64,000 nt of DNA from Candidatus Anstonellaceae archaeon (GTDB lineage: Archaea; Micrarchaeota; Micrarchaeia; Anstonellales; Anstonellaceae). Location of the stretch: NCBI GenBank assembly GCA_038891035.1, contig JAWAEW010000004.1, forward strand, positions 4,728 through 68,727, in the 5' to 3' direction. The notes below the pieces were generated by a model. The model worked only from the letters and a program-made list of their open reading frames with translations. It did no database searches and was not told the DNA's origin. Made by a program: the position numbers and the translations under genes. Of this stretch, positions 1 through 64,000 are shown one piece after another; positions within the stretch are counted from its first letter, which is position 1, and every line of letters starts with the position of its first letter.

Positions 1-911
1 TTTATTTCTTCATTGCCGCTCCTCACAACGCTCTCAGGATAATCATATTTGTAAGAAGACTGCAGTGTGAATGTTTGAACAGAGGGGTACTCTCTGAGGC
101 AGTTTTGCACATTGGTAGGCTTCAGGTTGCCACGAAAAGGCGCAGAGCCAACTCCTATTATTGGAAGTATTTCAATAGAAGTTTCTTCCTGCAACTGATG
201 AAGCTTTTGCAAGCAAAGCTTGTTCAAAAGTACTGCAGCAAGAGAGCCGTAGTTTAGCGCAGGGTCAGAGCGTGCAAGAAACACCCTCTGGTATTCTGGT
301 TTTCTCTGCTTTATGAACTCTCCAACAATTTTGTCTGCCTCTGTAAGCGATTTTCTGTCTTCAACTAAAGGTATCACAGAAATCTCAGAAGGCGAAAATT
401 CACCTACCCATTCTGCCACGCTTATGCCTGCAACCATAGCAGTTCTTTTCCCAACCACTATTTTTTTGTAATACTCATAAACCCTTTCAAGCTGCTCTGA
501 TGAAGTGCACATTGGCAAAATTATCTCCCATACAGGGGCAACATCGCTTCCTGTAGCAGCTGCAATGTCATAGTTTCTTGGTATAGTCTCCAAAGTTTCA
601 AGAAGTATTTTTCCCTGCGTCTTTTCTACACTAGGGTTGGGCACGCGAAGCGTAAGGTAGACATCTTTTCCTAACCTGTTTTCAGAAAAAAACTGCGGGT
701 ATCGAGTTAGCAGTTTCTCGACTACGTGATTATCTACCTCTTTACCTTCACAATCCCACATCTGCTCTCTGATATTTAGGTGCGAAAAAACATAGTACGC
801 TTCTTTTATCTCGGTTTCACCTGCAAGCACCTCAGTGTCGGCAAAAAAAGGGGAATTGACATTGTCAGGATGCTGCGTGCTCATGCAGCGGGATACTTGT
901 ATTTTTGGCAT
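1..911 (-). CDS. ppcA: archaeal-type phosphoenolpyruvate carboxylase, N-terminal ~303 aa (gene continues past the window start)
   Basis: Absent from the ORF track because it runs off the window edge. My minus-strand translation from the ATG at 909-911 gives MPKIQVSRCMSTQHPDNVNSPFF..LTLRVPNPSVEK..VIPLVEDRKSL..RVFLARSDPALNYG..ILPIIGVGSAPFRG. These blocks match the archaeal PepcA family as I remember it. Confidence 0.85.
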   Translation of the reverse strand, partial: MPKIQVSRCMSTQHPDNVNSPFFADTEVLAGETEIKEAYYVFSHLNIREQMWDCEGKEVDNHVVEKLLTRYPQFFSENRLGKDVYLTLRVPNPSVEKTQGKILLETLETIPRNYDIAAATGSDVAPVWEIILPMCTSSEQLERVYEYYKKIVVGKRTAMVAGISVAEWVGEFSPSEISVIPLVEDRKSLTEADKIVGEFIKQRKPEYQRVFLARSDPALNYGSLAAVLLNKLCLQKLHQLQEETSIEILPIIGVGSAPFRGNLKPTNVQNCLREYPSVQTFTLQSSYKYDYPESVVRSGNEEI

Positions 912-1012
912 GCAATCTTCTTGTATGATTGGCTTTTTATTTTATTGCAACTTAAGTCCTAGTATCTGTTTTTTTAAACATTTATTTTCATTATTTATAA
1001 CAGGTGAGTCAA

Positions 1013-1387
1013 ATGTCGCCGAGATTATCCCAAAAGGAAGCGGTTTTCCTCCTTGAGAAATTTATGAGTAGGAAAGATGCCGAAGAATTAACTTCGCGCA
1101 TAATCAATTCAAAGGATGGCATTAAGAAAGCGGTTGCAAGAGAGCTTCCTTTGTTCGTCTCTCCAAGCCCATTTTATCGTTATCTTCTTGAAGACCTTAC
1201 AGGTGGCCTTCTGAAGACTCCAGAAAGGAAAATAGCAAAAATTCTTTATTCACTTGACCCAAACAAAAAGGAAAAGCCACTTACTTGGAAAGAAATAAAC
1301 AGAAAATATTACCTTGGCCTTTCAGATGAAGTGGCTCAAAAACTTGACGATTTTGAAAAGGAGCCGCAAGCCAGAAGAAACTCTTGA
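1013..1387 (+). CDS. hypothetical protein (about 124 aa)
   Basis: The ORF track starts at a GTG at 1004. The ATG at 1013 is preceded by GGTGA (1003-1007) and a TATA-like ttatttataa (991-1000). No recognisable domain. Confidence 0.5.
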   Translation: MSPRLSQKEAVFLLEKFMSRKDAEELTSRIINSKDGIKKAVARELPLFVSPSPFYRYLLEDLTGGLLKTPERKIAKILYSLDPNKKEKPLTWKEINRKYYLGLSDEVAQKLDDFEKEPQARRNS

Positions 1388-1483
1388 GGCAAGATTTTTA
1401 AATCCATCCTTACTAATAGAAAGCCGCAATTATTCTGGGCGCATGCCCTGACATTAGCACCGGGGTGTTTCGGCTGCGATGCA

Positions 1484-1492
1484 TAAAATATG
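1484..1492 (+). promoter_or_regulatory. TATA-like box in the 23S leader (candidate rRNA promoter)
   Basis: ataaaatat lies about 165 nt upstream of the 23S processing helix. A second A/T box sits at 1394-1403. The assignment is tentative. Confidence 0.3.
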
Positions 1493-1653
1493 AATAAACC
1501 TCCACCGCTTCTTTTTGCGGTGAGAGGGAGGCTCACCGCACAGAGCCGCACTGTTATAGTCATACCCTTATGACACGTCTTCCCCTCTTTGGGGAAGCGT
1601 AGCCTTAGCAAAAGGCAACTTACATGCAGGCTCTGCATGTATTTCATGAGGAT

Positions 1654-1677
1654 GAAGAGAGGCAACTGAAGTTTGCC
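1654..1677 (+). repeat. 5' strand of the 23S rRNA processing helix
   Basis: gaagagaggcaactgaagtttgcc is the exact reverse complement of 4607-4630, giving 24 consecutive base pairs that enclose the 23S gene. Confidence 0.85.
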
Positions 1678-4606
1678 GGATATGCATGTTACGCCAATCA
1701 GTGGATGGCTAGGCTTCGGTAGTTTCACGGCCCCGTGGCAAGCTGCGAAAAGCTCCGGGTAGGAGCAGGCATCCTTTGATCCGGAGATCGGGCTGTGTGC
1801 CGAAAGGCACAGACTACCCCGGGAATTAAAACATTCTAGTACCGGGAGGAAAAGAAACCAATAGGGATTCGGTAAGTAAGGGTGACTGAAAGCCGAAAAG
1901 CGCAAACCGAATGCAGTGCGGCAACGCACTGTAGATGTGGGCGGAGCATCCGTTTCCAGATTCGAGGTCGGCTGGAAAGCCGCGCCATAGAGGGTGAAAG
2001 CCCCGTAGATTAATGGAGGCGGAGCGAAGCAAATAAGAGTAGTGCTCATCGAGTATTGGGCATGAAGATGGCGGGACTAACCGCCAACGCTAAATATAAC
2101 CGAAGACCGATAGCGAATTAGTAACGCGAGTGAACGCTGAAAAGGAGTCCGAAAGGACAGTTAAAAGAACCTGAAACTGATTGGTGACAGGTTGATGCAG
2201 CGTGGAAGGGCACGACTGCCAAAGCAACCAGCCGAGAGGCTGGAAGCGAGGCAGGCATACCAGCGTTGCATCGTTCTTCTCGAAGCAAGAGCCAGGGAGT
2301 TGATGTGGTGTGGCGAGGCGAGAGCCGAAGCGAAAGCGAGTGGGCGCATCGAAAGAAAGGCCCGTCGTCCGAAAGGGCGACCAGTCACACTCATCAGACC
2401 TGAAGCCGATGTGAACTAAGCGCGCGCAGGTCGAAGCCAGCCTGACGGCTGGTGGAGGACCGCAACCGGTGCTAGTATATTCTGCTCGGGTGACGTGCGC
2501 TTAGGGGTGATAGTCCAATCGAACTCGGCAATAGCGGGTTCCCCTCGAAATGTCCCTCAGGACAGCCTCGATGGAGGTTGGATGCGGGGTAGAGCACTGA
2601 TCGTAAGGATTGGCCCCGAAAGGGGTCGCCTTGCTGTCAAACTCCGAATCTGCATCCGCCGTAGAAGTCGGGAGTCGGGTTCCGCTGGGTAAGCTAGCGG
2701 GCCATTACGGGAACGACCGGTGCCGCAGTTAAGGTCCCTAAATTCAGGCTAAGTGCTAATCCACAAGGAGTGTCCGGTCTAAAACAGCTGGAAGGTAGGC
2801 TTAGAAGCAGCCATCCTTTAAACAACGCGTAATAGCGGACCAGTCTAGATCGCACATTCCGAAGATGATCGGGGCTAAGCCTGGTACCGAAACTGCGGAG
2901 TTGCCCCAAAAGGGCAATCTGGTAGGGGGGCGAGCTGGCTGGGCAGAAGCAGGGCCGTGAGGTCCTGTGGACTGGCCAGTTATGAATATCCTGGTATTAG
3001 TAACAGCATATCCAGGCGAGAATCCTGGACGCCGCATAGCACACGGGTTTCTGGGCAATGTTCTTCAGCTCAGAGTTAGGCGGTCCTAAGGCAATAGCTA
3101 ATTGCGAATTGCCGAAAGGGAAAACGGTTAAAATTCCGTTCCTGCACAGGTAGATGCGGCAACGCAAGTTGTGTTCCTGACGCTTTGGGGTAGGGGTGGG
3201 GGAGGAGACTTCCCTTAAAGCCCATAATGCCTTGGAGTCTCATTATGAGGAGAAGAGGCATAAAGGGCCCAAATCGTCCTGATCCCTGGAGCCCATGAAA
3301 AGGGAGCGCAACCGACCCTGTGCATCCGTACCTAGAACTATTACAGGTGCTGCTGGCAGAACAAGCCAAGGCGTGTCAGGGCAATTCAGCTAAGGGAACT
3401 CGGCAAGTTAGTGGCTTAACTTCGGGAGAAGCCATGCCTGCCTTTCCGCAAGGATTGGCAGGTCGCAGTGACAAGGGGAGGTCGACTGTTTACCAAAAAC
3501 ACAACTCGCAGCCAATCGGAAACGATTAGTACTGCGGGTGACGCCTGCTCACTACTGGTACGTGAAAGCCTGTTCCAACGGGCTTAAGCGCCAGCAAAGA
3601 GCGGGGGTAACTCTGACCCTCTTAAGGTAGCGTAATACCTCGCCGCTTAATTGGTGGCTTGCATGAAGGGCGTAACGAGCCTCCCACTGTCCCTAGCTGG
3701 AACCTGGTGAACTTACTACTCTGTGAGTATGCAGAGGACTTCTAGGGGGAAACGAAGACCCCGTGGAGCTTTACTATAGCCTGATCTTGTGATACGAGCG
3801 CTGCTGCGGAGCGTAAATGGGAGCCGCTATGTTGCACCTCTCGGGGTGCAAATAGGCGCCGTTGTAACACCATTCAGCAGTGCTTGTATTGCTCACCGCA
3901 AGGGACAGGGTCAGGTGGATAGTTTGGCTGGGGCGGTACGCCCTCGATAAGGAAAATGCGCATAACCAGTTTTTAGAGGAAGGTTAGCGCATCTTCAAAC
4001 AAGGGCGCCCAATGTTCAGCTTAGGCGGGTCAGAAATCCGCCGGTAAGGGTTAAAGACAAATGCTGGACTGACTGTATCCTTAAAAGCGTGGGATGCAGA
4101 GACGAAAGTCGGGCTTAACGAACCTTGGTGCCTTTTTAGTGAGGGCCCAAGCTGTCAGACAAGCTACCCCGGGGGTAACAGGCTCGTCGCGGGCGAGAGT
4201 ACACATCGACCCCGCGGTTTGGTACATCGCTGTCGGCTTAGGTCATCCTGGGGGTGCAGGAGCCCCCAAAGGTTGGGTTGTTCATCCATTAAAGACCTAC
4301 ATGAGCTGGGTTCAGAACGTCGCGAGACAGTTCGGTAGTATCTCCTAGGAGTGTTACCGTTTGAGAGGAAGAACCCATGAGTACGAGAGGAACTTGGGTT
4401 CGGCGCCTCTGGTCTACCGGTTGTGTCAAGCATCGCCGGGCAGCTACGCGCTATTGGATAAGACCTGAAAGCATCTAAGGTCGAAGCCAATCTCAAAACT
4501 AGACGGTGTAGGCGGTCATAGCAGATGACTTTGATAGGGCGGAGGTGTAAGTGGTTAGCTTACGCGAGCCATTCAGCCTGCCGCTACTAAAGCCGTTCAT
4601 GCTCAA
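1678..4606 (+). rRNA. rrl: 23S ribosomal RNA (mature ends lie a few to tens of nt inside these bounds)
   Basis: Conserved LSU blocks are present: ..gtggatggctaggcttcgg.., ..gaccgatagcgaattagtaacgcgag.., ..aagaccccgtggagctttac.., ..gggataacaggct-like ggggtaacaggctcg.., ..gagctgggttcagaacgtcg... The region is enclosed by a 24-bp flanking helix. All ORFs within it are spurious. Confidence 0.95.
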
Positions 4607-4630
4607 GGCAAACTTCAGTTGCCTCTCTTC
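4607..4630 (+). repeat. 3' strand of the 23S rRNA processing helix
   Basis: ggcaaacttcagttgcctctcttc is the perfect complement of 1654-1677. It overlaps the stop codon and last five codons of the convergent CDS 4615-9075. Confidence 0.85.
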
Positions 4631-7600
4631 TTGCTTTCTTCTTCTAACTTTTTCCAAGTTTCTTCTGTCCTTCTTTCAAGAGAGGGTCTCCACAGCTCAT
4701 TTCTTCTTTTTTCCAATTCATCTTTGATTTGTTGGCTGTGCGCATCTCTTTTCTCTTCCTTTATGCTGTTTATTTCCAATTTGAGAAATTCAATATTTTG
4801 TTCTATTTTAAGCTTTATTTTTTCAGCATCCTTTCTTTCATGTACAAACACATCAGTAACAGTTTTATAATCCGTCAGAAATGGGCTCCTTCCAACCCAA
4901 TACTGTGAAGTCTCAGCAAGCCTCTCATTTTCGTATGGTGTCCCTTTTCCAAAAATCAAATCTTTTTCACTCGGGGCAGTGTAAAGCTCATATTCTGCGT
5001 CTTTGACAATATCTATCAGTTTCGATATTCTGTTATAGTTTTGCGGAGTAGCGGCTCGAAGCTCTGAAGAAAGAGTGCCAACCACATTTTTCAACTCAGC
5101 TGCTTGCTGGGAAACTGCAGAAGAATACATTCCCTTCTTCATTCCTTCTTCAATATTTTTTTGAATAATTGAAAGCATCTCCTCATCATTCCTTTTCATA
5201 TTTTTCTCCCATATCTTCTCTTTTTCATCAACAGACATCTTTTTGTAGTCTTCCCACAAAATAGATTTATCCTCTTCTCCGTAAAGGCTGATGGTTGGCG
5301 GAATGCTTACCTTGCTGGTCAAAATAGCATTCTGCTTCTCAGCAAAACTCGTGTAAGGCCGAAGGTCTGATTTAAGTGCTTCCATGCTGTTTCGCATCTC
5401 TGTATTAAGAAGAATCAAGTCTTTGAACGGGTCCCAGCTTTTCTTATCCTCCCCCGGAACTTCTACTTGCTTTGTGACTTCTCTTGTTGCAGAAACAGTA
5501 ATTGCATAATCATTACCATATAGTGTCTGTCTTATCATGCTTGTTTTTGCATTCCTGAATGTGAAATAAATATTGTTCTCTTTGTACTCTTCCTTATTCA
5601 ATAAGTTTCGCAGATTCGTTTCATTTGTTTTAGATATGCCAATTGTTTTAACTTTACCTTCATCAACAAGAATTTGAATGTCCTTTATCTCATTTTTTAT
5701 CGTATCAAAGCTTATTTTTCCTTCATCCATCATTTTAATTAGATCTTGTCCGGTTTTTGCGATAAAATCAGGCCGCTCGATTTTTACCTTTGCACCCTCA
5801 TTCTCATAAATTTTGATTTGGTCATTTTCCTTAACTGCGACGTAAACCTTCCCTTCTTCCAATTGTACTCCGTCAAAAGTTTTTTCGCGCCCAGTAAAAA
5901 CAACCACTTTTCCACTGTTCAATATTTCGTTTACATTAAGTATTTTCATTTCACTTTCATCTTTTTTCTTATATTTTTCATAATACTTACTGATATCTAA
6001 CATTCTTTCAAGTCCATTCTGTGTGACAATCCCCACTTCTTTTCCTTTTATTTCATTGTTTAGTCCAGCATTATTTGCAACTTCAGTCATAAGAGCAAAG
6101 GAAAGAAGAAGATTATATTTCCATCCAAATGTTGCGCCATAATGTTCAGTTGGAACGCTTATCTTTATTACCACCTCTTTATTGTTGCTATCCTCTGCAG
6201 CATTTTTTATTTCAGTAAAAAGACCCGCATTTCTTGTACTTTCTACAAATTCTTTGATTTCTTTAGGATTTCTCAGAGTTGAAATATATTCACGTAGAAC
6301 ACTTTTAATTTCACTCGTAAAGGTTTCCGTTTTCGTTTCTAATTTCTTTTCCGCTCCCCCTCCTGTTTCTTTATAATGAATGGCATCAGCAACCAAACTT
6401 AAAGCTTCATTCAGATTTTTCTTTTGGTCTTCAAATTCTTGCTTTTGTTTATCTGACATATTTTCTACAAGTGAATCCACCCACATTATCCAATTTGAAT
6501 TCATTGCAATTTTTCCAATCTCACCCATTATTTTTTCAGCTTTTTCAACATTAATTTCTTGCCCGTATTTTTCTCTTAAATATGTGGTGGCATTGTAATA
6601 TTTAGAAAATTCTTCAGAATTTACTATGCCTTTTCGCATCTTCAAAGCAATTTCATAATCACAGTCTGCCAAATATACCATATTCTCTGCATATCTTTTT
6701 AGGTCATCAATCCACCCACTTAGTTTTTCACTCTCAATTAGATTTTTTGCCTCATTGAGCTGTTCTTGGCTGGCACCATATATCTTTTCTAGTAAAGAAA
6801 GCTCAAATTTAAGCTGCTCGACTTGCTCAGGATTATTTTTCATCTTTTCTTCATATTCAGCCTTAGCTTGCTCCAAAGCCTTTTTCCTCCCATCTTCGTT
6901 TATCTCCTGCGCTTTTGAAATATGATGTTCTAAGAATTTCATTCTCTGACCTACTTCAAGAAGATAAGCAACGCTTTCCACTCTTTCTTTTGCAGTCCTT
7001 TCAACAACAAATGCCGTTTTTATATCTTCGGCATTTCCTTGTCTGAGAGCCTTATAAGTGTCATGAAGGCTTTCTACATAGGCTGCCATAGCAGCAAGCA
7101 TTCTCTCGTCTGCGCCACCAATTGACAGTTTTGTGAAAATAGCCTGATTGTAGCGCCACCTGTTCTTTTGAAATTGGGCAACTTCTTTGTTGTCAGAAGA
7201 AAGAATAAGCTTATTCCCGCTGGCATCATATAACAAAAATCCTTCCTTACCACGTTTGTCCTTTTCCAATTGTTCGATTTCCTCTATCTTTCCATTCTTG
7301 TCAATCAATAGCCCTTTACCTCCTCTGGTTTCGATATACAAACATTCTTTTCCGTTCTTCTCAACAATATTTCCATATATGATAACCGTATCTTTACCTT
7401 TAGAATAAAGCACAGTCTCTACTTCAGCATTTATAAGTTGAATCGCATTTTGAAAGATATTCAACCCCAATGGAAGCCGCGCAGGCTCATTTATATATGC
7501 TGCAATAAGAAATGCATCCTTACCTATCAGATTTTCTATTTTCTTCACCAATTTTTCAATAAAATCTTCACTTCTGCTCTTATTCCTAAATGCCAGCCAC

Positions 7601-9075
7601 TCAAGAAAAATAGTAAAAAGTGTCTTTCTCCATTCATCAGATGAAAATGCTTTCAAATTTAACGATTCTCTCAAACCAAAAAGAAGTGCAGCTGCAACTC
7701 TTTTCAAAACTCCTGCGTTTTCACCTGCCCCAATAGATTCCATGAACTCTTTCATATCCTTTTCTAGTCTGTTAACTCTTTTTTGTTCTTCAGAACTGAG
7801 GCCCGTGAAAAAAAGTCGCACCGCTTCAAATATATCAGTTGCAGTTAAAGCTACAATTCCTGGCTTAGGGGGCAGTCGTTCGTCATCTTTGCTTCGTGTT
7901 TTTGATGGACCCTCACTTCCCTCTTTACCCTTACCTCCAACTTCAACTACTTGCTGCCTTTGAAGGGAATGTACTAAATTTTTATTTTGTAGTTTATTTT
8001 TTGAGTTTTCAATTTTTTTCTCCAATTCAACGATCCTTCCCTCTACTTTCTGTATTGTTGAATTCAGCTTTCCAAGGCTTCCTTTCAAATCATTTAGCTC
8101 TTTCTTTTCATTATTGGTCAGATTTTGTTTGCTTTCAAGCTCTCGAATCCTATTTTCAACTTTATTTTTCGTATTTTGGAGTTCAGAAAGAGTTTTTTTG
8201 CCTTCGTCCAACTTAATCTGTGTTTTGTTTAATTTTTCTGCATCGGTCAACCCGCCAGCTGCAAAGTACAAATACTGAGAACTTGTTTGCAAAAATTCCA
8301 TAGCCTTAGCAAGTACCTTTCCTATAAGCATGTTCAGCTGCCCAGTTATGCTGATTTTACCCCCACTGAACGTATCAGCCATCTTGTCGAAGCCGATTAT
8401 ATATTGGATTATATCAAAGCTTTTTTGCTGAACTCTCATTGAGTATTGTCTGCCTCTTCCCATTCGCGGAGCAGAAAAATCAAAGAAAGAAAATGGATTT
8501 CTTCCTGCTGCAAATGACGCCCCAAGAAGAAGAGAAAAAATCAGCATGAGAGGCCAGCAAAGAGGAGCCATATCCACAGAAGGCGTATTGCATATGTAAA
8601 ATTCGTTGTGAGAAGGCAAGTAGTTCAAATACTGAAGTGGTACCTTTCTCGTGCCGCATGGTGGAACAGCGGTATAGGTTTGAGGAATTGAGCTTAATCC
8701 GCTTTTGTTTAAGCATTCTTTCGTGTTTGCATCAACAGGACAAAAAATATACCAATAATCAATACATCTTTGGGCATTCGGATTGTATTCGTGTACAACT
8801 TTCCCTTCACTATCTGTCACATCATAGCATACACTAGGGTTAGTAGGCGGATCATTTTGCATTCCAGATAAGTTCACACGATACACAAGCGCATTTTGGA
8901 TTGGCATCTTGTCATAGTTTCCGCTTATATTGTAGACTTTGACAATTATCTTTCCATATGTTTCATCCACTACTATATCCATGTATGAAGGTGTTGGTGT
9001 GGGAGGGCAAATAGGAGAAGAGGTTGCAAAAGCAACCATTGCAACCAATAAAAGCCCAACAAACGCTCTCATCAC
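4615..9075 (-). CDS. giant (1486 aa) membrane-anchored coiled-coil protein; last gene of the envelope operon
   Basis: The N-terminal signal-like segment is MMRAFVGLLLVAMVAFATSS. It is followed by a roughly 150-aa Cys-containing ectodomain, then one TM at about aa 172-190 (LCWPLMLIFSLLLGASFAA) and a basic stretch (GRNPF..RMGRGRQ). About 1280 aa of K/E/N-rich, heptad-like sequence follows. No family recognised. Confidence 0.85.
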   Translation of the reverse strand: MMRAFVGLLLVAMVAFATSSPICPPTPTPSYMDIVVDETYGKIIVKVYNISGNYDKMPIQNALVYRVNLSGMQNDPPTNPSVCYDVTDSEGKVVHEYNPNAQRCIDYWYIFCPVDANTKECLNKSGLSSIPQTYTAVPPCGTRKVPLQYLNYLPSHNEFYICNTPSVDMAPLCWPLMLIFSLLLGASFAAGRNPFSFFDFSAPRMGRGRQYSMRVQQKSFDIIQYIIGFDKMADTFSGGKISITGQLNMLIGKVLAKAMEFLQTSSQYLYFAAGGLTDAEKLNKTQIKLDEGKKTLSELQNTKNKVENRIRELESKQNLTNNEKKELNDLKGSLGKLNSTIQKVEGRIVELEKKIENSKNKLQNKNLVHSLQRQQVVEVGGKGKEGSEGPSKTRSKDDERLPPKPGIVALTATDIFEAVRLFFTGLSSEEQKRVNRLEKDMKEFMESIGAGENAGVLKRVAAALLFGLRESLNLKAFSSDEWRKTLFTIFLEWLAFRNKSRSEDFIEKLVKKIENLIGKDAFLIAAYINEPARLPLGLNIFQNAIQLINAEVETVLYSKGKDTVIIYGNIVEKNGKECLYIETRGGKGLLIDKNGKIEEIEQLEKDKRGKEGFLLYDASGNKLILSSDNKEVAQFQKNRWRYNQAIFTKLSIGGADERMLAAMAAYVESLHDTYKALRQGNAEDIKTAFVVERTAKERVESVAYLLEVGQRMKFLEHHISKAQEINEDGRKKALEQAKAEYEEKMKNNPEQVEQLKFELSLLEKIYGASQEQLNEAKNLIESEKLSGWIDDLKRYAENMVYLADCDYEIALKMRKGIVNSEEFSKYYNATTYLREKYGQEINVEKAEKIMGEIGKIAMNSNWIMWVDSLVENMSDKQKQEFEDQKKNLNEALSLVADAIHYKETGGGAEKKLETKTETFTSEIKSVLREYISTLRNPKEIKEFVESTRNAGLFTEIKNAAEDSNNKEVVIKISVPTEHYGATFGWKYNLLLSFALMTEVANNAGLNNEIKGKEVGIVTQNGLERMLDISKYYEKYKKKDESEMKILNVNEILNSGKVVVFTGREKTFDGVQLEEGKVYVAVKENDQIKIYENEGAKVKIERPDFIAKTGQDLIKMMDEGKISFDTIKNEIKDIQILVDEGKVKTIGISKTNETNLRNLLNKEEYKENNIYFTFRNAKTSMIRQTLYGNDYAITVSATREVTKQVEVPGEDKKSWDPFKDLILLNTEMRNSMEALKSDLRPYTSFAEKQNAILTSKVSIPPTISLYGEEDKSILWEDYKKMSVDEKEKIWEKNMKRNDEEMLSIIQKNIEEGMKKGMYSSAVSQQAAELKNVVGTLSSELRAATPQNYNRISKLIDIVKDAEYELYTAPSEKDLIFGKGTPYENERLAETSQYWVGRSPFLTDYKTVTDVFVHERKDAEKIKLKIEQNIEFLKLEINSIKEEKRDAHSQQIKDELEKRRNELWRPSLERRTEETWKKLEEESKKRGN

Positions 9076-9084
9076 ATCCCAACC

Positions 9085-17407: not shown

Positions 17408-20400
17408 ATTATCCTACTCAGGCCAGGTATATCAATATCTCCCCCTAAGGTGGAGGATAATACCCTTACAAACGAAATTATCATAACAATAGAAAATAGT
17501 GGAAGAACAACCGCAGGAATCATCAAAACTCCAATATTTCTTACATCAACTGCCCCTGTTGCAGAGCCAGGCAATGAAAGCAGCAATTCATCTACACTTG
17601 CTGCCTCAGATGTAAGATCTTCTTGGCTACACACTTCAGCGCAATCAGTGCGCAAGGGTGGTTCATAAAGGCAATCATACGGGCAATCAAAGCATCCGTC
17701 ACAGATACGGGCTGGGACAGGCGACAAAGCACAACTTTGTTGCTGAGACGAACAGCTCACATAATTGCAATAGATTTCAGGCATAGGGTCTTGGTTGAGT
17801 CTCCTGCAGAGTACTGGGCAATCAAAATAAGGTAAAGAAGTTGGAATATAGCTTCTGCATTCTTGTGGTCCCCCTGACCTTTTGAGTGGAATGTCTACTC
17901 TACATTCGTTAGGGCAAGCGGCAAGGCTGCAGTCAACTTGTAAAGTCTTTATCTCCATATCCTTTATCCGCCAATTTTCTGGACACTGTTTGCATGAATC
18001 TATTTCGTTAAACGGATACTCTCGCTGTCCTATAGGTATGCGAACACTGCCTTTGTTTAACCATTCGCATTCTGTTCCTCTTGAGCGGCAATCTTCTTCT
18101 GAAGAAGCACCACCACACTCCCCGCTTGAGAAGTAATTTGATGTGTTATAACAACCCCACTCACCAATTAAGTCACGGTTTCCTAAATATTCACTACATA
18201 CTAATCCAGTTGCAGGGGGGATCTTTACTTTGCAAGAATCAGAGCAATTTTCAGATGCGCATCCCAAACTGCTGCACCATAAAGCAAGCAATCCACTCCT
18301 AGAATACCCATATTTGTCAGTTCCCTCAAATTTTATCCGGCATTCAATAGGACATTTGCGGCACTGCCCCATTTCTCCAGAGGCAAAGTCATAATCTTGA
18401 CATTCTGGATTGGTTTGGCTATTCGGAACTTGGATCACTCGTTTGCATGCATCACTGCAAGAAGAACAGTCTATAGTTTCTCCGTTTCTTTCAGCATAAA
18501 AGTTTGAGTTAAAAGCTGGCGGCCCAAAGTAATCAATATCCCCAGAAGAATTTTTATGTAAAAGCAGAATTCTTACTTCCTCTGGGCAATTCCTACAATA
18601 TTCTGCTTGTCTATCAAACATATTTGATATCCTGCAGGTGGGTGGAAACTTCTGAGGTCTGCATTGGTTTTGGCATGCAGACGCGGAGCAGTTAACTCCT
18701 TCGGCTGCGCATTCCACTGGAATCCCGCCTTCACGCTCAACTGCAGAATATTCGGTTATGAACGAATAATCGTTGAATCTGCACATTTCAGGACAATCTG
18801 TGCAATTTGTAGATATGTAATTTTTCTGAGGATAAGGATAGCATGCGGGAGTTTCATCAAAAAGAGGATTTGAAGGAATTTGGATTCTGCATTCCATTGG
18901 GCATTTGCTGCAGGCTTCTCTTATTTGCTGATTGTTGCTGCAATAATTTTGCATGAAGTTTTGAATGTCGTATTTATCAAGCTGGCTGCTCCAGTTTACT
19001 CTGCATGGTTTTGGGCAGGACCCGCATACAGATGGGCTTTCACAATCAAAGGTTTCGCCTATCTTGCTTACATAAGAGCATTCCAGCGGACATCTGTTGC
19101 ATGCATCGTTTGGAGCCTCTTTACAAAGTTTTTCATCTTTTCTTACAAGCTCCACACTACCGTCAGGATTCACTTTTTTAAGAAGACACCAATTTGGGCA
19201 GTCTTTGCATACAGTGCAATCTACTGTCAACTTTGCAGCTACTGCATTCCCATCAGATTTGACATAGCATTTGTTTTCAAATGGAATGCTGGCTTTGCAT
19301 CCTTCCTGACAAAGGCTGGTCGGGCATTTTGAAGCACAATCGGTTCTAATTCTCATTACTTTACATCCAGGATTGCACTGGGCACAAGCTACAGGGTCGC
19401 ATTTTGGCTTATTTCTTGGAAATGGAACCTCTCTGCATTCTTGGGGGCAACCGCTACAATCATTCTGAATACCATCCAACTCTTCACAAGCAACCAAGCC
19501 AGGAAATTCAGCTTTTCCATCTCCATTTATGTCCCCTGTCGCCCAATTGGTTGCATTTATGCCTGCACGCTTCAAATCTTCTTTCGTTTTGAAGAGTATC
19601 AGCCCTCCAGTTGTATTGTTTATATAAAATGCAACAGGTGGAGAAAGTTTGCACTCAGCAGGGCAATTTTCAGAGTCCTGCCCAACGCGCTCACCGTACA
19701 CACTGATTTGGAGAGTGTACCAAGCAAACGCATATGTTAAAGGATAAACTACGAATATCGAGATTCCTATCGCAAGCAATAGCCCACCTAATCTTCTTGA
19801 AAAGAAAAAGGTGCGAAGCAATATCCCTAAAAGTAGAAGTATCGGGGCAAGCGCAAAGGCAACCACATCTATAAAGTAGCGCTGTGCGTATATGCTTGCA
19901 AGCATCCTGGTTGCGTTCTCAAAAATTATTCCTGCCCTTTCTGCTTCAATTGACCGACCTGCATTTGGCCGGATAATCACGCCGGCATAAGCCATTAGGG
20001 CTATATTTGCAACTGTATTTACACCAAGGTTGGCAGCTTTTTGTTCTTTTATGCTTTTTTTCAGCGCATCCTGAGCATAGGTTGAACCTATCTTGTAAAT
20101 GCTGTCAAGATAAGTTTTGGCAGCAGTGATATAGCAAGGTTCTGCGCCACTACAAACTATAGGAAGATTGCTTGAAGCCACAACTGCACTTGAAATCTGG
20201 TCAAGGAAAATTATCACTCCGATTATGCTCAAAACTAATATTGCTGAAACAAATGCCTGTCCAAGTTCAATATCCACAAATGCCTTTATTTCATTTAAAT
20301 TGAATGCATAGCCAACCATCGCAGCAATCGCAATTAGAAGGATTGCAATCATCACTCCTGTCAACGCAGAAACCTTCCAATCTGAAAACCATCCAGCCTG

Positions 20401-20715
20401 ATATATCCCGCTTGTTTGCCCAATAGCACTTCCTTTTGTCCTGTTCCCTTCTTCAAGGGCAGTTATCATCTTGGTGATATTCTTCTGAGGTAGATAAGGC
20501 ACAGATGGCTGATATACATATTCCCATTCAGAAGGGAAAAGCTCACAAATAAGTGATGGTGGCTGGGTACATTTTCCTGAAGCCAAATCGCATATTAGAG
20601 GCGAAACGCAATCTGAATTCTGGTTGCATGGCTGTGCATATGAACTTGCAGCAGAAATTGCCGGCAAAACCAAAATGAAAATCAACAATTGCTTCATCAT
20701 ATCACTACACTGCAA
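17404..20715 (-). CDS. paralog 3 (1103 aa): polytopic membrane core with a ~680-aa CxxCPxxC-repeat insertion before the last TM
   Basis: Family motifs are AMVGYAFNLNEIKAFVDIELGQ, LAPILLLLGILLRTFFFSRRLGGLLLAIGISIFVVYP, and the tail TLGGDIDIPGLSRII. The Cys-rich insertion spans aa 351-1029. An alternative start, MMKQLL at 20700, would give a cleaner signal peptide. Confidence 0.85.
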   Translation of the reverse strand: MQCSDMMKQLLIFILVLPAISAASSYAQPCNQNSDCVSPLICDLASGKCTQPPSLICELFPSEWEYVYQPSVPYLPQKNITKMITALEEGNRTKGSAIGQTSGIYQAGWFSDWKVSALTGVMIAILLIAIAAMVGYAFNLNEIKAFVDIELGQAFVSAILVLSIIGVIIFLDQISSAVVASSNLPIVCSGAEPCYITAAKTYLDSIYKIGSTYAQDALKKSIKEQKAANLGVNTVANIALMAYAGVIIRPNAGRSIEAERAGIIFENATRMLASIYAQRYFIDVVAFALAPILLLLGILLRTFFFSRRLGGLLLAIGISIFVVYPLTYAFAWYTLQISVYGERVGQDSENCPAECKLSPPVAFYINNTTGGLILFKTKEDLKRAGINATNWATGDINGDGKAEFPGLVACEELDGIQNDCSGCPQECREVPFPRNKPKCDPVACAQCNPGCKVMRIRTDCASKCPTSLCQEGCKASIPFENKCYVKSDGNAVAAKLTVDCTVCKDCPNWCLLKKVNPDGSVELVRKDEKLCKEAPNDACNRCPLECSYVSKIGETFDCESPSVCGSCPKPCRVNWSSQLDKYDIQNFMQNYCSNNQQIREACSKCPMECRIQIPSNPLFDETPACYPYPQKNYISTNCTDCPEMCRFNDYSFITEYSAVEREGGIPVECAAEGVNCSASACQNQCRPQKFPPTCRISNMFDRQAEYCRNCPEEVRILLLHKNSSGDIDYFGPPAFNSNFYAERNGETIDCSSCSDACKRVIQVPNSQTNPECQDYDFASGEMGQCRKCPIECRIKFEGTDKYGYSRSGLLALWCSSLGCASENCSDSCKVKIPPATGLVCSEYLGNRDLIGEWGCYNTSNYFSSGECGGASSEEDCRSRGTECEWLNKGSVRIPIGQREYPFNEIDSCKQCPENWRIKDMEIKTLQVDCSLAACPNECRVDIPLKRSGGPQECRSYIPTSLPYFDCPVLCRRLNQDPMPEIYCNYVSCSSQQQSCALSPVPARICDGCFDCPYDCLYEPPLRTDCAEVCSQEDLTSEAASVDELLLSLPGSATGAVDVRNIGVLMIPAVVLPLFSIVMIISFVRVLSSTLGGDIDIPGLSRII

Positions 20716-21628
20716 TTGTCCTTAAAGCTTTAGAGATAGCATTCACACATGTTATCAGCACCACCAACACAAGATTTGGGATGAAAATTGCCTGCGGTAA
20801 AGTGGAGGAGAGCCGATAAAGAAGACTATCTTTGCCAGTTCCATCTCCAAAAGCTTGTCTGTCTTCAAACGAATGTCCTGCAATCTGATATGGATTTTGC
20901 ATGATTTTCGCATATGTATACGCGCTTAAAGCATAAACCGAAGGAACAATTATGTATAGCCCGAAAAAAAGCGCAATCAAAATATTGCCATATTCGCGAG
21001 TCATTGGAAATATCCTCATGACAAACGCAAATGGCAAAAGCACAGCAGCACCTACAAACTCCACCATTGAAAGGAGATATTTTTGTGCATTTAGGCTTGC
21101 GATTATCGGAATATAAAGATCTATTAGAAATTCTTTATGTGATGAAATTGCTCTCCACGCGGCCATATGCGCCATTCCATAACCTTGATAAGGAGTAAAT
21201 CCTACGAAAAGATAAGCAGTTGCATCAAGCTGATTGCCATAGCTGGAATAGACTAGCTCTCGCACTATCGCAAGCCCATTATTTACAAGCAAAGAATTTA
21301 TGTACGCATATGAAGCTTCGAATGGGCTTTTGCCGATGTATTCCACTGCCAAGCGGCAAGACCCTGTGAAAAATGCAAGCAAGCCGACAAGCAGTATAAC
21401 GGTAACTAGCAAATTCTGCGATTCATCCTTTGCATATGTTTCAGCCTTTATATTGTGCGCAAGCTTGCCATACATGTAAGCAATGCTTATCACAAGAGAT
21501 GCAAGCGCAAGTGCATAACCTATGAATGGGAGAGCATCAGGATGGAAATTGCTTATCTCACATACATCTGCATAATCGGCTGCAGCAACAGCAGGCACAA
21601 GCAATGCTACAATAAAAACAACATTCAT
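20705..21628 (-). CDS. paralog 2 (307 aa) of the polytopic membrane family (most divergent, tail motif degenerate)
   Basis: Has YMYGKLAHNIKAETYAKDESQ and LLPFAFVMRIFPMTREYGNILIALFFGLYIIVP. The C-terminus AISKALRTIAV lacks the LGGD motif. Confidence 0.8.
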   Translation of the reverse strand: MNVVFIVALLVPAVAAADYADVCEISNFHPDALPFIGYALALASLVISIAYMYGKLAHNIKAETYAKDESQNLLVTVILLVGLLAFFTGSCRLAVEYIGKSPFEASYAYINSLLVNNGLAIVRELVYSSYGNQLDATAYLFVGFTPYQGYGMAHMAAWRAISSHKEFLIDLYIPIIASLNAQKYLLSMVEFVGAAVLLPFAFVMRIFPMTREYGNILIALFFGLYIIVPSVYALSAYTYAKIMQNPYQIAGHSFEDRQAFGDGTGKDSLLYRLSSTLPQAIFIPNLVLVVLITCVNAISKALRTIAV

Positions 21629-21630
21629 TT

Positions 21631-22911
21631 TTACACCAATTTGCTTAAGCCATAAAGCTGCGGCTCTCCTCCAAAATAAATTATGAAATTCCTTGCTGCA
21701 ACCACCCCTATTATTATGGGAAGCAAGGAGAAAACTAAAGCAAGCACTCCATAAATGCTTGTTGCTGGAAGAGCATACTCTGTTACGTTGGCTATGGCTG
21801 CATCAATATCAACATAACTATAAAGTGAAAGAAAGGGATACATCATCATGCTAAAGCCTGCCTTTGCAATAGCAAATACATTCCTTACATCGGCCCAGCA
21901 TTGAGTTAGTGGATAACCTGTAGTCACCTGAAGCACAGGGCATATCAACAAAGCCCATCCGTTTTCCCCACTTAGAATAACCCCTCCAAATCCCCCAACC
22001 AAGCTTCCGATCGACCCACCAACACTGGAAGATATAGCAGACACCACAACTCCAAGAGGGCTTTGGATGAAGGATTGCATTACAGGGTCACATACAAAAT
22101 TTGTAAGTGGTGGATTTCTAATGTCTGGCAACACATTAATCCCTTCTATGTATTGTACAATCTGCGGGGAAAAAGTGGCATAGATTTCATGAGAAATTGC
22201 AAACGAGGCAGGATAAATCACAGAAGCCGCAATTGAAGCCCCTAAAATAGTCCCACCTATCTTTCTTGTGAGTGAAAAGCACCGCAAAAAGATACCCACG
22301 GGCAAAAAGATTGCGGCAGTATTGACAAAGAAGATTACAAATGATTTTTGCGCAGACAAAAACAAGAGATAGTTTGCAATTCCATCCATTGCAAAGCCTA
22401 ATTCTGCAATCAATGGTGCAAATCCTGCACCAGGGGTCTGAGTAAAGCTTGTGCTTACTAAATGGAGATTCAACCCGGCAGTATAAGTATATGAAGCATA
22501 TCTTGCGACATTGAAATAAGCTGTCGCAAGCTTAAGATAAAGGGCCCTTCCATCCTCTCTTATTTTTGCAATGGCATCCAAGGCGTACTGCCCTGCACCC
22601 ATCTGTTTGCCTGAAAGAAAACTTGCCGCAGCATCCGCACTTGCAATCATTCCAACACAAAATACTGCAATCAGAACTCCTGCGAAAAGTTCCTGAAGCT
22701 CTACTTTGGTCCATGCTTCAAGCAGCCTAAGCTCAAAAAAAGAACCTACCATATATGTGATCCCAATAAACGAAGCCGCAATAAGCACTGAAAGTCCAGT
22801 CCAATAGTAAACCTCTGCCTGCCACCCAGAAGCGCTTGCAAAATTTGCCAATATAAGCAAAGAAGCCGCAATTTTTGCCAAACTAGGCAGCAGCCTTTGC
22901 ATATTCGTCAT
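21631..22911 (-). CDS. paralog 1 (426 aa) of the polytopic membrane family; first gene of the operon
   Basis: Has YMVGSFFELRLLEAWTKVELQ, FLPVGIFLRCFSLTRKIGGTILGASIAASVIYP, and the tail YFGGEPQLYGLSKLV. The alternative ATG at 22902 (MQRLLPS..) lies about 28 nt from the TATA-like box and may be a leaderless start. Confidence 0.8.
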   Translation of the reverse strand: MTNMQRLLPSLAKIAASLLILANFASASGWQAEVYYWTGLSVLIAASFIGITYMVGSFFELRLLEAWTKVELQELFAGVLIAVFCVGMIASADAAASFLSGKQMGAGQYALDAIAKIREDGRALYLKLATAYFNVARYASYTYTAGLNLHLVSTSFTQTPGAGFAPLIAELGFAMDGIANYLLFLSAQKSFVIFFVNTAAIFLPVGIFLRCFSLTRKIGGTILGASIAASVIYPASFAISHEIYATFSPQIVQYIEGINVLPDIRNPPLTNFVCDPVMQSFIQSPLGVVVSAISSSVGGSIGSLVGGFGGVILSGENGWALLICPVLQVTTGYPLTQCWADVRNVFAIAKAGFSMMMYPFLSLYSYVDIDAAIANVTEYALPATSIYGVLALVFSLLPIIIGVVAARNFIIYFGGEPQLYGLSKLV

Positions 22912-22914
22912 TCT

Positions 22915-22970
22915 TCTTTTATTTTTATAAAGAGGTATGCTCTCAAATGCCTGTTATTTTAAAATTAGGC
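22915..22970. promoter_or_regulatory. divergent promoter region with two A/T-rich TATA-like boxes
   Basis: ttatttttataaag (22919-22932) and ttattttaaaatt (about 22955-22967) lie between the envelope operon (-) and map (+). Confidence 0.4.
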
Positions 22971-22992
22971 TGCCATCTTTAGTTGTGGTTTT

Positions 22993-23904
22993 ATGGATGA
23001 CGAAGAAAAGGCAAAAATGATTCAAAATTTTGAGAAGGCAGGCAGAATTGCAAGCAAAATAGCCTCAGAGGTTCACAAGATAGTTGTTCCTGGTGAATCA
23101 TATTTTGACATCGCAGAATCGCTTGAAAAGATGATAGAAGATGCAGGAGGAAAGCCAGCATTTCCAGTCAATATCTCGGTGAATGATATAGCGGCCCATT
23201 TTACACCAGAGGCAGACAGCCAAGCTCTTATCGGAGAAAAAGATGTGGTCAAAATAGATATAGGTGTCCATATTGATGGATGTATAGGAGATACAGCAGT
23301 CACTGTCGACTTGTCAGGTGAATGGGGGAAGCTTTTGGAGGCTTCACAGGCGGCATTGGAGGTAGCAATTGCTTCAATCAAGCCAGGAGTGCCTATTGGC
23401 AAAATTGGAGCAGAAATAGAAAAGGAAATTAATGCTAGGGGATTTAGGCCAATTGAGAACCTCACAGGTCACAAAATTCTTCCCTACATGCTTCACGCAG
23501 GAGTTGAAATCCCAAATATTGCAAGCTCAGCTTCTTACGAGTTTAAAGAAGGGGATATTTTCGCAGTTGAGCCTTTTTCCTCAAGCGGCTCTGGAAGGGT
23601 CTCAGACACTACACAAGTCGAGATTTTTTCCTTGCAGGCAACCACCAAACTTCGCATGCGCTACAGCAGAGAATTGCTAGACCATATTGCAAGAAATTAT
23701 TTCTCACTTCCTTTTGCAGAAAGATGGCTTCGTGGCGTGTTTAATTCAAAAATGGCCCTTTCAGCTGCTTTGCGCGAGCTTCTCAACTCTGGCGCACTTT
23801 ATCCATACCCAGTCCTTCGCGATACTGGAAGGGGTATAGTTTCTCAGCATGAGCATACAATAGTAGTTGAGCATGACTCTGCAAGAATAGTCACTACGCA
23901 TTAG
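22993..23904 (+). CDS. map: methionine aminopeptidase, type 2 (archaeal)
   Basis: Pita-bread fold signatures are present: ..FPVNISVNDIAAHFTP..VKIDIGVHIDGCIGDTA..LTGHKI..AVEPF..QHEHTIVV. Confidence 0.9.
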   Translation: MDDEEKAKMIQNFEKAGRIASKIASEVHKIVVPGESYFDIAESLEKMIEDAGGKPAFPVNISVNDIAAHFTPEADSQALIGEKDVVKIDIGVHIDGCIGDTAVTVDLSGEWGKLLEASQAALEVAIASIKPGVPIGKIGAEIEKEINARGFRPIENLTGHKILPYMLHAGVEIPNIASSASYEFKEGDIFAVEPFSSSGSGRVSDTTQVEIFSLQATTKLRMRYSRELLDHIARNYFSLPFAERWLRGVFNSKMALSAALRELLNSGALYPYPVLRDTGRGIVSQHEHTIVVEHDSARIVTTH

Positions 23905-23915
23905 GACGGTGCCTT

Positions 23916-24680
23916 ATGAAGGCAAAGCTAGGCCAGCACTTTGTCGCAAATGAAGAGGTGCTTGAGCTTGAGGCCCGACTTGCACAAGTGAGCGGAAAGT
24001 CTGTGCTTGAGATCGGGGCAGGAGATGGAAGGCTGACGCAAAAGCTTCTTTCCTTTGGGGCAAAAGAAATCACCGCAGTGGAACTGGACTCTAAATTATG
24101 CAGCATTCTTAAAAGAAAATTTGGCAGAGCGGTAGATGTAGTCCAAGCAGATTTCCTTTCTTTTAAGCCAGGTCATTTCGATCGGATTGTAGGCAACATC
24201 CCTTACTATATCACATCACCAATCATTGTAAAGCTTGCAGAATACGATTTTGAGCTTGCTTTGCTGTGCATCCAAAAAGAGGTAGCTTTGAGGATGGTGG
24301 CCACTCCAGGTTCGCGAAACTATGGCAGGCTTTCAGTTTTCTGTCAGCTTGCATTCAATCCCAATGTATTGTGCGAAATAAGCAAACATGCATTTTATCC
24401 AGTCCCAAAAGTGGATTCTTGCATAGTTACCCTTACTAAAACAGGATTTGTCCCAAGCAAGGATTTGCAAAATAAAATAGCCGCAATTTTTTCACATAAG
24501 AAAAAGTTGCTCAAGAATGCAGTAATTGATGGGCGCGAAGCTCTATTTGGAGAGAAGGAAAAAAAGAAAGCCCAACAAATAGCACAAAACCTTAAATACG
24601 CAAAGCGAAAAGTGTTCACGTTATCTACAAATGAAGTGTTGGAAACTTTAGAAGAACTGAGGTGCGCTAATGAACGTTGA
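23916..24680 (+). CDS. rsmA: 16S rRNA dimethyladenosine transferase (KsgA/Dim1)
   Basis: GQHFV..VLEIGAGDGRLT..VELD..IVGNIPYYITSPI is the classic KsgA SAM-binding and catalytic motif set. Confidence 0.9.
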   Translation: MKAKLGQHFVANEEVLELEARLAQVSGKSVLEIGAGDGRLTQKLLSFGAKEITAVELDSKLCSILKRKFGRAVDVVQADFLSFKPGHFDRIVGNIPYYITSPIIVKLAEYDFELALLCIQKEVALRMVATPGSRNYGRLSVFCQLAFNPNVLCEISKHAFYPVPKVDSCIVTLTKTGFVPSKDLQNKIAAIFSHKKKLLKNAVIDGREALFGEKEKKKAQQIAQNLKYAKRKVFTLSTNEVLETLEELRCANER

Positions 24681-24996
24681 GCCCAATGCGAATATAAACA
24701 GGATTCTTCTTGCAATTGCAGCTCAAACATTTCTGATTTGTGCTTCATTGCTGCTTTTTTTTGTCTATATCAAAATGCCGATTGTTTCTGCAAGCGCTGC
24801 AAGCTTAGTAGTTTTAGTTACAGGCTCGATACTTTGCTGGAAAAGCCTGCTTGCATCAAAGCTTATTCTTCTTTTGTCTTTACTTGGTATCGAGGCAGTC
24901 GCACTCTCTTTTGAGCCTGAGCTTTTCTTGCCTTCAATTGGGCTGAATATAATTGCAGCGGTCCTTCTTTTTGTTCCGCGGCACTGGTGGGAATAA
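24670..24996 (+). CDS. small hydrophobic protein (108 aa, about 3 TM), uncertain
   Basis: The translation is plausibly membrane-embedded. Its last 134 nt overlap the convergent ORF 24863-25618. Confidence 0.35.
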   Translation: MNVEPNANINRILLAIAAQTFLICASLLLFFVYIKMPIVSASAASLVVLVTGSILCWKSLLASKLILLLSLLGIEAVALSFEPELFLPSIGLNIIAAVLLFVPRHWWE

Positions 24997-25618
24997 GCTG
25001 AGAAAGAAGAAACAATTTTTTCCCTTCCTGCTGTGCCTCAAGAGATGCAGGCAATAGGTGGCAGTTTTTTGGAAATTCATAGCTGTATTTCCAAACTGCG
25101 CCTGCTTTCAAAAAAGGAATCTCTACTAAAATTGATGACTTTGCGTGCATGCACACAGGGTCAACTATTTTTATTTTATCCAAACTTTTTCCGGCAACCA
25201 CCACAAGCTGCACTTTTCCACCCTCAATTTCTTTGTAAAATTTGGTCTCTGCAAGAAAAGACCTTGAAATGTAGAATGCAGCAGCAGCCATGATAGCAAC
25301 AAAAAGCAAGGAAAATCCAAATGCTACAAGGCCCAACTGCTCATTGGCAGTCTGAAGCTCAACTTTTGCATCAGGCAATTCAATCTTTGCTTCATGCATC
25401 AGGCCTCCACACTCAAATACGTAATCTCCTCCAATTTTTGGGTAAAAGCTCCCTTCGCCATACTGGTCCAGCTCAACAAAATGCAGCCCATCTGGGCCTG
25501 CAACTGAAACCTTGGATTGACCAGGGCAAAATATGCTTACCTTGCCTTCTTTAACCTGGCCTACTTGAAAGGAAAAAGTCAAGCACGCAACCATGAGTGC
25601 AATCAAGAGGTGCTTCAT
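24863..25618 (-). CDS. hypothetical secreted/membrane protein (251 aa)
   Basis: Signal peptide MKHLLIALMVACLTFSF and a central TM LGLVAFGFSLLFVAIMAAAAFYI. No recognisable domain. Confidence 0.55.
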   Translation of the reverse strand: MKHLLIALMVACLTFSFQVGQVKEGKVSIFCPGQSKVSVAGPDGLHFVELDQYGEGSFYPKIGGDYVFECGGLMHEAKIELPDAKVELQTANEQLGLVAFGFSLLFVAIMAAAAFYISRSFLAETKFYKEIEGGKVQLVVVAGKSLDKIKIVDPVCMHAKSSILVEIPFLKAGAVWKYSYEFPKNCHLLPASLEAQQEGKKLFLLSQLIPTSAAEQKEGPLQLYSAQLKARKAQAQKRVRLPRYQVKTKEE

Positions 25619-25622
25619 AATG

Positions 25623-25754
25623 CGGGCCCGACGGGAGTTTCAGCCAAACCTTTGGCTTTTGAACCCGCAGCCTTCTGGTGGCACCTGCCACACCCAGCCC
25701 ATTTGCCGGGCGCATTCGAAGCCAGACGCGCTATCCAGGTTGCGCCACAGGCCC
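25623..25754 (-). tRNA. tRNA-Arg (anticodon UCG) with two putative introns (36 nt at 37/38 and 21 nt in the T-loop)
   Basis: Minus-strand sense is GGGCCUG-UG-GCGC-AACCUGGAUA-GCGC-G-UCUGG-CUUCGA[36 nt]A-CCAGA-AGGCU-GCGGG-UUCAAA[21 nt]U-CCCGU-CGGGCCC-G. The acceptor pairs at 7/7 positions including one G-U. On the + strand the introns lie at about 25680-25715 and 25637-25657. A TATA-like box sits at 25777-25786. Confidence 0.8.
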
Positions 25755-25784
25755 AGAAGTTTTTTGTGCATCAATTCTTATATT

Positions 25785-26342
25785 TCATCTTTCCTGCTTT
25801 GCAGGTGGCCTAACAAAAAGATAGTACTTTGAATTACCGTTTTCTTCCTCTATTATTCTGGTTTGGATAAGACTTGCAGGATCAGGAAGCAGGCTCACCC
25901 TTTCTTGTATATCCTTGAAACTTGCAAATGGCCTTTCCTCTCGGGCTTCCAAAATTTGCTGCAGATGCTTTTTCCCTACTCCTGGAAGAAGCTCAAGCTG
26001 ATGAAGCCTTATCGAAATAGGACCTGCCTTGTTGAAGAATCGCACAAAGTCCTCTTCTCTGTCTTTGACTATGTTCTTCACTACCAGCGGAAGCTCATTT
26101 CTTGCAGTTGCAGAAAGCTCTGAAAATTCTATCCTCCTTTTTATTTTTTCAACTTCTGGCCTTTCATTTTTGCCTATGTAGAGGCGCTGGCCAAGGGTGC
26201 AATTTACCCCCTTTTTTATGCTGACTTCAAGCAAAGTGAAATACTTTTCTCCAACAAGCTGTGCAATAGGCTCGCGTTCTCTGTCAGTTGCCCTTCCTTC
26301 AGGCATAAAGTCAATCACACGAGCATAATCTTCCATTTCCAT
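25785..26342 (-). CDS. DUF655-family helix-hairpin-helix nucleic-acid-binding protein
   Basis: ARVIDFMPEGR..EPIAQLVGEKYFTLLEV..RLHQLELLPGVGKKHLQQILEAR..PFASFKDI..KYYLFV. It sits in the conserved archaeal neighbourhood with rpoF and L21e. Confidence 0.8.
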   Translation of the reverse strand: MEMEDYARVIDFMPEGRATDREREPIAQLVGEKYFTLLEVSIKKGVNCTLGQRLYIGKNERPEVEKIKRRIEFSELSATARNELPLVVKNIVKDREEDFVRFFNKAGPISIRLHQLELLPGVGKKHLQQILEAREERPFASFKDIQERVSLLPDPASLIQTRIIEEENGNSKYYLFVRPPAKQER

Positions 26343-26389
26343 TTTTCCACCTAGTCCATTTCTCTTGCCAAGTATAAAATTGTATGTTT

Positions 26390-26791
26390 TTACTGTTCAG
26401 ACTGCTGAGGCTCTTCTTTGGAGTCTTCCTTGTGCTTGGGCTCAAACTTCTTTGCTTTTTTCCTGTACTTTTCAACAATTTCCAAAATTGTATCGATTTT
26501 TTTTCCTGGAAGCTCTATCTTGTCCTTTGCCAAAATAAGCATAAGCTGCTGCTTAGTTGGAAGAATATCCACAATTTTGACTGCAGCCTCAGGTTTCAAT
26601 TCCATAGCTAAAAGCTCTCCAAGCATCTCTTGGGCATCAGAAAACTTCAGATGAGCAAACCTGCGAGCATACTCCAGTGAAGTTTGTTGCTCAAATCCAA
26701 ATTCCCCTCCAGTTCCCTGCCTTTTTTCGAGTATCCTTACAACTTCCGCAAGTGTAACAGGCTTCATTTCATAAGCGCCCTTACCTATCAT
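26390..26791 (-). CDS. rpoF: DNA-directed RNA polymerase subunit Rpo4 (RpoF)
   Basis: Has an Rpb4-like sequence (..VTLAEVVRILEKRQ..EQQTSLEYARRFAHL..ELKPEAAVKIVDILP..). It lies immediately downstream of L21e, as in many archaea. Confidence 0.75.
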   Translation of the reverse strand: MIGKGAYEMKPVTLAEVVRILEKRQGTGGEFGFEQQTSLEYARRFAHLKFSDAQEMLGELLAMELKPEAAVKIVDILPTKQQLMLILAKDKIELPGKKIDTILEIVEKYRKKAKKFEPKHKEDSKEEPQQSEQ

Positions 26792-27079
26792 CTAACCACT
26801 TCCCTTTATCAATCTCAAATGTACAGGGGGGATTATTAAGTCCTTTTCCATCCGTCCATCACGAATCCTTACTACGTAGGATTCCCCCCTCTTTTCTACA
26901 ATCGTCCCTGTCCTTCCGCGATATCGTGGATGAGGCATTCCGCTGTATTTAACCTGGGAGTCAATTGCGACACGATCACCTATATTGTAGCCTGAAACCA
27001 ACGCAGTCACTGACAGCTTTCGCAAGGAGGCACCCAGTGCTCTTCCTTTTTTTGATATTTTTCCAAGTGAGCGTTTCAT
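26792..27079 (-). CDS. rpl21e: 50S ribosomal protein L21e
   Basis: ..GDRVAIDSQVKYSGMPHPRYRGRTGTIVEKRGESYVV.. is the typical L21e SH3-like core. Confidence 0.9.
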   Translation of the reverse strand: MKRSLGKISKKGRALGASLRKLSVTALVSGYNIGDRVAIDSQVKYSGMPHPRYRGRTGTIVEKRGESYVVRIRDGRMEKDLIIPPVHLRLIKGSG

Positions 27080-27187
27080 TCAACCACCAATTGCAAAAAG
27101 GGGTTGTTTAAGGTAGCATCCTATTTAAATACCTTCCCTTTTTAAATCTCTCTGCCAATTTAAAAATCTTTTGGAAGGAGGGGTTTT

Positions 27188-27781
27188 GTGTCAAAGCCAA
27201 AAAAGCCAAAGCTTGTCATCAAACCTACTTATAGAATAGAAAATATAGTCGCCTCTGCAGAGCTTGGGCTGGAGCTTGACCTTTACACCATTGCATCAAA
27301 ACTTTCTGATGTAGAATACGAGCCCGAGCAGTTCCCAGGCGCAATACTAAAGCTTAAAGAGCCAAAAACCTCACTTTTGCTTTTCAAGAACGGCAAAATA
27401 ATTTGCACTGGGGGCAAAAACGAAGCAGAAGTGGAAGCTGCAATAGAAAAGACGCTAAAGATGCTAATCAATTACTCAAAGGTCAAGCCACCAAAAGGAT
27501 TCAAGCCTAAATTCGTGGTGCAAAACATTGTTGCCTCTGCAGAGCTGGGAGTTGAGCTTGACCTTTACACGATCGCATCAGAAATAGAGGATGTAGAATA
27601 CGAGCCCGAGCAGTTCCCAGGCGCAATACTGAAATTTTCTTCTCCAAAAACCTCACTTTTGCTTTTCAAGAACGGCAAAGTCATTTGCACTGGGGGCAAA
27701 AACGAAGCAGAAGTAGTGGCAGCTTTGAATCAGGCAGCCAAGCTTTTGGAGCCTTATTCTTCACCTCTCCCATCCAGCTGA
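27188..27781 (+). CDS. tbp: TATA-box binding protein
   Basis: Two TBP repeats are present (..NIVASAELG.ELDLYTIAS..VEYEPEQFPGAILK..SLLLFKNGK.ICTGGKNEAEV..). GTG start. The stop overlaps the acyP start as TGATG. Confidence 0.95.
   Translation: MSKPKKPKLVIKPTYRIENIVASAELGLELDLYTIASKLSDVEYEPEQFPGAILKLKEPKTSLLLFKNGKIICTGGKNEAEVEAAIEKTLKMLINYSKVKPPKGFKPKFVVQNIVASAELGVELDLYTIASEIEDVEYEPEQFPGAILKFSSPKTSLLLFKNGKVICTGGKNEAEVVAALNQAAKLLEPYSSPLPSS
27251..27722 (+). repeat. 282-nt-period direct repeat inside tbp (the two TBP half-domains, near-identical at DNA level)
   Basis: 27308-27348 equals 27590-27630, a 41-nt exact match. Further exact runs of about 32-34 nt follow. My hand alignment of the halves gives 60 of 79 residues identical. 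Confidence 0.9.
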
Positions 27782-28065
27782 TGCAGATGATGAGGACTTT
27801 GTTTGTGGCATCAGGCAGGGTTCAAGGGGTGGGTTTTCGAGCCTATGTCTGCGGGATTGCAAATTCTCTTCAGCTGGTAGGCTATGCAAAGAATTTGCCA
27901 GATGGCACGGTTGAAATATTAGTTGAGGGAGATGAGGAAAAGACGCGAGAGCTTGCAGAGCGAATAAGGAAAACCAGGCTTCCGCTTATTTATGTACAGG
28001 AGTTGAAGCAAATAAACCAGGAAAAGATTACAAAATTGATATATCCTTCATTTTTCCCTAAATAA
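27781..28065 (+). CDS. acyP: acylphosphatase
   Basis: The MQMMRTLFVASGRVQGVGFRAYV.. motif V.G.VQGVGFR is diagnostic. The ORF-track start at 27685 overlaps tbp, so the ATG at 27781 is preferred. Confidence 0.85.
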   Translation: MQMMRTLFVASGRVQGVGFRAYVCGIANSLQLVGYAKNLPDGTVEILVEGDEEKTRELAERIRKTRLPLIYVQELKQINQEKITKLIYPSFFPK

Positions 28066-28693
28066 ATGCCATTCCAGCAACTGCGCCAAAAAGTGAGCAT
28101 ACTGCATTGCTGGTTGCCTTGTTTCCTATACCCTTTTCTTCAAAAACCCCTACTATGCTGTCTGCAAAGCTTCCTCCAAAACCTACAAGCCCTATGAGGA
28201 CTATGCGCCACAAAGTCATCCCAGGGAACATAAGGAATGCAGCAATACCAATAAGAGCAGCACCATCAAACGACATCAACAGCCCAAATGGAGTCACTGC
28301 ACCATTGGTTCCTTTTTTGGCTTTCTTGAAATTAAGAAGATATATAGGCTCACCTGCAAGCACCCCAAGTTCAGAAGCAAACTTATCAGCAGTAATTGCA
28401 GCAACCGAACCTACAAATGGGCCCCACCCAACCCAAGGCGAGACCACTGCGCATATTGTTGGGACAAAACCATTTGCAAGCACATTTTCCCAAGATCTTT
28501 CATGCTCATATATTCCAAGCTCTCTTTTCTTTTCATACCCGTATTTTGTCACCATGACAGAAAGCCCAAGAAAAACAAAAAGTAAAATAAGAAACTCAGC
28601 CGAGCCAAAAATTAGCACTAAGGCTCCCATTACAAAAGCAAATGCCAATCCAGCAATATCAAGCAGTGCAATGTTTGCTTTTCCTGCCATCAA
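28058..28693 (-). CDS. DUF92/TMEM19-family integral membrane protein
   Basis: Multi-TM protein with ..AITADKFASELG.. and ..GTNGAVT..G, which are DUF92-like blocks. ATGA overlap with rtcA. Confidence 0.7.
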   Translation of the reverse strand: MMAGKANIALLDIAGLAFAFVMGALVLIFGSAEFLILLFVFLGLSVMVTKYGYEKKRELGIYEHERSWENVLANGFVPTICAVVSPWVGWGPFVGSVAAITADKFASELGVLAGEPIYLLNFKKAKKGTNGAVTPFGLLMSFDGAALIGIAAFLMFPGMTLWRIVLIGLVGFGGSFADSIVGVFEEKGIGNKATSNAVCSLFGAVAGMAFI

Positions 28694-29670
28694 AGCACCT
28701 TTATTGTATTGCCTTCAATTATAATATTTCTTCCTGTCATCTGCTCAATTACATAACGGTTTGTCAAAAGGTGCTGGGTTGCCTGCGCAGCTGAAAAGCT
28801 GCTTTTCCCCTCTGCCAAAGCGGCATAAAGTAGAAGCTGGTCTGCAAGATGCCAATCCACACATGCATTGCCTTTGTACTGTTGCTCAAACTCTCTGCAC
28901 ACCTCCAAAGCCACCTCCTCAGCCATCTTTCCCTTTTTTCCTATTGAGCAGCTTCCGATAAACCCTTTCCACATAGTAACTGCATTGCCGGCACAATCTG
29001 CTGCAACCTGCATTATTTTTCCCGAAGGGGAAAGGTAGCCCAGTTGCTTCCTAATAATTGCCTGCTCTCTTTCTGCAACGTGTGGAGGAAGCCCAAAATA
29101 AACTATCTCATATCTTAATGGCTCTTCAACCTTCTGCATTATGCAGCCGTGAAGCTTGGAAGGCAGGGTTTTCAGATGAATCTTACCCCCACCAGTTGGA
29201 TAAAAGCCTGCTTTTTTAAGCTGAATTTCAAATTTTGCACCAAACATGGAGGCAGCTTTTGCAAAAATCTCTGCCAAATACTCAAAAGTTGGGGCACCCT
29301 GCACATGAGTCCCACCAATAACTTCTAAGGTGCATTCTTCCTCAGCATGCAAAAGAACAGGAAGCGCAGCTTGCACAAGAAGGGAGCATGATCCCGCAGT
29401 GCCAATCTCTACCTTAAAGCTTCCTGAAGCTATCTTCCCTGGAATAAATTCAAGATATTTGGAGCCTATTTCTGCTCCTTTTATTTTTGCTCTACAAACT
29501 TTTGCAAGCAGGTTGCATGCTGCCAGATGTTGATAGGAAAGGCCAGGATTTTTTCTGCCTGCACGTATGTTTGTTATTTTAATTGGTGTGCCTAAAATGC
29601 AAGATATCGAAAGTGCAGTCCGAAGCACCTGGCCTCCGCCTTCTCCATAAGAGCCGTCTATTTCAATCAC
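28690..29670 (-). CDS. rtcA: RNA 3'-terminal phosphate cyclase
   Basis: MIEIDGSYGEGGGQVLRTALSIS..ITNIRAGRKNPGL..HL.. matches the RtcA N-terminal signature. Confidence 0.9.
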   Translation of the reverse strand: MIEIDGSYGEGGGQVLRTALSISCILGTPIKITNIRAGRKNPGLSYQHLAACNLLAKVCRAKIKGAEIGSKYLEFIPGKIASGSFKVEIGTAGSCSLLVQAALPVLLHAEEECTLEVIGGTHVQGAPTFEYLAEIFAKAASMFGAKFEIQLKKAGFYPTGGGKIHLKTLPSKLHGCIMQKVEEPLRYEIVYFGLPPHVAEREQAIIRKQLGYLSPSGKIMQVAADCAGNAVTMWKGFIGSCSIGKKGKMAEEVALEVCREFEQQYKGNACVDWHLADQLLLYAALAEGKSSFSAAQATQHLLTNRYVIEQMTGRNIIIEGNTIKVL

Positions 29671-30914
29671 ATTTTGATTTTCCCAAGAAGGACTTTTATT
29701 TCATATACTAGACCAAAAAGCACAAGCAAAACTAGCCCGCCAACTGCTGCAAATCCTTCAACCCTCCATTTTCCTTTTGCTGCAGGATATGCGGCAGGTG
29801 ACACAGAATCATTCCCAAAGCGAATGCTGACCGCCTTTCTGTTTTGATCGTCTTGGAAGGGCGCAGGTTCACGCACAGAAATCGTGCTTTCAAATGCAAA
29901 CATATCAGAAAATAGACTTTCATACAAAACAACTGCTTTCTTTTTGCCCACCTCTTGCTTGATTGAGGCAGATGCTTCCATGACCAGATAAGCTGCAGGA
30001 AGATCAACCAGCTGGCTTGCATACATTTCAGACAAATTCACCAAGCTCATATTTTGCCCATAAAATACTGGCCTGGCCTCAAGCTCGGCCTGTTTGCATC
30101 TGCCTTGCTTGTAATCAATTTCATAAGCAGTAAAATTTGCGACAGTCTTGCCATTTATCATAAATGCAACAGAGGCAGGCATCCTCCTTGCAAAAAATAA
30201 CCATTCAAGCTGCTGGCTTGCATTAGTCATTTTTTGCAATGGCGGGTTTACCCAAAACCACTCTACAGGGCCGGTTTCGACCCAAATTTCCTTTTCATCT
30301 GAATGCCGCTTGCGGTATGTTAGCACCCCATCAGTAGAATGCGCCTTGCAAATGCAGGTCGAAGGGCACTCAAAGAAGTATTCAAGTTTTAAGTATCTAT
30401 ATTCCGCCTCTATCGCCCCTGAAAGGTGCAATCTGAGCGGCTCGAAAATCATACTCTGCAAATGCATCGGCCTGCCCAGTTCAAGCTGGACAGGGTTTGG
30501 ACCAGCCATCCCAAGAATTGCCTGTCTGGTTTGGTTTCCATATTCATAAAAAAGCACCCCGTCAGAAAATCTTGGCTGCCCCTCTGCCCAAAGGTGTAGC
30601 TTGCCAGCAGGGCAACCTTCCGAAGAAGGAATTTCAAATTCTGCATATGTGGGATAATGTGCAAACCAGCTCCAGAGTACCTTTGGCCGATGCAAGTCTG
30701 AGGTAAGATTGCCTATCTGAGGCATAACTGCAACTATTTTTACTCCAGAAATATACGAAAGATCTTGTGGGGTCGGGCTTTTTTCAGGCAACATGCAAGG
30801 GTTTTCTGCACCAAGAAGGGTTTCTGCTATTTGAAGATTTTGCTTTTCTGCCTCCTGGATTGGGTGAAGGCAAAAGCCCAAACCAACCAAAACAAAAAAT
30901 GCCCAGGTTTTCAT
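29667..30914 (-). CDS. hypothetical secreted protein with C-terminal TM anchor (415 aa)
   Basis: Signal peptide MKTWAFFVLVGLGFCL and C-terminal TM AAVGGLVLLVLFGLVY. ATGA-coupled on both sides. Confidence 0.7.
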   Translation of the reverse strand: MKTWAFFVLVGLGFCLHPIQEAEKQNLQIAETLLGAENPCMLPEKSPTPQDLSYISGVKIVAVMPQIGNLTSDLHRPKVLWSWFAHYPTYAEFEIPSSEGCPAGKLHLWAEGQPRFSDGVLFYEYGNQTRQAILGMAGPNPVQLELGRPMHLQSMIFEPLRLHLSGAIEAEYRYLKLEYFFECPSTCICKAHSTDGVLTYRKRHSDEKEIWVETGPVEWFWVNPPLQKMTNASQQLEWLFFARRMPASVAFMINGKTVANFTAYEIDYKQGRCKQAELEARPVFYGQNMSLVNLSEMYASQLVDLPAAYLVMEASASIKQEVGKKKAVVLYESLFSDMFAFESTISVREPAPFQDDQNRKAVSIRFGNDSVSPAAYPAAKGKWRVEGFAAVGGLVLLVLFGLVYEIKVLLGKIKM

Positions 30915-32797
30915 TTCAGCACTTTTTGGATTTCCTTTTTGTCCGGGGCCATCAAAAATAGCTTCCTGTTTTGGATTGCAATTTTTATAAGTACGTCTTG
31001 TTCTGTATTTTGCCTAAGGCTTTCAAGAAAGTCTTCCTTTTGCTTGGCACTTTCAAACAGCACTGCCCTCCTTCGCTTGCCTAGTCCAACAAGGACCTTC
31101 TCCTTCCCTTCAAAAAGCACAATCTCCACTCCACCAACCAAATTCCTTTTCCTTGAGAATCTAAGTCCGTTTTCTAGCATTGCATCATGCAATATTCGCA
31201 ATGCATGAAGCTGCCCACAAGTTAGCTTTCTCAGGATTTTTGCTGGGGCATACGCTTGTTCGTAGTTGGACATTTTGCCTTTTCGAACGAGGGTCTCAAG
31301 TACCTCATTTAGGCTGTGCTGGTCTATTGCAACTTTCTTTTTGGCAGCAAGTGCAGCTGCAAGCTCTTCAGGATAGACGGTAAGAAGGTGGCCTCCATTT
31401 TTTCGGTCAGCTTCATAGTAAGCCTCTTCCATTTCTTTCCATCTAACAGAAACCATTGCAGGAGGAAGCCGAGCAGTTTCAGGAAAGACTATCCTATATT
31501 TGATTTTTCTGTTTGCCCGCAGAAGCAAGTAAGCCCCTACAACCAATGCAATTGCAGGGAGTGCATATTTTGCATAGCTTTCAAAAAATCCTCTTGGCTC
31601 TATTTTGTATTCCAAGGTTGCCTTTGCGCCCTGGTATTCAAAGTTTATTGTCTGCGTAGGCTTGGAAGGATTTGCAAGCACAACTACCTTTCCAAAAGAT
31701 GAATAAACCTGCTTTTTTTGCCCATCATCTAACCATGCAAAGACAGCCCCCTCAACAGGCCTTCCTCCAAAAGTAAGTTCAAATTCATGTCTATTTCCTT
31801 TCACTCCAATCGGCCTTGCGCTCAGCCCAACTACCTGCACATAAGCAGATGCCTTAAGGTTGCCAAACTGGTCTTCCACTTTTATGATGGCAGGCCCGCT
31901 TGTGCTGAGATTGACTGAAAATAGCCCTACCCAGCTTTCACCATAAGCCACTCCTATATCCTGCTTTCCAACCAGCCTCCTTCCTGAGAATATCTTTGCC
32001 TCAAGCTGCGCCCTCCTTTCATTTTCCAGTTCCAGCTCAAATTGTGCCTGCTGGCCAGCCACCACTTCATTTGGACCTTTCAGCCTCCCTTCAGGAGGAT
32101 AAAGTTTGCCAGTATCAATCACCCGGCATTGCTGTCCGATATGAACTATTCTGCAATATGCTGGTGTGAAATTTACAGGGTAGCTAATAATTGAATTCCT
32201 TCCAGAAAATAGTTTGGCATTCTCGTCCAAAAGCGCTTTTTTTGCTGCTTCCTGCGCTGCTTCTGTTTCCTTTCCGAGGTAAAGCCGCACTAATTCAAAT
32301 TCAGACCAGTTTTCTATTTGGATTATTTTACCATACTGGTCTATAGCCTTGCCTTCAAGAGCAATTATGCTGACTACTTTGCTTTGGTTAGCTTCATAAA
32401 GCTCAAGTGGAATTGCACCTGAGGCAGAAATCACTATTGCATTTTCCATTTTGGCAGCATCCTGGGGATATGCAAAAAGTGCAGAAATCCCGCATCTTTC
32501 AAGTTGTCTTCGGACTGCCTGCGCCAAGTCCTTGTTTATCCCTGGCAAAGGGTTGCTGGAAAGAACCACAAACTTGTTTGGAAATGGGCGATCTTTGCAT
32601 TCAATCCAGCTGTCGCCTTCTTCTTGCATAATGTGAGCAAGCACTATTCTTTGCCCACCTCCCCAATCTACAATCTCTGCACCATAAAATGCAAAACCAG
32701 GCAAAGCTTCCTGCTTTCGAGTCTCTTTTTGCTGTCCACCGATTTGCAAAATGAGAATCAGTGCGATTATTGCTACTGCAAAAATGGCATACCTCAT
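30911..32797 (-). CDS. hypothetical two-TM envelope protein (about 628 aa)
   Basis: The ORF track begins at 32812. The ATG at 32797 (MRYAIFAVAIIALILIL..) forms an ATGA overlap with the cysS stop. A second TM lies near aa 425 and the C-terminal cytoplasmic part is basic. Confidence 0.7.
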   Translation of the reverse strand: MRYAIFAVAIIALILILQIGGQQKETRKQEALPGFAFYGAEIVDWGGGQRIVLAHIMQEEGDSWIECKDRPFPNKFVVLSSNPLPGINKDLAQAVRRQLERCGISALFAYPQDAAKMENAIVISASGAIPLELYEANQSKVVSIIALEGKAIDQYGKIIQIENWSEFELVRLYLGKETEAAQEAAKKALLDENAKLFSGRNSIISYPVNFTPAYCRIVHIGQQCRVIDTGKLYPPEGRLKGPNEVVAGQQAQFELELENERRAQLEAKIFSGRRLVGKQDIGVAYGESWVGLFSVNLSTSGPAIIKVEDQFGNLKASAYVQVVGLSARPIGVKGNRHEFELTFGGRPVEGAVFAWLDDGQKKQVYSSFGKVVVLANPSKPTQTINFEYQGAKATLEYKIEPRGFFESYAKYALPAIALVVGAYLLLRANRKIKYRIVFPETARLPPAMVSVRWKEMEEAYYEADRKNGGHLLTVYPEELAAALAAKKKVAIDQHSLNEVLETLVRKGKMSNYEQAYAPAKILRKLTCGQLHALRILHDAMLENGLRFSRKRNLVGGVEIVLFEGKEKVLVGLGKRRRAVLFESAKQKEDFLESLRQNTEQDVLIKIAIQNRKLFLMAPDKKEIQKVLK

Positions 32798-34188
32798 GTT
32801 GCCACTTTCCATACAGTGATTCCATCTTTTCGATCTTCGATTAAAATTCCCTTTTCCTGCAGGCTTCTCCTTATGGAATCTGCTAATGCAAAATCCTTCC
32901 TTTTGCGGGCTTCATCACGCTGGCGAAGGAGCCTTTCAATCTCTTCTGCAGGTATGGGAAGCCTGCTTTCTTTTGGCTGCAAGCCCAGCACCCCAAGCAG
33001 CTTTTCCAGAGTGGCTGCTGCAGATAATGCATCCATTTTGCCTGCAGTGGAATCTGAGCAGGCCGCATTTATTTTCCTTGCAAGCATGAAAAGCGCTGCC
33101 ATTGCATTTGGAGTATCAAAATCATCATCCATATGCTCTACAAATTTGCGCTCAGTCTCAAGTGCGGCTTCAGAAAGTCTTGCAGTGCCGGTTGGCGGAA
33201 GGGGGTAAGATTTTGCAGAGCGGATTGCCTGATGCAAATTTTCAAGGGAGTTGGAAGCAGACAAAATTGCCTGTCGCGAGAAGTCAATCGGACTTCTGTA
33301 ATGGGTGAGCGCAAAAAACATCCTTATTGCTTGTGGGCCGAACTCTGCCAGCGCATCCTGAATAGTGATAAAATTGCCCAATGATTTTGCCATTTTTTCT
33401 CCATTTACCGTGAGAAAGCCAGTATGAAGCCAATATCTTACAAATTTTTTTCCAGTTGCAGCCTCGGATTGGGCTATTTCATTTTCATGGTGAGGAAAAA
33501 CCAAATCTCGAGCGCCGCCATGAATATCCAAGGTTTCGCCCAAGCAGGAGATGCTCATCGCTGAGCATTCTATATGCCAGCCAGGCCTTCCAGCCCCCCA
33601 CGGAGAATCAAAAGTGGCCCCTTTTTCCTGTCCAAATTTCCAAAGTGCAAAATCTTGGGGATTCCTTTTTTCCTCATCAATTTCAACCCTCGCGCCTGCC
33701 TTTATCTGTTCCATATTCTGCCCAGAAAGAGAGCCATAGCCTTCAAACTTCATCACATCAAAATACACTCCAGAGGAAGTCTGATAGGCAAAGCCATTTT
33801 GCATTATCTTTTCTATCAGTGAAATTATCTGCGGAATATACTGGCTTACTTTTGGGGAGAAGTCTGGCTTTTTTATTCCCAGAGCTTCAAATTCTTGCTC
33901 AGATTGCGAATTGAACATAAAGGCAAGCTCAAGAGGCGCCATCCCCATTTCCTTTGCGCGGTTTATTATTTTGTCATCTATATCAGTTACGTTTTGCACG
34001 TAAGTGACTTTATACCCCCTAAACTCAAGGTATCTTCTTATGTTGTCAAAAGCTACCAGCGTCCTTGCATGCCCAAGATGGCTTCTATCGTACGGCGTAA
34101 TACCACAAACATACATTTTTACCTTATTTTTTTCTTGTGGAACAAACTCTTCCTTAGATTTCGTCAAAGTGTTGTATATCCTCACCAA
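32794..34188 (-). CDS. cysS: cysteinyl-tRNA synthetase
   Basis: HIGH-type motif (SHLGHAR), KMSKS-type motif (KMAKSLGN), and WHIECS zinc site. Confidence 0.95.
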   Translation of the reverse strand: MVRIYNTLTKSKEEFVPQEKNKVKMYVCGITPYDRSHLGHARTLVAFDNIRRYLEFRGYKVTYVQNVTDIDDKIINRAKEMGMAPLELAFMFNSQSEQEFEALGIKKPDFSPKVSQYIPQIISLIEKIMQNGFAYQTSSGVYFDVMKFEGYGSLSGQNMEQIKAGARVEIDEEKRNPQDFALWKFGQEKGATFDSPWGAGRPGWHIECSAMSISCLGETLDIHGGARDLVFPHHENEIAQSEAATGKKFVRYWLHTGFLTVNGEKMAKSLGNFITIQDALAEFGPQAIRMFFALTHYRSPIDFSRQAILSASNSLENLHQAIRSAKSYPLPPTGTARLSEAALETERKFVEHMDDDFDTPNAMAALFMLARKINAACSDSTAGKMDALSAAATLEKLLGVLGLQPKESRLPIPAEEIERLLRQRDEARKRKDFALADSIRRSLQEKGILIEDRKDGITVWKVAT

Positions 34189-34193
34189 ATCCC

Positions 34194-34604
34194 CTAGACA
34201 GCTCGCACCTCAACAGTCTTTTTGGCATAATTGAGTACATGTGAATAGTCGCGATAATGCTGGTTGATGGTCAAAACCAAAGCATACGTACCAGGCGCAG
34301 TCTGGGTGCTTGCGCATACTGAAAAGCTTGCAGTCTTGGTCTTTCCAGGTTCTATTTCACCCATCCTGATTTCTTTCATCTTTGCAAGGATTGCGTTTTC
34401 AAATCCAAGTGCCTTAGGAATCTCCAAGCTTGCAGATGCCAAAAATGGCTTATCTGAAACATTTGTGACTGAGACAATTACTTCAATGCAATTTTCTTTT
34501 CTGGCATCCAGCCTCATCGGCCTAAGACTGGTGGAAAAATTAAAAGGAAGTCCTGGCTTTGCAGGCTCCTGACCTTTTCCAAATATATCTTCAAGTATAC
34601 CCAT
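34194..34604 (-). CDS. hypothetical small protein (about 137 aa), beta-rich
   Basis: Start set at MGILEDIF.., because the longer ORF-track start would overlap the upstream gene. No domain recognised. Confidence 0.5.
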   Translation of the reverse strand: MGILEDIFGKGQEPAKPGLPFNFSTSLRPMRLDARKENCIEVIVSVTNVSDKPFLASASLEIPKALGFENAILAKMKEIRMGEIEPGKTKTASFSVCASTQTAPGTYALVLTINQHYRDYSHVLNYAKKTVEVRAV

Positions 34605-34608
34605 TTTC

Positions 34609-35022
34609 TCACCTTTTTGAGCGCCTCCTTTTGCGCTGCTGTTGCGGCTGATATTGGGATAGCCGCTGGAAATGAGGAACATCATCCATGCAAAGCTCAA
34701 AAAATACAAGCAATATCGCAAAAAGCGAAACGATCTCAAAAATAGCTGAGATAAGCTTTGCATTTAGCTCTGAGAAGCCAAGTTGCCCTCCAAAAAACTC
34801 CACTGCAAATCCTGCCGCAAACCCAAAAGATGCCACTCCCAAGGCAGTGGCATATCTAACCGCTCTCCATTTTGCATAAAAGAAATGCACTGGTAAATGC
34901 TTCCTTGCCCTATCCCAATTCAGCTTGTAGTATGCAAAAAGCAGACTTGCAAGCACTGCAAGCACTACTTTGACCAAAAGGACAGAAGAGATTATTTCTG
35001 AAGCCTCTGGCTGTGCAGCCAT
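34609..35022 (-). CDS. hypothetical membrane protein (137 aa, ~3 TM, basic tail)
   Basis: Hydrophobic segments plus the C-terminal QQQRKRRRSKR. Confidence 0.55.
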   Translation of the reverse strand: MAAQPEASEIISSVLLVKVVLAVLASLLFAYYKLNWDRARKHLPVHFFYAKWRAVRYATALGVASFGFAAGFAVEFFGGQLGFSELNAKLISAIFEIVSLFAILLVFFELCMDDVPHFQRLSQYQPQQQRKRRRSKR

Positions 35023-35050
35023 GCCAAATTTTTGGACGCTTTAATTAAAA

Positions 35051-35467
35051 TTATTTGCCAATTTTGTCTGCTGCAATATGCGAGGCCACCCCAACAAATG
35101 CGGCAAGGCCTTCTTGCCAACCAAACAGCGCAAAGCCTGCGGCAAAACAAACCAAGGCAAAAATTAAAGTGTGCGTAATCCCCCTGTGCCTTGGCCTGAA
35201 AAGCACCCATGCAGCCCATGTCCCTGCCAAAAGCAAAAAAGCAACCAGCAAGCTTCTAAACATCAACCCTAATGCAATTGCTACAAGCACAAGGAAAAGG
35301 CGCATTATTTGAGAAATCTTGCTTGAGTCCAGGTCAATGTCTGGCAAAAGCGAAAAAAATCCGGAAATTGCGCAGATGCTGGCAAGCTTCCAGCCATCTG
35401 CTCTAAGCAACCACCCTAAAGCTGCACCGGCTACCAAACCAAAAAGAAGATGAGCCTGCCATTTCAC
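35051..35467 (-). CDS. membrane-bound metal-dependent hydrolase, YdjM/DUF457 family
   Basis: Begins ..HLLFG.., then ..LLPDIDL..S, ..RHRGITHTL.. and ..ASHIAAD.., all typical DUF457 blocks. Confidence 0.7.
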   Translation of the reverse strand: MKWQAHLLFGLVAGAALGWLLRADGWKLASICAISGFFSLLPDIDLDSSKISQIMRLFLVLVAIALGLMFRSLLVAFLLLAGTWAAWVLFRPRHRGITHTLIFALVCFAAGFALFGWQEGLAAFVGVASHIAADKIGK

Positions 35468-35476
35468 TCAAAACCC

Positions 35477-35998
35477 TCAGTACTGCAAGCTTTTAACAAA
35501 CCTCCTAAAGTGTTGCAAATAGCGCCTCATGTGGTGTTCTTGTTCAGATTGCGACATTTTTGCAAGCTCATAAGAAAGCCTCATAATTTCATAGTATGCC
35601 TCACCAAAGGCGGCATCTGAAGTTATTTCATCTTGGCTTGCTATTGAGGTTGCCTCGCACAGGTCGGCCAAATACTTAAGCTGCTCCAAAGCCTCTCTCC
35701 CTTTTTTAGTCAGCTTTAGGTGCTTCCTTGCTTTCAAGCGCTTTCGGATTGCAGAAAAAAGCATGACAAGATAATAGTATATTTGGTGCAAAATCGTCAT
35801 TTTGGTTTCTGTCTGCCGCTGGACCGTAAGATCCACAACTATTGGTGCATAGGTTTCCTGCGGAACTATAAGAAGCGCCTCTGCTTTGGGATCAACAAAG
35901 CGTTCATCCATCAACCTGCCAAACTGGTGCCTTCTCCTTTCAACTGGTCCTTCTGGCTTTTTGAGAATTGGCTGAGGCTCCTGGAAAATCTGTTCCAT
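35477..35998 (-). CDS. hypothetical protein (173 aa, one TM)
   Basis: The ORF has coherent coding character. No domain recognised. Confidence 0.5.
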   Translation of the reverse strand: MEQIFQEPQPILKKPEGPVERRRHQFGRLMDERFVDPKAEALLIVPQETYAPIVVDLTVQRQTETKMTILHQIYYYLVMLFSAIRKRLKARKHLKLTKKGREALEQLKYLADLCEATSIASQDEITSDAAFGEAYYEIMRLSYELAKMSQSEQEHHMRRYLQHFRRFVKSLQY

Positions 35999-36029
35999 AC
36001 TGGTCGCTGCTTTTATTTTTGTGTCAAGA

Positions 36030-36038
36030 TTTATATAA
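36030..36038 (+). promoter_or_regulatory. TATA box for the A+T-rich three-gene block
   Basis: tttatataa is centred about 28 nt upstream of the ATG at 36062, a spacing typical of leaderless archaeal transcripts. Confidence 0.5.
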
Positions 36039-36061
36039 TTGATTTTTCACGAAATACACTT

Positions 36062-39000
36062 ATGTTCAAACAAGAAGACACCTCTGTCTATTTTTCTAAA
36101 ACAACCACACCATATTACTTTACTAGCCTAAACAACTATAAGGAAACACTTAAGGGAACTTCTAATATAACCATCGGCTTAATTAAAGTAAAAGAAGGAA
36201 CTCTCAAAGAGATTCTCCAGCTACGTAATTCGTTTGGTTTTACAGAAGATCAAATCAAATCTTTGGTACCTTTTGGGACTCCTGATAGATCTGCTCCAAC
36301 AAACATAATTGAAAGCAAAGATTATCTTTTACAAAAATATGGCGATTCCTACAGGATTTTTAAAAAAAATGTAGATCCTGTAGAAAGCCTCCAAAATGCG
36401 CTTTCTCCTTGGCAGATAAAAATAGATAAAGATGTTGCATCTCAAATCGTCAACAACTTAATTTCTACAAAAGGAAAAGATTATTCAATAGGCGTTCAAT
36501 CAAATGGTAAGGATTATGTACTTCGCTTCTCTTCTTTAAGTAATGGAACAACTTATTCTCTAAGTGTTTTTGAAACAAATATCCTCACAGAACAAATGCG
36601 AACTGAGATTGTTTCAAACTTTGAAAATTTTGAAAATCACTATAACTCAAATCCTGATTTCAAGAAGAAATGGGATAACTTTGCTTTGCTTAGGCCATTT
36701 CTTGTTGAAAAGATTATCACAGGAATGCAAAGTGAGATAAGAGAAATTTTTAGAACTTTTTCAGAAGGTCTTAATCATCACATCATTGCTGAGATCAACA
36801 AACCAATAATAACTGAAGGAATCGTTGGTTATGAACAAAAGAATTTGAACCTAAAAAGCAATGGTAATTACTATGATATTGAGTTTTTGTCTTCACCAAA
36901 TATTAAAGCTTTTGAAAATGATCTAAAAAAATATGGATTCAAAGAAGACGAAATCAAAAAAGCCAAAAAGCTTGACGAAACCACTATTTATTACCTCAAT
37001 AATAGACCCTATCGTTATTACAAGCACGGTTATTATGAAATAAGAAACGACGGTCAAAGTTCATTTATTGCACAAAGGACAAAGGACGGAGAATATGAGC
37101 TTATCTTAAGGATTAAGAAATCATACCTGGATGATAACAAGACCCTTAAACTGGGGGACTGGACTATTAGCAAGGCACAAAAAGATAGTGCAACCTTGAA
37201 AATCCCAATTTACGGCCAAAAAGAGGAACCTAACTTTTTCAAAAAGAACATTGAGGCCTACACACTTTATATTAGACCTTTAGATCCTAACTCAATCAAG
37301 CAGCTAGAGAAAGAAGGTGTAATATTTGAAGGAGAAGATCTAAAAACAATTGAACAGCTCTTATACAACTTATTAAAACCTTCTATGTTCGATTATTTAT
37401 TAAGAAATAAGATCAAAACCGCAATCTCAAACATTAAAGATCCAAAATACGGCTTTTGGGATATTGATAGTGGTGATTCTAGATTACAGATTAAAAAAAT
37501 AGAACAGGGTAGAAAATTCCAAATAATAGATAAGCTTTTAATAGGAAAACAAATCGAAAATGGAAGGCTTATAGGAAGCTTCCAATATAATGTTTCAGAA
37601 AAAAACGGCCGCGTCTGGCTTTCAACCTATCGTTATAGCGGGCTTTACTATTTAGATCCTTATGCTATTGGAATGTTTTCTACTGCTGTCAAAGGATTTG
37701 TAGAAGGATTAAGCGGAATAGTTACAGATCCTATTGAATTTTTCTTACCTTTTTTGAAAAGACCAAATGCTGTTGTCGAAAATGCAGTAAAGAACCCTAC
37801 GCCTGAAAATATACGAAATGCAGCTTTCGCGTTGGATATGTGGATGGTAGATTCACTCTTGACATCAACAGGATATGGTATAGTTATAAGCAAGGCCGCT
37901 TTAAAAGTTGTTGGACGGAGCCTTTCAAAAGCAACCTTAAGAAAGTTAGGTGAAAAGATAACTAATGGGGGTATAATAGATAATCTTGCAAACCACCATG
38001 ATGAAATCTTCAAAATTTTGATGGATACCAATCTAAAAAATGGGTCGTCAGTAGATAATATAATAATCAAGTACGTCGGCGAGGATATATATCGTAAAGA
38101 TCCAATCCAAGCGATCCAGAAGTTTTTTGATTCTCCTGACCCTCTTTTGATGCCTTTGAAAAGAGAAGTAGCAGAAGCACTCGGTGTCGACCTCACATTT
38201 TCTAATCTTGCCAAAGGAGCTGCAACAGCTGTATCTAAAACTGTGACTAATGTTGAAAGATATGCAAAACCCCTCCATCATTATTTAGACGATTGGACAG
38301 AACACGTCGCACAAAAGTTGCTTAGCGTTGACAAGCAAGAGTTTTTACAGATAGACTTCTTACCTTCTATTCAGTCATCCCTTGAGAAACTTCTAAAAAA
38401 TAAACTGCAGAATCTAAAGATTGATATCAGCGAAATTTTGTCAAGAAAAGAAGTTCTTGATGCGTATGAAAAAGCACTCAATTCTCTAAGTGCAGAAGAT
38501 ATTATAGAATATCTGAATGCAATTAAAAAGGAACTAATCAAAGAACTCAAAAATTTGAAAGCAGATAAAGAAATTATTGACTACGTTGAAAAAGGCATCA
38601 CTTCTCCTCAGATAACAGGCAGGCCATTAGGCTCTGTTGGGCGGAAATTAACTGCGGAAGGTGCTCTCCTAGGTGAAATGTTAGAGGATATCATGCTGAA
38701 AGCGCAAATCAAAAGGCGTCTAATAAGCTCATTAAAAGACATTAGTGAGGAAGAAATCGGCCGTCAGGTAGATAATGTTTGTAAGAACATTAATTCTTGG
38801 AAAAGCAAGGAAGATTACATTAACCAATTCAAACAACATGTCAAAAACCTTGATGGAGTAAGCAAACAAATAATAGATGCAGTAAATTCTCTCAAACCAC
38901 AAGAGATTCAAATCATTCCCATGGGTGCTCTTGTTTCAAAACAAGCAATTAAAAAAACTAAAAATTTACCCAGTAGTAGTGGAAAGCCTCAATTCCTCAA

Positions 39001-40084
39001 TAGTATTCAAGATGCAAAAGACTCATACTCAATCCATATGTTTGGGGATGAACAAATCCTGCTTGGCTCACTTGCAAAGAAGGCAGATAAACTCGTCGAC
39101 CTTCCAAACGAAATTATAAAAATGGAAGAATATCTTGCAAGATTCGTAGGCTTAAAAGACAGTCGCATTCTTAGGTTTATGAATGAAGACGATTTTATCT
39201 CCACTTTAAATAAAACTAAATATTCAGAAAAATACAAAGAATATTTAATAAAATCGTTTAAAGACCTTCGAGATCGATATATTCAATATACCTCAGGTAA
39301 TTCTATAAGCGAAGCTTTCTTTATCGATTGCTCTTCCTTTGTTCAAAAAATGAAGAAAGCAAAGAATTTCAATTTCTTGAAGAATAGGAATCGACTGCAA
39401 ACTATTATGCATGAACATCTATTCGATGCGATGAACGCAGTAAACGCTTATACAAGACGCCAAGAACTTATACAAAGTTTCATAAGTAAAATGGATGAGG
39501 CCAAAATTGAATTTAACAAGCAAATAAGAGACAAACTAGAAAAAGGGATAATCTCAGGTGAAGAACTAAAGAAGCTAGAAGATGAGATCATAAATAAGAT
39601 AACTACTAATCAACAGTTGCAGCAAACACTCTCTGAGATCAGGAAACTCTCACTACAAATCGATTCATTTATCAAGGATACCATGTCGTATAAGTTCTTT
39701 AAACTCATGACTGATCTAGAATCATTCAGCAAAGTCGTGTCAGCTGTTATTAAGATCGGCAACTCTATCTTCAAGAGTAGTAAAGAATTTTTCACCTTAA
39801 TAAATAACTATCCCGAGCTTAAGATAACCATTATGGGATTAGTAATGTCAGAATATATAGAAGCATTATCGCAAAAAAAAGTCCCCCCAATTGACGATCT
39901 CATCAGAAATGCAAACGGACAAGTTTCCTCTCCAACTATCCTAAATAAACGCGGAGCCAAATCTACAATACCAGAAGAATTGGAAACTCCAGAAGAATTG
40001 GAAACTAAAAATTCAGGTCAAGGTGAATCGAAAAGAATAGATATAGATCCCAATCAGAATAAATATCTAAAACCAGATTTTTAA
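36062..40084 (+). CDS. orphan giant protein (1340 aa), N/K/I/E-rich, Cys-poor, no signal peptide
   Basis: The ORF-track start at 35720 lies inside the opposite-strand gene, so the ATG at 36062 (MFKQEDTSVYF..) is used. A central hydrophobic patch lies near 37641-37910. An 18-nt perfect tandem repeat occurs near the 3' end. Confidence 0.8.
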   Translation: MFKQEDTSVYFSKTTTPYYFTSLNNYKETLKGTSNITIGLIKVKEGTLKEILQLRNSFGFTEDQIKSLVPFGTPDRSAPTNIIESKDYLLQKYGDSYRIFKKNVDPVESLQNALSPWQIKIDKDVASQIVNNLISTKGKDYSIGVQSNGKDYVLRFSSLSNGTTYSLSVFETNILTEQMRTEIVSNFENFENHYNSNPDFKKKWDNFALLRPFLVEKIITGMQSEIREIFRTFSEGLNHHIIAEINKPIITEGIVGYEQKNLNLKSNGNYYDIEFLSSPNIKAFENDLKKYGFKEDEIKKAKKLDETTIYYLNNRPYRYYKHGYYEIRNDGQSSFIAQRTKDGEYELILRIKKSYLDDNKTLKLGDWTISKAQKDSATLKIPIYGQKEEPNFFKKNIEAYTLYIRPLDPNSIKQLEKEGVIFEGEDLKTIEQLLYNLLKPSMFDYLLRNKIKTAISNIKDPKYGFWDIDSGDSRLQIKKIEQGRKFQIIDKLLIGKQIENGRLIGSFQYNVSEKNGRVWLSTYRYSGLYYLDPYAIGMFSTAVKGFVEGLSGIVTDPIEFFLPFLKRPNAVVENAVKNPTPENIRNAAFALDMWMVDSLLTSTGYGIVISKAALKVVGRSLSKATLRKLGEKITNGGIIDNLANHHDEIFKILMDTNLKNGSSVDNIIIKYVGEDIYRKDPIQAIQKFFDSPDPLLMPLKREVAEALGVDLTFSNLAKGAATAVSKTVTNVERYAKPLHHYLDDWTEHVAQKLLSVDKQEFLQIDFLPSIQSSLEKLLKNKLQNLKIDISEILSRKEVLDAYEKALNSLSAEDIIEYLNAIKKELIKELKNLKADKEIIDYVEKGITSPQITGRPLGSVGRKLTAEGALLGEMLEDIMLKAQIKRRLISSLKDISEEEIGRQVDNVCKNINSWKSKEDYINQFKQHVKNLDGVSKQIIDAVNSLKPQEIQIIPMGALVSKQAIKKTKNLPSSSGKPQFLNSIQDAKDSYSIHMFGDEQILLGSLAKKADKLVDLPNEIIKMEEYLARFVGLKDSRILRFMNEDDFISTLNKTKYSEKYKEYLIKSFKDLRDRYIQYTSGNSISEAFFIDCSSFVQKMKKAKNFNFLKNRNRLQTIMHEHLFDAMNAVNAYTRRQELIQSFISKMDEAKIEFNKQIRDKLEKGIISGEELKKLEDEIINKITTNQQLQQTLSEIRKLSLQIDSFIKDTMSYKFFKLMTDLESFSKVVSAVIKIGNSIFKSSKEFFTLINNYPELKITIMGLVMSEYIEALSQKKVPPIDDLIRNANGQVSSPTILNKRGAKSTIPEELETPEELETKNSGQGESKRIDIDPNQNKYLKPDF
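39971..40006 (+). repeat. perfect 18-nt tandem duplication (ccagaagaattggaaact x2) encoding PEELET-PEELET
   Basis: Read directly: 39971-39988 equals 39989-40006. Confidence 0.9.
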
Positions 40085-40125
40085 ATATTGATTGAAATAT
40101 TGAATAAATGTGAAGAGGTGTTCAT

Positions 40126-42666
40126 ATGAATCAAAACACACAACAAAAATCTGTCAATCATATTGATGAATTTAATAGATATGCCAATTGGTGTATGTCC
40201 TTTTCTACTAAATATGGCAATTCTTTCAGGAAAGAAGGAGACAATATTGAAATAGTTGATAACAGAACTGAAAGCAATAAAATACAGATAACAAAAAAAG
40301 AAATCGGAGACTTATTTTATAATTTCAAGCAAGTCAAATATCATTTTGACCAACTTACCAAACAAGGTCTAAATAACGAAGAAATCAAGGAGTTATTCTC
40401 TACTCTAGAACTATGGAAGTATTTCTTCTTTGGCAACCTACCGTGGGATACTGATCACAAAGCCAAAGATGTAATTTCCTCATTTCAAAACATGAAAGAT
40501 CTTTTTATGTATAAAACTTGGGTAACAGAATTCAAAGGTGCAAAAAATGACCAAGACAAAATAAATCTTTGGTACAATATCAAAAAGGTTTTCAACTTGG
40601 CAGATAAGCATGTGAAGGATAAAAACTCTACTGTTGAATCTCTCTCTAATCAAGTCTATAATGATATAATTAAAGATGTTGAGAAAATCAAAAATAGATA
40701 TTTTAAAGGTCTTGATTTAAACACATTACATAATGAGAAAGAAAAAATCATAGATTCATATAATAAATCCGTAATAGCTTCTTCTCCGACAAGCAAAAAG
40801 ACCAATCAACCAGCACCCTCAAATATAGTGCTAACAGCAGAGCAAATATACAAACAAAATAAATACCTCCAAGCAGCAGCAACAGTCGATTTCGATAATG
40901 CCCCAAATGCAACAAGAAGACTCTTGGTTTCATCAGGTCTTCTTACTGAAGAACAGTTGGAAAAACCAAATGAGACCATTCAAGCAATATTTACTTCGTT
41001 TTATACCATGAAGCTTGTTAGAGAAGAAAACGCTACAAAAAAGACGATACAACTTCTCAAATCCATCATGGAAAAGGACGGGGTTGAAATCACCCCGGAA
41101 AACATCCTCAAATATCTATGGAACGAACAAGAACAAAGATCAAGGCTTGCCGAAGCGATGGTAGGCCAGCAAATTGGCGATAAAAAAGTAAGTCAAGGGA
41201 ATGCAAAGTGGTGGGAAGGCATATTTAAGATAGTCTATGAGCGTTCTGGGGCAACTCAAGTGCAAGTTCCGACTCTCCAAAGTGAGCATAATGCTCTTCT
41301 TCGCCAGGCAGAAGAGCTCATTAACAATGCAACAGACTACCAAAAACAGCAGCCAGCATTCCAGTCGCTCACTACAGTCTATCAAGCAAATAAAAATTTA
41401 GCTCCAGCAGACATTACAAAAGAGACGAACAATGCACTCAAGAATGCGATTGAAGAAGCCAAAAAGGTCCCACTTTCTCCTGAACAGAAGTTAGGGGCCC
41501 AGCCAAAGCGCGGTCTTTATTCCTACAAAAACGAATTTGCCAACATAAATCATCCATTGGCAAAACATCTCCACGAAGAGTTACAAAAAAATGCAGACTA
41601 TCTTTCAGTCATAGCATCATCTCTGTACGGAAAGATAGACCAAGAAAGTAGGATAGCAGCGTCTATACTAGCAGAAGATTATGTAAATGCAGTCAAGTCA
41701 AACATTGAATTTTTTGCAAAGTTTTACGACCAGTCAAAGACTTTCGGAGAGAATGTAGTTCAATATTACAGAAATCTTCAAGTATTAGATTTGATTTCAT
41801 TGCTTGGAAAAAGAGTGCCAATTGATAATCAAGGCAATACCGCACTTTATACTACAACAAGCTATTTCATTGACAGGGGATATATAAAGAAAGAAGGTGA
41901 AAAATTTATTACAACAGATGACGCCCCGCAATTGCTTAAAAATATGATGAAAAGAGGATCTTGGGTAGGAACCGCAGAGCAAATACTAAATCAAGACGCA
42001 TTTGGGATCCTTGCGTATTTTGGGCTTGCGACTATTGACAAGAAAGGCAAAGTGAGTCTGGATGAAGCAGCATTAAATAAGCTCTCCAACGAAGAGCAAG
42101 AGATACTAAAGAACTTTGTAAATAAGTACAACTCTGACAAAACAGGTGCAATATACGAAAGTGAGCCAGGCAAGTCTTCACCCGCAGAAGTTATGGTTAA
42201 GCTTGTAAGGAGTCACATGCATTCCATTTCAACCCAGACAGGAACCGAAACACAAACCAAAAATGAAACCCCACCACAAGGAGGCCAACAAGGAAAGCAA
42301 AAGAAAGAACCGAACACATCGCCCTCTACTGGAGAGAAAGAGTCTATCTCAGGTGACGGGTGGTTCTATGGGTATCTTTATAGGTATAATAATGAGCTTG
42401 CAAACATTCCAGAGCTGAAGAATGTGCATGATATATTAAGTAATCAGTGGAATGAGTTGGTTAATGAAATCGTTAAGCTCAAAAATGAACCCACATATAC
42501 ACATGTTCAAGGCGTGGATGCGGATGAGATTATAAGACAAGGTGTATCTAGTCTTGGCAAGGTGTATGCTCTTCTCGACAAAGATTCAAAAGACCGTCTT
42601 AAAACGTTCGGACCAGGAGAGCTAGCGTCGTTCTTTGTTCTTAATTATGTAAAAGAAGGTAATTAA
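40126..42666 (+). CDS. orphan large protein (846 aa), Q/N/K-rich, one Cys, no signal peptide
   Basis: GAGGTG Shine-Dalgarno-like site 7 nt upstream of the ATG. No recognisable domain. A low-complexity T/Q/G/K linker lies near aa 700-740. Confidence 0.8.
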   Translation: MNQNTQQKSVNHIDEFNRYANWCMSFSTKYGNSFRKEGDNIEIVDNRTESNKIQITKKEIGDLFYNFKQVKYHFDQLTKQGLNNEEIKELFSTLELWKYFFFGNLPWDTDHKAKDVISSFQNMKDLFMYKTWVTEFKGAKNDQDKINLWYNIKKVFNLADKHVKDKNSTVESLSNQVYNDIIKDVEKIKNRYFKGLDLNTLHNEKEKIIDSYNKSVIASSPTSKKTNQPAPSNIVLTAEQIYKQNKYLQAAATVDFDNAPNATRRLLVSSGLLTEEQLEKPNETIQAIFTSFYTMKLVREENATKKTIQLLKSIMEKDGVEITPENILKYLWNEQEQRSRLAEAMVGQQIGDKKVSQGNAKWWEGIFKIVYERSGATQVQVPTLQSEHNALLRQAEELINNATDYQKQQPAFQSLTTVYQANKNLAPADITKETNNALKNAIEEAKKVPLSPEQKLGAQPKRGLYSYKNEFANINHPLAKHLHEELQKNADYLSVIASSLYGKIDQESRIAASILAEDYVNAVKSNIEFFAKFYDQSKTFGENVVQYYRNLQVLDLISLLGKRVPIDNQGNTALYTTTSYFIDRGYIKKEGEKFITTDDAPQLLKNMMKRGSWVGTAEQILNQDAFGILAYFGLATIDKKGKVSLDEAALNKLSNEEQEILKNFVNKYNSDKTGAIYESEPGKSSPAEVMVKLVRSHMHSISTQTGTETQTKNETPPQGGQQGKQKKEPNTSPSTGEKESISGDGWFYGYLYRYNNELANIPELKNVHDILSNQWNELVNEIVKLKNEPTYTHVQGVDADEIIRQGVSSLGKVYALLDKDSKDRLKTFGPGELASFFVLNYVKEGN

Positions 42667-42667
42667 A

Positions 42668-44986
42668 ATGTCAAACGGTCAAAAAATCATTATGCCAGAG
42701 CAACAATTCAAGCAGCAACATACCGACCCAATTTCTCTCATAAATGAGCTTCTTGAAGCCAAAACAAAAGAGCAAATGCTTAGTATTTTTTCGAAATACA
42801 GCAAAAATCTTAATATTAGCGATCTGCTAGAAATAAGTAACATTTTATCAGAAAATGTTGATATAAATCAAATTAAGTTGCATCTAATGAGTCTTAAATC
42901 TCGCATTTCAATAGCCCGGATTTCATCAACGAACCAAAACACTTCTGTTCAACAACCAACATCTAATGAATTTAAACTTCCGTCTTCCGAATTTTTCAGG
43001 GAAATATGGACACGCTATCGCCTTGGTTTACCTCTTTTTGAAGCATCATTGTGGACAAAATATTTTTTGATGTCAGGAGTTATACCTTCGCCTTATAATC
43101 CATCTAGTTTATCTCTCAGAAGACAAAATTCTCTTTTTATAGGAAGTTGGCTGCTCCGTCAAGAATATGAACCAATTCCAGAATGGGCCAGACGATTGTT
43201 TCTCTCCCCTCCATCAGTTGCTGAAAATCCAACTGGATTTGAGGCCACTTTTGGTTATAAAAATTTAACATTTTCCTCAATTGATAAAGAAGGGAACATA
43301 GGCGAACCATCTACATCTCCAATCAACGAACTTTTATTGGATCTTACTGTGTCAGGTTTAGGTGTTTCAAAGAATGTAATAATCAATAAACTTAATCTAA
43401 CTACAGGTTATTATCAAAAAGTTGACGCGCAAACTTCCGCAGAACTTGACCTATTGTTTAAGCAAGACGAAAATAAAATTGTCGGAAGGACATTCGTTTT
43501 TCTTGAAAACAAGCGCTGGGGGTTTGCCCAGGGATACTACAAGGATGAAACTGGTTGGTATGCTTTGAATGCCTATATGCAAGATGGAAAAATACTTTAT
43601 GGCGATGCTGCCGGCTATGTTGATCTTGAGAGTATAAGAGCAGCAGCGAATTATAAAAAAATTGGTCCAAACGATCTTTTCGTCACAGTTATAGAGGTTC
43701 CTCAGACGGAATCTTCAGTTGCTATACAAAAAACACCTCATTATAAGGAAGCCGTTGCTGAGCAGAAAGTTTTAGATAAGGTTTCAGTAAGCTTTGGTTA
43801 TTTTGAGACTTCGCCAGGTTTCTTTGCTTCAAATAAGATAAACGAAGCAAAAGGCATAACCTTTGGGGGTGGCACTGATGCTTGGCGTGGTTCAATTTAT
43901 CTTGCCACAGAAGATAAAGACAAAATAAAGCACCTCAATATAATTGGGCTTTCAGCAGCAATTCAAAAGAAAACCTATCTTTCCATTTTTCTCAGAGGAA
44001 ACAACAATGGCAAACTTACTCACGCGAATACCAGTCTTTCCACTTCATTCAATATTTCAGATGATGTAGAGCTATCAACCTCAATAAATCAGATATTCAC
44101 TGATGAAGGAAAGCTAAAGACCAAAGGTTCAATTCAGCTATTTTTAGGTTCTGGTCAAGATAAATCAAGGATAGGAATTGGTTATGATGACGTCACCGCA
44201 CAAGATTTTTTCAAAAAAACAGATGATCTTATCTGGCGGGCTAGATACGTTCACGATATCCCCACTCTTCTTACGCAGCTTTCTAATTTTCTTGAGGAGG
44301 AGATTCATCCCCGGGCCCCATATCCAAAATACCAAGTCGAAATCGAGAACAATTTTCTTGGAGGCACGCTTACCATAAGCAATAATGGCATAAGTTTTAC
44401 TCATAAGAAAACCAACACAAATGTCGCAGTTTTCACCGAAAATCTGAAAAATCTCGACAAACTACAGTTTAGTGATCTTAAAGTTGCATTAAGCAATAAT
44501 AATTTCTCTGCGATACTCGACAAGGAGGGAGTTGATGTAGGTATAAAAAATGTGGATATTGGGAGTGTTGAAATTCCAACAATAGCAGGCCAGATTACTG
44601 TTGGAAAGAAGGGAAGTCGTCTGAAACTTCTCATCCATCAAAAAGACCACGGAATTGGACTTGGTGCAGGCGTAGTGCCGCTGACCTTTATTGTTCAAAA
44701 TGAGCGAATTAATGTTAATAACGCTAATATCGGTGATTCCTATAGTCAAGTTAAGGTTAAGTTTGGTACATTTGAGTATAATATTTCTAATGACAGTGTT
44801 AAATTTTCTATCAACACTACTTCTATCCCTATTAGTGGTAATAGCATTTTTGTATTTAGTACTTCATTTGGGGGTGTTAAAGATATTGGAGGATGGAAGT
44901 TGGAGTTTGGTGGAAAGCTCTCTTTCTTGGGTTACAAAAATCAGCGGGATACTAATATTTTTTTGACTTTTGGGCTAAAACAATGA
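42668..44986 (+). CDS. orphan large protein (772 aa), Cys-free by my reading, C-terminal half strongly beta-strand patterned
   Basis: Starts 1 nt after the upstream stop. Alternating hydrophobic/polar strands run from about 43780 to the end (..RIGIGYDD.., ..QVKVKFGTFEYNIS.., ..WKLEFGGKLSFLGY.., ..NIFLTFGLKQ). Confidence 0.8.
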   Translation: MSNGQKIIMPEQQFKQQHTDPISLINELLEAKTKEQMLSIFSKYSKNLNISDLLEISNILSENVDINQIKLHLMSLKSRISIARISSTNQNTSVQQPTSNEFKLPSSEFFREIWTRYRLGLPLFEASLWTKYFLMSGVIPSPYNPSSLSLRRQNSLFIGSWLLRQEYEPIPEWARRLFLSPPSVAENPTGFEATFGYKNLTFSSIDKEGNIGEPSTSPINELLLDLTVSGLGVSKNVIINKLNLTTGYYQKVDAQTSAELDLLFKQDENKIVGRTFVFLENKRWGFAQGYYKDETGWYALNAYMQDGKILYGDAAGYVDLESIRAAANYKKIGPNDLFVTVIEVPQTESSVAIQKTPHYKEAVAEQKVLDKVSVSFGYFETSPGFFASNKINEAKGITFGGGTDAWRGSIYLATEDKDKIKHLNIIGLSAAIQKKTYLSIFLRGNNNGKLTHANTSLSTSFNISDDVELSTSINQIFTDEGKLKTKGSIQLFLGSGQDKSRIGIGYDDVTAQDFFKKTDDLIWRARYVHDIPTLLTQLSNFLEEEIHPRAPYPKYQVEIENNFLGGTLTISNNGISFTHKKTNTNVAVFTENLKNLDKLQFSDLKVALSNNNFSAILDKEGVDVGIKNVDIGSVEIPTIAGQITVGKKGSRLKLLIHQKDHGIGLGAGVVPLTFIVQNERINVNNANIGDSYSQVKVKFGTFEYNISNDSVKFSINTTSIPISGNSIFVFSTSFGGVKDIGGWKLEFGGKLSFLGYKNQRDTNIFLTFGLKQ

Positions 44987-45002
44987 TCTTAAACGCTTTC
45001 AA

Positions 45003-45074
45003 TGGACCCGGGGGGATTCGAACCCCCGGCCTCCTGCTTGCAAAGCAGGCGCGCTACCACTGCGCCACAGGCCC
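45003..45074 (-). tRNA. tRNA-Ala (anticodon UGC), 72 nt, no encoded CCA
   Basis: Sense is GGGCCUG UG GCGC AGUGGUA GCGC G CCUGC UUUGCAA GCAGG AGGCC GGGGG UUCGAAU CCCCC CGGGUCC A. The G3:U70 alanine identity pair is present. A TATA-like atataaaaa lies about 30 nt upstream. Confidence 0.92.
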
Positions 45075-45133
45075 ACGCCAACGCTTGTTTTTTTCAAGGA
45101 AGCATTTTTATATCGAACTGCCAAACTTAACGC

Positions 45134-45469
45134 ATGGGCCTGCTTGAGCTAATCAAGAATATGCTTAAGCCTAAGTCCCCACTTGCTTCCCAGAAGGCAA
45201 AATGCCCAAAATGCTCTACCCAGCTTGAGCTTGGCGCAGAGCGCTGCCCTTCATGCGGAACTCATGTAGAATCGATGTTTGCTATTTCCTGCCCAAAATG
45301 CAAGGAGCAAAATCCACTTAGGGCAGAAAAATGCTCCAAATGTGGCTTTTCGTTTGTCCAGCAACAGGTAGGAACTGGGAAAGTGATTTATATCTGCCCA
45401 ATTTGCGGATACCGCGCCGATTATTTCATGCTTTCCTGCCCATCTTGCGGAGTAAAATTTGTAAGCTAA
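45134..45469 (+). CDS. multi zinc-ribbon protein (111 aa)
   Basis: Three CPxC..CxxCG pairs: CPKCSTQ..CPSCG, CPKCKEQ..CSKCG, CPICGYR..CPSCG. Confidence 0.7.
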   Translation: MGLLELIKNMLKPKSPLASQKAKCPKCSTQLELGAERCPSCGTHVESMFAISCPKCKEQNPLRAEKCSKCGFSFVQQQVGTGKVIYICPICGYRADYFMLSCPSCGVKFVS

Positions 45470-45870
45470 TTTATAAGCCTAAATTTGTAGCCATAGTGTA
45501 TAAGACCTTCTTCAGAATCTTCAATTATTCTTCTGAATACCATTTCAACTTTATCGCCTATACTGACTTTTTTTGCTCCTACAATCTGGGCAGTAAGCCG
45601 CGGTCCCTCATCAAGCTCTACAATTGCCAAAATATAGGGCACTTGCTTTTCAAATCCAGCAGGCCCGGCGGTCACCTCAGTAAAGGAATATATTTTGCCC
45701 CTGCCTGAAAATTGCCTGCTTTCTATTTTTCCTTTCCTGCGGCACTTTGGGCAAAGCTTTCTTGCAGGAAAGTAGCTGGTTTGACAATTTCGACAATATG
45801 TACCAACCAGCCTATATCTTTCTGGTATCCTTCTCCAGGTTATTGCAAGGTTTTCAGATGGCAAGTTCAT
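45466..45870 (-). CDS. DUF35 OB-fold/zinc-ribbon protein (scaffold of the archaeal thiolase/HMG-CoA synthase complex)
   Basis: CRNCQTSYFPARKLCPKCRRKG zinc ribbon plus an OB-fold-like C-terminus. It lies directly downstream of the thiolase gene. Confidence 0.85.
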   Translation of the reverse strand: MNLPSENLAITWRRIPERYRLVGTYCRNCQTSYFPARKLCPKCRRKGKIESRQFSGRGKIYSFTEVTAGPAGFEKQVPYILAIVELDEGPRLTAQIVGAKKVSIGDKVEMVFRRIIEDSEEGLIHYGYKFRLIN

Positions 45871-45875
45871 CCCCC

Positions 45876-47036
45876 CTAAACTTTCCTGAATATATGCACC
45901 ACCGCAGTAGCTCCAGAGCCGCCTACATTATGAGTCATGCCAATTTCGCAGTCTTTTACCTGCCTGCCTTCTGCCTTTCCACGAAGCTGCCAGACAATTT
46001 CCACAGCTTGCTTTACCCCAGTTGCGCCAACCGGATGACCGCAACCTTTCAGCCCTCCAGAGGTGTTTACTGAAATTTCTGCATTAAGTGCAGTTTTTCC
46101 CTCCTCTGATGCCTTCCCTCCTTCACCCTTTGGGAAAAAGCCCAAATCCTCTATTGCCATAATTTCAGCAATCGTAAAGCAGTCATGAACCTCCACAACA
46201 TCAATGTCTTTTGGGGAGAGTCCGGCTTGCTGATAAGCTTTTTTTGCTGCAATTTTCGTGCTTTTTAGCTCAGTCATGTTTTCCCTTGAGTGAAGTGCAA
46301 GCACATCTGAGGCCTGTGCAGATGCGACTATTTCAATTGGCTGCTCACAGTAGTGCTTTGCCTTTTCAAGCGGCATCAGAATTGCTGCTGCAGCGCCATC
46401 TGTAATGGGCGAGCAGTCAAAAAGCTTAAGCGGAGATGCGATGTATTTGCTTTTCATCACAGTTTCCACAGTTATCTCATTTTGGAAATGAGCATACTTG
46501 TTTTTGGCGGCGTTTGCATGGTTTTTAACTGCAACTGAAGCCATCTGCTCTTCTGTTGTGCCGTACTGGTGCATGTGCCTTCGTGCCATAAGAGCATAAA
46601 TTGCAGGAAAAGTTGCTCCCATAAAAAGCTCCCATTCTTGGTCACCTGCTCCACCAAGTGCAGAGGCAACTTCATTGCCAGGGGTGTCAGTCATCTTCTC
46701 CACCCCACCAACCACTACGCAATCATGCATGCCAGAGGCAACTGCCAAGTATCCTGTCCGCAGTGCAACCCCCCCAGAGGCGCAAGCCGCCTCCACTCTG
46801 GTAGATGGGATGGGTGTAAGGCCCATAAAGTCTGCCACCAATGCACCTACATGCTCCTGCCCAACCAGTGAACCAGGGGCCATGGTCCCAATATAAAGTG
46901 CGTCAATCTCTTCCCCATGAAGATTGGCATCCTCTACCGCTCTTACTCCTGCTTCAATTATCATATCTCTAAATCCACGTGTCCATTCTTCCCCGAATTT
47001 ACTCATCCCTACGCCAACTATTGCAACTCTTCTCAT
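45876..47036 (-). CDS. acetyl-CoA C-acetyltransferase (archaeal thiolase)
   Basis: Has MRRVAIVGVGMSKFG.., the active-site region ..VEAACASGG.., and C-terminal ..GHPVGATG.. and ..NVGGSGAT... Confidence 0.9.
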   Translation of the reverse strand: MRRVAIVGVGMSKFGEEWTRGFRDMIIEAGVRAVEDANLHGEEIDALYIGTMAPGSLVGQEHVGALVADFMGLTPIPSTRVEAACASGGVALRTGYLAVASGMHDCVVVGGVEKMTDTPGNEVASALGGAGDQEWELFMGATFPAIYALMARRHMHQYGTTEEQMASVAVKNHANAAKNKYAHFQNEITVETVMKSKYIASPLKLFDCSPITDGAAAAILMPLEKAKHYCEQPIEIVASAQASDVLALHSRENMTELKSTKIAAKKAYQQAGLSPKDIDVVEVHDCFTIAEIMAIEDLGFFPKGEGGKASEEGKTALNAEISVNTSGGLKGCGHPVGATGVKQAVEIVWQLRGKAEGRQVKDCEIGMTHNVGGSGATAVVHIFRKV

Positions 47037-47040
47037 ACAA

Positions 47041-48096
47041 TCACATTTTCAGCTTGCCCCTATTCTTTACATAAATTGCATAATCCACATACTCTTTGTC
47101 ATTTATGTAGTCTTGTAGGCGCCTTCCTTTGTACGCTTCCCTTTTCTGCAGCAGTACATCAGTTACTCGAATAGCAAAGGCATCTGAGCCTGCACCTGAG
47201 CCAAAAGACGTAAGAAGAATTCTCTGCTCAGGCTTTGCAATATCCAACACACCGCAAAGCCCAATCAAAGAAGCGCCAGAATACGTGTTGCCAATTATCG
47301 GAGTGAAAAGCCCTGGCTTGACTTTTTCTGGGTCAATTCCCATCTTTTTTGCAGCTTCGATGGGAAATTTGCCGTTTGGCTGGTGAAATACAAAATAATC
47401 ATAATCAGCAGCTCGTGTTCCTGTCTTTTCAAAAAGAGCCTGTGTAGCCCCAATAACATGTCTGAAATAAGCAGGTGCTCCTGTGAACCTGCCTCCGTGC
47501 GAAGGATATTGGGCGTGCTGCCTCCTCCAAAAATCCGGAGTATCTGTAGTAAAAGAGCAGGTGGCCTCAATTTCTGCAATTATTTCCTCTCTTTGCCTTC
47601 CTATCAAAAATGCAGCCGCCCCCGCAGAAGCAGTATATTCCAAAGCATCCCCTGGTCTTCCTTGTGCGGTGTCTGAGCCAATCGCAAGCCCGTATCGTAT
47701 CATCCCTGCACCTACCATTCCCATGCACATCTGAATGCCAGCCGTCCCTGCTTTGCAGGCAAATTCCAAATCAGCTGCAGTAAGATTGGGGGTGGCACCT
47801 ATTGCCTCTGCCACAATAGTTGCAGTCGGCTTTACTGCATAAGGGTGAGATTCAGAACCAACATATACCGCGCCGATGGCTTCAGGATCCAGTTTTGCAA
47901 AAGCAATTGCATTTCTTGCAGCCTCAACTGCAAGAGTGGCAGCATCCTCGTCTATAGCTGGAATTGATTTTTCCATCACTCCAAGGCCCTTGGTTATTCG
48001 CTCGCCCTCTTCTCCCCATACACGGGCTATCTCTTCAGTTTTTATTCTGTATCTTGGAACATATGCACCATACCCTACTATTCCAACTGATTGCAT
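47041..48096 (-). CDS. hydroxymethylglutaryl-CoA synthase (archaeal)
   Basis: Has [18 protein letters not shown].., ..[15 protein letters not shown].., ..EFACKAGT.. and ..FHQPNGKFP... Confidence 0.9.
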
Positions 48097-48104
48097 GGTT
48101 TCAC

Positions 48105-48788
48105 CTAAATTTTGTTGAGCACTTCCTTTATCTTTGGAACCTCCATAGAAGTGATTATAACAGGAATCTGCTCGCGCTCTGCTATCTTTATTGCAAGTGG
48201 GTCAACCTCCTTTATTCCGTGAAGAACCACCACCGAAGGCTTCATAGGTGTTACTCTGATTACTACCATAGGGCTTCTCCCTGTCGAAACCTGCGTGAAT
48301 ATAAATGCCCTCTCTGACATTGTCCCATAAAGCTTGGGAAATTGGCTGTAAGGCATCTCCAGGATTATCTTCAAACTCTCCATCAAGGTGTACCCATAAA
48401 GCTTTTTGACTTTCATCAACTCCTCATTTGCCACCACGCTTCCGCCTATCAGCTTTTGGAAATCTATTGCAGAGATGCTAGTTGCAAATTCATGAAGCTC
48501 AAAATACTGGTCGGTTTTATCCGCCCCCTGAAGCAGCTTGGATAATATCGGGCTTCCGCGCTCCAAGTCGATTTGGATAAGCGCATTTACGAATCTTTTT
48601 ATTACTCCTGAACCAGGCGACTTGCGTCGGTTTCCTTCATAGTCGCTTATAGTCGAAGGCGAGATTTTCAGCACAGAAGCAAGCTCTGCTTGGGTAATTG
48701 CAAATATCTCTCTCCATTTTTTCATGGTGGAGCCGGGTGTAGGACTGAGAGTTATTTCCCCTGCTATCTCGTTTTTGAGTTTTTCCAT
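48105..48788 (-). CDS. XRE-type helix-turn-helix transcriptional regulator (227 aa)
   Basis: ..[34 protein letters not shown].. is a canonical HTH_3 motif. The C-terminal domain is not recognised. Confidence 0.7.
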
Positions 48789-48890
48789 TAGTTGCCTTTT
48801 TCATTCAAAGCATTTTAAATATTATCGAATTTGAATTTGGCATTTGTCGTATAAAATGGTTTTAAATCCTACCTTCATTCTCCTTAATTT

Positions 48891-49409
48891 ATGGTGCTTT
48901 CCAACCAAGATATCAAGGCTGAAATAAAAAGAGGGCGGCTTAAGTTTTTTCCTAAGCTTTCTGAAGACCAAATAGGTCCTTCTTCAGTGGATCTGACTTT
49001 GTCAGGCACCTTTTGGGTGTTTAAAGGAAAATATTTAGGCAAAACAGTGGACCTTTCAAAAGTTGGATTTCAGCAAGCAATTCAAAAGCACAAAGGCAAT
49101 TGCATAACCCTTGCGCCAGGCCAGATGTGCCTTGGCGTAACGAAAGAGCGAATTAGCATGCCAAACGACCTCATCGGCACCCTGGAAGGAAGAAGCAGAT
49201 ATGCAAGAATGGGGCTTGCAGTCCACGTTACCTCTGCTCTCGTTCATCCAGGCTCAAACAATCGCCAAGTGCTTGAAATAGTAAATTTTGCCCCTTTTGC
49301 AGTAACAATAAAAGAAGGCATGAGAATCAGTCAGGTGGTGTTTGAAAGACTGGAAACACCAACCTCGATGCCTTATTCAAAATATGGAAAAGTGGCAAGA
49401 AAACAGTAA
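48891..49409 (+). CDS. dcd: dCTP deaminase
   Basis: Has MVLSNQDIK..GRL..PSSVDLTL.. and ..GRSRYARMGL... Confidence 0.8.
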   Translation: MVLSNQDIKAEIKRGRLKFFPKLSEDQIGPSSVDLTLSGTFWVFKGKYLGKTVDLSKVGFQQAIQKHKGNCITLAPGQMCLGVTKERISMPNDLIGTLEGRSRYARMGLAVHVTSALVHPGSNNRQVLEIVNFAPFAVTIKEGMRISQVVFERLETPTSMPYSKYGKVARKQ

Positions 49410-49411
49410 TT

Positions 49412-51151
49412 CTAAATCAGAGTTTTTTTGGTGAGAGAGATTATTTCATAAAGCAGCTCAATCTCTTCCTTTTCTAATTGGCCTTTAGCTTCAAGCTCCC
49501 TACCTTCGTTTGAAGTAATATAAGTATAAAGGTAGTCATGCTCAGAAAAGGATTTGCCACAAACTGCACCTTCAACAGAGATTGCTACCTGTTCTCCCTT
49601 CTTTGCAAACTGAAGCCCTTTGCCTTCCTTTTGTATCTCTCGCACTTCCCCTACAACCTCTCCAGTAGCAGTCATCAGCCTCACTCCTTTCTTTAACCTC
49701 CCTGCCACTACCTCAATTCCAAATATCGCAGGCTTGCTGGAGCGGAAGGTACATCCGGGAAGGACTAAAAGCTTTGCAGGCAAAGGCAACTTCTCTGCTG
49801 CAGCTTTTGCATGGCTTTTTTTTTGCTCTTCTACCCAGTTTAAATAGTCTTGGCAAAGCGCATAAATCACACTGGAAGAAAATATTTTTACTCCAAGCCT
49901 TGCAGCCTCTTCATAAGCTTCCTCCTCAGCTTCAATATTGAATACAAGTATTACTCCAAGATAAGGATTGGAGGAAGCCACCACTGAAGCATCTATTACA
50001 TCCTTGCGAGTCACTTTCCCTATCCCTGCTCTTTTTATCTCCACTCCGCTGTTTAAAAGCAGCTTCCGCAGTGCCTCAAGCGAGCCTAAGGTGTCTGCCT
50101 TTATAATTACCCCGTTTTTTCCACTATCTTGAAGTATGTTTTTTATCATCGCATCAATTTCTGCCCCTTCGCCTTCCTGTCCTACAACCACAGGTGAGCC
50201 TGGGAGTGCATCCTGAAGCCCAGGCGCATATATTTTTATGCCGCAGGCTGCAACAGCCTCCTCTACATATTCGTATTTTTCTTTATCGGTTGGGCGAAGC
50301 TTGGGCTTAAGCAGTGCCCGAACCCTGACTGAGGCAGCCCCATTTATAGTCCCAAAAACTATCTGATCGTTTTTGCGAAGCCTTCCTTCATACAAGATTA
50401 TATCCATGGTGGTGCCCAAACCTTTCTCCTCTTTTACTTCAAGCACAGTCCCTCTTGCAGGCTGGTCTTCCTTTCTGGCAAGCTCTCGCTCAAGGAATCT
50501 CTGGGCTAACCCTGCTACGGTAAGCAGAAGCTCAGGCACACCTTCAGAAGTCCTTGCAGAAACTGGAATAATTGCAACCTGCCTCGTAAAGTCCTTTATT
50601 CTATCAAATCTTTCAGCTGAAAACCCATATTCTGCAAGCGACCCTACTATTCGGTAAATCATCTCCTCCAGCCTGGCTTGCACTTGGGGCTTTTGCATTT
50701 CAATTGAGAAAATTATAGCGCATCCTCCGTCCTGGCCCTTCCATCCTTCCACCAAATCAATCTTGTTTGCAGCAACTACAAACGGGGTCTTGAATTCCTT
50801 AAGTATCATCAGGCTTTCCTTAGTTTGGGGCTGGAAGCCTGCAGTCAAATCTACTACCAATATCGCAATATCTGCAATGCTGCCACCGCGCTGGCGCAGA
50901 TGCGTAAACGCCTCATGCCCAGGAGTGTCGATGAAAAGAAGGCCCGGTATGGAAAATTTTGGGAGAGTGGCCATTGCCCTACTGCAGGCAGCCTTTATGT
51001 CTTCAAGCGAAATTTCTGAAGCTCCAATATGCTGAGTTATTGCCCCTGCCTCTTTTTTTGCAACGTTTGTTTTCCGTATAGCATCAAGAAGCGTAGTCTT
51101 GCCGTGGTCGACATGACCCATTACTACAACTATCGGCTGGCGAAGAGGCAT
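49412..51151 (-). CDS. infB: translation initiation factor aIF5B (IF-2 homologue)
   Basis: Start set at MPLRQPIVVVMGHVDHGKTTLLD.., 4 nt after the upstream stop; the ORF track extends to 51259 into the neighbouring gene. G motifs are GHVDHGKT, DTPGH and NKID. Confidence 0.92.
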   Translation of the reverse strand: MPLRQPIVVVMGHVDHGKTTLLDAIRKTNVAKKEAGAITQHIGASEISLEDIKAACSRAMATLPKFSIPGLLFIDTPGHEAFTHLRQRGGSIADIAILVVDLTAGFQPQTKESLMILKEFKTPFVVAANKIDLVEGWKGQDGGCAIIFSIEMQKPQVQARLEEMIYRIVGSLAEYGFSAERFDRIKDFTRQVAIIPVSARTSEGVPELLLTVAGLAQRFLERELARKEDQPARGTVLEVKEEKGLGTTMDIILYEGRLRKNDQIVFGTINGAASVRVRALLKPKLRPTDKEKYEYVEEAVAACGIKIYAPGLQDALPGSPVVVGQEGEGAEIDAMIKNILQDSGKNGVIIKADTLGSLEALRKLLLNSGVEIKRAGIGKVTRKDVIDASVVASSNPYLGVILVFNIEAEEEAYEEAARLGVKIFSSSVIYALCQDYLNWVEEQKKSHAKAAAEKLPLPAKLLVLPGCTFRSSKPAIFGIEVVAGRLKKGVRLMTATGEVVGEVREIQKEGKGLQFAKKGEQVAISVEGAVCGKSFSEHDYLYTYITSNEGRELEAKGQLEKEEIELLYEIISLTKKTLI

Positions 51152-51155
51152 GCTT

Positions 51156-51644
51156 TCACCTATTTTCCCCAAGATAGCGGCCAGTATAGCCAAAGCTGGC
51201 TTTTTTGGACATTTTGACAAAGACCAATTGGGCAACTCTTGCATCCTTATGAAGCACAATCCCCTTTGGGTTATGCACTAAAAGAAGCGATTCGCTTCTT
51301 CCATGGTACCCGGGGTCCCACAATGCACAAGCCACATCTACCCCGCACCTCAAAAGAGAAGAGCGTGGGAATCCTAAGCCAGCGTACTCCAACGGAATCC
51401 TAACATATTCGTTGTAAATTATCTTGTAGCATCCTTGCCTTAACCTAACCTTTCCATCCTTAAACTCAATTTTTTTTGTTCTGCTTATCTTGCGCGAGGA
51501 GTTGTCAAAATCTATTTCTCCTTCAGTCTGAAATGCATGTACCTCCTTCAAAGTCAAATCTACGCCGGCCGGCTGGACTTGAACCCTTTCATCTTTCATT
51601 CCAACAAAGCAAGCTGCCTGCTTTCCTGTCAATATCATGCTCAA
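51156..51644 (-). CDS. dut: dUTP diphosphatase of the dCTP-deaminase-like family (archaeal Dut)
   Basis: ..VQPAGVDLTL.., ..PRSSLLRCG.. and ..DPGYHGR... The size (162 aa) is typical of the archaeal Dcd-like dUTPase. Distinguishing Dut from Dcd needs an alignment. Confidence 0.65.
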   Translation of the reverse strand: MSMILTGKQAACFVGMKDERVQVQPAGVDLTLKEVHAFQTEGEIDFDNSSRKISRTKKIEFKDGKVRLRQGCYKIIYNEYVRIPLEYAGLGFPRSSLLRCGVDVACALWDPGYHGRSESLLLVHNPKGIVLHKDARVAQLVFVKMSKKASFGYTGRYLGENR

Positions 51645-51674
51645 AGTTTAAGCCACACGTTATTAAAAATCTGC

Positions 51675-52685
51675 TCAAAATGCAGTGAATCCTAAAACGC
51701 ACACTAATGAAATTAGTAAATTATCATCTCCATTTTGGAAGCTTTCTGCAACTGCTGCCAAGGCAGCAACCAAAAGCGAATGGGTCCCGAAAGCAGCAAC
51801 TGGCAGACAAGCAGCAAGAAATGAAAGAGTACCTTCTGCAGTTTTGCTTTTGTTGTAAGGAAGCTTTATTTGTCCCTTTCTTCCTATCAGAGTGCTTGCG
51901 GCATCTCCTGCTCCCAATATGAAAATTGAGGCCACTATCTCTTCATTTAGAGGCAGAAGAGTGATTGCTGCAAGTGCGCCTGCAAAAAGGGTGATTGCCC
52001 CATAACCTGGAACAAGCGAGGGCCGGTCAAAGAGAGCAAGAAAAAAATCAGCAAAGCGAAATCCCGCAGTATGGAGCCATGAAATAATCATTCCTAATGC
52101 CAGAAAGACACACGTCAATACTGCTCCAAACGTTGCCCCGAAAATCCACACAATTGCAGCAATGCCTGCACAGGCTGCAAAATGCACAATTTGTCTTGCC
52201 TCTTCAGCTGGTGCAAATGCAGTCAAGCCTTTCGGCAGTGCAAAAGCGGCTTTATATATGTGCTGGGTAAGCATGCAAGGCAGAATGGAAAGTGCAAGCC
52301 CAGCAGCCACCTCAGTAAAAGTATGAACCCCAAGATAAATGCGGGAGAATGCAACTAACCATGCGAATGCAAAATAAAGCAAAAACAGTCTGCTTGGAAG
52401 GAAAGCAGCAGCCAAAGTGAATGCAACAAGAGAATGCATGGAAGGTAAAGAATAGTCAGAGGGACAGGCTACAAAAGAGGTCGTCTCTATGCAAGGCCTA
52501 TCCTTTGCAAGCAGATTCTTCATGCCAAAACCAAGCAGAATTGCCACCGCTATCGCAATCACTGCAAAAATCGTCCTTTTCCTCTCATTAAACAATAAAG
52601 AAAGTGCGACAAGCCCGGCAATAATAAACGCAAAATTATGAAGCTCATGCAGTAGAAGAGAGAAAGTATGAACTAAGTCCAGCAT
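51675..52685 (-). CDS. fusion protein: N-terminal PAP2 lipid phosphatase plus C-terminal polyprenol (dolichol/phytol) kinase-like domain
   Basis: PAP2 motifs are KNLLAKDRP, PSMHS and SRIYLGVHTFTEV. The C-terminal AGDAASTLIGRKGQIKLPYNKSKTAEGTLSF resembles the GDxxAxxxGxxxGxxKLPxNxxKSxxGS block of the dolichol/phytol kinase (CTP_transf_1) family. Confidence 0.7.
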   Translation of the reverse strand: MLDLVHTFSLLLHELHNFAFIIAGLVALSLLFNERKRTIFAVIAIAVAILLGFGMKNLLAKDRPCIETTSFVACPSDYSLPSMHSLVAFTLAAAFLPSRLFLLYFAFAWLVAFSRIYLGVHTFTEVAAGLALSILPCMLTQHIYKAAFALPKGLTAFAPAEEARQIVHFAACAGIAAIVWIFGATFGAVLTCVFLALGMIISWLHTAGFRFADFFLALFDRPSLVPGYGAITLFAGALAAITLLPLNEEIVASIFILGAGDAASTLIGRKGQIKLPYNKSKTAEGTLSFLAACLPVAAFGTHSLLVAALAAVAESFQNGDDNLLISLVCVLGFTAF

Positions 52686-52737
52686 ATGGTTTAGCTTTTG
52701 GCTGATGGCTTTTATTATTTACCTTCTAAGTAAAGTC

Positions 52738-53820
52738 ATGGCACAAAAAAAGCCTCGGCAAGCAACCTTGACAGAAATGCAGGAAGACAAGCCAGACCAA
52801 GTGGATGCATTGGTGGCAAAAGCGTTTGATTCAGACCCTTCAGTGCGGCTTCAGGTTGCGCGCGAGCTTGGGAAAATAGACGACCCGCGGTCAGTATTTG
52901 CTCTGATTGAGCTTTCCTCAGATAAAGATGAGCAAGTCAGGCAAGCAGCACAGCAGTCGCTTGACAATTTCAAGGACGAAGAAAAAGAAGCAATCGTTTC
53001 ACTCGAAAAGCTTCTTGCAGAAAGAAAGGAATCCAGCCAGCAGTCATCCTCCTCTTCCAAAGTTTCACAGCTTATGGTTCCTACAATTGAGAAGCTATTT
53101 TCGCATTATGAGCCTCAAAAAAGAGAATCTGTCAAAAAGAAGCTTTTTCCCTCGCTTCAAAAGCTTTTTGGGTTTTCAAAGCAAGACTTAGACCCGCTTC
53201 AAGGGTTGGACAAAATAGGCACAGTTGAAAAGGAAGAACCCCTAAATGAGGAGCCAAAGCCGCAAAACGCATCCAATTTCCCAATTGGTCAGCACCAGGA
53301 GCCAGCACTTCCGCAAAGAGAAGAAACGCCAGTAAAGGAGGAAGAGCTGGACGAAGCCCCAGTTGAGCAAGGAAGGCTTTTTGAGATTGCATACAAACTT
53401 GCAACTACTCCAGGAATTGGAAAAGCTGATCTTAAGCGTGAGCAAAACAGGCTGCTCTCAAACTTCAAAAAAGAGCTTTCGCTTGCATTCAAGTTGGCAG
53501 CTGCAAAAGCAGCCCAGGAAGGCCTTGCAAGCTTTTCTGGCCTCAAGCCAGGGATGAAAAATCTATCATTTGCAGAAATGCAAATAGTCTCAATTTCTGA
53601 TGCTGGGCACTTTGAAGGGACACGAAAGAAACCATATGCAAAAATCAAGCTAACTGATGGACACAGAGAGCAGTCAGTCCTAATCCCGGTGGAACGAGCA
53701 GAAGGTTTAAGGCCACAAGACAAAATTATCCTAAAAAATGTTTCAGTAGATTTCCTTGTTGAAACCCAAGAAGTAGTTCTGCTTGTCAAGCCAAAAAGCA
53801 AAATCCTTTTAGTCAAGTAG
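52738..53820 (+). CDS. HEAT-repeat protein with acidic/low-complexity middle and OB-like C-terminus
   Basis: DSDPSVRLQVARELGKIDDPRSVFALIELSSDKDEQVRQAAQQSL is a PBS-lyase HEAT-like repeat. The ATG at 52738 lies about 20 nt downstream of the TATA-like ttttattattta; the ORF track starts at 52705. Confidence 0.6.
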   Translation: MAQKKPRQATLTEMQEDKPDQVDALVAKAFDSDPSVRLQVARELGKIDDPRSVFALIELSSDKDEQVRQAAQQSLDNFKDEEKEAIVSLEKLLAERKESSQQSSSSSKVSQLMVPTIEKLFSHYEPQKRESVKKKLFPSLQKLFGFSKQDLDPLQGLDKIGTVEKEEPLNEEPKPQNASNFPIGQHQEPALPQREETPVKEEELDEAPVEQGRLFEIAYKLATTPGIGKADLKREQNRLLSNFKKELSLAFKLAAAKAAQEGLASFSGLKPGMKNLSFAEMQIVSISDAGHFEGTRKKPYAKIKLTDGHREQSVLIPVERAEGLRPQDKIILKNVSVDFLVETQEVVLLVKPKSKILLVK

Positions 53821-54549
53821 CCTCTCCTGCTCTTTCATCAGCCTTTTTACTTTTGCAATCCTTTTGAGCAACGATGGGTGGGCGCTCAAAGGCAGGAGAT
53901 TTACAATCTTTTCAGCCAGTCTTGCGTTTTCCCAGAAATTTTCAAGTACTTCAAGCAGCTCTTTCCCATAGCCCATCATTACTGCAAAGCGATCAGCTTG
54001 GTATTCCTCTTTGCGTTTGATTTTTTTTGCATGCAAACGCTTCAGCAAGTCAAAAAAGCAGGAGGCAAATTCTATCATTCCGCACGCTTTTTGAGATATA
54101 TTGCTCCTCCAACATCGGCGTATTGCATTTTCAAGATGCTTAAAGCTCAATAAAATCTCCAAATTTTCATCATCGTTTTTGTCGCCCAAACCTATGTGTC
54201 CAATCTCATGAGCTATAACTGCAAGAAGCTGCCCGTCATTTGCTTCCTTCAGCAAAGGGGTGCTGAGGAAAATGTTCATGCTTTTTGAAGTAAATGCATT
54301 CCATCTGGAGTCCTCAAAGCTCAAAAAGAATATTTCTTCTGCTTTTGCCACCTGTAGCATCCTCTGAACCTCTGCAAGGATTTGCGGGCGATCTTTGGCG
54401 AGGTTTACAATGCTTACGCCAACTGCAGAAGGAACAGTCCTTATTCCATCAGCCCCAAATATAGGTATCTTCTTCCATTCATTTTCCTTTCTTGGCAAAG
54501 TTGGCTGCTTGCAAGAGTCACTCTGAATCGGCTGGTTTGGCTTTTGCAT
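53809..54549 (-). CDS. zinc metallopeptidase (HExxH, M48/WLM-like)
   Basis: LLAVIAHEIGHIGLGD contains HExxH. The 3' end overlaps the convergent gene by 12 nt. Confidence 0.6.
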   Translation of the reverse strand: MQKPNQPIQSDSCKQPTLPRKENEWKKIPIFGADGIRTVPSAVGVSIVNLAKDRPQILAEVQRMLQVAKAEEIFFLSFEDSRWNAFTSKSMNIFLSTPLLKEANDGQLLAVIAHEIGHIGLGDKNDDENLEILLSFKHLENAIRRCWRSNISQKACGMIEFASCFFDLLKRLHAKKIKRKEEYQADRFAVMMGYGKELLEVLENFWENARLAEKIVNLLPLSAHPSLLKRIAKVKRLMKEQERLLD

Positions 54550-54613
54550 GCTGATTTTATGCTACAAAGTGTTTATAAGTTTGTGTTTAAAAGTGAATTT
54601 ACACGTAAAATGG

Positions 54614-55141
54614 TCATTCCACTTTCCTTATTTTAAGATAAGGCGAAATCCAGTTGTAAAATTCAAACCCAAAAACCACAAGCTTTCCCCTTTCCTTCTT
54701 AACCCTAAACCCAAGCCTCAAAAGCACAATCTCATCAGTTGCATCCCCTTCAAAATAGCAGATCTTTCCATTTTCATTTTCCAAAACTGCACCTGTGCAG
54801 TCAAACAAGCCTGCAAAATAGGATGCGGCAAATTCATTTTTGTATTTGAGCCTCTCCTGTCTCTTTTCAAGCTCTTGCTGAAGCCATGCTCGCACTGCGC
54901 TATTGTAAAAGTAGCATTTCTTGCCACTTTCTTGGTCATATTTTATCTTATTTGGCTGGGCGAGGCCTTCATCCAAGCAGATTTTGATAAATACCTCGCA
55001 GAGCTGCTGGCTCCCCTCCACTCCAACCCCTTCCTTCGTTTTTCTGCCTTTCCACAGCCCTAAGATATAAGCTCTGGCAGGATTCATTACAAGCTTCATG
55101 CAAAAATAGCTGCAGGCAAAATTAAATAGCATTTTATACAT
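54614..55141 (-). CDS. degenerate LAGLIDADG-like protein (start uncertain; ATG at 55087 plausible)
   Basis: Two LAGLIDADG-like blocks lie about 80 aa apart: AYILGLWKGRKTKEG and SYFAGLFDCTGAV. The acidic catalytic positions are largely replaced. Preferred over the overlapping + strand ORF 54548-55063. Confidence 0.45.
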   Translation of the reverse strand: MYKMLFNFACSYFCMKLVMNPARAYILGLWKGRKTKEGVGVEGSQQLCEVFIKICLDEGLAQPNKIKYDQESGKKCYFYNSAVRAWLQQELEKRQERLKYKNEFAASYFAGLFDCTGAVLENENGKICYFEGDATDEIVLLRLGFRVKKERGKLVVFGFEFYNWISPYLKIRKVE

Positions 55142-55160
55142 TTATGCATATCAATTTCTT

Positions 55161-57584
55161 ATGCCCCCAACATATTCTGAGCACGGGCAAACTCTTCAAA
55201 GCTCTTGTTCTTTGCTGATAAATCAAATAGACTCAGAGCTAACAAAATCCCAGCAAACAGGCTCACCTGCATACAAGAATACTCTTGCCAAAATCAAGGA
55301 TGAGTTAAGCAAACTTGACTTTTCCAAGGTCGATGCTTCAAATAGGCAAAATTATGAGAGGCTGCTTGCCTCATATAAGCTGCTTTTTTATCTGCTGAAG
55401 CTAAGGCAGGAATATTTACAGTCCAATGACAATGGATTTGTCATGATGAAAAATCAGAGAAATTTTGAGGCTAGCCTGAACGTGCTTTGCGACAATCTGC
55501 TTCCTTCCTTAGTTTCTTCTGCCACCAAGTCTTTGTCAGATGGCGTCTTTTTTGCTCCACAGAATCTTCATCAAAGAATCATGTCAAATGTGGTGATTGC
55601 GTTTTCCGGTCCTCGTAGAAGCTCTATAAGCCCGCAAGAGGTTGCAGATGCGCTTCATACTTTAGGAATGCAGGATTTTTCAGGTGAGTATTTTTTCGAG
55701 CGCCCACGAGGAAGAAATTTCAGCGGAGTGTGGAAAGAGGCAACAGAATTTGTGGATTATGCGATAATGTACGGAAGCGGCAAAGTGAAGGAAAGCAAAT
55801 CAGTGCAGATTGCAAGGACCACCATTCACGACTTTTTCAAGGATACATCACTTTCAATAGGTGAAAGATATGCATTCTACCTCTCACTCGTCGAGCTTTT
55901 CTCCAAATCCTCAACCCTTGCCTACAAGATAATTGCACAAGCAGATGGAGCAACTCCAAAAGAAAAGCTCCTTAATGCATTTGCCGACTTCAATCAAACA
56001 TATGGAAATAGATACGGTACTATCTCACTTCCAGATGCTAATTTGGGCGCATTGCATAATGTAAGCACTACATTCTATTCTTCCTTGCAGGAATTCAAGC
56101 AGCAAAACAGCGCAAGTCTTGCTTCACTCTTTGGGGAAAATCCAGATGGGAAATTTGATGCATATATAGATACTAATTTCAGGGTAAATCAAGAAGGTCC
56201 AAATAAAGGAAAATACTCGGTTGATCTTCTTAATTCTGCCCTTGCAAGGCTGAATACCGCTTCAAATTATTACTATTCAACCTTAATTTCAGAATTTGCA
56301 GGCCCTGCTCAAAATGGCAGCTGGATGATAAACGGCAGATCAGTTCAGGATTTGAATGGCAACAATAAAATAGATGCGTTTGAGCTTCTTCCAGTATTTT
56401 CTGAGGACGAGTTGAAATCCACTGCAAGCTCTCTTTTCCAGAAAAGATTGACCTTTTTTCAGCAGTACGTCTCAAACCTAAATCAGCTGATAAATAAATT
56501 AAAAACCTTCAATCCAGAAGCCAATGGCAAAGAAGAAGCAACCTCAAGAATGGCAATTTTAGTAAGTGCAGGCTTTTTTGAAGAAATTACTCAAGAAACC
56601 TATGAAAGTTTGCAAGACAAATCACCTGCATTTAAGCTTGGTGATAAATATTATCAGCTTACAGAAGTTGGCAAGCAGGCAATCAATCAAATCGATGCAA
56701 GCCAAGATCAAACAAAATATGCAACTGCAGTTAAGCAAGTTAAGGACGGACTTGATGAAAGACTTATTTCTAATGGCAAGATGAAGGAAAAGTATGCCTG
56801 GCTTGGCAACCTCATTCTTTTTGTAAAAGAACAGCTTTCTCCCTTCTCACAAGAGCCTTACTGGATTAAAGGCGATGAAACAAAAGGAACCGAGCAAAGA
56901 AAATCCATATATCAGCAGTCACTGTTGGATGTAAACAAAATAAACAACCTTTCAGAAGAGTACAGCCCATCTTCTATCTTTGAGCTTGCCTTTTACAATG
57001 CTTCCAAGCAGCAGCCAGATTTGAATTTGCAAAATCATCTGTTTTATAAAAATGGGAACACACAGACCCCTCGTACCAGCGAAGAGCTTAAAGCTTTGTC
57101 TGCAAGGCTTGCGAACTCAGAATTAAATTCGCAATCATTAATCCAGAAGATCAAATCATTTGATTCAGGTGAAATCCAAAAAGAAGAAAACCAACAAAGA
57201 ACAGACCAGGAAAACTCGCAACAGATTAGCCAAACCATCCCAGAATCATTTTTAACCTCACTAAATGAGGCACAAAGACTGCTTGGCAATCAACTGCAAA
57301 CAATTAGAAAGTATTTGAATGATGACATGACCATTAAGGAGGAATATACAAAGACAGAAAACAACCAGCTAGTGCTCGACGAATCAAAATTCGAGCCTGA
57401 CGAATATCTTCGTCTGCTTGCTTATATTAACCTAAGTACTAATGTTGCATATATGATAAACAAATATTTTGAGATATCTCAGTCGAAAGTAATGCCTAAA
57501 AGCGGGGTAACTTTTGACTCTGCAGACCAGCAGACATTAAACGAATCACTCAAGTTTTTCAAGGATCATTTTCCTGAGCAATAA
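55161..57584 (+). CDS. orphan large protein (807 aa), Q/N/S/K-rich, no signal peptide
   Basis: Long ORF with coherent coding character. Composition resembles the 40126-42666 product. No domain recognised. Confidence 0.75.
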   Translation: MPPTYSEHGQTLQSSCSLLINQIDSELTKSQQTGSPAYKNTLAKIKDELSKLDFSKVDASNRQNYERLLASYKLLFYLLKLRQEYLQSNDNGFVMMKNQRNFEASLNVLCDNLLPSLVSSATKSLSDGVFFAPQNLHQRIMSNVVIAFSGPRRSSISPQEVADALHTLGMQDFSGEYFFERPRGRNFSGVWKEATEFVDYAIMYGSGKVKESKSVQIARTTIHDFFKDTSLSIGERYAFYLSLVELFSKSSTLAYKIIAQADGATPKEKLLNAFADFNQTYGNRYGTISLPDANLGALHNVSTTFYSSLQEFKQQNSASLASLFGENPDGKFDAYIDTNFRVNQEGPNKGKYSVDLLNSALARLNTASNYYYSTLISEFAGPAQNGSWMINGRSVQDLNGNNKIDAFELLPVFSEDELKSTASSLFQKRLTFFQQYVSNLNQLINKLKTFNPEANGKEEATSRMAILVSAGFFEEITQETYESLQDKSPAFKLGDKYYQLTEVGKQAINQIDASQDQTKYATAVKQVKDGLDERLISNGKMKEKYAWLGNLILFVKEQLSPFSQEPYWIKGDETKGTEQRKSIYQQSLLDVNKINNLSEEYSPSSIFELAFYNASKQQPDLNLQNHLFYKNGNTQTPRTSEELKALSARLANSELNSQSLIQKIKSFDSGEIQKEENQQRTDQENSQQISQTIPESFLTSLNEAQRLLGNQLQTIRKYLNDDMTIKEEYTKTENNQLVLDESKFEPDEYLRLLAYINLSTNVAYMINKYFEISQSKVMPKSGVTFDSADQQTLNESLKFFKDHFPEQ

Positions 57585-57585
57585 C

Positions 57586-58500
57586 TCAGCTTCCAAATTT
57601 CGGTCCATCGCGTTGCCACCTATCATCGGGCTCGGCATGAATTAAAACCTCGCTTATTGATGGAAAGCTCTTGCGCAGTCTTGCTTTGACTTTTCTGCAA
57701 ACTTCATGCGCTTTTTTGATGTTCATCCTTGGAGAAAGCTGGATGTGAACATCCAGCTGGATTTTGCCAGAAGCGCTGCGCGCCCTCATTTTGTGAAAAG
57801 ATCGCACTCCCTTTACTTTCATTATTTCGCGACCATACTTTTCCAGCTGTGCAAGAGGAGGGCTTTGGTCAGTAAGTTCAGCAATTGTTTCCTTGCCAAC
57901 TTCAACCACGAGTCTGTACATAAACAATGCTACAACAACTGCGACCAGAGGATCAAGCCAATATACGCCCCACATGCTTGCCACTAGTCCAAAAAGCACT
58001 AAGCTGTTTTGTGCTATATCGCTTGTGTAGTTGCCCAAAAATGCAGAGATTGCAGGTGTTTTGCTTGCAGTCTTTTTGATATACCAAACCAAAACTATAT
58101 CCACTATTACAGTTATTAGAGCAAGCAATATTTCTACTGCTCCAACTGCAAGGACTTTCCCCTCGATCAGCCTCTTTATCGCCTCAATCAAAATCCAGCT
58201 TGCAGCAGCGGCAATCAGCGCAAGTTGAGCAATCGATGCAAGGGCATCATATTTCCCATGCCCAAAGTGATGATCCACATCAGCAGGTGCATTTGCCTGC
58301 CTTATTCCAATATACGCAAATGCATTCCCAAGCAGATCAAATAATGAATCAACCAACACTGCAAATACTGCAATCGAGCCAGTAAGTGCTAAAACTGCTG
58401 CTTTGATTAAAATGAGGAAAACGTTTGCAACAAATACCACACTTATTGTGCGCAAATTTCGCATTGCAAAGATTTTTGCCGCACAGTATTTATTTTGCAC
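57586..58500 (-). CDS. cation diffusion facilitator (CDF) family metal efflux transporter
   Basis: ..NVFLILIKAAVLALTGSIAVFAVLVDSLFDLL.., ..DHHFGHGKYD.., and a C-terminal cytoplasmic domain. Confidence 0.85.
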   Translation of the reverse strand: MQNKYCAAKIFAMRNLRTISVVFVANVFLILIKAAVLALTGSIAVFAVLVDSLFDLLGNAFAYIGIRQANAPADVDHHFGHGKYDALASIAQLALIAAAASWILIEAIKRLIEGKVLAVGAVEILLALITVIVDIVLVWYIKKTASKTPAISAFLGNYTSDIAQNSLVLFGLVASMWGVYWLDPLVAVVVALFMYRLVVEVGKETIAELTDQSPPLAQLEKYGREIMKVKGVRSFHKMRARSASGKIQLDVHIQLSPRMNIKKAHEVCRKVKARLRKSFPSISEVLIHAEPDDRWQRDGPKFGS

Positions 58501-59152
58501 GCTTCAGGCGAAAACCGCAACAGAGACAAAAAAGCCTCACCCCTTGCTTCAAGACGCTCCATTCTTTATTGGAGGTGATCTATCCGCAGGTTCCCCTACG
58601 GATACCTTGTTACGACTTAGCCCCCCTCACCTATCTTTGGTTCGACAGCGCCAAGAAGCGCCGCCTCACCAAAAACAAGCTTGGGTGACTTGACGGGCGG
58701 TGTGTGCAAGGAGCGGGGACGTATTCACCGCTCGATGATGACAAGCGATTACTAGGGATTCCAGCTTCATGAGGGCGGGTTTCAGCCCTCAATCCGAACT
58801 TAGACCAAGTTTGTGGGATTAGCTTCCCCTTTCGGGGTCGCAGCCCATTGTCTTGGCCATTGTATGCCACGTGTAGCCCGTGAGATTCAGGCCATACTGA
58901 CCTACCGTCGCCCCCTCCTTCCTCCCACTTAACGCGGGCAGTCTGAACAGGGTGCATCTCCCCCGGAGGGGAAATTAGCAACTGTTCACGAGGGTCTCGC
59001 TCGTTACTCGACTTAACGAGACAGTTCGCACCACGAGCTGACGATGGCCATGCAGCACCTCTCGGCTCGTCTAGCAAGATCTTTAGTCTGGCCTTCATCC
59101 TACCGTCGCTCACGGTAATATTCCTGGCGTTGTATCCAATTGAACCGCAGCA

Positions 59153-59195
<43 letters not shown>

Positions 59196-59377
59196 ACCTT
59201 GCGGCCGTACTCCCCAGGTGGCAGACTTAACACCTACGCTACAGCACTACAGTGGCCCGAAGCCACTGTAACACCACAGTCTGCATGATTTACTGCTAGG
59301 GCTACTCGGGTATCTAATCCGATTCGTTCTCCTAGCCTTCGACCCTCACTGTCAGACGCGTTTTGGTCAGGCGCCTT

Positions 59378-59420
59378 GGAGGTTTGCCAACCATCTGCTA
59401 AAAGTTGGTTGTCAAACTTT
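59378..59420 (-). other. 43-nt insertion in 16S (between GGCGA and AGGCGCC of the ~720 region)
   Basis: The canonical ..cgccttcgccactggtgg.. is interrupted. The insert folds as a 10-bp hairpin (GUUUGACAACC / GGUUGGCAAAC) with one mismatch. Confidence 0.7.
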
Positions 59421-59622
59421 CGCCACTGGTGGTCCTTACAGGATCAACTGATTTTACCCATACCCCGTAAGTACCCCTGACCTCCCCCGCTCTCAAGCCC
59501 ACCAGTATCCACTGCGCGCCTTGAGGTTGAGCCACAAGATTTCACAGTGGACTTAGAGGGCCAGCTACGGTCTCTTTAGACCCAATATTCGTGGACACCA
59601 CTCGTTCTGCCAGTATTACCGC

Positions 59623-59650
59623 GTACCGTGCGCCGATGCGAAAAGCGCAT
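59623..59650 (-). other. 28-nt insertion inside the universal 515 primer site of 16S
   Basis: Sense reads GUGCCAGCCGCC[AUGCGCUUUUCGCAUCGGCGCACGGUAC]GCGGUAAUAC, against the canonical GUGCCAGCCGCCGCGGUAAUAC. Boundaries are ambiguous by about 2 nt. Confidence 0.75.
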
Positions 59651-59758
59651 GGCGGCTGGCACTGGTCTTACCCAGAACTTATTCTGCGAACTTTTTAGGT
59701 TCGCCAAAAGACAGTCGACATAAGCCGGCTGCCACTCAGAGTCCCCCTATCACGCTTT

Positions 59759-59806
59759 TGCACCATGCAAAGCAGGATGCAAATTGCAAAGCCTGCTTTG
59801 CATGTT
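59759..59806 (-). other. 48-nt insertion in 16S (within ACAAUGCGCGAAAGCGUGA region)
   Basis: Contains a perfect 13-bp inverted repeat, catgcaaagcagg (59764-59776) / cctgctttgcatg (59792-59804), around an internally palindromic loop. Confidence 0.75.
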
Positions 59807-60390
59807 CGCGCATTGTAGAGGTTTCGCGCCTGCTGCATCCCGTAGGACTAGGGCCCTTGTCTCAGTGCCCTTCTCGGGGCTCCAACTCCCATTGCCCCTA
59901 CTGATTATCGGCTTGGTGAGCCGTTACCTCACCAACTACCTAATCAGAAGCAGTCTCATCCTTCGGCGGACGCGCTCCATTTCACGCGCCTTTTGACCTA
60001 TCAAGCATTCCAGCATAGATAGGCTATCTGGAATTAGCCTCAGTTTCCCGAGGGTGTTCCAGTCCGAAGGGCAGATTGACTACTCGTTACTGAGCCGTAC
60101 ACCGTCCGGCGAAGTCGCCGGGCAGATTTGCATGGCTTAGTCGTACTCTGATAGCAGTGTCCTCCAGCAGGATCAACTGGAGTCGGTCTTGCAAGTGGAA
60201 TTGCGGTAAAGCACTTCCTTGTCTCTGTTTTGTCTGTTCCCTGAAGCGTGCGTCGAACGCGAAAGAATCGCATTCCCATTGAAAGCATTCGCTGATGCTT
60301 AAAGTTTCGGTGTGCCACAAAGGCATCAGCAAACTTTTGGCCATCAGCCGTATTCGGCTGATGAAAATGCGCAACTCCTATCTTTGCCCA

Positions 60391-60410
60391 AAAGCATTTA
60401 TAAATCTTTT
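60391..60410 (-). promoter_or_regulatory. TATA-like box upstream of the 16S leader
   Basis: aaagcatttataaatctttt contains the palindromic tttataaa about 210 nt upstream of the mature 16S 5' end. It sits immediately after the histidine kinase stop. Confidence 0.4.
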
Positions 60411-60412
60411 TC

Positions 60413-61591
60413 CTATACAGGCAAAGTCACAGTTACCGTAGTCCCTTTAAGGACTTCTGATTCAGCGCTGATGCTTCCGTGCAAGGCTGCAACTATCTTT
60501 TTGACTAGGTTCAGCCCGAGCCCATGGCCCCTCTCCTTGAAAGTTCCTAATGTTGAGACGCTGCTAGTTTCGTTTCCGAAGATCTGGGCAAGCCTTTCTT
60601 TGGTCATCCCGACACCGTTGTCAATCACTCTTATTTTGACATGTCCATCGTTCTTTTCCGCCTCCACTCTTATCTTTCCTTCATGATTTGTGAATTTAAC
60701 AGCATTTGAAAGAAGATTCCTTACGATTGTACCTACAATCGCAGAATCAGAATGCAATATAATTTCTTCAGGCACTGCATTGTCGAAATGAATCTTTTTT
60801 TGGCTGTGTTTATGCAAATCTATCTGCTGTTGGACAATAGTCCTTAATGGTGCATCTTCATTTTGTGCCTGGCCCTTTTTTATTTTGTACCAAAGAAGGA
60901 CATCGGAAAGCACTTCGTTTGCTTCCTCGACTTGCTTGTAGATAGATTCAGCAAATATCTTTATTGTATCTGACCTGAGTTCATCGATTTCTTCAGCCAT
61001 CATCTGAGACATCCCAAGTATGCCATTGAAAAGATTTTTCAGGTCATGTCCTATAACCCCTATTGCAATATCCTCAAAAACAGCCTCTTGCTCAAGATTT
61101 TTCAAATCCTCCTGAAGCCTTTGGATTTTTTCCTTCAGCTGCGTGATTTCAAAAATCAAAACCAAATGGCAGCTTTTCTGCCAGCAATCAAGTTTCCTCA
61201 CTTCTATAAGAAAATCACCTCTACCGCTTCTTGCAGTTTTGATTCCTTCATCCTTCAATTTTTCAAAATTCAGTTGCTGTTCATGCGTTTTGCCCTCTTG
61301 TTTTAGAAGAAAAGAAAAATCAATTATGCAGGAATCTTTTTCAATTCCAAAAAGCCTCTTGCAGCTTCTGTTTGCATAAACAAACGCTCCTTCCTCATAA
61401 ACTTGAACTGCGACAGGGAGTTTTTCAAGTCCTGCCCAATTATTTTCCAGCTTTTTTTCCAATGCTTCAGCAGCAAAATAAAGCTTAGGGTGAATAAGTT
61501 TTTGATAAAACTTGTAAAATCCCCCTCTTTCCTTTGCCTTAGAGTAGGAAGTATGATAGTAATTCTCAACCTTTTCAAGTTTAGTCTTCAT
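60413..61591 (-). CDS. sensor histidine kinase (cytoplasmic, 392 aa)
   Basis: H box GHDLKNLFNGILGMSQMM, N box RNLLSNAVKFT, G1 DNGVGM, G2 GHGLGLNLV. The N-terminal region is PAS-like or coiled-coil. Confidence 0.85.
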   Translation of the reverse strand: MKTKLEKVENYYHTSYSKAKERGGFYKFYQKLIHPKLYFAAEALEKKLENNWAGLEKLPVAVQVYEEGAFVYANRSCKRLFGIEKDSCIIDFSFLLKQEGKTHEQQLNFEKLKDEGIKTARSGRGDFLIEVRKLDCWQKSCHLVLIFEITQLKEKIQRLQEDLKNLEQEAVFEDIAIGVIGHDLKNLFNGILGMSQMMAEEIDELRSDTIKIFAESIYKQVEEANEVLSDVLLWYKIKKGQAQNEDAPLRTIVQQQIDLHKHSQKKIHFDNAVPEEIILHSDSAIVGTIVRNLLSNAVKFTNHEGKIRVEAEKNDGHVKIRVIDNGVGMTKERLAQIFGNETSSVSTLGTFKERGHGLGLNLVKKIVAALHGSISAESEVLKGTTVTVTLPV

Positions 61592-61655
61592 ATTTCCACT
61601 ATGTCAAACTTAATCAAAACTTGATTATCTCATTTTGGAAGAAATGTTTATTAGG

Positions 61656-62954
61656 CTATGGTTTTATCCGCACTCTATCTCTTGGAAACACAACCGCTTC
61701 TCGTATATTGCGAAGGCCGCAAATCTTCATAGTCAGCCTGTCCAACCCTATTGACCATCCTGCATGGGGTGGCGCACCGCTTCTGAACGCATTTACATAA
61801 AACTCAAATGCCGCAGGAGAAAGGCCGCGCTTTTTTAGTTGCTCCACCAGCAAGTCTGCCTTGTGCACCCTTTGCGCCCCAGAAGAAATTTCCAACCCTT
61901 CAAAATTCAAATCATAAGCATAACATATTTTTGGGTCATTTTCAGCAGGCATGGAATAAAATGGCCTAATTGCAGATGGCCACTCTGTAATGAAGTATGT
62001 GGAATAACCCAAAATTTCAGAAAGCTGTTCCTCTACTGCTCTGCTGAAATCCTGGCCCCATTCAAACTGCACCCCATTACTTTGGAGTTTTTCCACAAGC
62101 TGACTGTAGGTGTGCCTCGGAATTGAAGAAGGAACCTCAAGATTTCTTCCAAGCACCGCAAGCTCCTCTTGGCAGTCCTTGCGAACCTTTTCCAAAATAT
62201 AAAGCACAACTTCCTCCAAAGCATCAACTGCATCCTTGTGGTCTGCAAATGCAATTTCAAGATCCATCTGATAAGCTTCATTCAAATGTGTAAGTGTGTT
62301 GTGCTTCTCTGCCCTAAAGACAGGTACAGTCATATAGACTCTGTCCATGCCACCAATTATTGCAAGCTGCTTGTAAAGCTGCGGAGATTGGACCAAAAAA
62401 GCTTCTTTTTCAAAATACTGCACTTTGAAAAGGTCCGCCCCGCCTTCAGTAGCAGCCTCTACTATAGTGGGTGGATGAAGCTCCACAGCCCCCATCTGCT
62501 GGCATTTTTCACGAAAAGCCTGCGCAGCCCTGCTTCTTATTTTAAATATTGCAAAAGTATTGGGTCTTCTCAAATCAATGTAGCGATGATCTAGTCTTAC
62601 ATCAAGCTCTGCACTAACTTGCCCAGTCACGTCTATAGGCAGCTTGCCTTGTATTTGGTTAAGCACCAATATCTTGGAAGGGATTAGCTCGCATCCTGCC
62701 TCTGCTATCTTGCTTTCAACTACGGTCCCTTCAACGCAGATTACTGTTTCTTTTGGTAGGTCCATGCGTGCCAAAACCTCTTCAGGCTCTCTTCCTGCCT
62801 TTGCAGTAACCTGGATTATGCCTGTATGGTCGCGAACCTGCAAAAATCGCAATTTCCCCAAATTGCGGGCCTCATGAACCCAGCCAGCAATCTTGACTTG
62901 CTTGCCTATGCTTTGCTTTGCTTGCGCAACAAAATGGGTGCGGTACATTATCAT
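61656..62954 (-). CDS. aspS: aspartyl-tRNA synthetase (archaeal type)
   Basis: Has an N-terminal OB domain (..[26 protein letters not shown]..) and class II motifs (..FRAE.., ..[14 protein letters not shown]..). Confidence 0.92.
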
Positions 62955-62989
62955 ACACCGCTTTGATTTGCTACTGCATTTTAATAAGT

Positions 62990-63487
62990 TTATTCAAACA
63001 CAAGCTTAACCTCTTCCTCAAGAAGCTGGCAAAGCACCCTCTCAAGAGTTTGCAGGTCAATCGGAAGGCGTGGCAAATCTTTTTTTGGCAGCCTAACTTT
63101 AGTAAATTCTTTACCTTGGCTGAATACTTTGTTTATCCCCAGCAAACGCACAGGTGAAATTATATCAGCAATTGTCTTTTTTACATCTCCTTGAGCCTCA
63201 GCAATCCGTACTTTCTTACCTAAAGCAGAAGAAATTTCTCCTACAACTTTTCCATCCTTACCTATAAGTAGACCTACTTCCCCTTCAGTAAGAATCAACA
63301 CCACCTTGCCTAAATCAAGCGCTTTGGTAAAGCTTGCATTGGTGATGTTGTGCTTTTCATTTATTTTGTAAAGGATCTGTGCTACCTCAAAATCAAGCTG
63401 AGTTATCTTTCCTGCCTGTAGCTTTTTTGCGCACAATGAGCAGAGGCTTCCGTTTATAGCATCTTGCTCGCAGACAGGAGTTTTCAT
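62990..63487 (-). CDS. KH-domain RNA-binding protein with N-terminal Cys4 knuckle (NusA-like)
   Basis: CEQD..CSLC at the N-terminus, plus the GxxG KH motif LLIGKDGKVVGEIS. Confidence 0.55.
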   Translation of the reverse strand: MKTPVCEQDAINGSLCSLCAKKLQAGKITQLDFEVAQILYKINEKHNITNASFTKALDLGKVVLILTEGEVGLLIGKDGKVVGEISSALGKKVRIAEAQGDVKKTIADIISPVRLLGINKVFSQGKEFTKVRLPKKDLPRLPIDLQTLERVLCQLLEEEVKLVFE

Positions 63488-63529
63488 CCTTCATCACCTG
63501 GCAGGTGATGGATACAGGTGAAGGATGAA

Positions 63530-63820
63530 TTACTTGGCCAATTTTATTTCTATTGCAGAAACCTTGCTTTTTGTGCCGTCTTCTGAATCAAGCTCCTCTG
63601 TTTTGGTGAGGATGCTTGCAATTTTTACATCCGGCAGGAATCTGTTGCGAACTATCTCCGCAACATCTACTGCGTGGGAAATTAGTTTCCCTCGCGCTTT
63701 GACATAAACTTCCTTGGCTCCGCTATTAAATTGCGTCACCACAGCAAGAACATATCCCATAGTGGATTTTTTCCCAATGTAAATGACATTGCTGTCTTTT
63801 TGTTGTGTTGTCTGTTCCAT
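63530..63820 (-). CDS. albA: chromatin protein Alba
   Basis: [43 protein letters not shown].. is a typical Alba sequence. Confidence 0.9.
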
Positions 63821-63833
63821 TTATTCCACCTCG

Positions 63834-64000: not shown

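Follow-up and report, generated by a model that had tools for sequence, protein, structure and literature searches.

Why does one of six tandem membrane protein paralogs carry a Cys-rich segment of 679 aa ahead of its last transmembrane (TM) helix, on which side of the membrane does this segment lie, and what is it for? The gene concerned lies in the window, i.e., the whole stretch of 64,000 nucleotides, which comes from the genome of a Micrarchaeota (DPANN) archaeon. The gene, paralog 3, is the third in an operon of eight, which comprises six tandem 5-TM paralogs and proteins of 1355 aa and 1486 aa. All features lie on the minus strand: paralog 1 (426 aa, 21631 to 22911), paralog 2 (307 aa, 20705 to 21628), paralog 4 (607 aa, 15584 to 17407), which is expanded by an N-terminal knottin-like Cys-rich domain, paralog 5 (443 aa, 14256 to 15587), also with a Cys-rich domain at its N-terminus, and paralog 6 (368 aa, 13153 to 14259), a near-minimal core. 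Gene 7 (9085 to 13152) encodes a secreted or lipobox-like protein of 1355 aa with 65 Cys and no other TM. Gene 8 (4615 to 9075) encodes 1486 aa, in which a small outside N-domain (8 Cys) and one TM precede a predicted cytoplasmic coiled coil. The start and stop codons of adjacent genes overlap, housekeeping genes flank the operon, and its eight membrane or surface proteins take more than 18 kb. No thiol-disulfide oxidoreductase gene was found in the window, which counts against the disulfide reading given below.

All six paralogs detected one another by phmmer, and family profile A2, derived from paralog 6, found 2585 representatives at E ≤ 1e-3. The core hairpin R-x-F-x-x-[TS]-R-x-x-G-G...[YW]-P, the C-terminal TM, the LGG[DE]x[DE] tail and the six-gene array were all present. 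Exactly six tandem paralogs in the same order were found at 63 of 76 Micrarchaeota loci, and every one of the 76 with a phylum-level name belonged to Micrarchaeota; Ca. Anstonella and one further genome had an identical gene order. Literature searches on Micrarchaeota/DPANN Cys-rich proteins, gene clusters and paralogs returned no description of the family, and the "CysRRep" of a bioRxiv paper turned out to be a different, unrelated repeat.

The ORF call placed the paralog 3 gene at 17404 to 20715 (1103 aa). Translation probably starts at the ATG at 20700, which gives 1098 aa, the same length as database entry P0001; a spurious ORF was rejected outright. At the N-terminus, hydropathy marked aa 1-25 (20641 to 20715) as a signal or anchor, with a modelled helix at 4-16, and a small, predicted outside N-domain with 5 Cys (aa 26-60, 20536 to 20640) comes next. 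Based on hydropathy, conservation and the model, the conserved core (aa 110-345, 19681 to 20388) consists of two long TM hairpins (TM1-2 and TM3-4); an outside loop holds the conserved pair C188/C194, and the motif RTFFFSRRLGG...YP is placed in the cytoplasm. The Cys-rich insert, characterized by composition, motif counts and repeat detection, runs from 19665 to 17629, which is exactly C351 through C1029 of the 1103-aa protein, and holds 75 Cys in 679 aa (11%). Conservation and the model placed a non-repeat alpha/beta subdomain ending in conserved FPGLVAC at its start (aa 356-419, 19459 to 19650), and a Cys-containing non-motif subdomain was modelled at aa 840-905 (18001 to 18198), where it interrupts the repeat array. 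TM5, the last TM helix (aa 1056-1089, 17449 to 17550; hydropathy and model), and the conserved cytoplasmic C-terminal tail LGGDIDIPGLSRII (17407 to 17448), common to five of the six paralogs, complete the protein.

Between the YP motif and the last TM, paralog 3 has 733 aa and the other five have 44, 59, 63, 78 and 145 aa, in agreement with the original observation of a spacer that is short in the others and long in the 1103-aa protein. Its status as an insertion, when set against the other paralogs, was borne out in 71 orthologs, among which the core (233 aa) and the C-terminal tail (48 aa) were constant in length and the insert between them spanned 321 to 1215 aa, almost a four-fold range. 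At least two repeat units were found at position 3 in 47 of 63 arrays and none at other positions. Since the repeat is present in paralog 3 only, the insertion is ancient; judging from these loci, it is an old hallmark of paralog 3 across Micrarchaeota, not peculiar to the source genome. A recent lineage-specific insertion was ruled out. Across the 71 orthologs, 75 Cys columns were at least 70% conserved, most of them above 90%, and many non-Cys residues were likewise at least 90% conserved. Compared with the closest genome, the dN/dS of the insert was 0.17, equal to that of the TM core, with no Cys changes. As judged from these alignments, the insert is conserved and under purifying selection.

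The motif array was compared with chance expectation, obtained by shuffling the residues of the insert 20,000 times. CxxCPxxC[RK] was observed 5 times (0.01 expected), CxxCPxxC 8 times (0.07 expected), CPxxC 11 times (0.65 expected) and the loose pattern C[PSN]xx[CVW][RKSL] 16 times (0.66 expected), and none of the 20,000 shuffles equalled the observed count of any of the four, by which a chance origin was ruled out. Plain CxxC was modestly enriched, 14 against 8.2 expected. In the HHalign self-comparison of a 63-sequence insert profile, the off-diagonal matches reached E = 1.6e-25, 1.2e-19 and 2.2e-18, continuing to 1e-7, whereas the best self-match of six column-shuffled control profiles had E of at least 0.2. 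Therefore the periodicity of the insert, which had been set as the test of the repeat, is significant. Three to five more degenerate units (CQEGCK at 469, CQNQCR at 681 and CAEVCS at 1025) gave about 19-21 in all, which makes the earlier estimate of 16-18 loose instances a fair one. Every motif string quoted earlier was also located, at positions 420, 539, 564, 602, 638, 750, 785, 908 and 933. These results confirmed that the repeat array in paralog 3 is genuine.

The array opens with unit 0, CPAECK (19648 to 19677), in which C351, P352 and C355 were invariant in 71 orthologs. After the alpha/beta subdomain follow CSGCPQECR (C420/423/427, 19432 to 19461), whose C420 was lost together with C447, CAQCNPGCK (C444/447/451, 19360 to 19389), a degenerate unit of C464 and CQEGCK (C469/473, 19294 to 19323), CTVCKDCPNWCL (C500/503/506/510, 19183 to 19212), CNRCPLECS (C539/542/546, 19075 to 19104), CGSCPKPCR (C564/567/571, 19000 to 19029), CSKCPMECR (C602/605/609, 18886 to 18915) and CTDCPEMCR (C638/641/645, 18778 to 18807). 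The next units are degenerate CSASACQNQCR (C676/681/685, 18658 to 18687), CRNCPEEVR (C707/710, with V at the third position, 18571 to 18600), CSSCSDACK (C750/753/757, 18442 to 18471), CRKCPIECR (C785/788/792, 18337 to 18366) and CASENCSDSCK (C819/824/828, 18229 to 18258). Beyond the second subdomain lies CKQCPENWR (C908/911, 17968 to 17997), the unit from which the last Cys was said to be lost; indeed, the residue here is W915, at a position that is Cys in 90% of orthologs. It is followed by CSLAACPNECR (C929/934/938, 17899 to 17928) and YFDCPVLCR (C966/970, 17803 to 17832). In the ortholog comparison, Y963 of the latter unit and Q991, at the partner position, both stand in place of conserved Cys. 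The array closes with CDGCFDCPYDCL (C1005/1008/1011/1015, 17668 to 17697) and the terminal unit CAEVCS (C1025/C1029, 99% conserved, 17626 to 17655). A DINGDGK element had been described as calcium-loop-like. The element, of DxNxDG type, is present within the alpha/beta subdomain (aa 395-401, 19513 to 19533), but its FG-GAP-like match was below threshold only (E 0.06-0.19), with 14.3 bits against the Pfam gathering cutoff of 26.9 for FG-GAP_3 and 12.1 against 22.1 for FG-GAP, and the loop was deleted in about a third of the orthologs (about 22 of 71).

Hydropathy, charge and Cys logic gave the order signal peptide, outside N-domain, two TM hairpins, insert and TM5, with the Arg-rich invariant TM3-TM4 loop (R301, R307) and the C-tail predicted to be cytoplasmic. 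The distribution of Cys over the operon was uneven, with 5-11% Cys in the predicted outside parts against 2 Cys in the approximately 1290-aa cytoplasmic coiled coil of gene 8. In the parity comparison, the Cys counts of the N-domain and the insert were individually odd and even in sum in 54 of 57 orthologs, and the insert count was even in 9 of the 10 orthologs whose N-domain has zero Cys. This parity suggested a disulfide between the two domains, hence their location on the same membrane side. Along with the hydropathy and charge topology, it indirectly supports the extracellular location proposed originally, and the insert is predicted to face outside.

The parity signal was obtained only once the count was confined to predicted outside segments, where 54 of the 57 complete orthologs had an even Cys total; the orthologs are related and thus give non-independent counts. 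Whole-protein parity, including membrane-embedded Cys, was uninformative (35 even versus 22 odd). Moreover, conserved cysteines were lost in pairs: C963 and C991 were co-substituted 10 times (12 and 11 losses), C420 and C447 5 times (6 and 5 losses), and C1011 and C1015 3 times (4 and 3 losses), all among related orthologs, so that the events are non-independent. Because of these paired losses and the even outside totals, the Cys of the insert most likely form disulfides rather than metal sites.

AlphaFold2 modelled full-length paralog 3 with a pLDDT of 85.9, mostly above 90 in the insert, and the insert alone with a pLDDT of 91.0 and a pTM of 0.75. In the modelled module, P-x-x-C makes one helical turn and the residues following R make a beta bridge. 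Foldseek searches of the insert model gave no match in the PDB at E ≤ 0.001, the best being a non-significant one to the LRP2 ectodomain (E 1.8), and nothing significant in BFVD (best E 0.72); the full-length model matched only long-helix bundles (fumarase, aspartase, TTYH), non-significantly. PDB sequence searches returned no match with the whole-protein profile and none with the core-family profile at E ≤ 10. In Pfam and NCBIfam, no EGF, furin-like, TNFR_c6, Giardia VSP, Paramecium surface-antigen or Myxococcus Cys-rich repeat match was obtained, and the 44-aa repeat profile found 6 word-sharing candidates only, and no match, in a collection of 5.8 billion proteins. The original remark that the repeat belongs to no described family thus agrees with all searches of Pfam, NCBIfam, PDB sequences, and PDB and BFVD structures. 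The confident model apparently represents a new disulfide-rich fold.

Taken together, the insert is probably a rigid ectodomain of tandem repeats stapled by disulfides, and part of an undescribed envelope complex that is specific to Micrarchaeota. The ectodomain would consist of about 20 tandem four-Cys modules, C-x(5-12)-C-x2-C-P-x2-C-[RK]-h-x-h-P, interrupted by the two non-repeat subdomains. Some disulfides would join adjacent modules, from the first Cys of one motif to the middle Cys of the next, and one would fasten the insert to the small outside N-domain, so that the outcome would be a stiff, covalently stapled ectodomain. Because the synteny is fixed, we infer that the paralogs may assemble in one complex. 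Besides the six paralogs, this hetero-oligomeric envelope complex would include the products of gene 7 (secreted and Cys-rich, 1355 aa) and gene 8 (a membrane-anchored coiled coil, 1486 aa). Its principal structural part outside the cell, as a stalk, a shield or a contact surface, would most likely be the paralog 3 ectodomain. A structural or host-contact role is suggested for the insert. It would be a rare archaeal case of an extracellular tandem repeat with putatively extensive disulfide bonding, in which the use of Cys is supported by both pairwise loss and parity. The repeat domain marks exactly one subunit and is the most distinctive part of the operon, which makes it readily usable for raising antibodies, for labelling in cryo-ET and for recombinant expression.

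Micrarchaeota have reduced genomes and are host-dependent, and the molecules that link them to their hosts are an open problem of DPANN biology. The insert could be read as a host-recognition adhesin, a Cys-stapled variable surface module which, like Giardia VSPs, binds the host rather than serving as a scaffold. The nearly four-fold variation of insert length through module gain and loss would suit such a role, as would the ectodomains of paralogs 4 and 5, whose sizes also differ between genomes, and the life of Micrarchaeota as host-dependent ectosymbionts (PMC11329633, PMC8975820). However, the gene is single-copy in a fixed operon with housekeeping neighbours, nothing pointed to a multigene variable family, many non-Cys residues are highly conserved, and the dN/dS is no different from that of the TM core, which makes the adhesin unlikely.

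Phylum-wide conservation in a housekeeping setting, a length of more than 18 kb and the lack of any annotated match make the operon a strong candidate for a core machine of the cell envelope. In a more specific and rather doubtful form of this idea, it would encode an envelope-spanning machine of Micrarchaeota with a hetero-hexameric paralog ring, a cytoplasmic coiled-coil partner and a disulfide-stapled extracellular chamber, of whose ectodomains the CxxCPxxCR array of paralog 3 would be the largest. Cryo-ET of the Micrarchaeon ARM-1 envelope revealed a 21-nm barrel-shaped docking platform where host nanotubes enter (PMC11329633). The machine could be this barrel, in which case it would serve the symbiont as its gateway for the exchange of material with the host.

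It is quite improbable that the paralogs represent diverged channel subunits of VirB6/CedA type in a conjugation-like (T4SS/Ced) system, with the insert as an extracellular stalk or pilus base through which DNA or protein is exchanged with the host. Rickettsiales also have VirB6 paralogs in tandem with large extensions. Rank 36 of the Foldseek matches was a putative R388 T4SS chain, 8rtd_L (E = 0.92, TM 0.26, a weak match), which we take to be part of the stalk/inner-membrane complex. Paralog 6 also weakly matched NCBIfam CedE, a VirB6-like paralog of CedA (PMC11868833), with 17.8 bits where the cutoff is 400 (E = 0.002). Against this, HHalign of profile A2 with VirB6 of the A. tumefaciens C58 Ti plasmid returned a match probability of 0.04%, Pfam gave no TrbL/VirB6 match, and PDB sequences gave none even at E ≤ 10. 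The operon has no VirB4/HerA-type ATPase, with no P-loop or Walker A motif in genes 7 or 8, its flanks are housekeeping genes, and no pilin-like small genes were seen.

It is also very unlikely that each Cx2Cx3C triad and an upstream Cys ligate Zn or Fe-S in a multi-metal array, in either compartment: the modules have about four Cys each and their spacing loosely recalls cluster-binding motifs, but Cys losses paired across modules (420 with 447, 963 with 991) instead of in fours within modules, the even outside totals (82, 86, 90 and 94, for example) were not multiples of four and the odd N-domain balanced the odd insert, the 679 aa hold a single His, the predicted topology puts the insert outside, paralog 3 of the window gave no ferredoxin or zinc-finger match in Pfam or NCBIfam, including Fer4 families, at E ≤ 1 (nor did 8 orthologs give any Fer4 match at E ≤ 0.1), and the cross-module losses, CxxC count (14 versus 8.2) and lone His are also unlike a zinc ribbon or Cys4 zinc finger.

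Compared with known systems, the insert shares with the ferredoxin-type 4Fe-4S motif CxxCxxCxxxCP the clustered Cys followed by Pro and, in some proteins, many repeats. It differs in its spacing, 2/3 with Pro right after the second Cys against 2/2/3 in ferredoxin, and in its predicted place outside the cell, its pairwise Cys loss and the absence of a Pfam match. The paralogs resemble VirB6/TrbL/CedA-CedE proteins in about five TM, long helices, tandem arrangement and large hydrophilic extensions on some copies, with weak matches to CedE (HMM) and 8rtd_L (fold), yet no sequence or fold match was significant, and the operon has no VirB4/VirD4-type ATPase. The knottin-like modules of paralogs 4 and 5 share with the insert its operon, outside location and Cys richness, but have another motif, lie N-terminally and gave sub-threshold matches to Conotoxin_I2, Dickkopf_N and UPF0506; the CxxCPxxC unit is missing from every paralog except that at position 3. 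The eukaryotic Cys-rich repeats, such as Giardia VSP CXXC and furin-like, EGF, TNFR and LDLR-type modules, are alike in their tandem modules of 25-45 aa with about four Cys each, about 11% Cys, outward orientation and variable copy number. In contrast to these, the paralog 3 array is unmatched in both sequence and fold (Pfam E > 1; best Foldseek E 1.8), bears the different signature C-x2-C-P-x2-C-R in an archaeal host, is built into a polytopic protein as the loop that joins TM4 to TM5, and would have some of its disulfides between neighbouring modules rather than within one.

The repeat array was analyzed in the 1103-aa membrane protein, ORF 17404-20715 (-), the third of six tandem paralogs with five transmembrane (TM) helices. 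The coordinates 17629-19665 (-) of the original prediction corresponded exactly to residues C351-C1029 of the product, and the insert thus delimited contained 75 Cys in 679 aa (11%), together with all the motif strings quoted in that prediction. In comparison with 20,000 shuffles of the insert residues, the motif CxxCPxxC[RK] was observed 5 times (0.01 expected), CxxCPxxC 8 times (0.07 expected) and the loose form 16 times (0.66 expected), and not one of these counts was equalled in any of the shuffles. The proposed check by repeat detection was carried out as an HHalign self-comparison of an insert profile built from 63 sequences, and the repeats were significant: off-diagonal self-alignments spanned 100-450 columns at E=1.6e-25 to 1e-7, compared with a best E of 0.2 in six column-shuffled controls. 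The repeat is real and hierarchical, with single modules of 24-45 aa inside duplicated multi-module blocks.

The six paralogs all detected each other by phmmer and shared a core hairpin with the motif R-x-F-x-x-[TS]-R-x-x-G-G...[YW]-P and a final TM helix, and the C-terminal tail LGG[DE]x[DE]...L.R[IL] was found in five of the six. Between the YP motif and the last TM lay 733 aa in paralog 3 versus 44-145 aa in the other five, so, measured against the family core, the Cys-rich segment is an insertion, as had been claimed. The cytoplasmic tail after the last TM was conserved as LGG[DE]x[DE]IPGLxRI in paralog 3 (17407-17448, -) and in paralogs 1, 4, 5 and 6, was lacking in paralog 2, and may serve to dock a cytoplasmic partner. 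A different Cys-rich expansion was observed in paralog 4 (15584-17407, -), N-terminal at aa ~20-290 and made of knottin-like modules with sub-threshold Pfam matches to Conotoxin_I2 and Dickkopf_N; paralogs 4 and 5 of other genomes are up to 900-1090 aa long, and some of them contain CARDB domains.

From 5.8 billion proteins, 71 orthologs of the 1103-aa protein were retrieved, and every one carrying a name was from Micrarchaeota. The core (233 aa) and tail (48 aa) of the orthologs were fixed in length and the insert varied from 321 to 1215 aa, the short orthologs retaining both ends of the insert without the middle. Among GTDB species genomes, 111 stretches encoded a relative, and the 74 distinct loci taken were all from Micrarchaeota or archaeal MAGs, the closest (97% identity) being a Ca. 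Anstonellaceae MAG. In 63 of 76 loci there were precisely six family members in tandem, their order of sizes being the same; the departures were mostly truncated contigs, and the two downstream giant genes 7 and 8 were likewise syntenic. With a repeat HMM of 50 units, at least two units were detected in the position-3 paralog of 47 of the 63 arrays, and none at other paralog positions, in other ORFs within ±10 kb or elsewhere in the window. Therefore, the insertion is an ancient hallmark of paralog 3, with a later growth of roughly two- to four-fold along some lineages, the present one included. Relatives of paralog 6 were also confined to Micrarchaeota: its subfamily profile retrieved 2585 cluster representatives (E<=1e-3) from a 1.84-billion-protein library, and of ten looked up, all those with an organism name were Micrarchaeota.

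Hydropathy and the AlphaFold model gave one and the same order: an N-terminal signal/anchor helix and a small Cys domain (the N-domain), then the TM1-TM2 hairpin, an outside loop of helical structure that carries the conserved pair C188/C194, and the TM3-TM4 hairpin, whose helices are connected through the basic, invariant RTFFFSRRLGG loop; the insert follows, and after it TM5 and an acidic/basic tail of 14 residues. This order places the insert outside, and the extracellular location argued from family topology is thus also predicted here. Compared with the closest genome, dN/dS was 0.16 for the gene as a whole and 0.17 for the insert, without any Cys substitution.

In the insert alignment, 75 Cys columns were at least 70% conserved, most of them above 90%, and conserved Cys were replaced in pairs among orthologs. 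Residues 963 (12 losses) and 991 (11 losses) were replaced together in 10 sequences, 420 (6 losses) and 447 (5 losses) in 5, and 1011 and 1015 in 3. In 963/991 as in 420/447, a CxxCxxxC motif contributes its first Cys and the following motif, ~25 residues on, its middle Cys, which suggests a recurring inter-module staple between adjacent motifs. Counting was then limited to the Cys in the predicted outside segments (mature N-domain, TM2-TM3 loop, insert); among 57 complete orthologs, 54 had an even total. The N-domain count was odd (5, 7, 9, 15, 17 or 19), as was that of the insert (73-105), and in 9 of 10 orthologs with a Cys-free N-domain the insert count was even. The totals (82, 86, 90, 94 ...) were not multiples of four. 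This parity fits full disulfide pairing, including one predicted bond between N-domain and insert, which would put both on the same membrane side. An even-Cys bias as a disulfide signature reportedly has precedent in thermophile genomics (Mallick 2002, Beeby 2005). The single His in the 679 aa agreed with the disulfide pattern, as did the gathering of the operon's Cys in predicted outside parts and, in the present genome, the joint loss of Cys at 963 and 991. The Cys originally described as lost was located at W915; W915, Y963 and Q991 (codons 17971-17973, 17827-17829 and 17743-17745, -) replace conserved Cys in the present genome and its closest relatives. W915 leaves a partner for which the non-conserved Cys 506, 785 and 824 may compensate, since the outside segments still hold an even number of Cys, 82.

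Given the ortholog alignment, AlphaFold2 modelled the full protein at a mean pLDDT of 85.9, the insert lying above 90 for the most part, and the insert alone reached a pLDDT of 91.0 and a pTM of 0.75, which indicates a defined global arrangement in the predicted fold rather than beads on a string. In the models, the P-x-x-C of every motif made a single turn of helix, and a beta bridge came after the Arg. No match to the insert model at E<=0.001 was found by Foldseek in the PDB (best E 1.8, LRP2 ectodomain) or BFVD (best E 0.72), and the full-length model gave helical bundles only, all non-significant. Nothing exceeded threshold in Pfam and NCBIfam for the window protein and eight diverse orthologs, and PDB sequence searches were empty, so that the repeat stood outside described families in these databases, as first proposed. 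The calcium-loop-like DINGDGK element was present, but it had only a sub-threshold FG-GAP-like match and was deleted in about one third of orthologs.

The six paralogs and the two giant genes formed eight co-directional minus-strand ORFs of 426, 307, 1103, 607, 443, 368, 1355 and 1486 aa, running from 22911 down to 4615 and abutting or overlapping by a few bases. Gene 7 (9085-13152, -) encodes 1355 aa with 65 Cys, 21 N-x-S/T sequons and a lipobox-like LALGC at the start, and its product is possibly a giant surface protein with a lipid anchor. Gene 8 (4615-9075, -; 1486 aa) combines a small outside domain that contains Cys with a single TM and a Lys/Glu-rich cytoplasmic coiled coil of ~1290 aa with two Cys; its HMM matches were weak SMC-related and TraP ones only, with no P-loop. 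The rRNA genes mark the window as archaeal: an archaeal 23S gene (1677-4609, +) and a 16S gene (58570-60183, -), which are not linked but lie on opposite strands at a distance of 54 kb. The 16S match of 1614 nt versus a 1478-position model suggests an insertion or intron, and a 132-nt Rfam tRNA match at 25623-25754 (-) versus a 71-position model, not reported by ARAGORN, is probably an intron-containing archaeal tRNA. A 237-aa ORF (1336-2049, -) lying mostly within the 23S gene (overlap 1677-2049) is almost certainly spurious. ORFs of 415, 633 and 251 aa at 29667-32812 (-) and 24863-25618 (-), amid housekeeping genes, had no Pfam match. The low-GC stretch 35720-44986 (+; 0.33-0.38 versus ~0.43 elsewhere), with three large consecutive ORFs (1454, 846 and 772 aa) without Pfam match, is possibly an island of foreign DNA or one more lineage-specific cluster of surface or giant proteins.

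Weak hints of a relationship to VirB6 came from a match of paralog 6 to NCBIfam CedE (17.8 bits), a VirB6-like CedA paralog (PMC11868833), and from chain 8rtd_L at rank 36 in the full-length Foldseek search; the family was not assigned to VirB6, since its profile matched that of A. tumefaciens VirB6 at a probability of 0.04% and no P-loop protein was found in the operon. No account of the six-paralog family was found in the literature searched. The best supported reading is that the insert is a rigid, disulfide-stapled tandem-repeat ectodomain belonging to one subunit of a proposed envelope complex specific to Micrarchaeota. A single complex is proposed on the basis of the fixed six-paralog array with overlapping start/stop codons, accompanied by the secreted 65-Cys giant and the membrane-anchored cytoplasmic coiled-coil giant. 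Within this proposed complex, a core structural role of the insert is favoured by strong conservation and the housekeeping neighbourhood, and a role in host contact is conceivable given the variable number of modules. Cryo-ET of a cultivated Micrarchaeon has revealed an unidentified 21-nm envelope barrel where host nanotubes dock (PMC11329633), for which the operon is a reasonable candidate.

Follow-up and report, generated by a model that had tools for sequence, protein, structure and literature searches.

Several described systems provide points of comparison for the locus reported here. In DPANN archaea, large lineage-specific proteins have been proposed for host interaction, such as the SPEARE proteins of Nanohaloarchaeota. 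Classical outer membrane proteins (OMPs) carry a C-terminal signature, an alternating-hydrophobic strand with a terminal F or W. Phage tail-fibre/adhesin-chaperone cassettes and CDI/Rhs polymorphic toxin loci (PMC3482391), which are recombination-driven and have a linked downstream gene, join a constant N-terminal body to a variable C-terminus, like one of the genes analyzed here (g2). The envelope described for Micrarchaeota consists of a single membrane and an S-layer, and the proteins that mediate host contact in this group are still unidentified (PMC11329633).

The locus lies in a window of 64,000 nucleotides (the whole stretch of DNA analyzed) from a Candidatus Anstonellaceae archaeon. 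Three large genes are found on the plus strand: g1 (36062-40084, 1340 aa), g2 (40126-42666, 846 aa) and g3 (42668-44986, 772 aa), the last gene of the block. The ORFs and the sequence confirmed the original prediction of three co-directional large orphan genes separated by 41 nt (g1-g2) and 1 nt (g2-g3). The first gap contains GAGGTG (40114-40119, plus strand), a Shine-Dalgarno-like motif 6 nt before the g2 ATG. Overlapping it, GTG-TTC-ATA-TGA (40117-40128) has the appearance of an MF[LIV]FQ start that has decayed. The predicted TATA box was also found by direct reading, as a TATA-like TTTATATAA (36031-36039, plus strand) 22 nt upstream of the g1 ATG at 36062; this putative promoter element fits a leaderless transcript or one with a very short leader. 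The conserved left neighbour is p173 (35477-35998, minus strand, 173 aa), which is divergent from g1 and has no Pfam match; its homologues adjoin YdjM at the block's far side in L083 (44-46% identity), L008 (40%) and L084 (99%). The right anchor is a tRNA-Ala(UGC) (45002-45075, minus strand) identified by ARAGORN and Rfam, convergent with g3, and its 3' end is abutted by the block as predicted, 15 nt past the g3 stop codon. The conserved right neighbour is a Zn-ribbon (DZR) gene of 111 aa (45134-45469, plus strand), and genes for a DUF35-type OB protein, thiolase and HMG-CoA synthase are located 3' of it.

The A+T-rich character ascribed to the block was borne out by a systematic sliding scan, in which its G+C content (35.6% vs 42.4% for the whole window) was the lowest of 221 windows of 8925 nt. 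Per kb, G+C is 31-40% in the block and 42-49% in the flanks, and GC3 is 0.30-0.34 in block genes vs 0.35-0.49 in their neighbours, GC1 and GC2 being lower too. The three proteins are N/K/I/S-rich, with low-complexity stretches, and are as poor in cysteine as had been noted (2, 1 and 0 residues in g1, g2 and g3). They also lack, as claimed, a signal peptide and recognisable domains: no hydrophobic N-terminus was detected, all 19-residue Kyte-Doolittle segments being below 1.6 (a crude test, not SignalP), no known sorting signal or transmembrane helix was found in any of them, and searches of Pfam, NCBIfam, PHROGs, PADLOC and PDB sequences gave no significant domain match. Block G+C tracks flank G+C (r = 0.77) and, in 9 of 10 loci, lies 5-13 points below it. 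Because block G+C follows host G+C, long residence is favoured over a common A+T-rich donor; the low G+C probably reflects fast evolution under A+T-biased mutation, together with the N/K/I/S-rich composition, and not a foreign donor.

In no fewer than 10 related genomes of Micrarchaeota, blocks of large Cys-poor genes occupy the same slot. L083, L084 and L087 have the order CysRS-p189-p137-YdjM-p173 / block / tRNA-Ala-Zn-ribbon-OB-thiolase-HMGCS, and partial versions of it occur in L004, L005, L006, L008, L011, L082, L085 and L086. The same tRNA-Ala, often with 1-2 introns, adjoins the last gene in all block-bearing loci checked (those other than L087), with 3-25 nt between the last-gene stop and the tRNA-Ala 3' end in the six loci where the terminal exon was placeable. 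Its exons are absent from the loci of 8 of 8 block-lacking relatives scanned, and in relatives whose thiolase is at most 78% identical the scanned loci have neither the block nor an adjacent tRNA-Ala. Despite the A+T-rich DNA, the reading frames examined, of 772-1512 codons, are intact in 9 of 10 block-bearing genomes; the block of L087 is fragmented, and L004_571 is broken by an assembly gap. Conservation across loci extends to the order of genes, the core domain of g2, the strand signature at the C-terminus and an MF[LIV]FQ start. Across no fewer than 10 genomes the locus stays in place while its proteins become too divergent to recognise. A helical protein of the g2 family, followed by a beta-rich last gene converging on tRNA-Ala, forms its conserved core.

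The original prediction had named beforehand, as evidence against itself, conservation of the block at one position in relatives with typical composition; position is conserved, but composition stays deviant. A recent foreign insertion at the tRNA hotspot to which it had pointed is contradicted by the shared slot, by the G+C that tracks the host and by the lack of an integrase or att repeat. Our explanation, offered tentatively as a whole, is that Anstonellaceae-type Micrarchaeota have in this block a resident, hypervariable locus specific to their clade, with a role at a membrane or cell-cell interface, and not a recent insertion. It is compatible with a different account of origin, in which a virus or mobile element integrated at tRNA-Ala in the clade ancestor and was later domesticated or decayed, leaving g1-g3 as what survives of its structural or host-recognition genes, such as a spike or fibre-like module. 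The co-occurrence of block and tRNA-Ala, the G+C deficit, the orphan status of the block families, weak BFVD matches that include tail fibres, and a tail-fibre-like pattern of constant N-terminus, variable C-terminus and swapped downstream gene are all in keeping with such a descent. We nevertheless consider it improbable, since viral or plasmid hallmarks (integrase, replication, capsid, terminase) were found in or beside the block in no genome, no integrase lies in or near the block, and a search for a direct repeat of the tRNA 3' end revealed no att-like repeat. Furthermore, searches of IMG/VR, INPHARED phages and PLSDB plasmids gave no relatives, which leaves the suggestion of a virus- or plasmid-derived module without backing, G+C is ameliorated to each host, and the exchange tracts span ordinary flanking genes, as in homologous recombination.

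These tracts were revealed by the sister genome, a Candidatus Anstonellaceae MAG distinct from the source genome (thiolase 100% and g1 99.6% identical). From 35100 to 41170, nucleotide identity is ~99.7% against a background of ~83%, an apparent mark of recent recombination or transfer. The dS values are 0.05 for YdjM, 0.009 for p173 and g1, and 0.004 for g2(1-400), compared with 1.19 for CysRS, 1.38 for p189 and 0.86 for IF2; dN/dS is 0.18-0.5 where measurable, with very few substitutions. A second low-divergence tract runs from tRNA-Ala to thiolase (dS 0.06-0.09). Since transfer includes part of YdjM and all of p173, plus the right-flank tract, it points to homologous recombination and not site-specific integration. 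Horizontal acquisition thus stands as exchange (dS 0.004-0.009 vs a background of ~1, with the g2 C-terminus and g3 present as an unrelated allele) but not as recent foreign cargo. Both compared genomes are MAGs and mosaic identity also occurs elsewhere in the window, e.g. at 53.8-57 kb, so that assembly chimerism or pervasive gene flow could inflate the apparent sweep at the locus.

Within this setting lies an allelic cassette (42222-45000, plus strand) composed of the g2 linker, the g2 C-terminal domain and the entire g3, for which the sister allele is unrelated. The breaks located by blastn are sharp (42221/42222 and 45000/45001), identity returning exactly at the tRNA 3' end, and between them there is no DNA similarity to L001/L084 except 94 nt at 71%. 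The g3 proteins are 25-30% identical inside flanks that are >97% identical, which indicates ancient alleles kept in the population, beyond drift. Judging from these alignments, the cassettes have been swapped by homologous recombination. The homology arms would be the conserved g2 body and, presumably, the invariant tRNA-Ala, and this arrangement would give near-identical strains with such distant g3 alleles.

The g2 family was recognised in 7 of the 8 syntenic blocks whose covered part includes the gene preceding the last one (L001_856, L083_910, L086_970, L011_817, L085_975 and L006_1021 are relatives), but not in L004. The AF2 model of g2 is all-helical, with a mean pLDDT of 49, and has no fold match in PDB. 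The sole stretch that aligns family-wide is a core domain (aa 235-445; 40828-41460, plus strand), 34-38% identical to L083_910 and L086_970, with pLDDT 75-91 at aa 260-445. Residues 1-700 are 86-100% identical to the sister protein per 50-residue block, and 100% through residue 300. Identity breaks from a T/Q/P/K-rich low-complexity linker onward (aa ~703-757; 42232-42396, plus strand), defined by alignment of the g2 of the window (W_g2) with L001_856. The small variable C-terminal domain that follows (aa 758-846; 42397-42663, plus strand) is replaced together with g3 and is ~35% identical to the sister allele, and the motif GDxWF...YRYNNEL..I..L..IH.IL in the g2 C-terminus is common to the family. 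As both are swapped as one unit, this domain is a putative docking domain for g3. The gene upstream, g1, is an orphan present only in the source and sister genomes, and its copy in JAWAKW010000001.1 has dS 0.009 and dN/dS 0.18. No homologue was retrieved among 5.8 billion protein clusters by a word-limited search that missed even the 99.6%-identical sister copy, and there are no relatives in phage, plasmid or viral-contig collections or in the other syntenic blocks. Large lineage-specific genes such as g1 would be added upstream of the g2/last-gene pair.

In the g3 protein, a helical N-terminal part (aa 20-135) precedes a long antiparallel beta-meander (aa 189-771). Among 1.84 billion proteins, just 6 further 50%-identity cluster representatives belong to its family, and every one of them lies in this slot; the family occurs at no fewer than 6 loci and nowhere else in that collection. 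The AF2 model, from a 7-sequence MSA (pLDDT 48.7, pTM 0.41; 64-81 at aa 350-500), shows the helical N-terminus followed by ~30 long antiparallel strands. In Foldseek against PDB, 33 of 33 matches with E <= 1e-3 are outer-membrane barrels (AlgE, porins, ushers, FadL), with TM-scores of 0.09-0.31 and rmsd >22 A; given the low pLDDT, pTM and TM-scores, just a local beta-meander likeness is established. Profile comparisons revealed no similarity to OMP families. Of the 11 last genes, 8 carry an amphipathic C-terminal strand, compared with 38 of 969 background ORFs (Fisher p = 2e-9), and in 6 of the 11 the final residue is F or W; the g3 of the window (W_g3) has the non-aromatic terminus ...FLTFGLKQ. 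A P[FW]D...GGxK motif is common to last-gene families that are otherwise unalignable. The meander, the Foldseek matches and the OMP-like C-terminal strands of the homologues lend slight weight to the original guess of a pore-former, as regards g3, which is possibly a porin-like beta-sheet protein according to the model.

If so, g3 would act at a membrane or cell-cell interface, in the symbiont envelope or the host membrane, where hosts or viruses might impose diversifying, frequency-dependent selection. A single membrane with an S-layer, however, offers no obvious home for a porin, and in the absence of sorting signals in g1-g3 export has no explanation. Export would not be needed by a cytoplasmic conflict system of novel proteins, for anti-virus defence or as an addiction-type module, in which an intracellular arms race with viruses would have left its mark as strain-level turnover of alleles, low G+C and the behaviour of an island. 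The proteins without signal peptides or transmembrane segments, the extreme allelic divergence in near-identical strains, the recent lateral spread of g1-g2N, the deviant composition and the operon-like coupling of large genes agree with this reading. It is still unlikely, as PADLOC gave no match and no enzymatic Pfam/NCBIfam domain was detected in ~20 block proteins from 10 genomes, the sole domain being a TPR in L006_1021. Walker A, nuclease, protease and other catalytic motifs are absent from g1-g3, with isolated single matches in three homologues. Moreover, the slot and the g2/last-gene pair are fixed here, unlike defence islands, which tend to differ in what they contain and where they lie, and the beta-meander with its C-terminal strand signature is atypical for defence proteins.

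The genes could also encode ordinary, weakly constrained, lineage-specific structural proteins (cytoskeletal, scaffold or storage-like) with no role in conflict or at an interface, their divergence and low G+C resulting from relaxed selection and A+T-biased mutation and the allele difference being a by-product of pervasive recombination. The low-complexity N/K/I/S-rich sequences, dN/dS values that never exceed 1 where measurable and the mosaic identity outside the block would suit them. Against them stand the long intact frames, the features conserved across loci, from gene order to the MF[LIV]FQ start, and the distant g3 alleles within near-identical flanks, which need long-kept ancient alleles, and we regard this alternative as quite doubtful.

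For the resident, hypervariable locus that we propose, each of the known systems offers a partial likeness. As in tail-fibre, CDI and Rhs loci, the C-terminal ~90 residues of g2 and the next gene are replaced as a unit after a low-complexity linker, and the block has breakpoints in conserved flanks. Unlike them, it has no toxin, RHS/YD, filamentous haemagglutinin, tail-fibre or chaperone domain, the product of the downstream gene has 772 aa, in place of a small chaperone or immunity protein, genes for secretion or for virions are lacking nearby, and the host is a DPANN archaeon. Outer-membrane barrels (AlgE, general porins, FadL, the FimD usher) share with g3 a predicted up-and-down antiparallel beta-meander, and with the last genes of the locus an alternating-hydrophobic terminal strand, often with terminal F/W. 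However, the host of g3 is an archaeon without a known outer membrane or BAM machinery, and g3 has no signal peptide, a 130-190-residue helical N-terminal region, low TM-scores, no sequence or profile similarity and an end in KQ. The position at a tRNA 3' end, the deviant G+C and the orphan genes recall tRNA-linked islands and integrative elements, but the block has no integrase or att duplication, is at the same site in all sampled clade members, and is exchanged by homologous recombination that includes flanking housekeeping genes, with tRNA-Ala probably providing a homology arm and not an att site. Finally, while the proposed DPANN host-interaction proteins have recognisable adhesion or enzymatic domains and secretion signals, unlike g1-g3, the three proteins are likewise large, confined to a narrow lineage and found in a contact-dependent organism.

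The A+T-rich genes beside tRNA-Ala(UGC) probably form a recombination-driven hypervariable cassette locus; the families of its proteins are novel and occur in a single Micrarchaeota clade. As the original prediction had described, the block consists of three large co-directional ORFs on the forward strand: g1 (36062-40084, 1340 aa), g2 (40126-42666, 846 aa) and g3 (42668-44986, 772 aa). Their claimed coupling is seen in a g1-g2 gap of 41 nt, with GAGGTG six bases 5' of the ATG, and a g2-g3 gap of 1 nt. A TATA-like box (TTTATATAA, 36031-36039) stands at the leaderless spacing expected, with 22 nt between it and the g1 ATG, and tRNA-Ala(UGC), whose 3' end had been placed next to the block, lies on the reverse strand (45002-45075), 15 nt past the g3 stop codon. 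A sliding scan confirmed the A+T-richness, with 31-40% G+C per kb inside the block versus 42-49% around it. The block as a whole has 35.6% G+C against 42.4% for the window, ranking lowest of 221 sliding 8.9-kb windows, and its GC3 is 0.30-0.34 versus 0.35-0.49 in neighbouring genes. Outside the block, G+C is markedly low in just one stretch of the window, 5001-8000 (34-38%), in the first part of the Cys-rich operon 4615-22911; in the related locus L012, a Cys-rich ORF of 823 aa (74 Cys) adjoins the thiolase operon. Cysteine is nearly absent from the block proteins, as claimed (2, 1 and 0 residues in g1, g2 and g3). The expected lack of signal peptides agreed with a hydropathy scan, a crude test only, which found neither a signal-peptide-like N-terminus nor a transmembrane segment in g1-g3. 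Family libraries and PDB sequences likewise gave nothing significant for g1-g3, in line with the claim of no recognisable domains, and there was no significant match when g1-g3 and 13-20 syntenic proteins were compared with Pfam, PHROGs, PADLOC, NCBIfam and PDB sequences and profiles. N-glycosylation sequons were not enriched.

The block had been proposed to be horizontally acquired cargo, but synteny comparison found it in the same position in related genomes. Its left flank comprises CysRS, two small genes, YdjM and p173 (173 aa, domain-less); its right flank comprises tRNA-Ala, a Zn-ribbon gene and then the DUF35-OB, thiolase and HMG-CoA synthase genes of the mevalonate pathway. A thiolase scan of genomes identified as closest a Candidatus Anstonellaceae MAG (Micrarchaeota, DPANN), JAWAKW010000001.1; this MAG and the window are different records and sister genomes. 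The window's g3 is also present in the Logan assembly of SRR27730023. In the related locus L083 the order is CysRS-p189-p137-YdjM-p173, a block of 144, 811, 910 and 758 aa, and tRNA-Ala-Zn-ribbon-OB-thiolase-HMGCS, the 910-aa and 758-aa proteins being homologues of g2 and g3, respectively. The left flank is complete in the sister genome (L084), L087 and L008 have the block with both flanks, and L004, L005, L006, L011, L082, L085 and L086 have it with one flank. Relatives with a thiolase at most 78% identical have other genes in the slot, in the loci examined. The position of the block is thus conserved, and recent insertion is not the case. In L087 (ENA ERZ25039480 contig_137081) the synteny is the same, and CysRS, thiolase and block genes are split into many short ORFs, which probably reflects a frameshift-rich long-read assembly and not real decay. 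The block has the deviant base composition of genomic islands, and this offset recurs: its G+C is 5-13 points under that of the flanks in 9 of 10 genomes and scales with it (r = 0.77). Because block G+C tracks flank G+C and is lower in 9 of 10 genomes, long residence with a locus-specific bias fits better than import from a single A+T-rich donor.

The tRNA gene co-occurs with the block. A search with exon sequences found tRNA-Ala adjoining the last gene, the block gene that converges on it, in every block-bearing locus checked (L087 not among them) and in 0 of 8 block-lacking loci. In the six loci with a placeable terminal exon, 3-25 nt separate the stop of the last gene from the tRNA 3' end. 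This tRNA-Ala(UGC) is intron-free in the window, L084 and L082; in relatives it is interrupted once or twice, the introns following position 37/38 and lying in the T-arm or T-loop region. There are two in L083 (12293-12507), and an intron-split tRNA-Ala also stands next to the last gene in L004, L005, L006, L008, L085 and L086. These introns caused the gene to be missed by ARAGORN and Rfam, and the notion that the tRNA is missing in relatives, based on those programs, was dropped after the split exons turned up. In L011 a segment with tRNA-Ala and the Zn-ribbon gene (11617-12138) has the opposite orientation to that in every other block-bearing locus. Elsewhere in the window, a tRNA of 132 nt (25623-25754, reverse strand), found by Rfam and missed by ARAGORN, presumably contains an intron. 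The archaeal rRNA genes are unlinked: 54 kb separate the 23S (1677-4609, forward) from the 16S (58570-60183, reverse), and the two are on opposite strands. The match to the 16S is 1614 nt long for a model of 1478 positions, suggestive of an insertion or intron.

Comparison with the sister genome revealed how the locus varies. Background divergence is high, with dS of 1.19 for CysRS, 1.38 for p189, 0.9 for p137, 0.86 for IF2 and 1.27 for PAP2. A low-divergence tract then runs through YdjM (0.05), p173 (0.009), g1 (0.009; 12 substitutions, dN/dS 0.18) and g2 codons 1-400 (0.004). Codons 401-700 of g2 are intermediate (0.18), the g2 C-terminus and g3 are saturated, and the Zn-ribbon, OB and thiolase genes of the right flank have dS of 0.06-0.09. 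DNA similarity ends at 42221/42222, within the g2 linker, and restarts immediately beyond the tRNA 3' end, at base 45001; the two g3 alleles share 25-30% protein identity. Alleles of g3 in the window, L084, L082, L083 and L005 are 24-34% identical pairwise, while the thiolases of the latter four are 100%, 95%, 88% and 84% identical to that of the window, respectively. The pattern is most simply read as homologous recombination whose arms are the g2 body and, on the other side, the invariant tRNA-Ala together with the genes beyond it. Such recombination would move old, deeply diverged cassettes of g2 C-terminus and g3 between lineages, and in a separate event the haplotype of g1 and the g2 N-terminal part would have spread recently. 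The tRNA-Ala appears to provide homology for this exchange and not a site of integration. Compared with the sister MAG, 32776-57044 is a mosaic. Identity is about 83% in the segment 32.8-35.0 kb, about 99.7% in 35.1-41.2 kb, 97-99% in 45.0-47.4 kb, 70-87% in 49.4-53.4 kb and 94-98% in 53.8-57.0 kb, which indicates that lineages recombine frequently or that MAG assembly is chimeric. Both genomes are metagenome assemblies, and further tracts of low divergence lie nearby, for example at 53.8-57 kb; chimerism or generally high gene flow is a possible explanation of the pattern. Because such tracts exist and the high-identity tract takes in YdjM and p173, we tempered the view that mobility makes the block better conserved than the DNA on either side.

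BLASTP and iterated HMM searches among syntenic proteins showed a single family, that of g2, recurring directly 5' of the last gene, with W_g2 (that of the window), L001_856 (that of the sister genome), L083_910, L086_970, L011_817, L085_975 and L006_1021 as members. It has a conserved core of about 190 residues (aa 235-445 of W_g2), modelled as helical with pLDDT 75-91, followed by a T/Q/P/K-rich linker and a C-terminal domain of about 90 residues with the family motif. The g2 model matched no PDB fold (best E-value 1.5). The only relative of g1 is in the sister genome, and protein search, iterated HMM and phmmer linked it to no protein of other blocks; what precedes g2 in each block consists of lineage-specific additions. 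In a word-indexed protein search g1 had no match, and g3 and the profile of the g2 family matched nothing beyond the window's own protein and the g2 of the sister genome; this negative is weak because known relatives were missed. In a JGI metagenome scan the g3 profile had no match and the g2 profile matched one locus, L086. A start motif M-F-[LIV]-[FL]-[QY] was noted at L083:4728, L083:7259, L085:3056, L086:3230, L008:11908, L008:14352, L011:18960, L004:9752 and L087:9164. In about 1.3 Mb of related loci, 11 ORFs of at least 150 aa begin with it, usually with a GGTG/GAGG site 5-8 nt ahead, and 9 of them belong to blocks, chiefly to the g2 family. In the window, g1 (36062) begins MFKQ, and GTG-TTC-ATA-TGA at 40117-40128, overlapping the g2 ATG, resembles a decayed copy of this start. 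The MF[LIV]FQ start may be an N-terminal tag, peculiar to this locus, for sorting or processing.

The last gene is beta-rich in all loci, yet it belongs to several mutually unalignable families: the g3 type (window, L084, L082, L083, L005 and, in two pieces of 567 + 263 aa, L085), L004_1466 with L006_1512, L008_1429 with L086_1268, and L011_1351. No significant match between the g3 and L004/L006 families was obtained with hhalign, and a C-terminal P[FW]D...GGxK motif is their sole link. Among 1.84 billion proteins, the g3 family has only six other representatives of clusters at 50% identity. An AF2 model of g3, from an alignment of 7 sequences, is helical at aa 20-135 and has about 30 long antiparallel strands at aa 189-771; its mean pLDDT is low (48.7), with 64-81 for aa 350-500. 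The guess of a pore-former was weakly supported: all 33 Foldseek PDB matches at E <= 1e-3 were bacterial outer-membrane barrels (AlgE, porins, FadL, FimD), with probabilities of 0.9-1.0 for AlgE and porins. However, TM-scores on this low-confidence model were only 0.09-0.31, and the predicted likeness is therefore that of a local beta-meander, not a demonstrated barrel. The N-terminus of g3, MSNGQKIIMPEQQFKQQ, and those of its homologues have no hydrophobic core by the crude hydropathy test. A loose pattern for a C-terminal amphipathic strand occurs in 8/11 last genes versus 38/969 background ORFs (p = 2e-9), and a strict pattern in 4/11 versus 7/969. The proteins end in ..LTLRYNF (L082), ..INFTLDYRW (L083), ..LRLRYTF (L085) and ..KLDVNVKF (L086), others in ..RFNVF and ..LRFVVF; the window's g3 has the alternating strand and ends in ..FGLKQ instead of an aromatic. 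A Pfam scan of 13 last-gene proteins gave one Porin_4 match only (E = 6.9), and a PDB profile search gave nothing.

The co-swapping of the g2 C-terminal domain with g3 suggests that the former probably docks the latter. In addition, g3 probably acts at the membrane or at a cell-cell interface under diversifying selection, and g1 would be accessory. Our commitment to this picture overall is moderate, because the proteins lack signal peptides and Micrarchaeota are described as having a single membrane and an S-layer (PMC11329633). Weakly constrained structural proteins are a live alternative. We consider it improbable that the last genes constitute a new Sec-free archaeal porin-like beta-barrel family, forming a conduit or gating one at the symbiont-host interface of DPANN Micrarchaeota, with exchange at tRNA-Ala as host-range or antigenic variation. 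Such barrels would carry a bacterial-style C-terminal strand signature, and their delivery would perhaps involve the g2 partner and the MF[LIV]FQ tag. If g3 is truly barrel-like, it would bear on the existence of membrane beta-barrels in archaea. The proteins behind host contact in Micrarchaeota have yet to be identified (PMC11329633), and this locus is a concrete, testable candidate. It is unusual in its fixed position, its tRNA anchor, an apparent sweep between lineages with background dS of about 1, and its upkeep of g3 alleles sharing just 25-30% identity. Should these be merely fast-evolving cytoplasmic orphans, the locus would still illustrate cleanly how an uncultured archaeon exchanges cassettes, though with modest interest.

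Searches for mobile, viral and toxin features bear on the remaining alternatives. Integrase or recombinase domains were absent from g1-g3 and from their six left-hand and four right-hand neighbours, and no integrase was among the called genes of L083, L084, L085 and L087. A repeat search of 35000-46000 recovered no copy of the tRNA 3' end and hence no att-type repeat; the sole block-spanning repeat pair (34 nt, 74%) lies inside p173. No empty site was seen: relatives whose locus has this tRNA-Ala all carry the block, and those without the block also lack the tRNA there. An anciently domesticated mobile-element module is a live rival explanation. A virus- or plasmid-derived module had also been suggested, but viral contig, phage and plasmid collections yielded no relative. 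PHROGs gave no significant match, and IMG/VR scans, tblastn against INPHARED and a BFVD fold search gave nothing specific, the last returning only phage-borne porins and weak tail-fibre matches. A cytoplasmic conflict system is also a live reading. PADLOC had 0 matches for g1-g3, which also contain no conserved ATPase, nuclease or protease motif (single matches occur in three homologues). The variable g2 C-terminal domain after the linker matched no toxin family and keeps the family motif. No CDI/Rhs immunity gene was found, the gene downstream of g2 encoding a beta-rich protein of 772 aa, and T5SS, T6SS, T7SS and RHS-type domains were not found.

The classical C-terminal signature of OMPs consists of alternating hydrophobic residues and a terminal aromatic. 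The C-terminal strand of the last genes resembles it, but these genes, in the window and its homologues, differ from OMP barrels in signal peptide and in sequence similarity. Because the tested features (domains, integrase, att site, empty site) are absent, membership of the locus in phage tail-fibre or polymorphic-toxin cassettes and in tRNA islands is refuted. It differs from the former in having no toxin, immunity, secretion or fibre domains, and from the latter in having no integrase, att site or empty site, but it is like tRNA islands in its location and like tail-fibre and polymorphic-toxin cassettes in its pattern of exchange.
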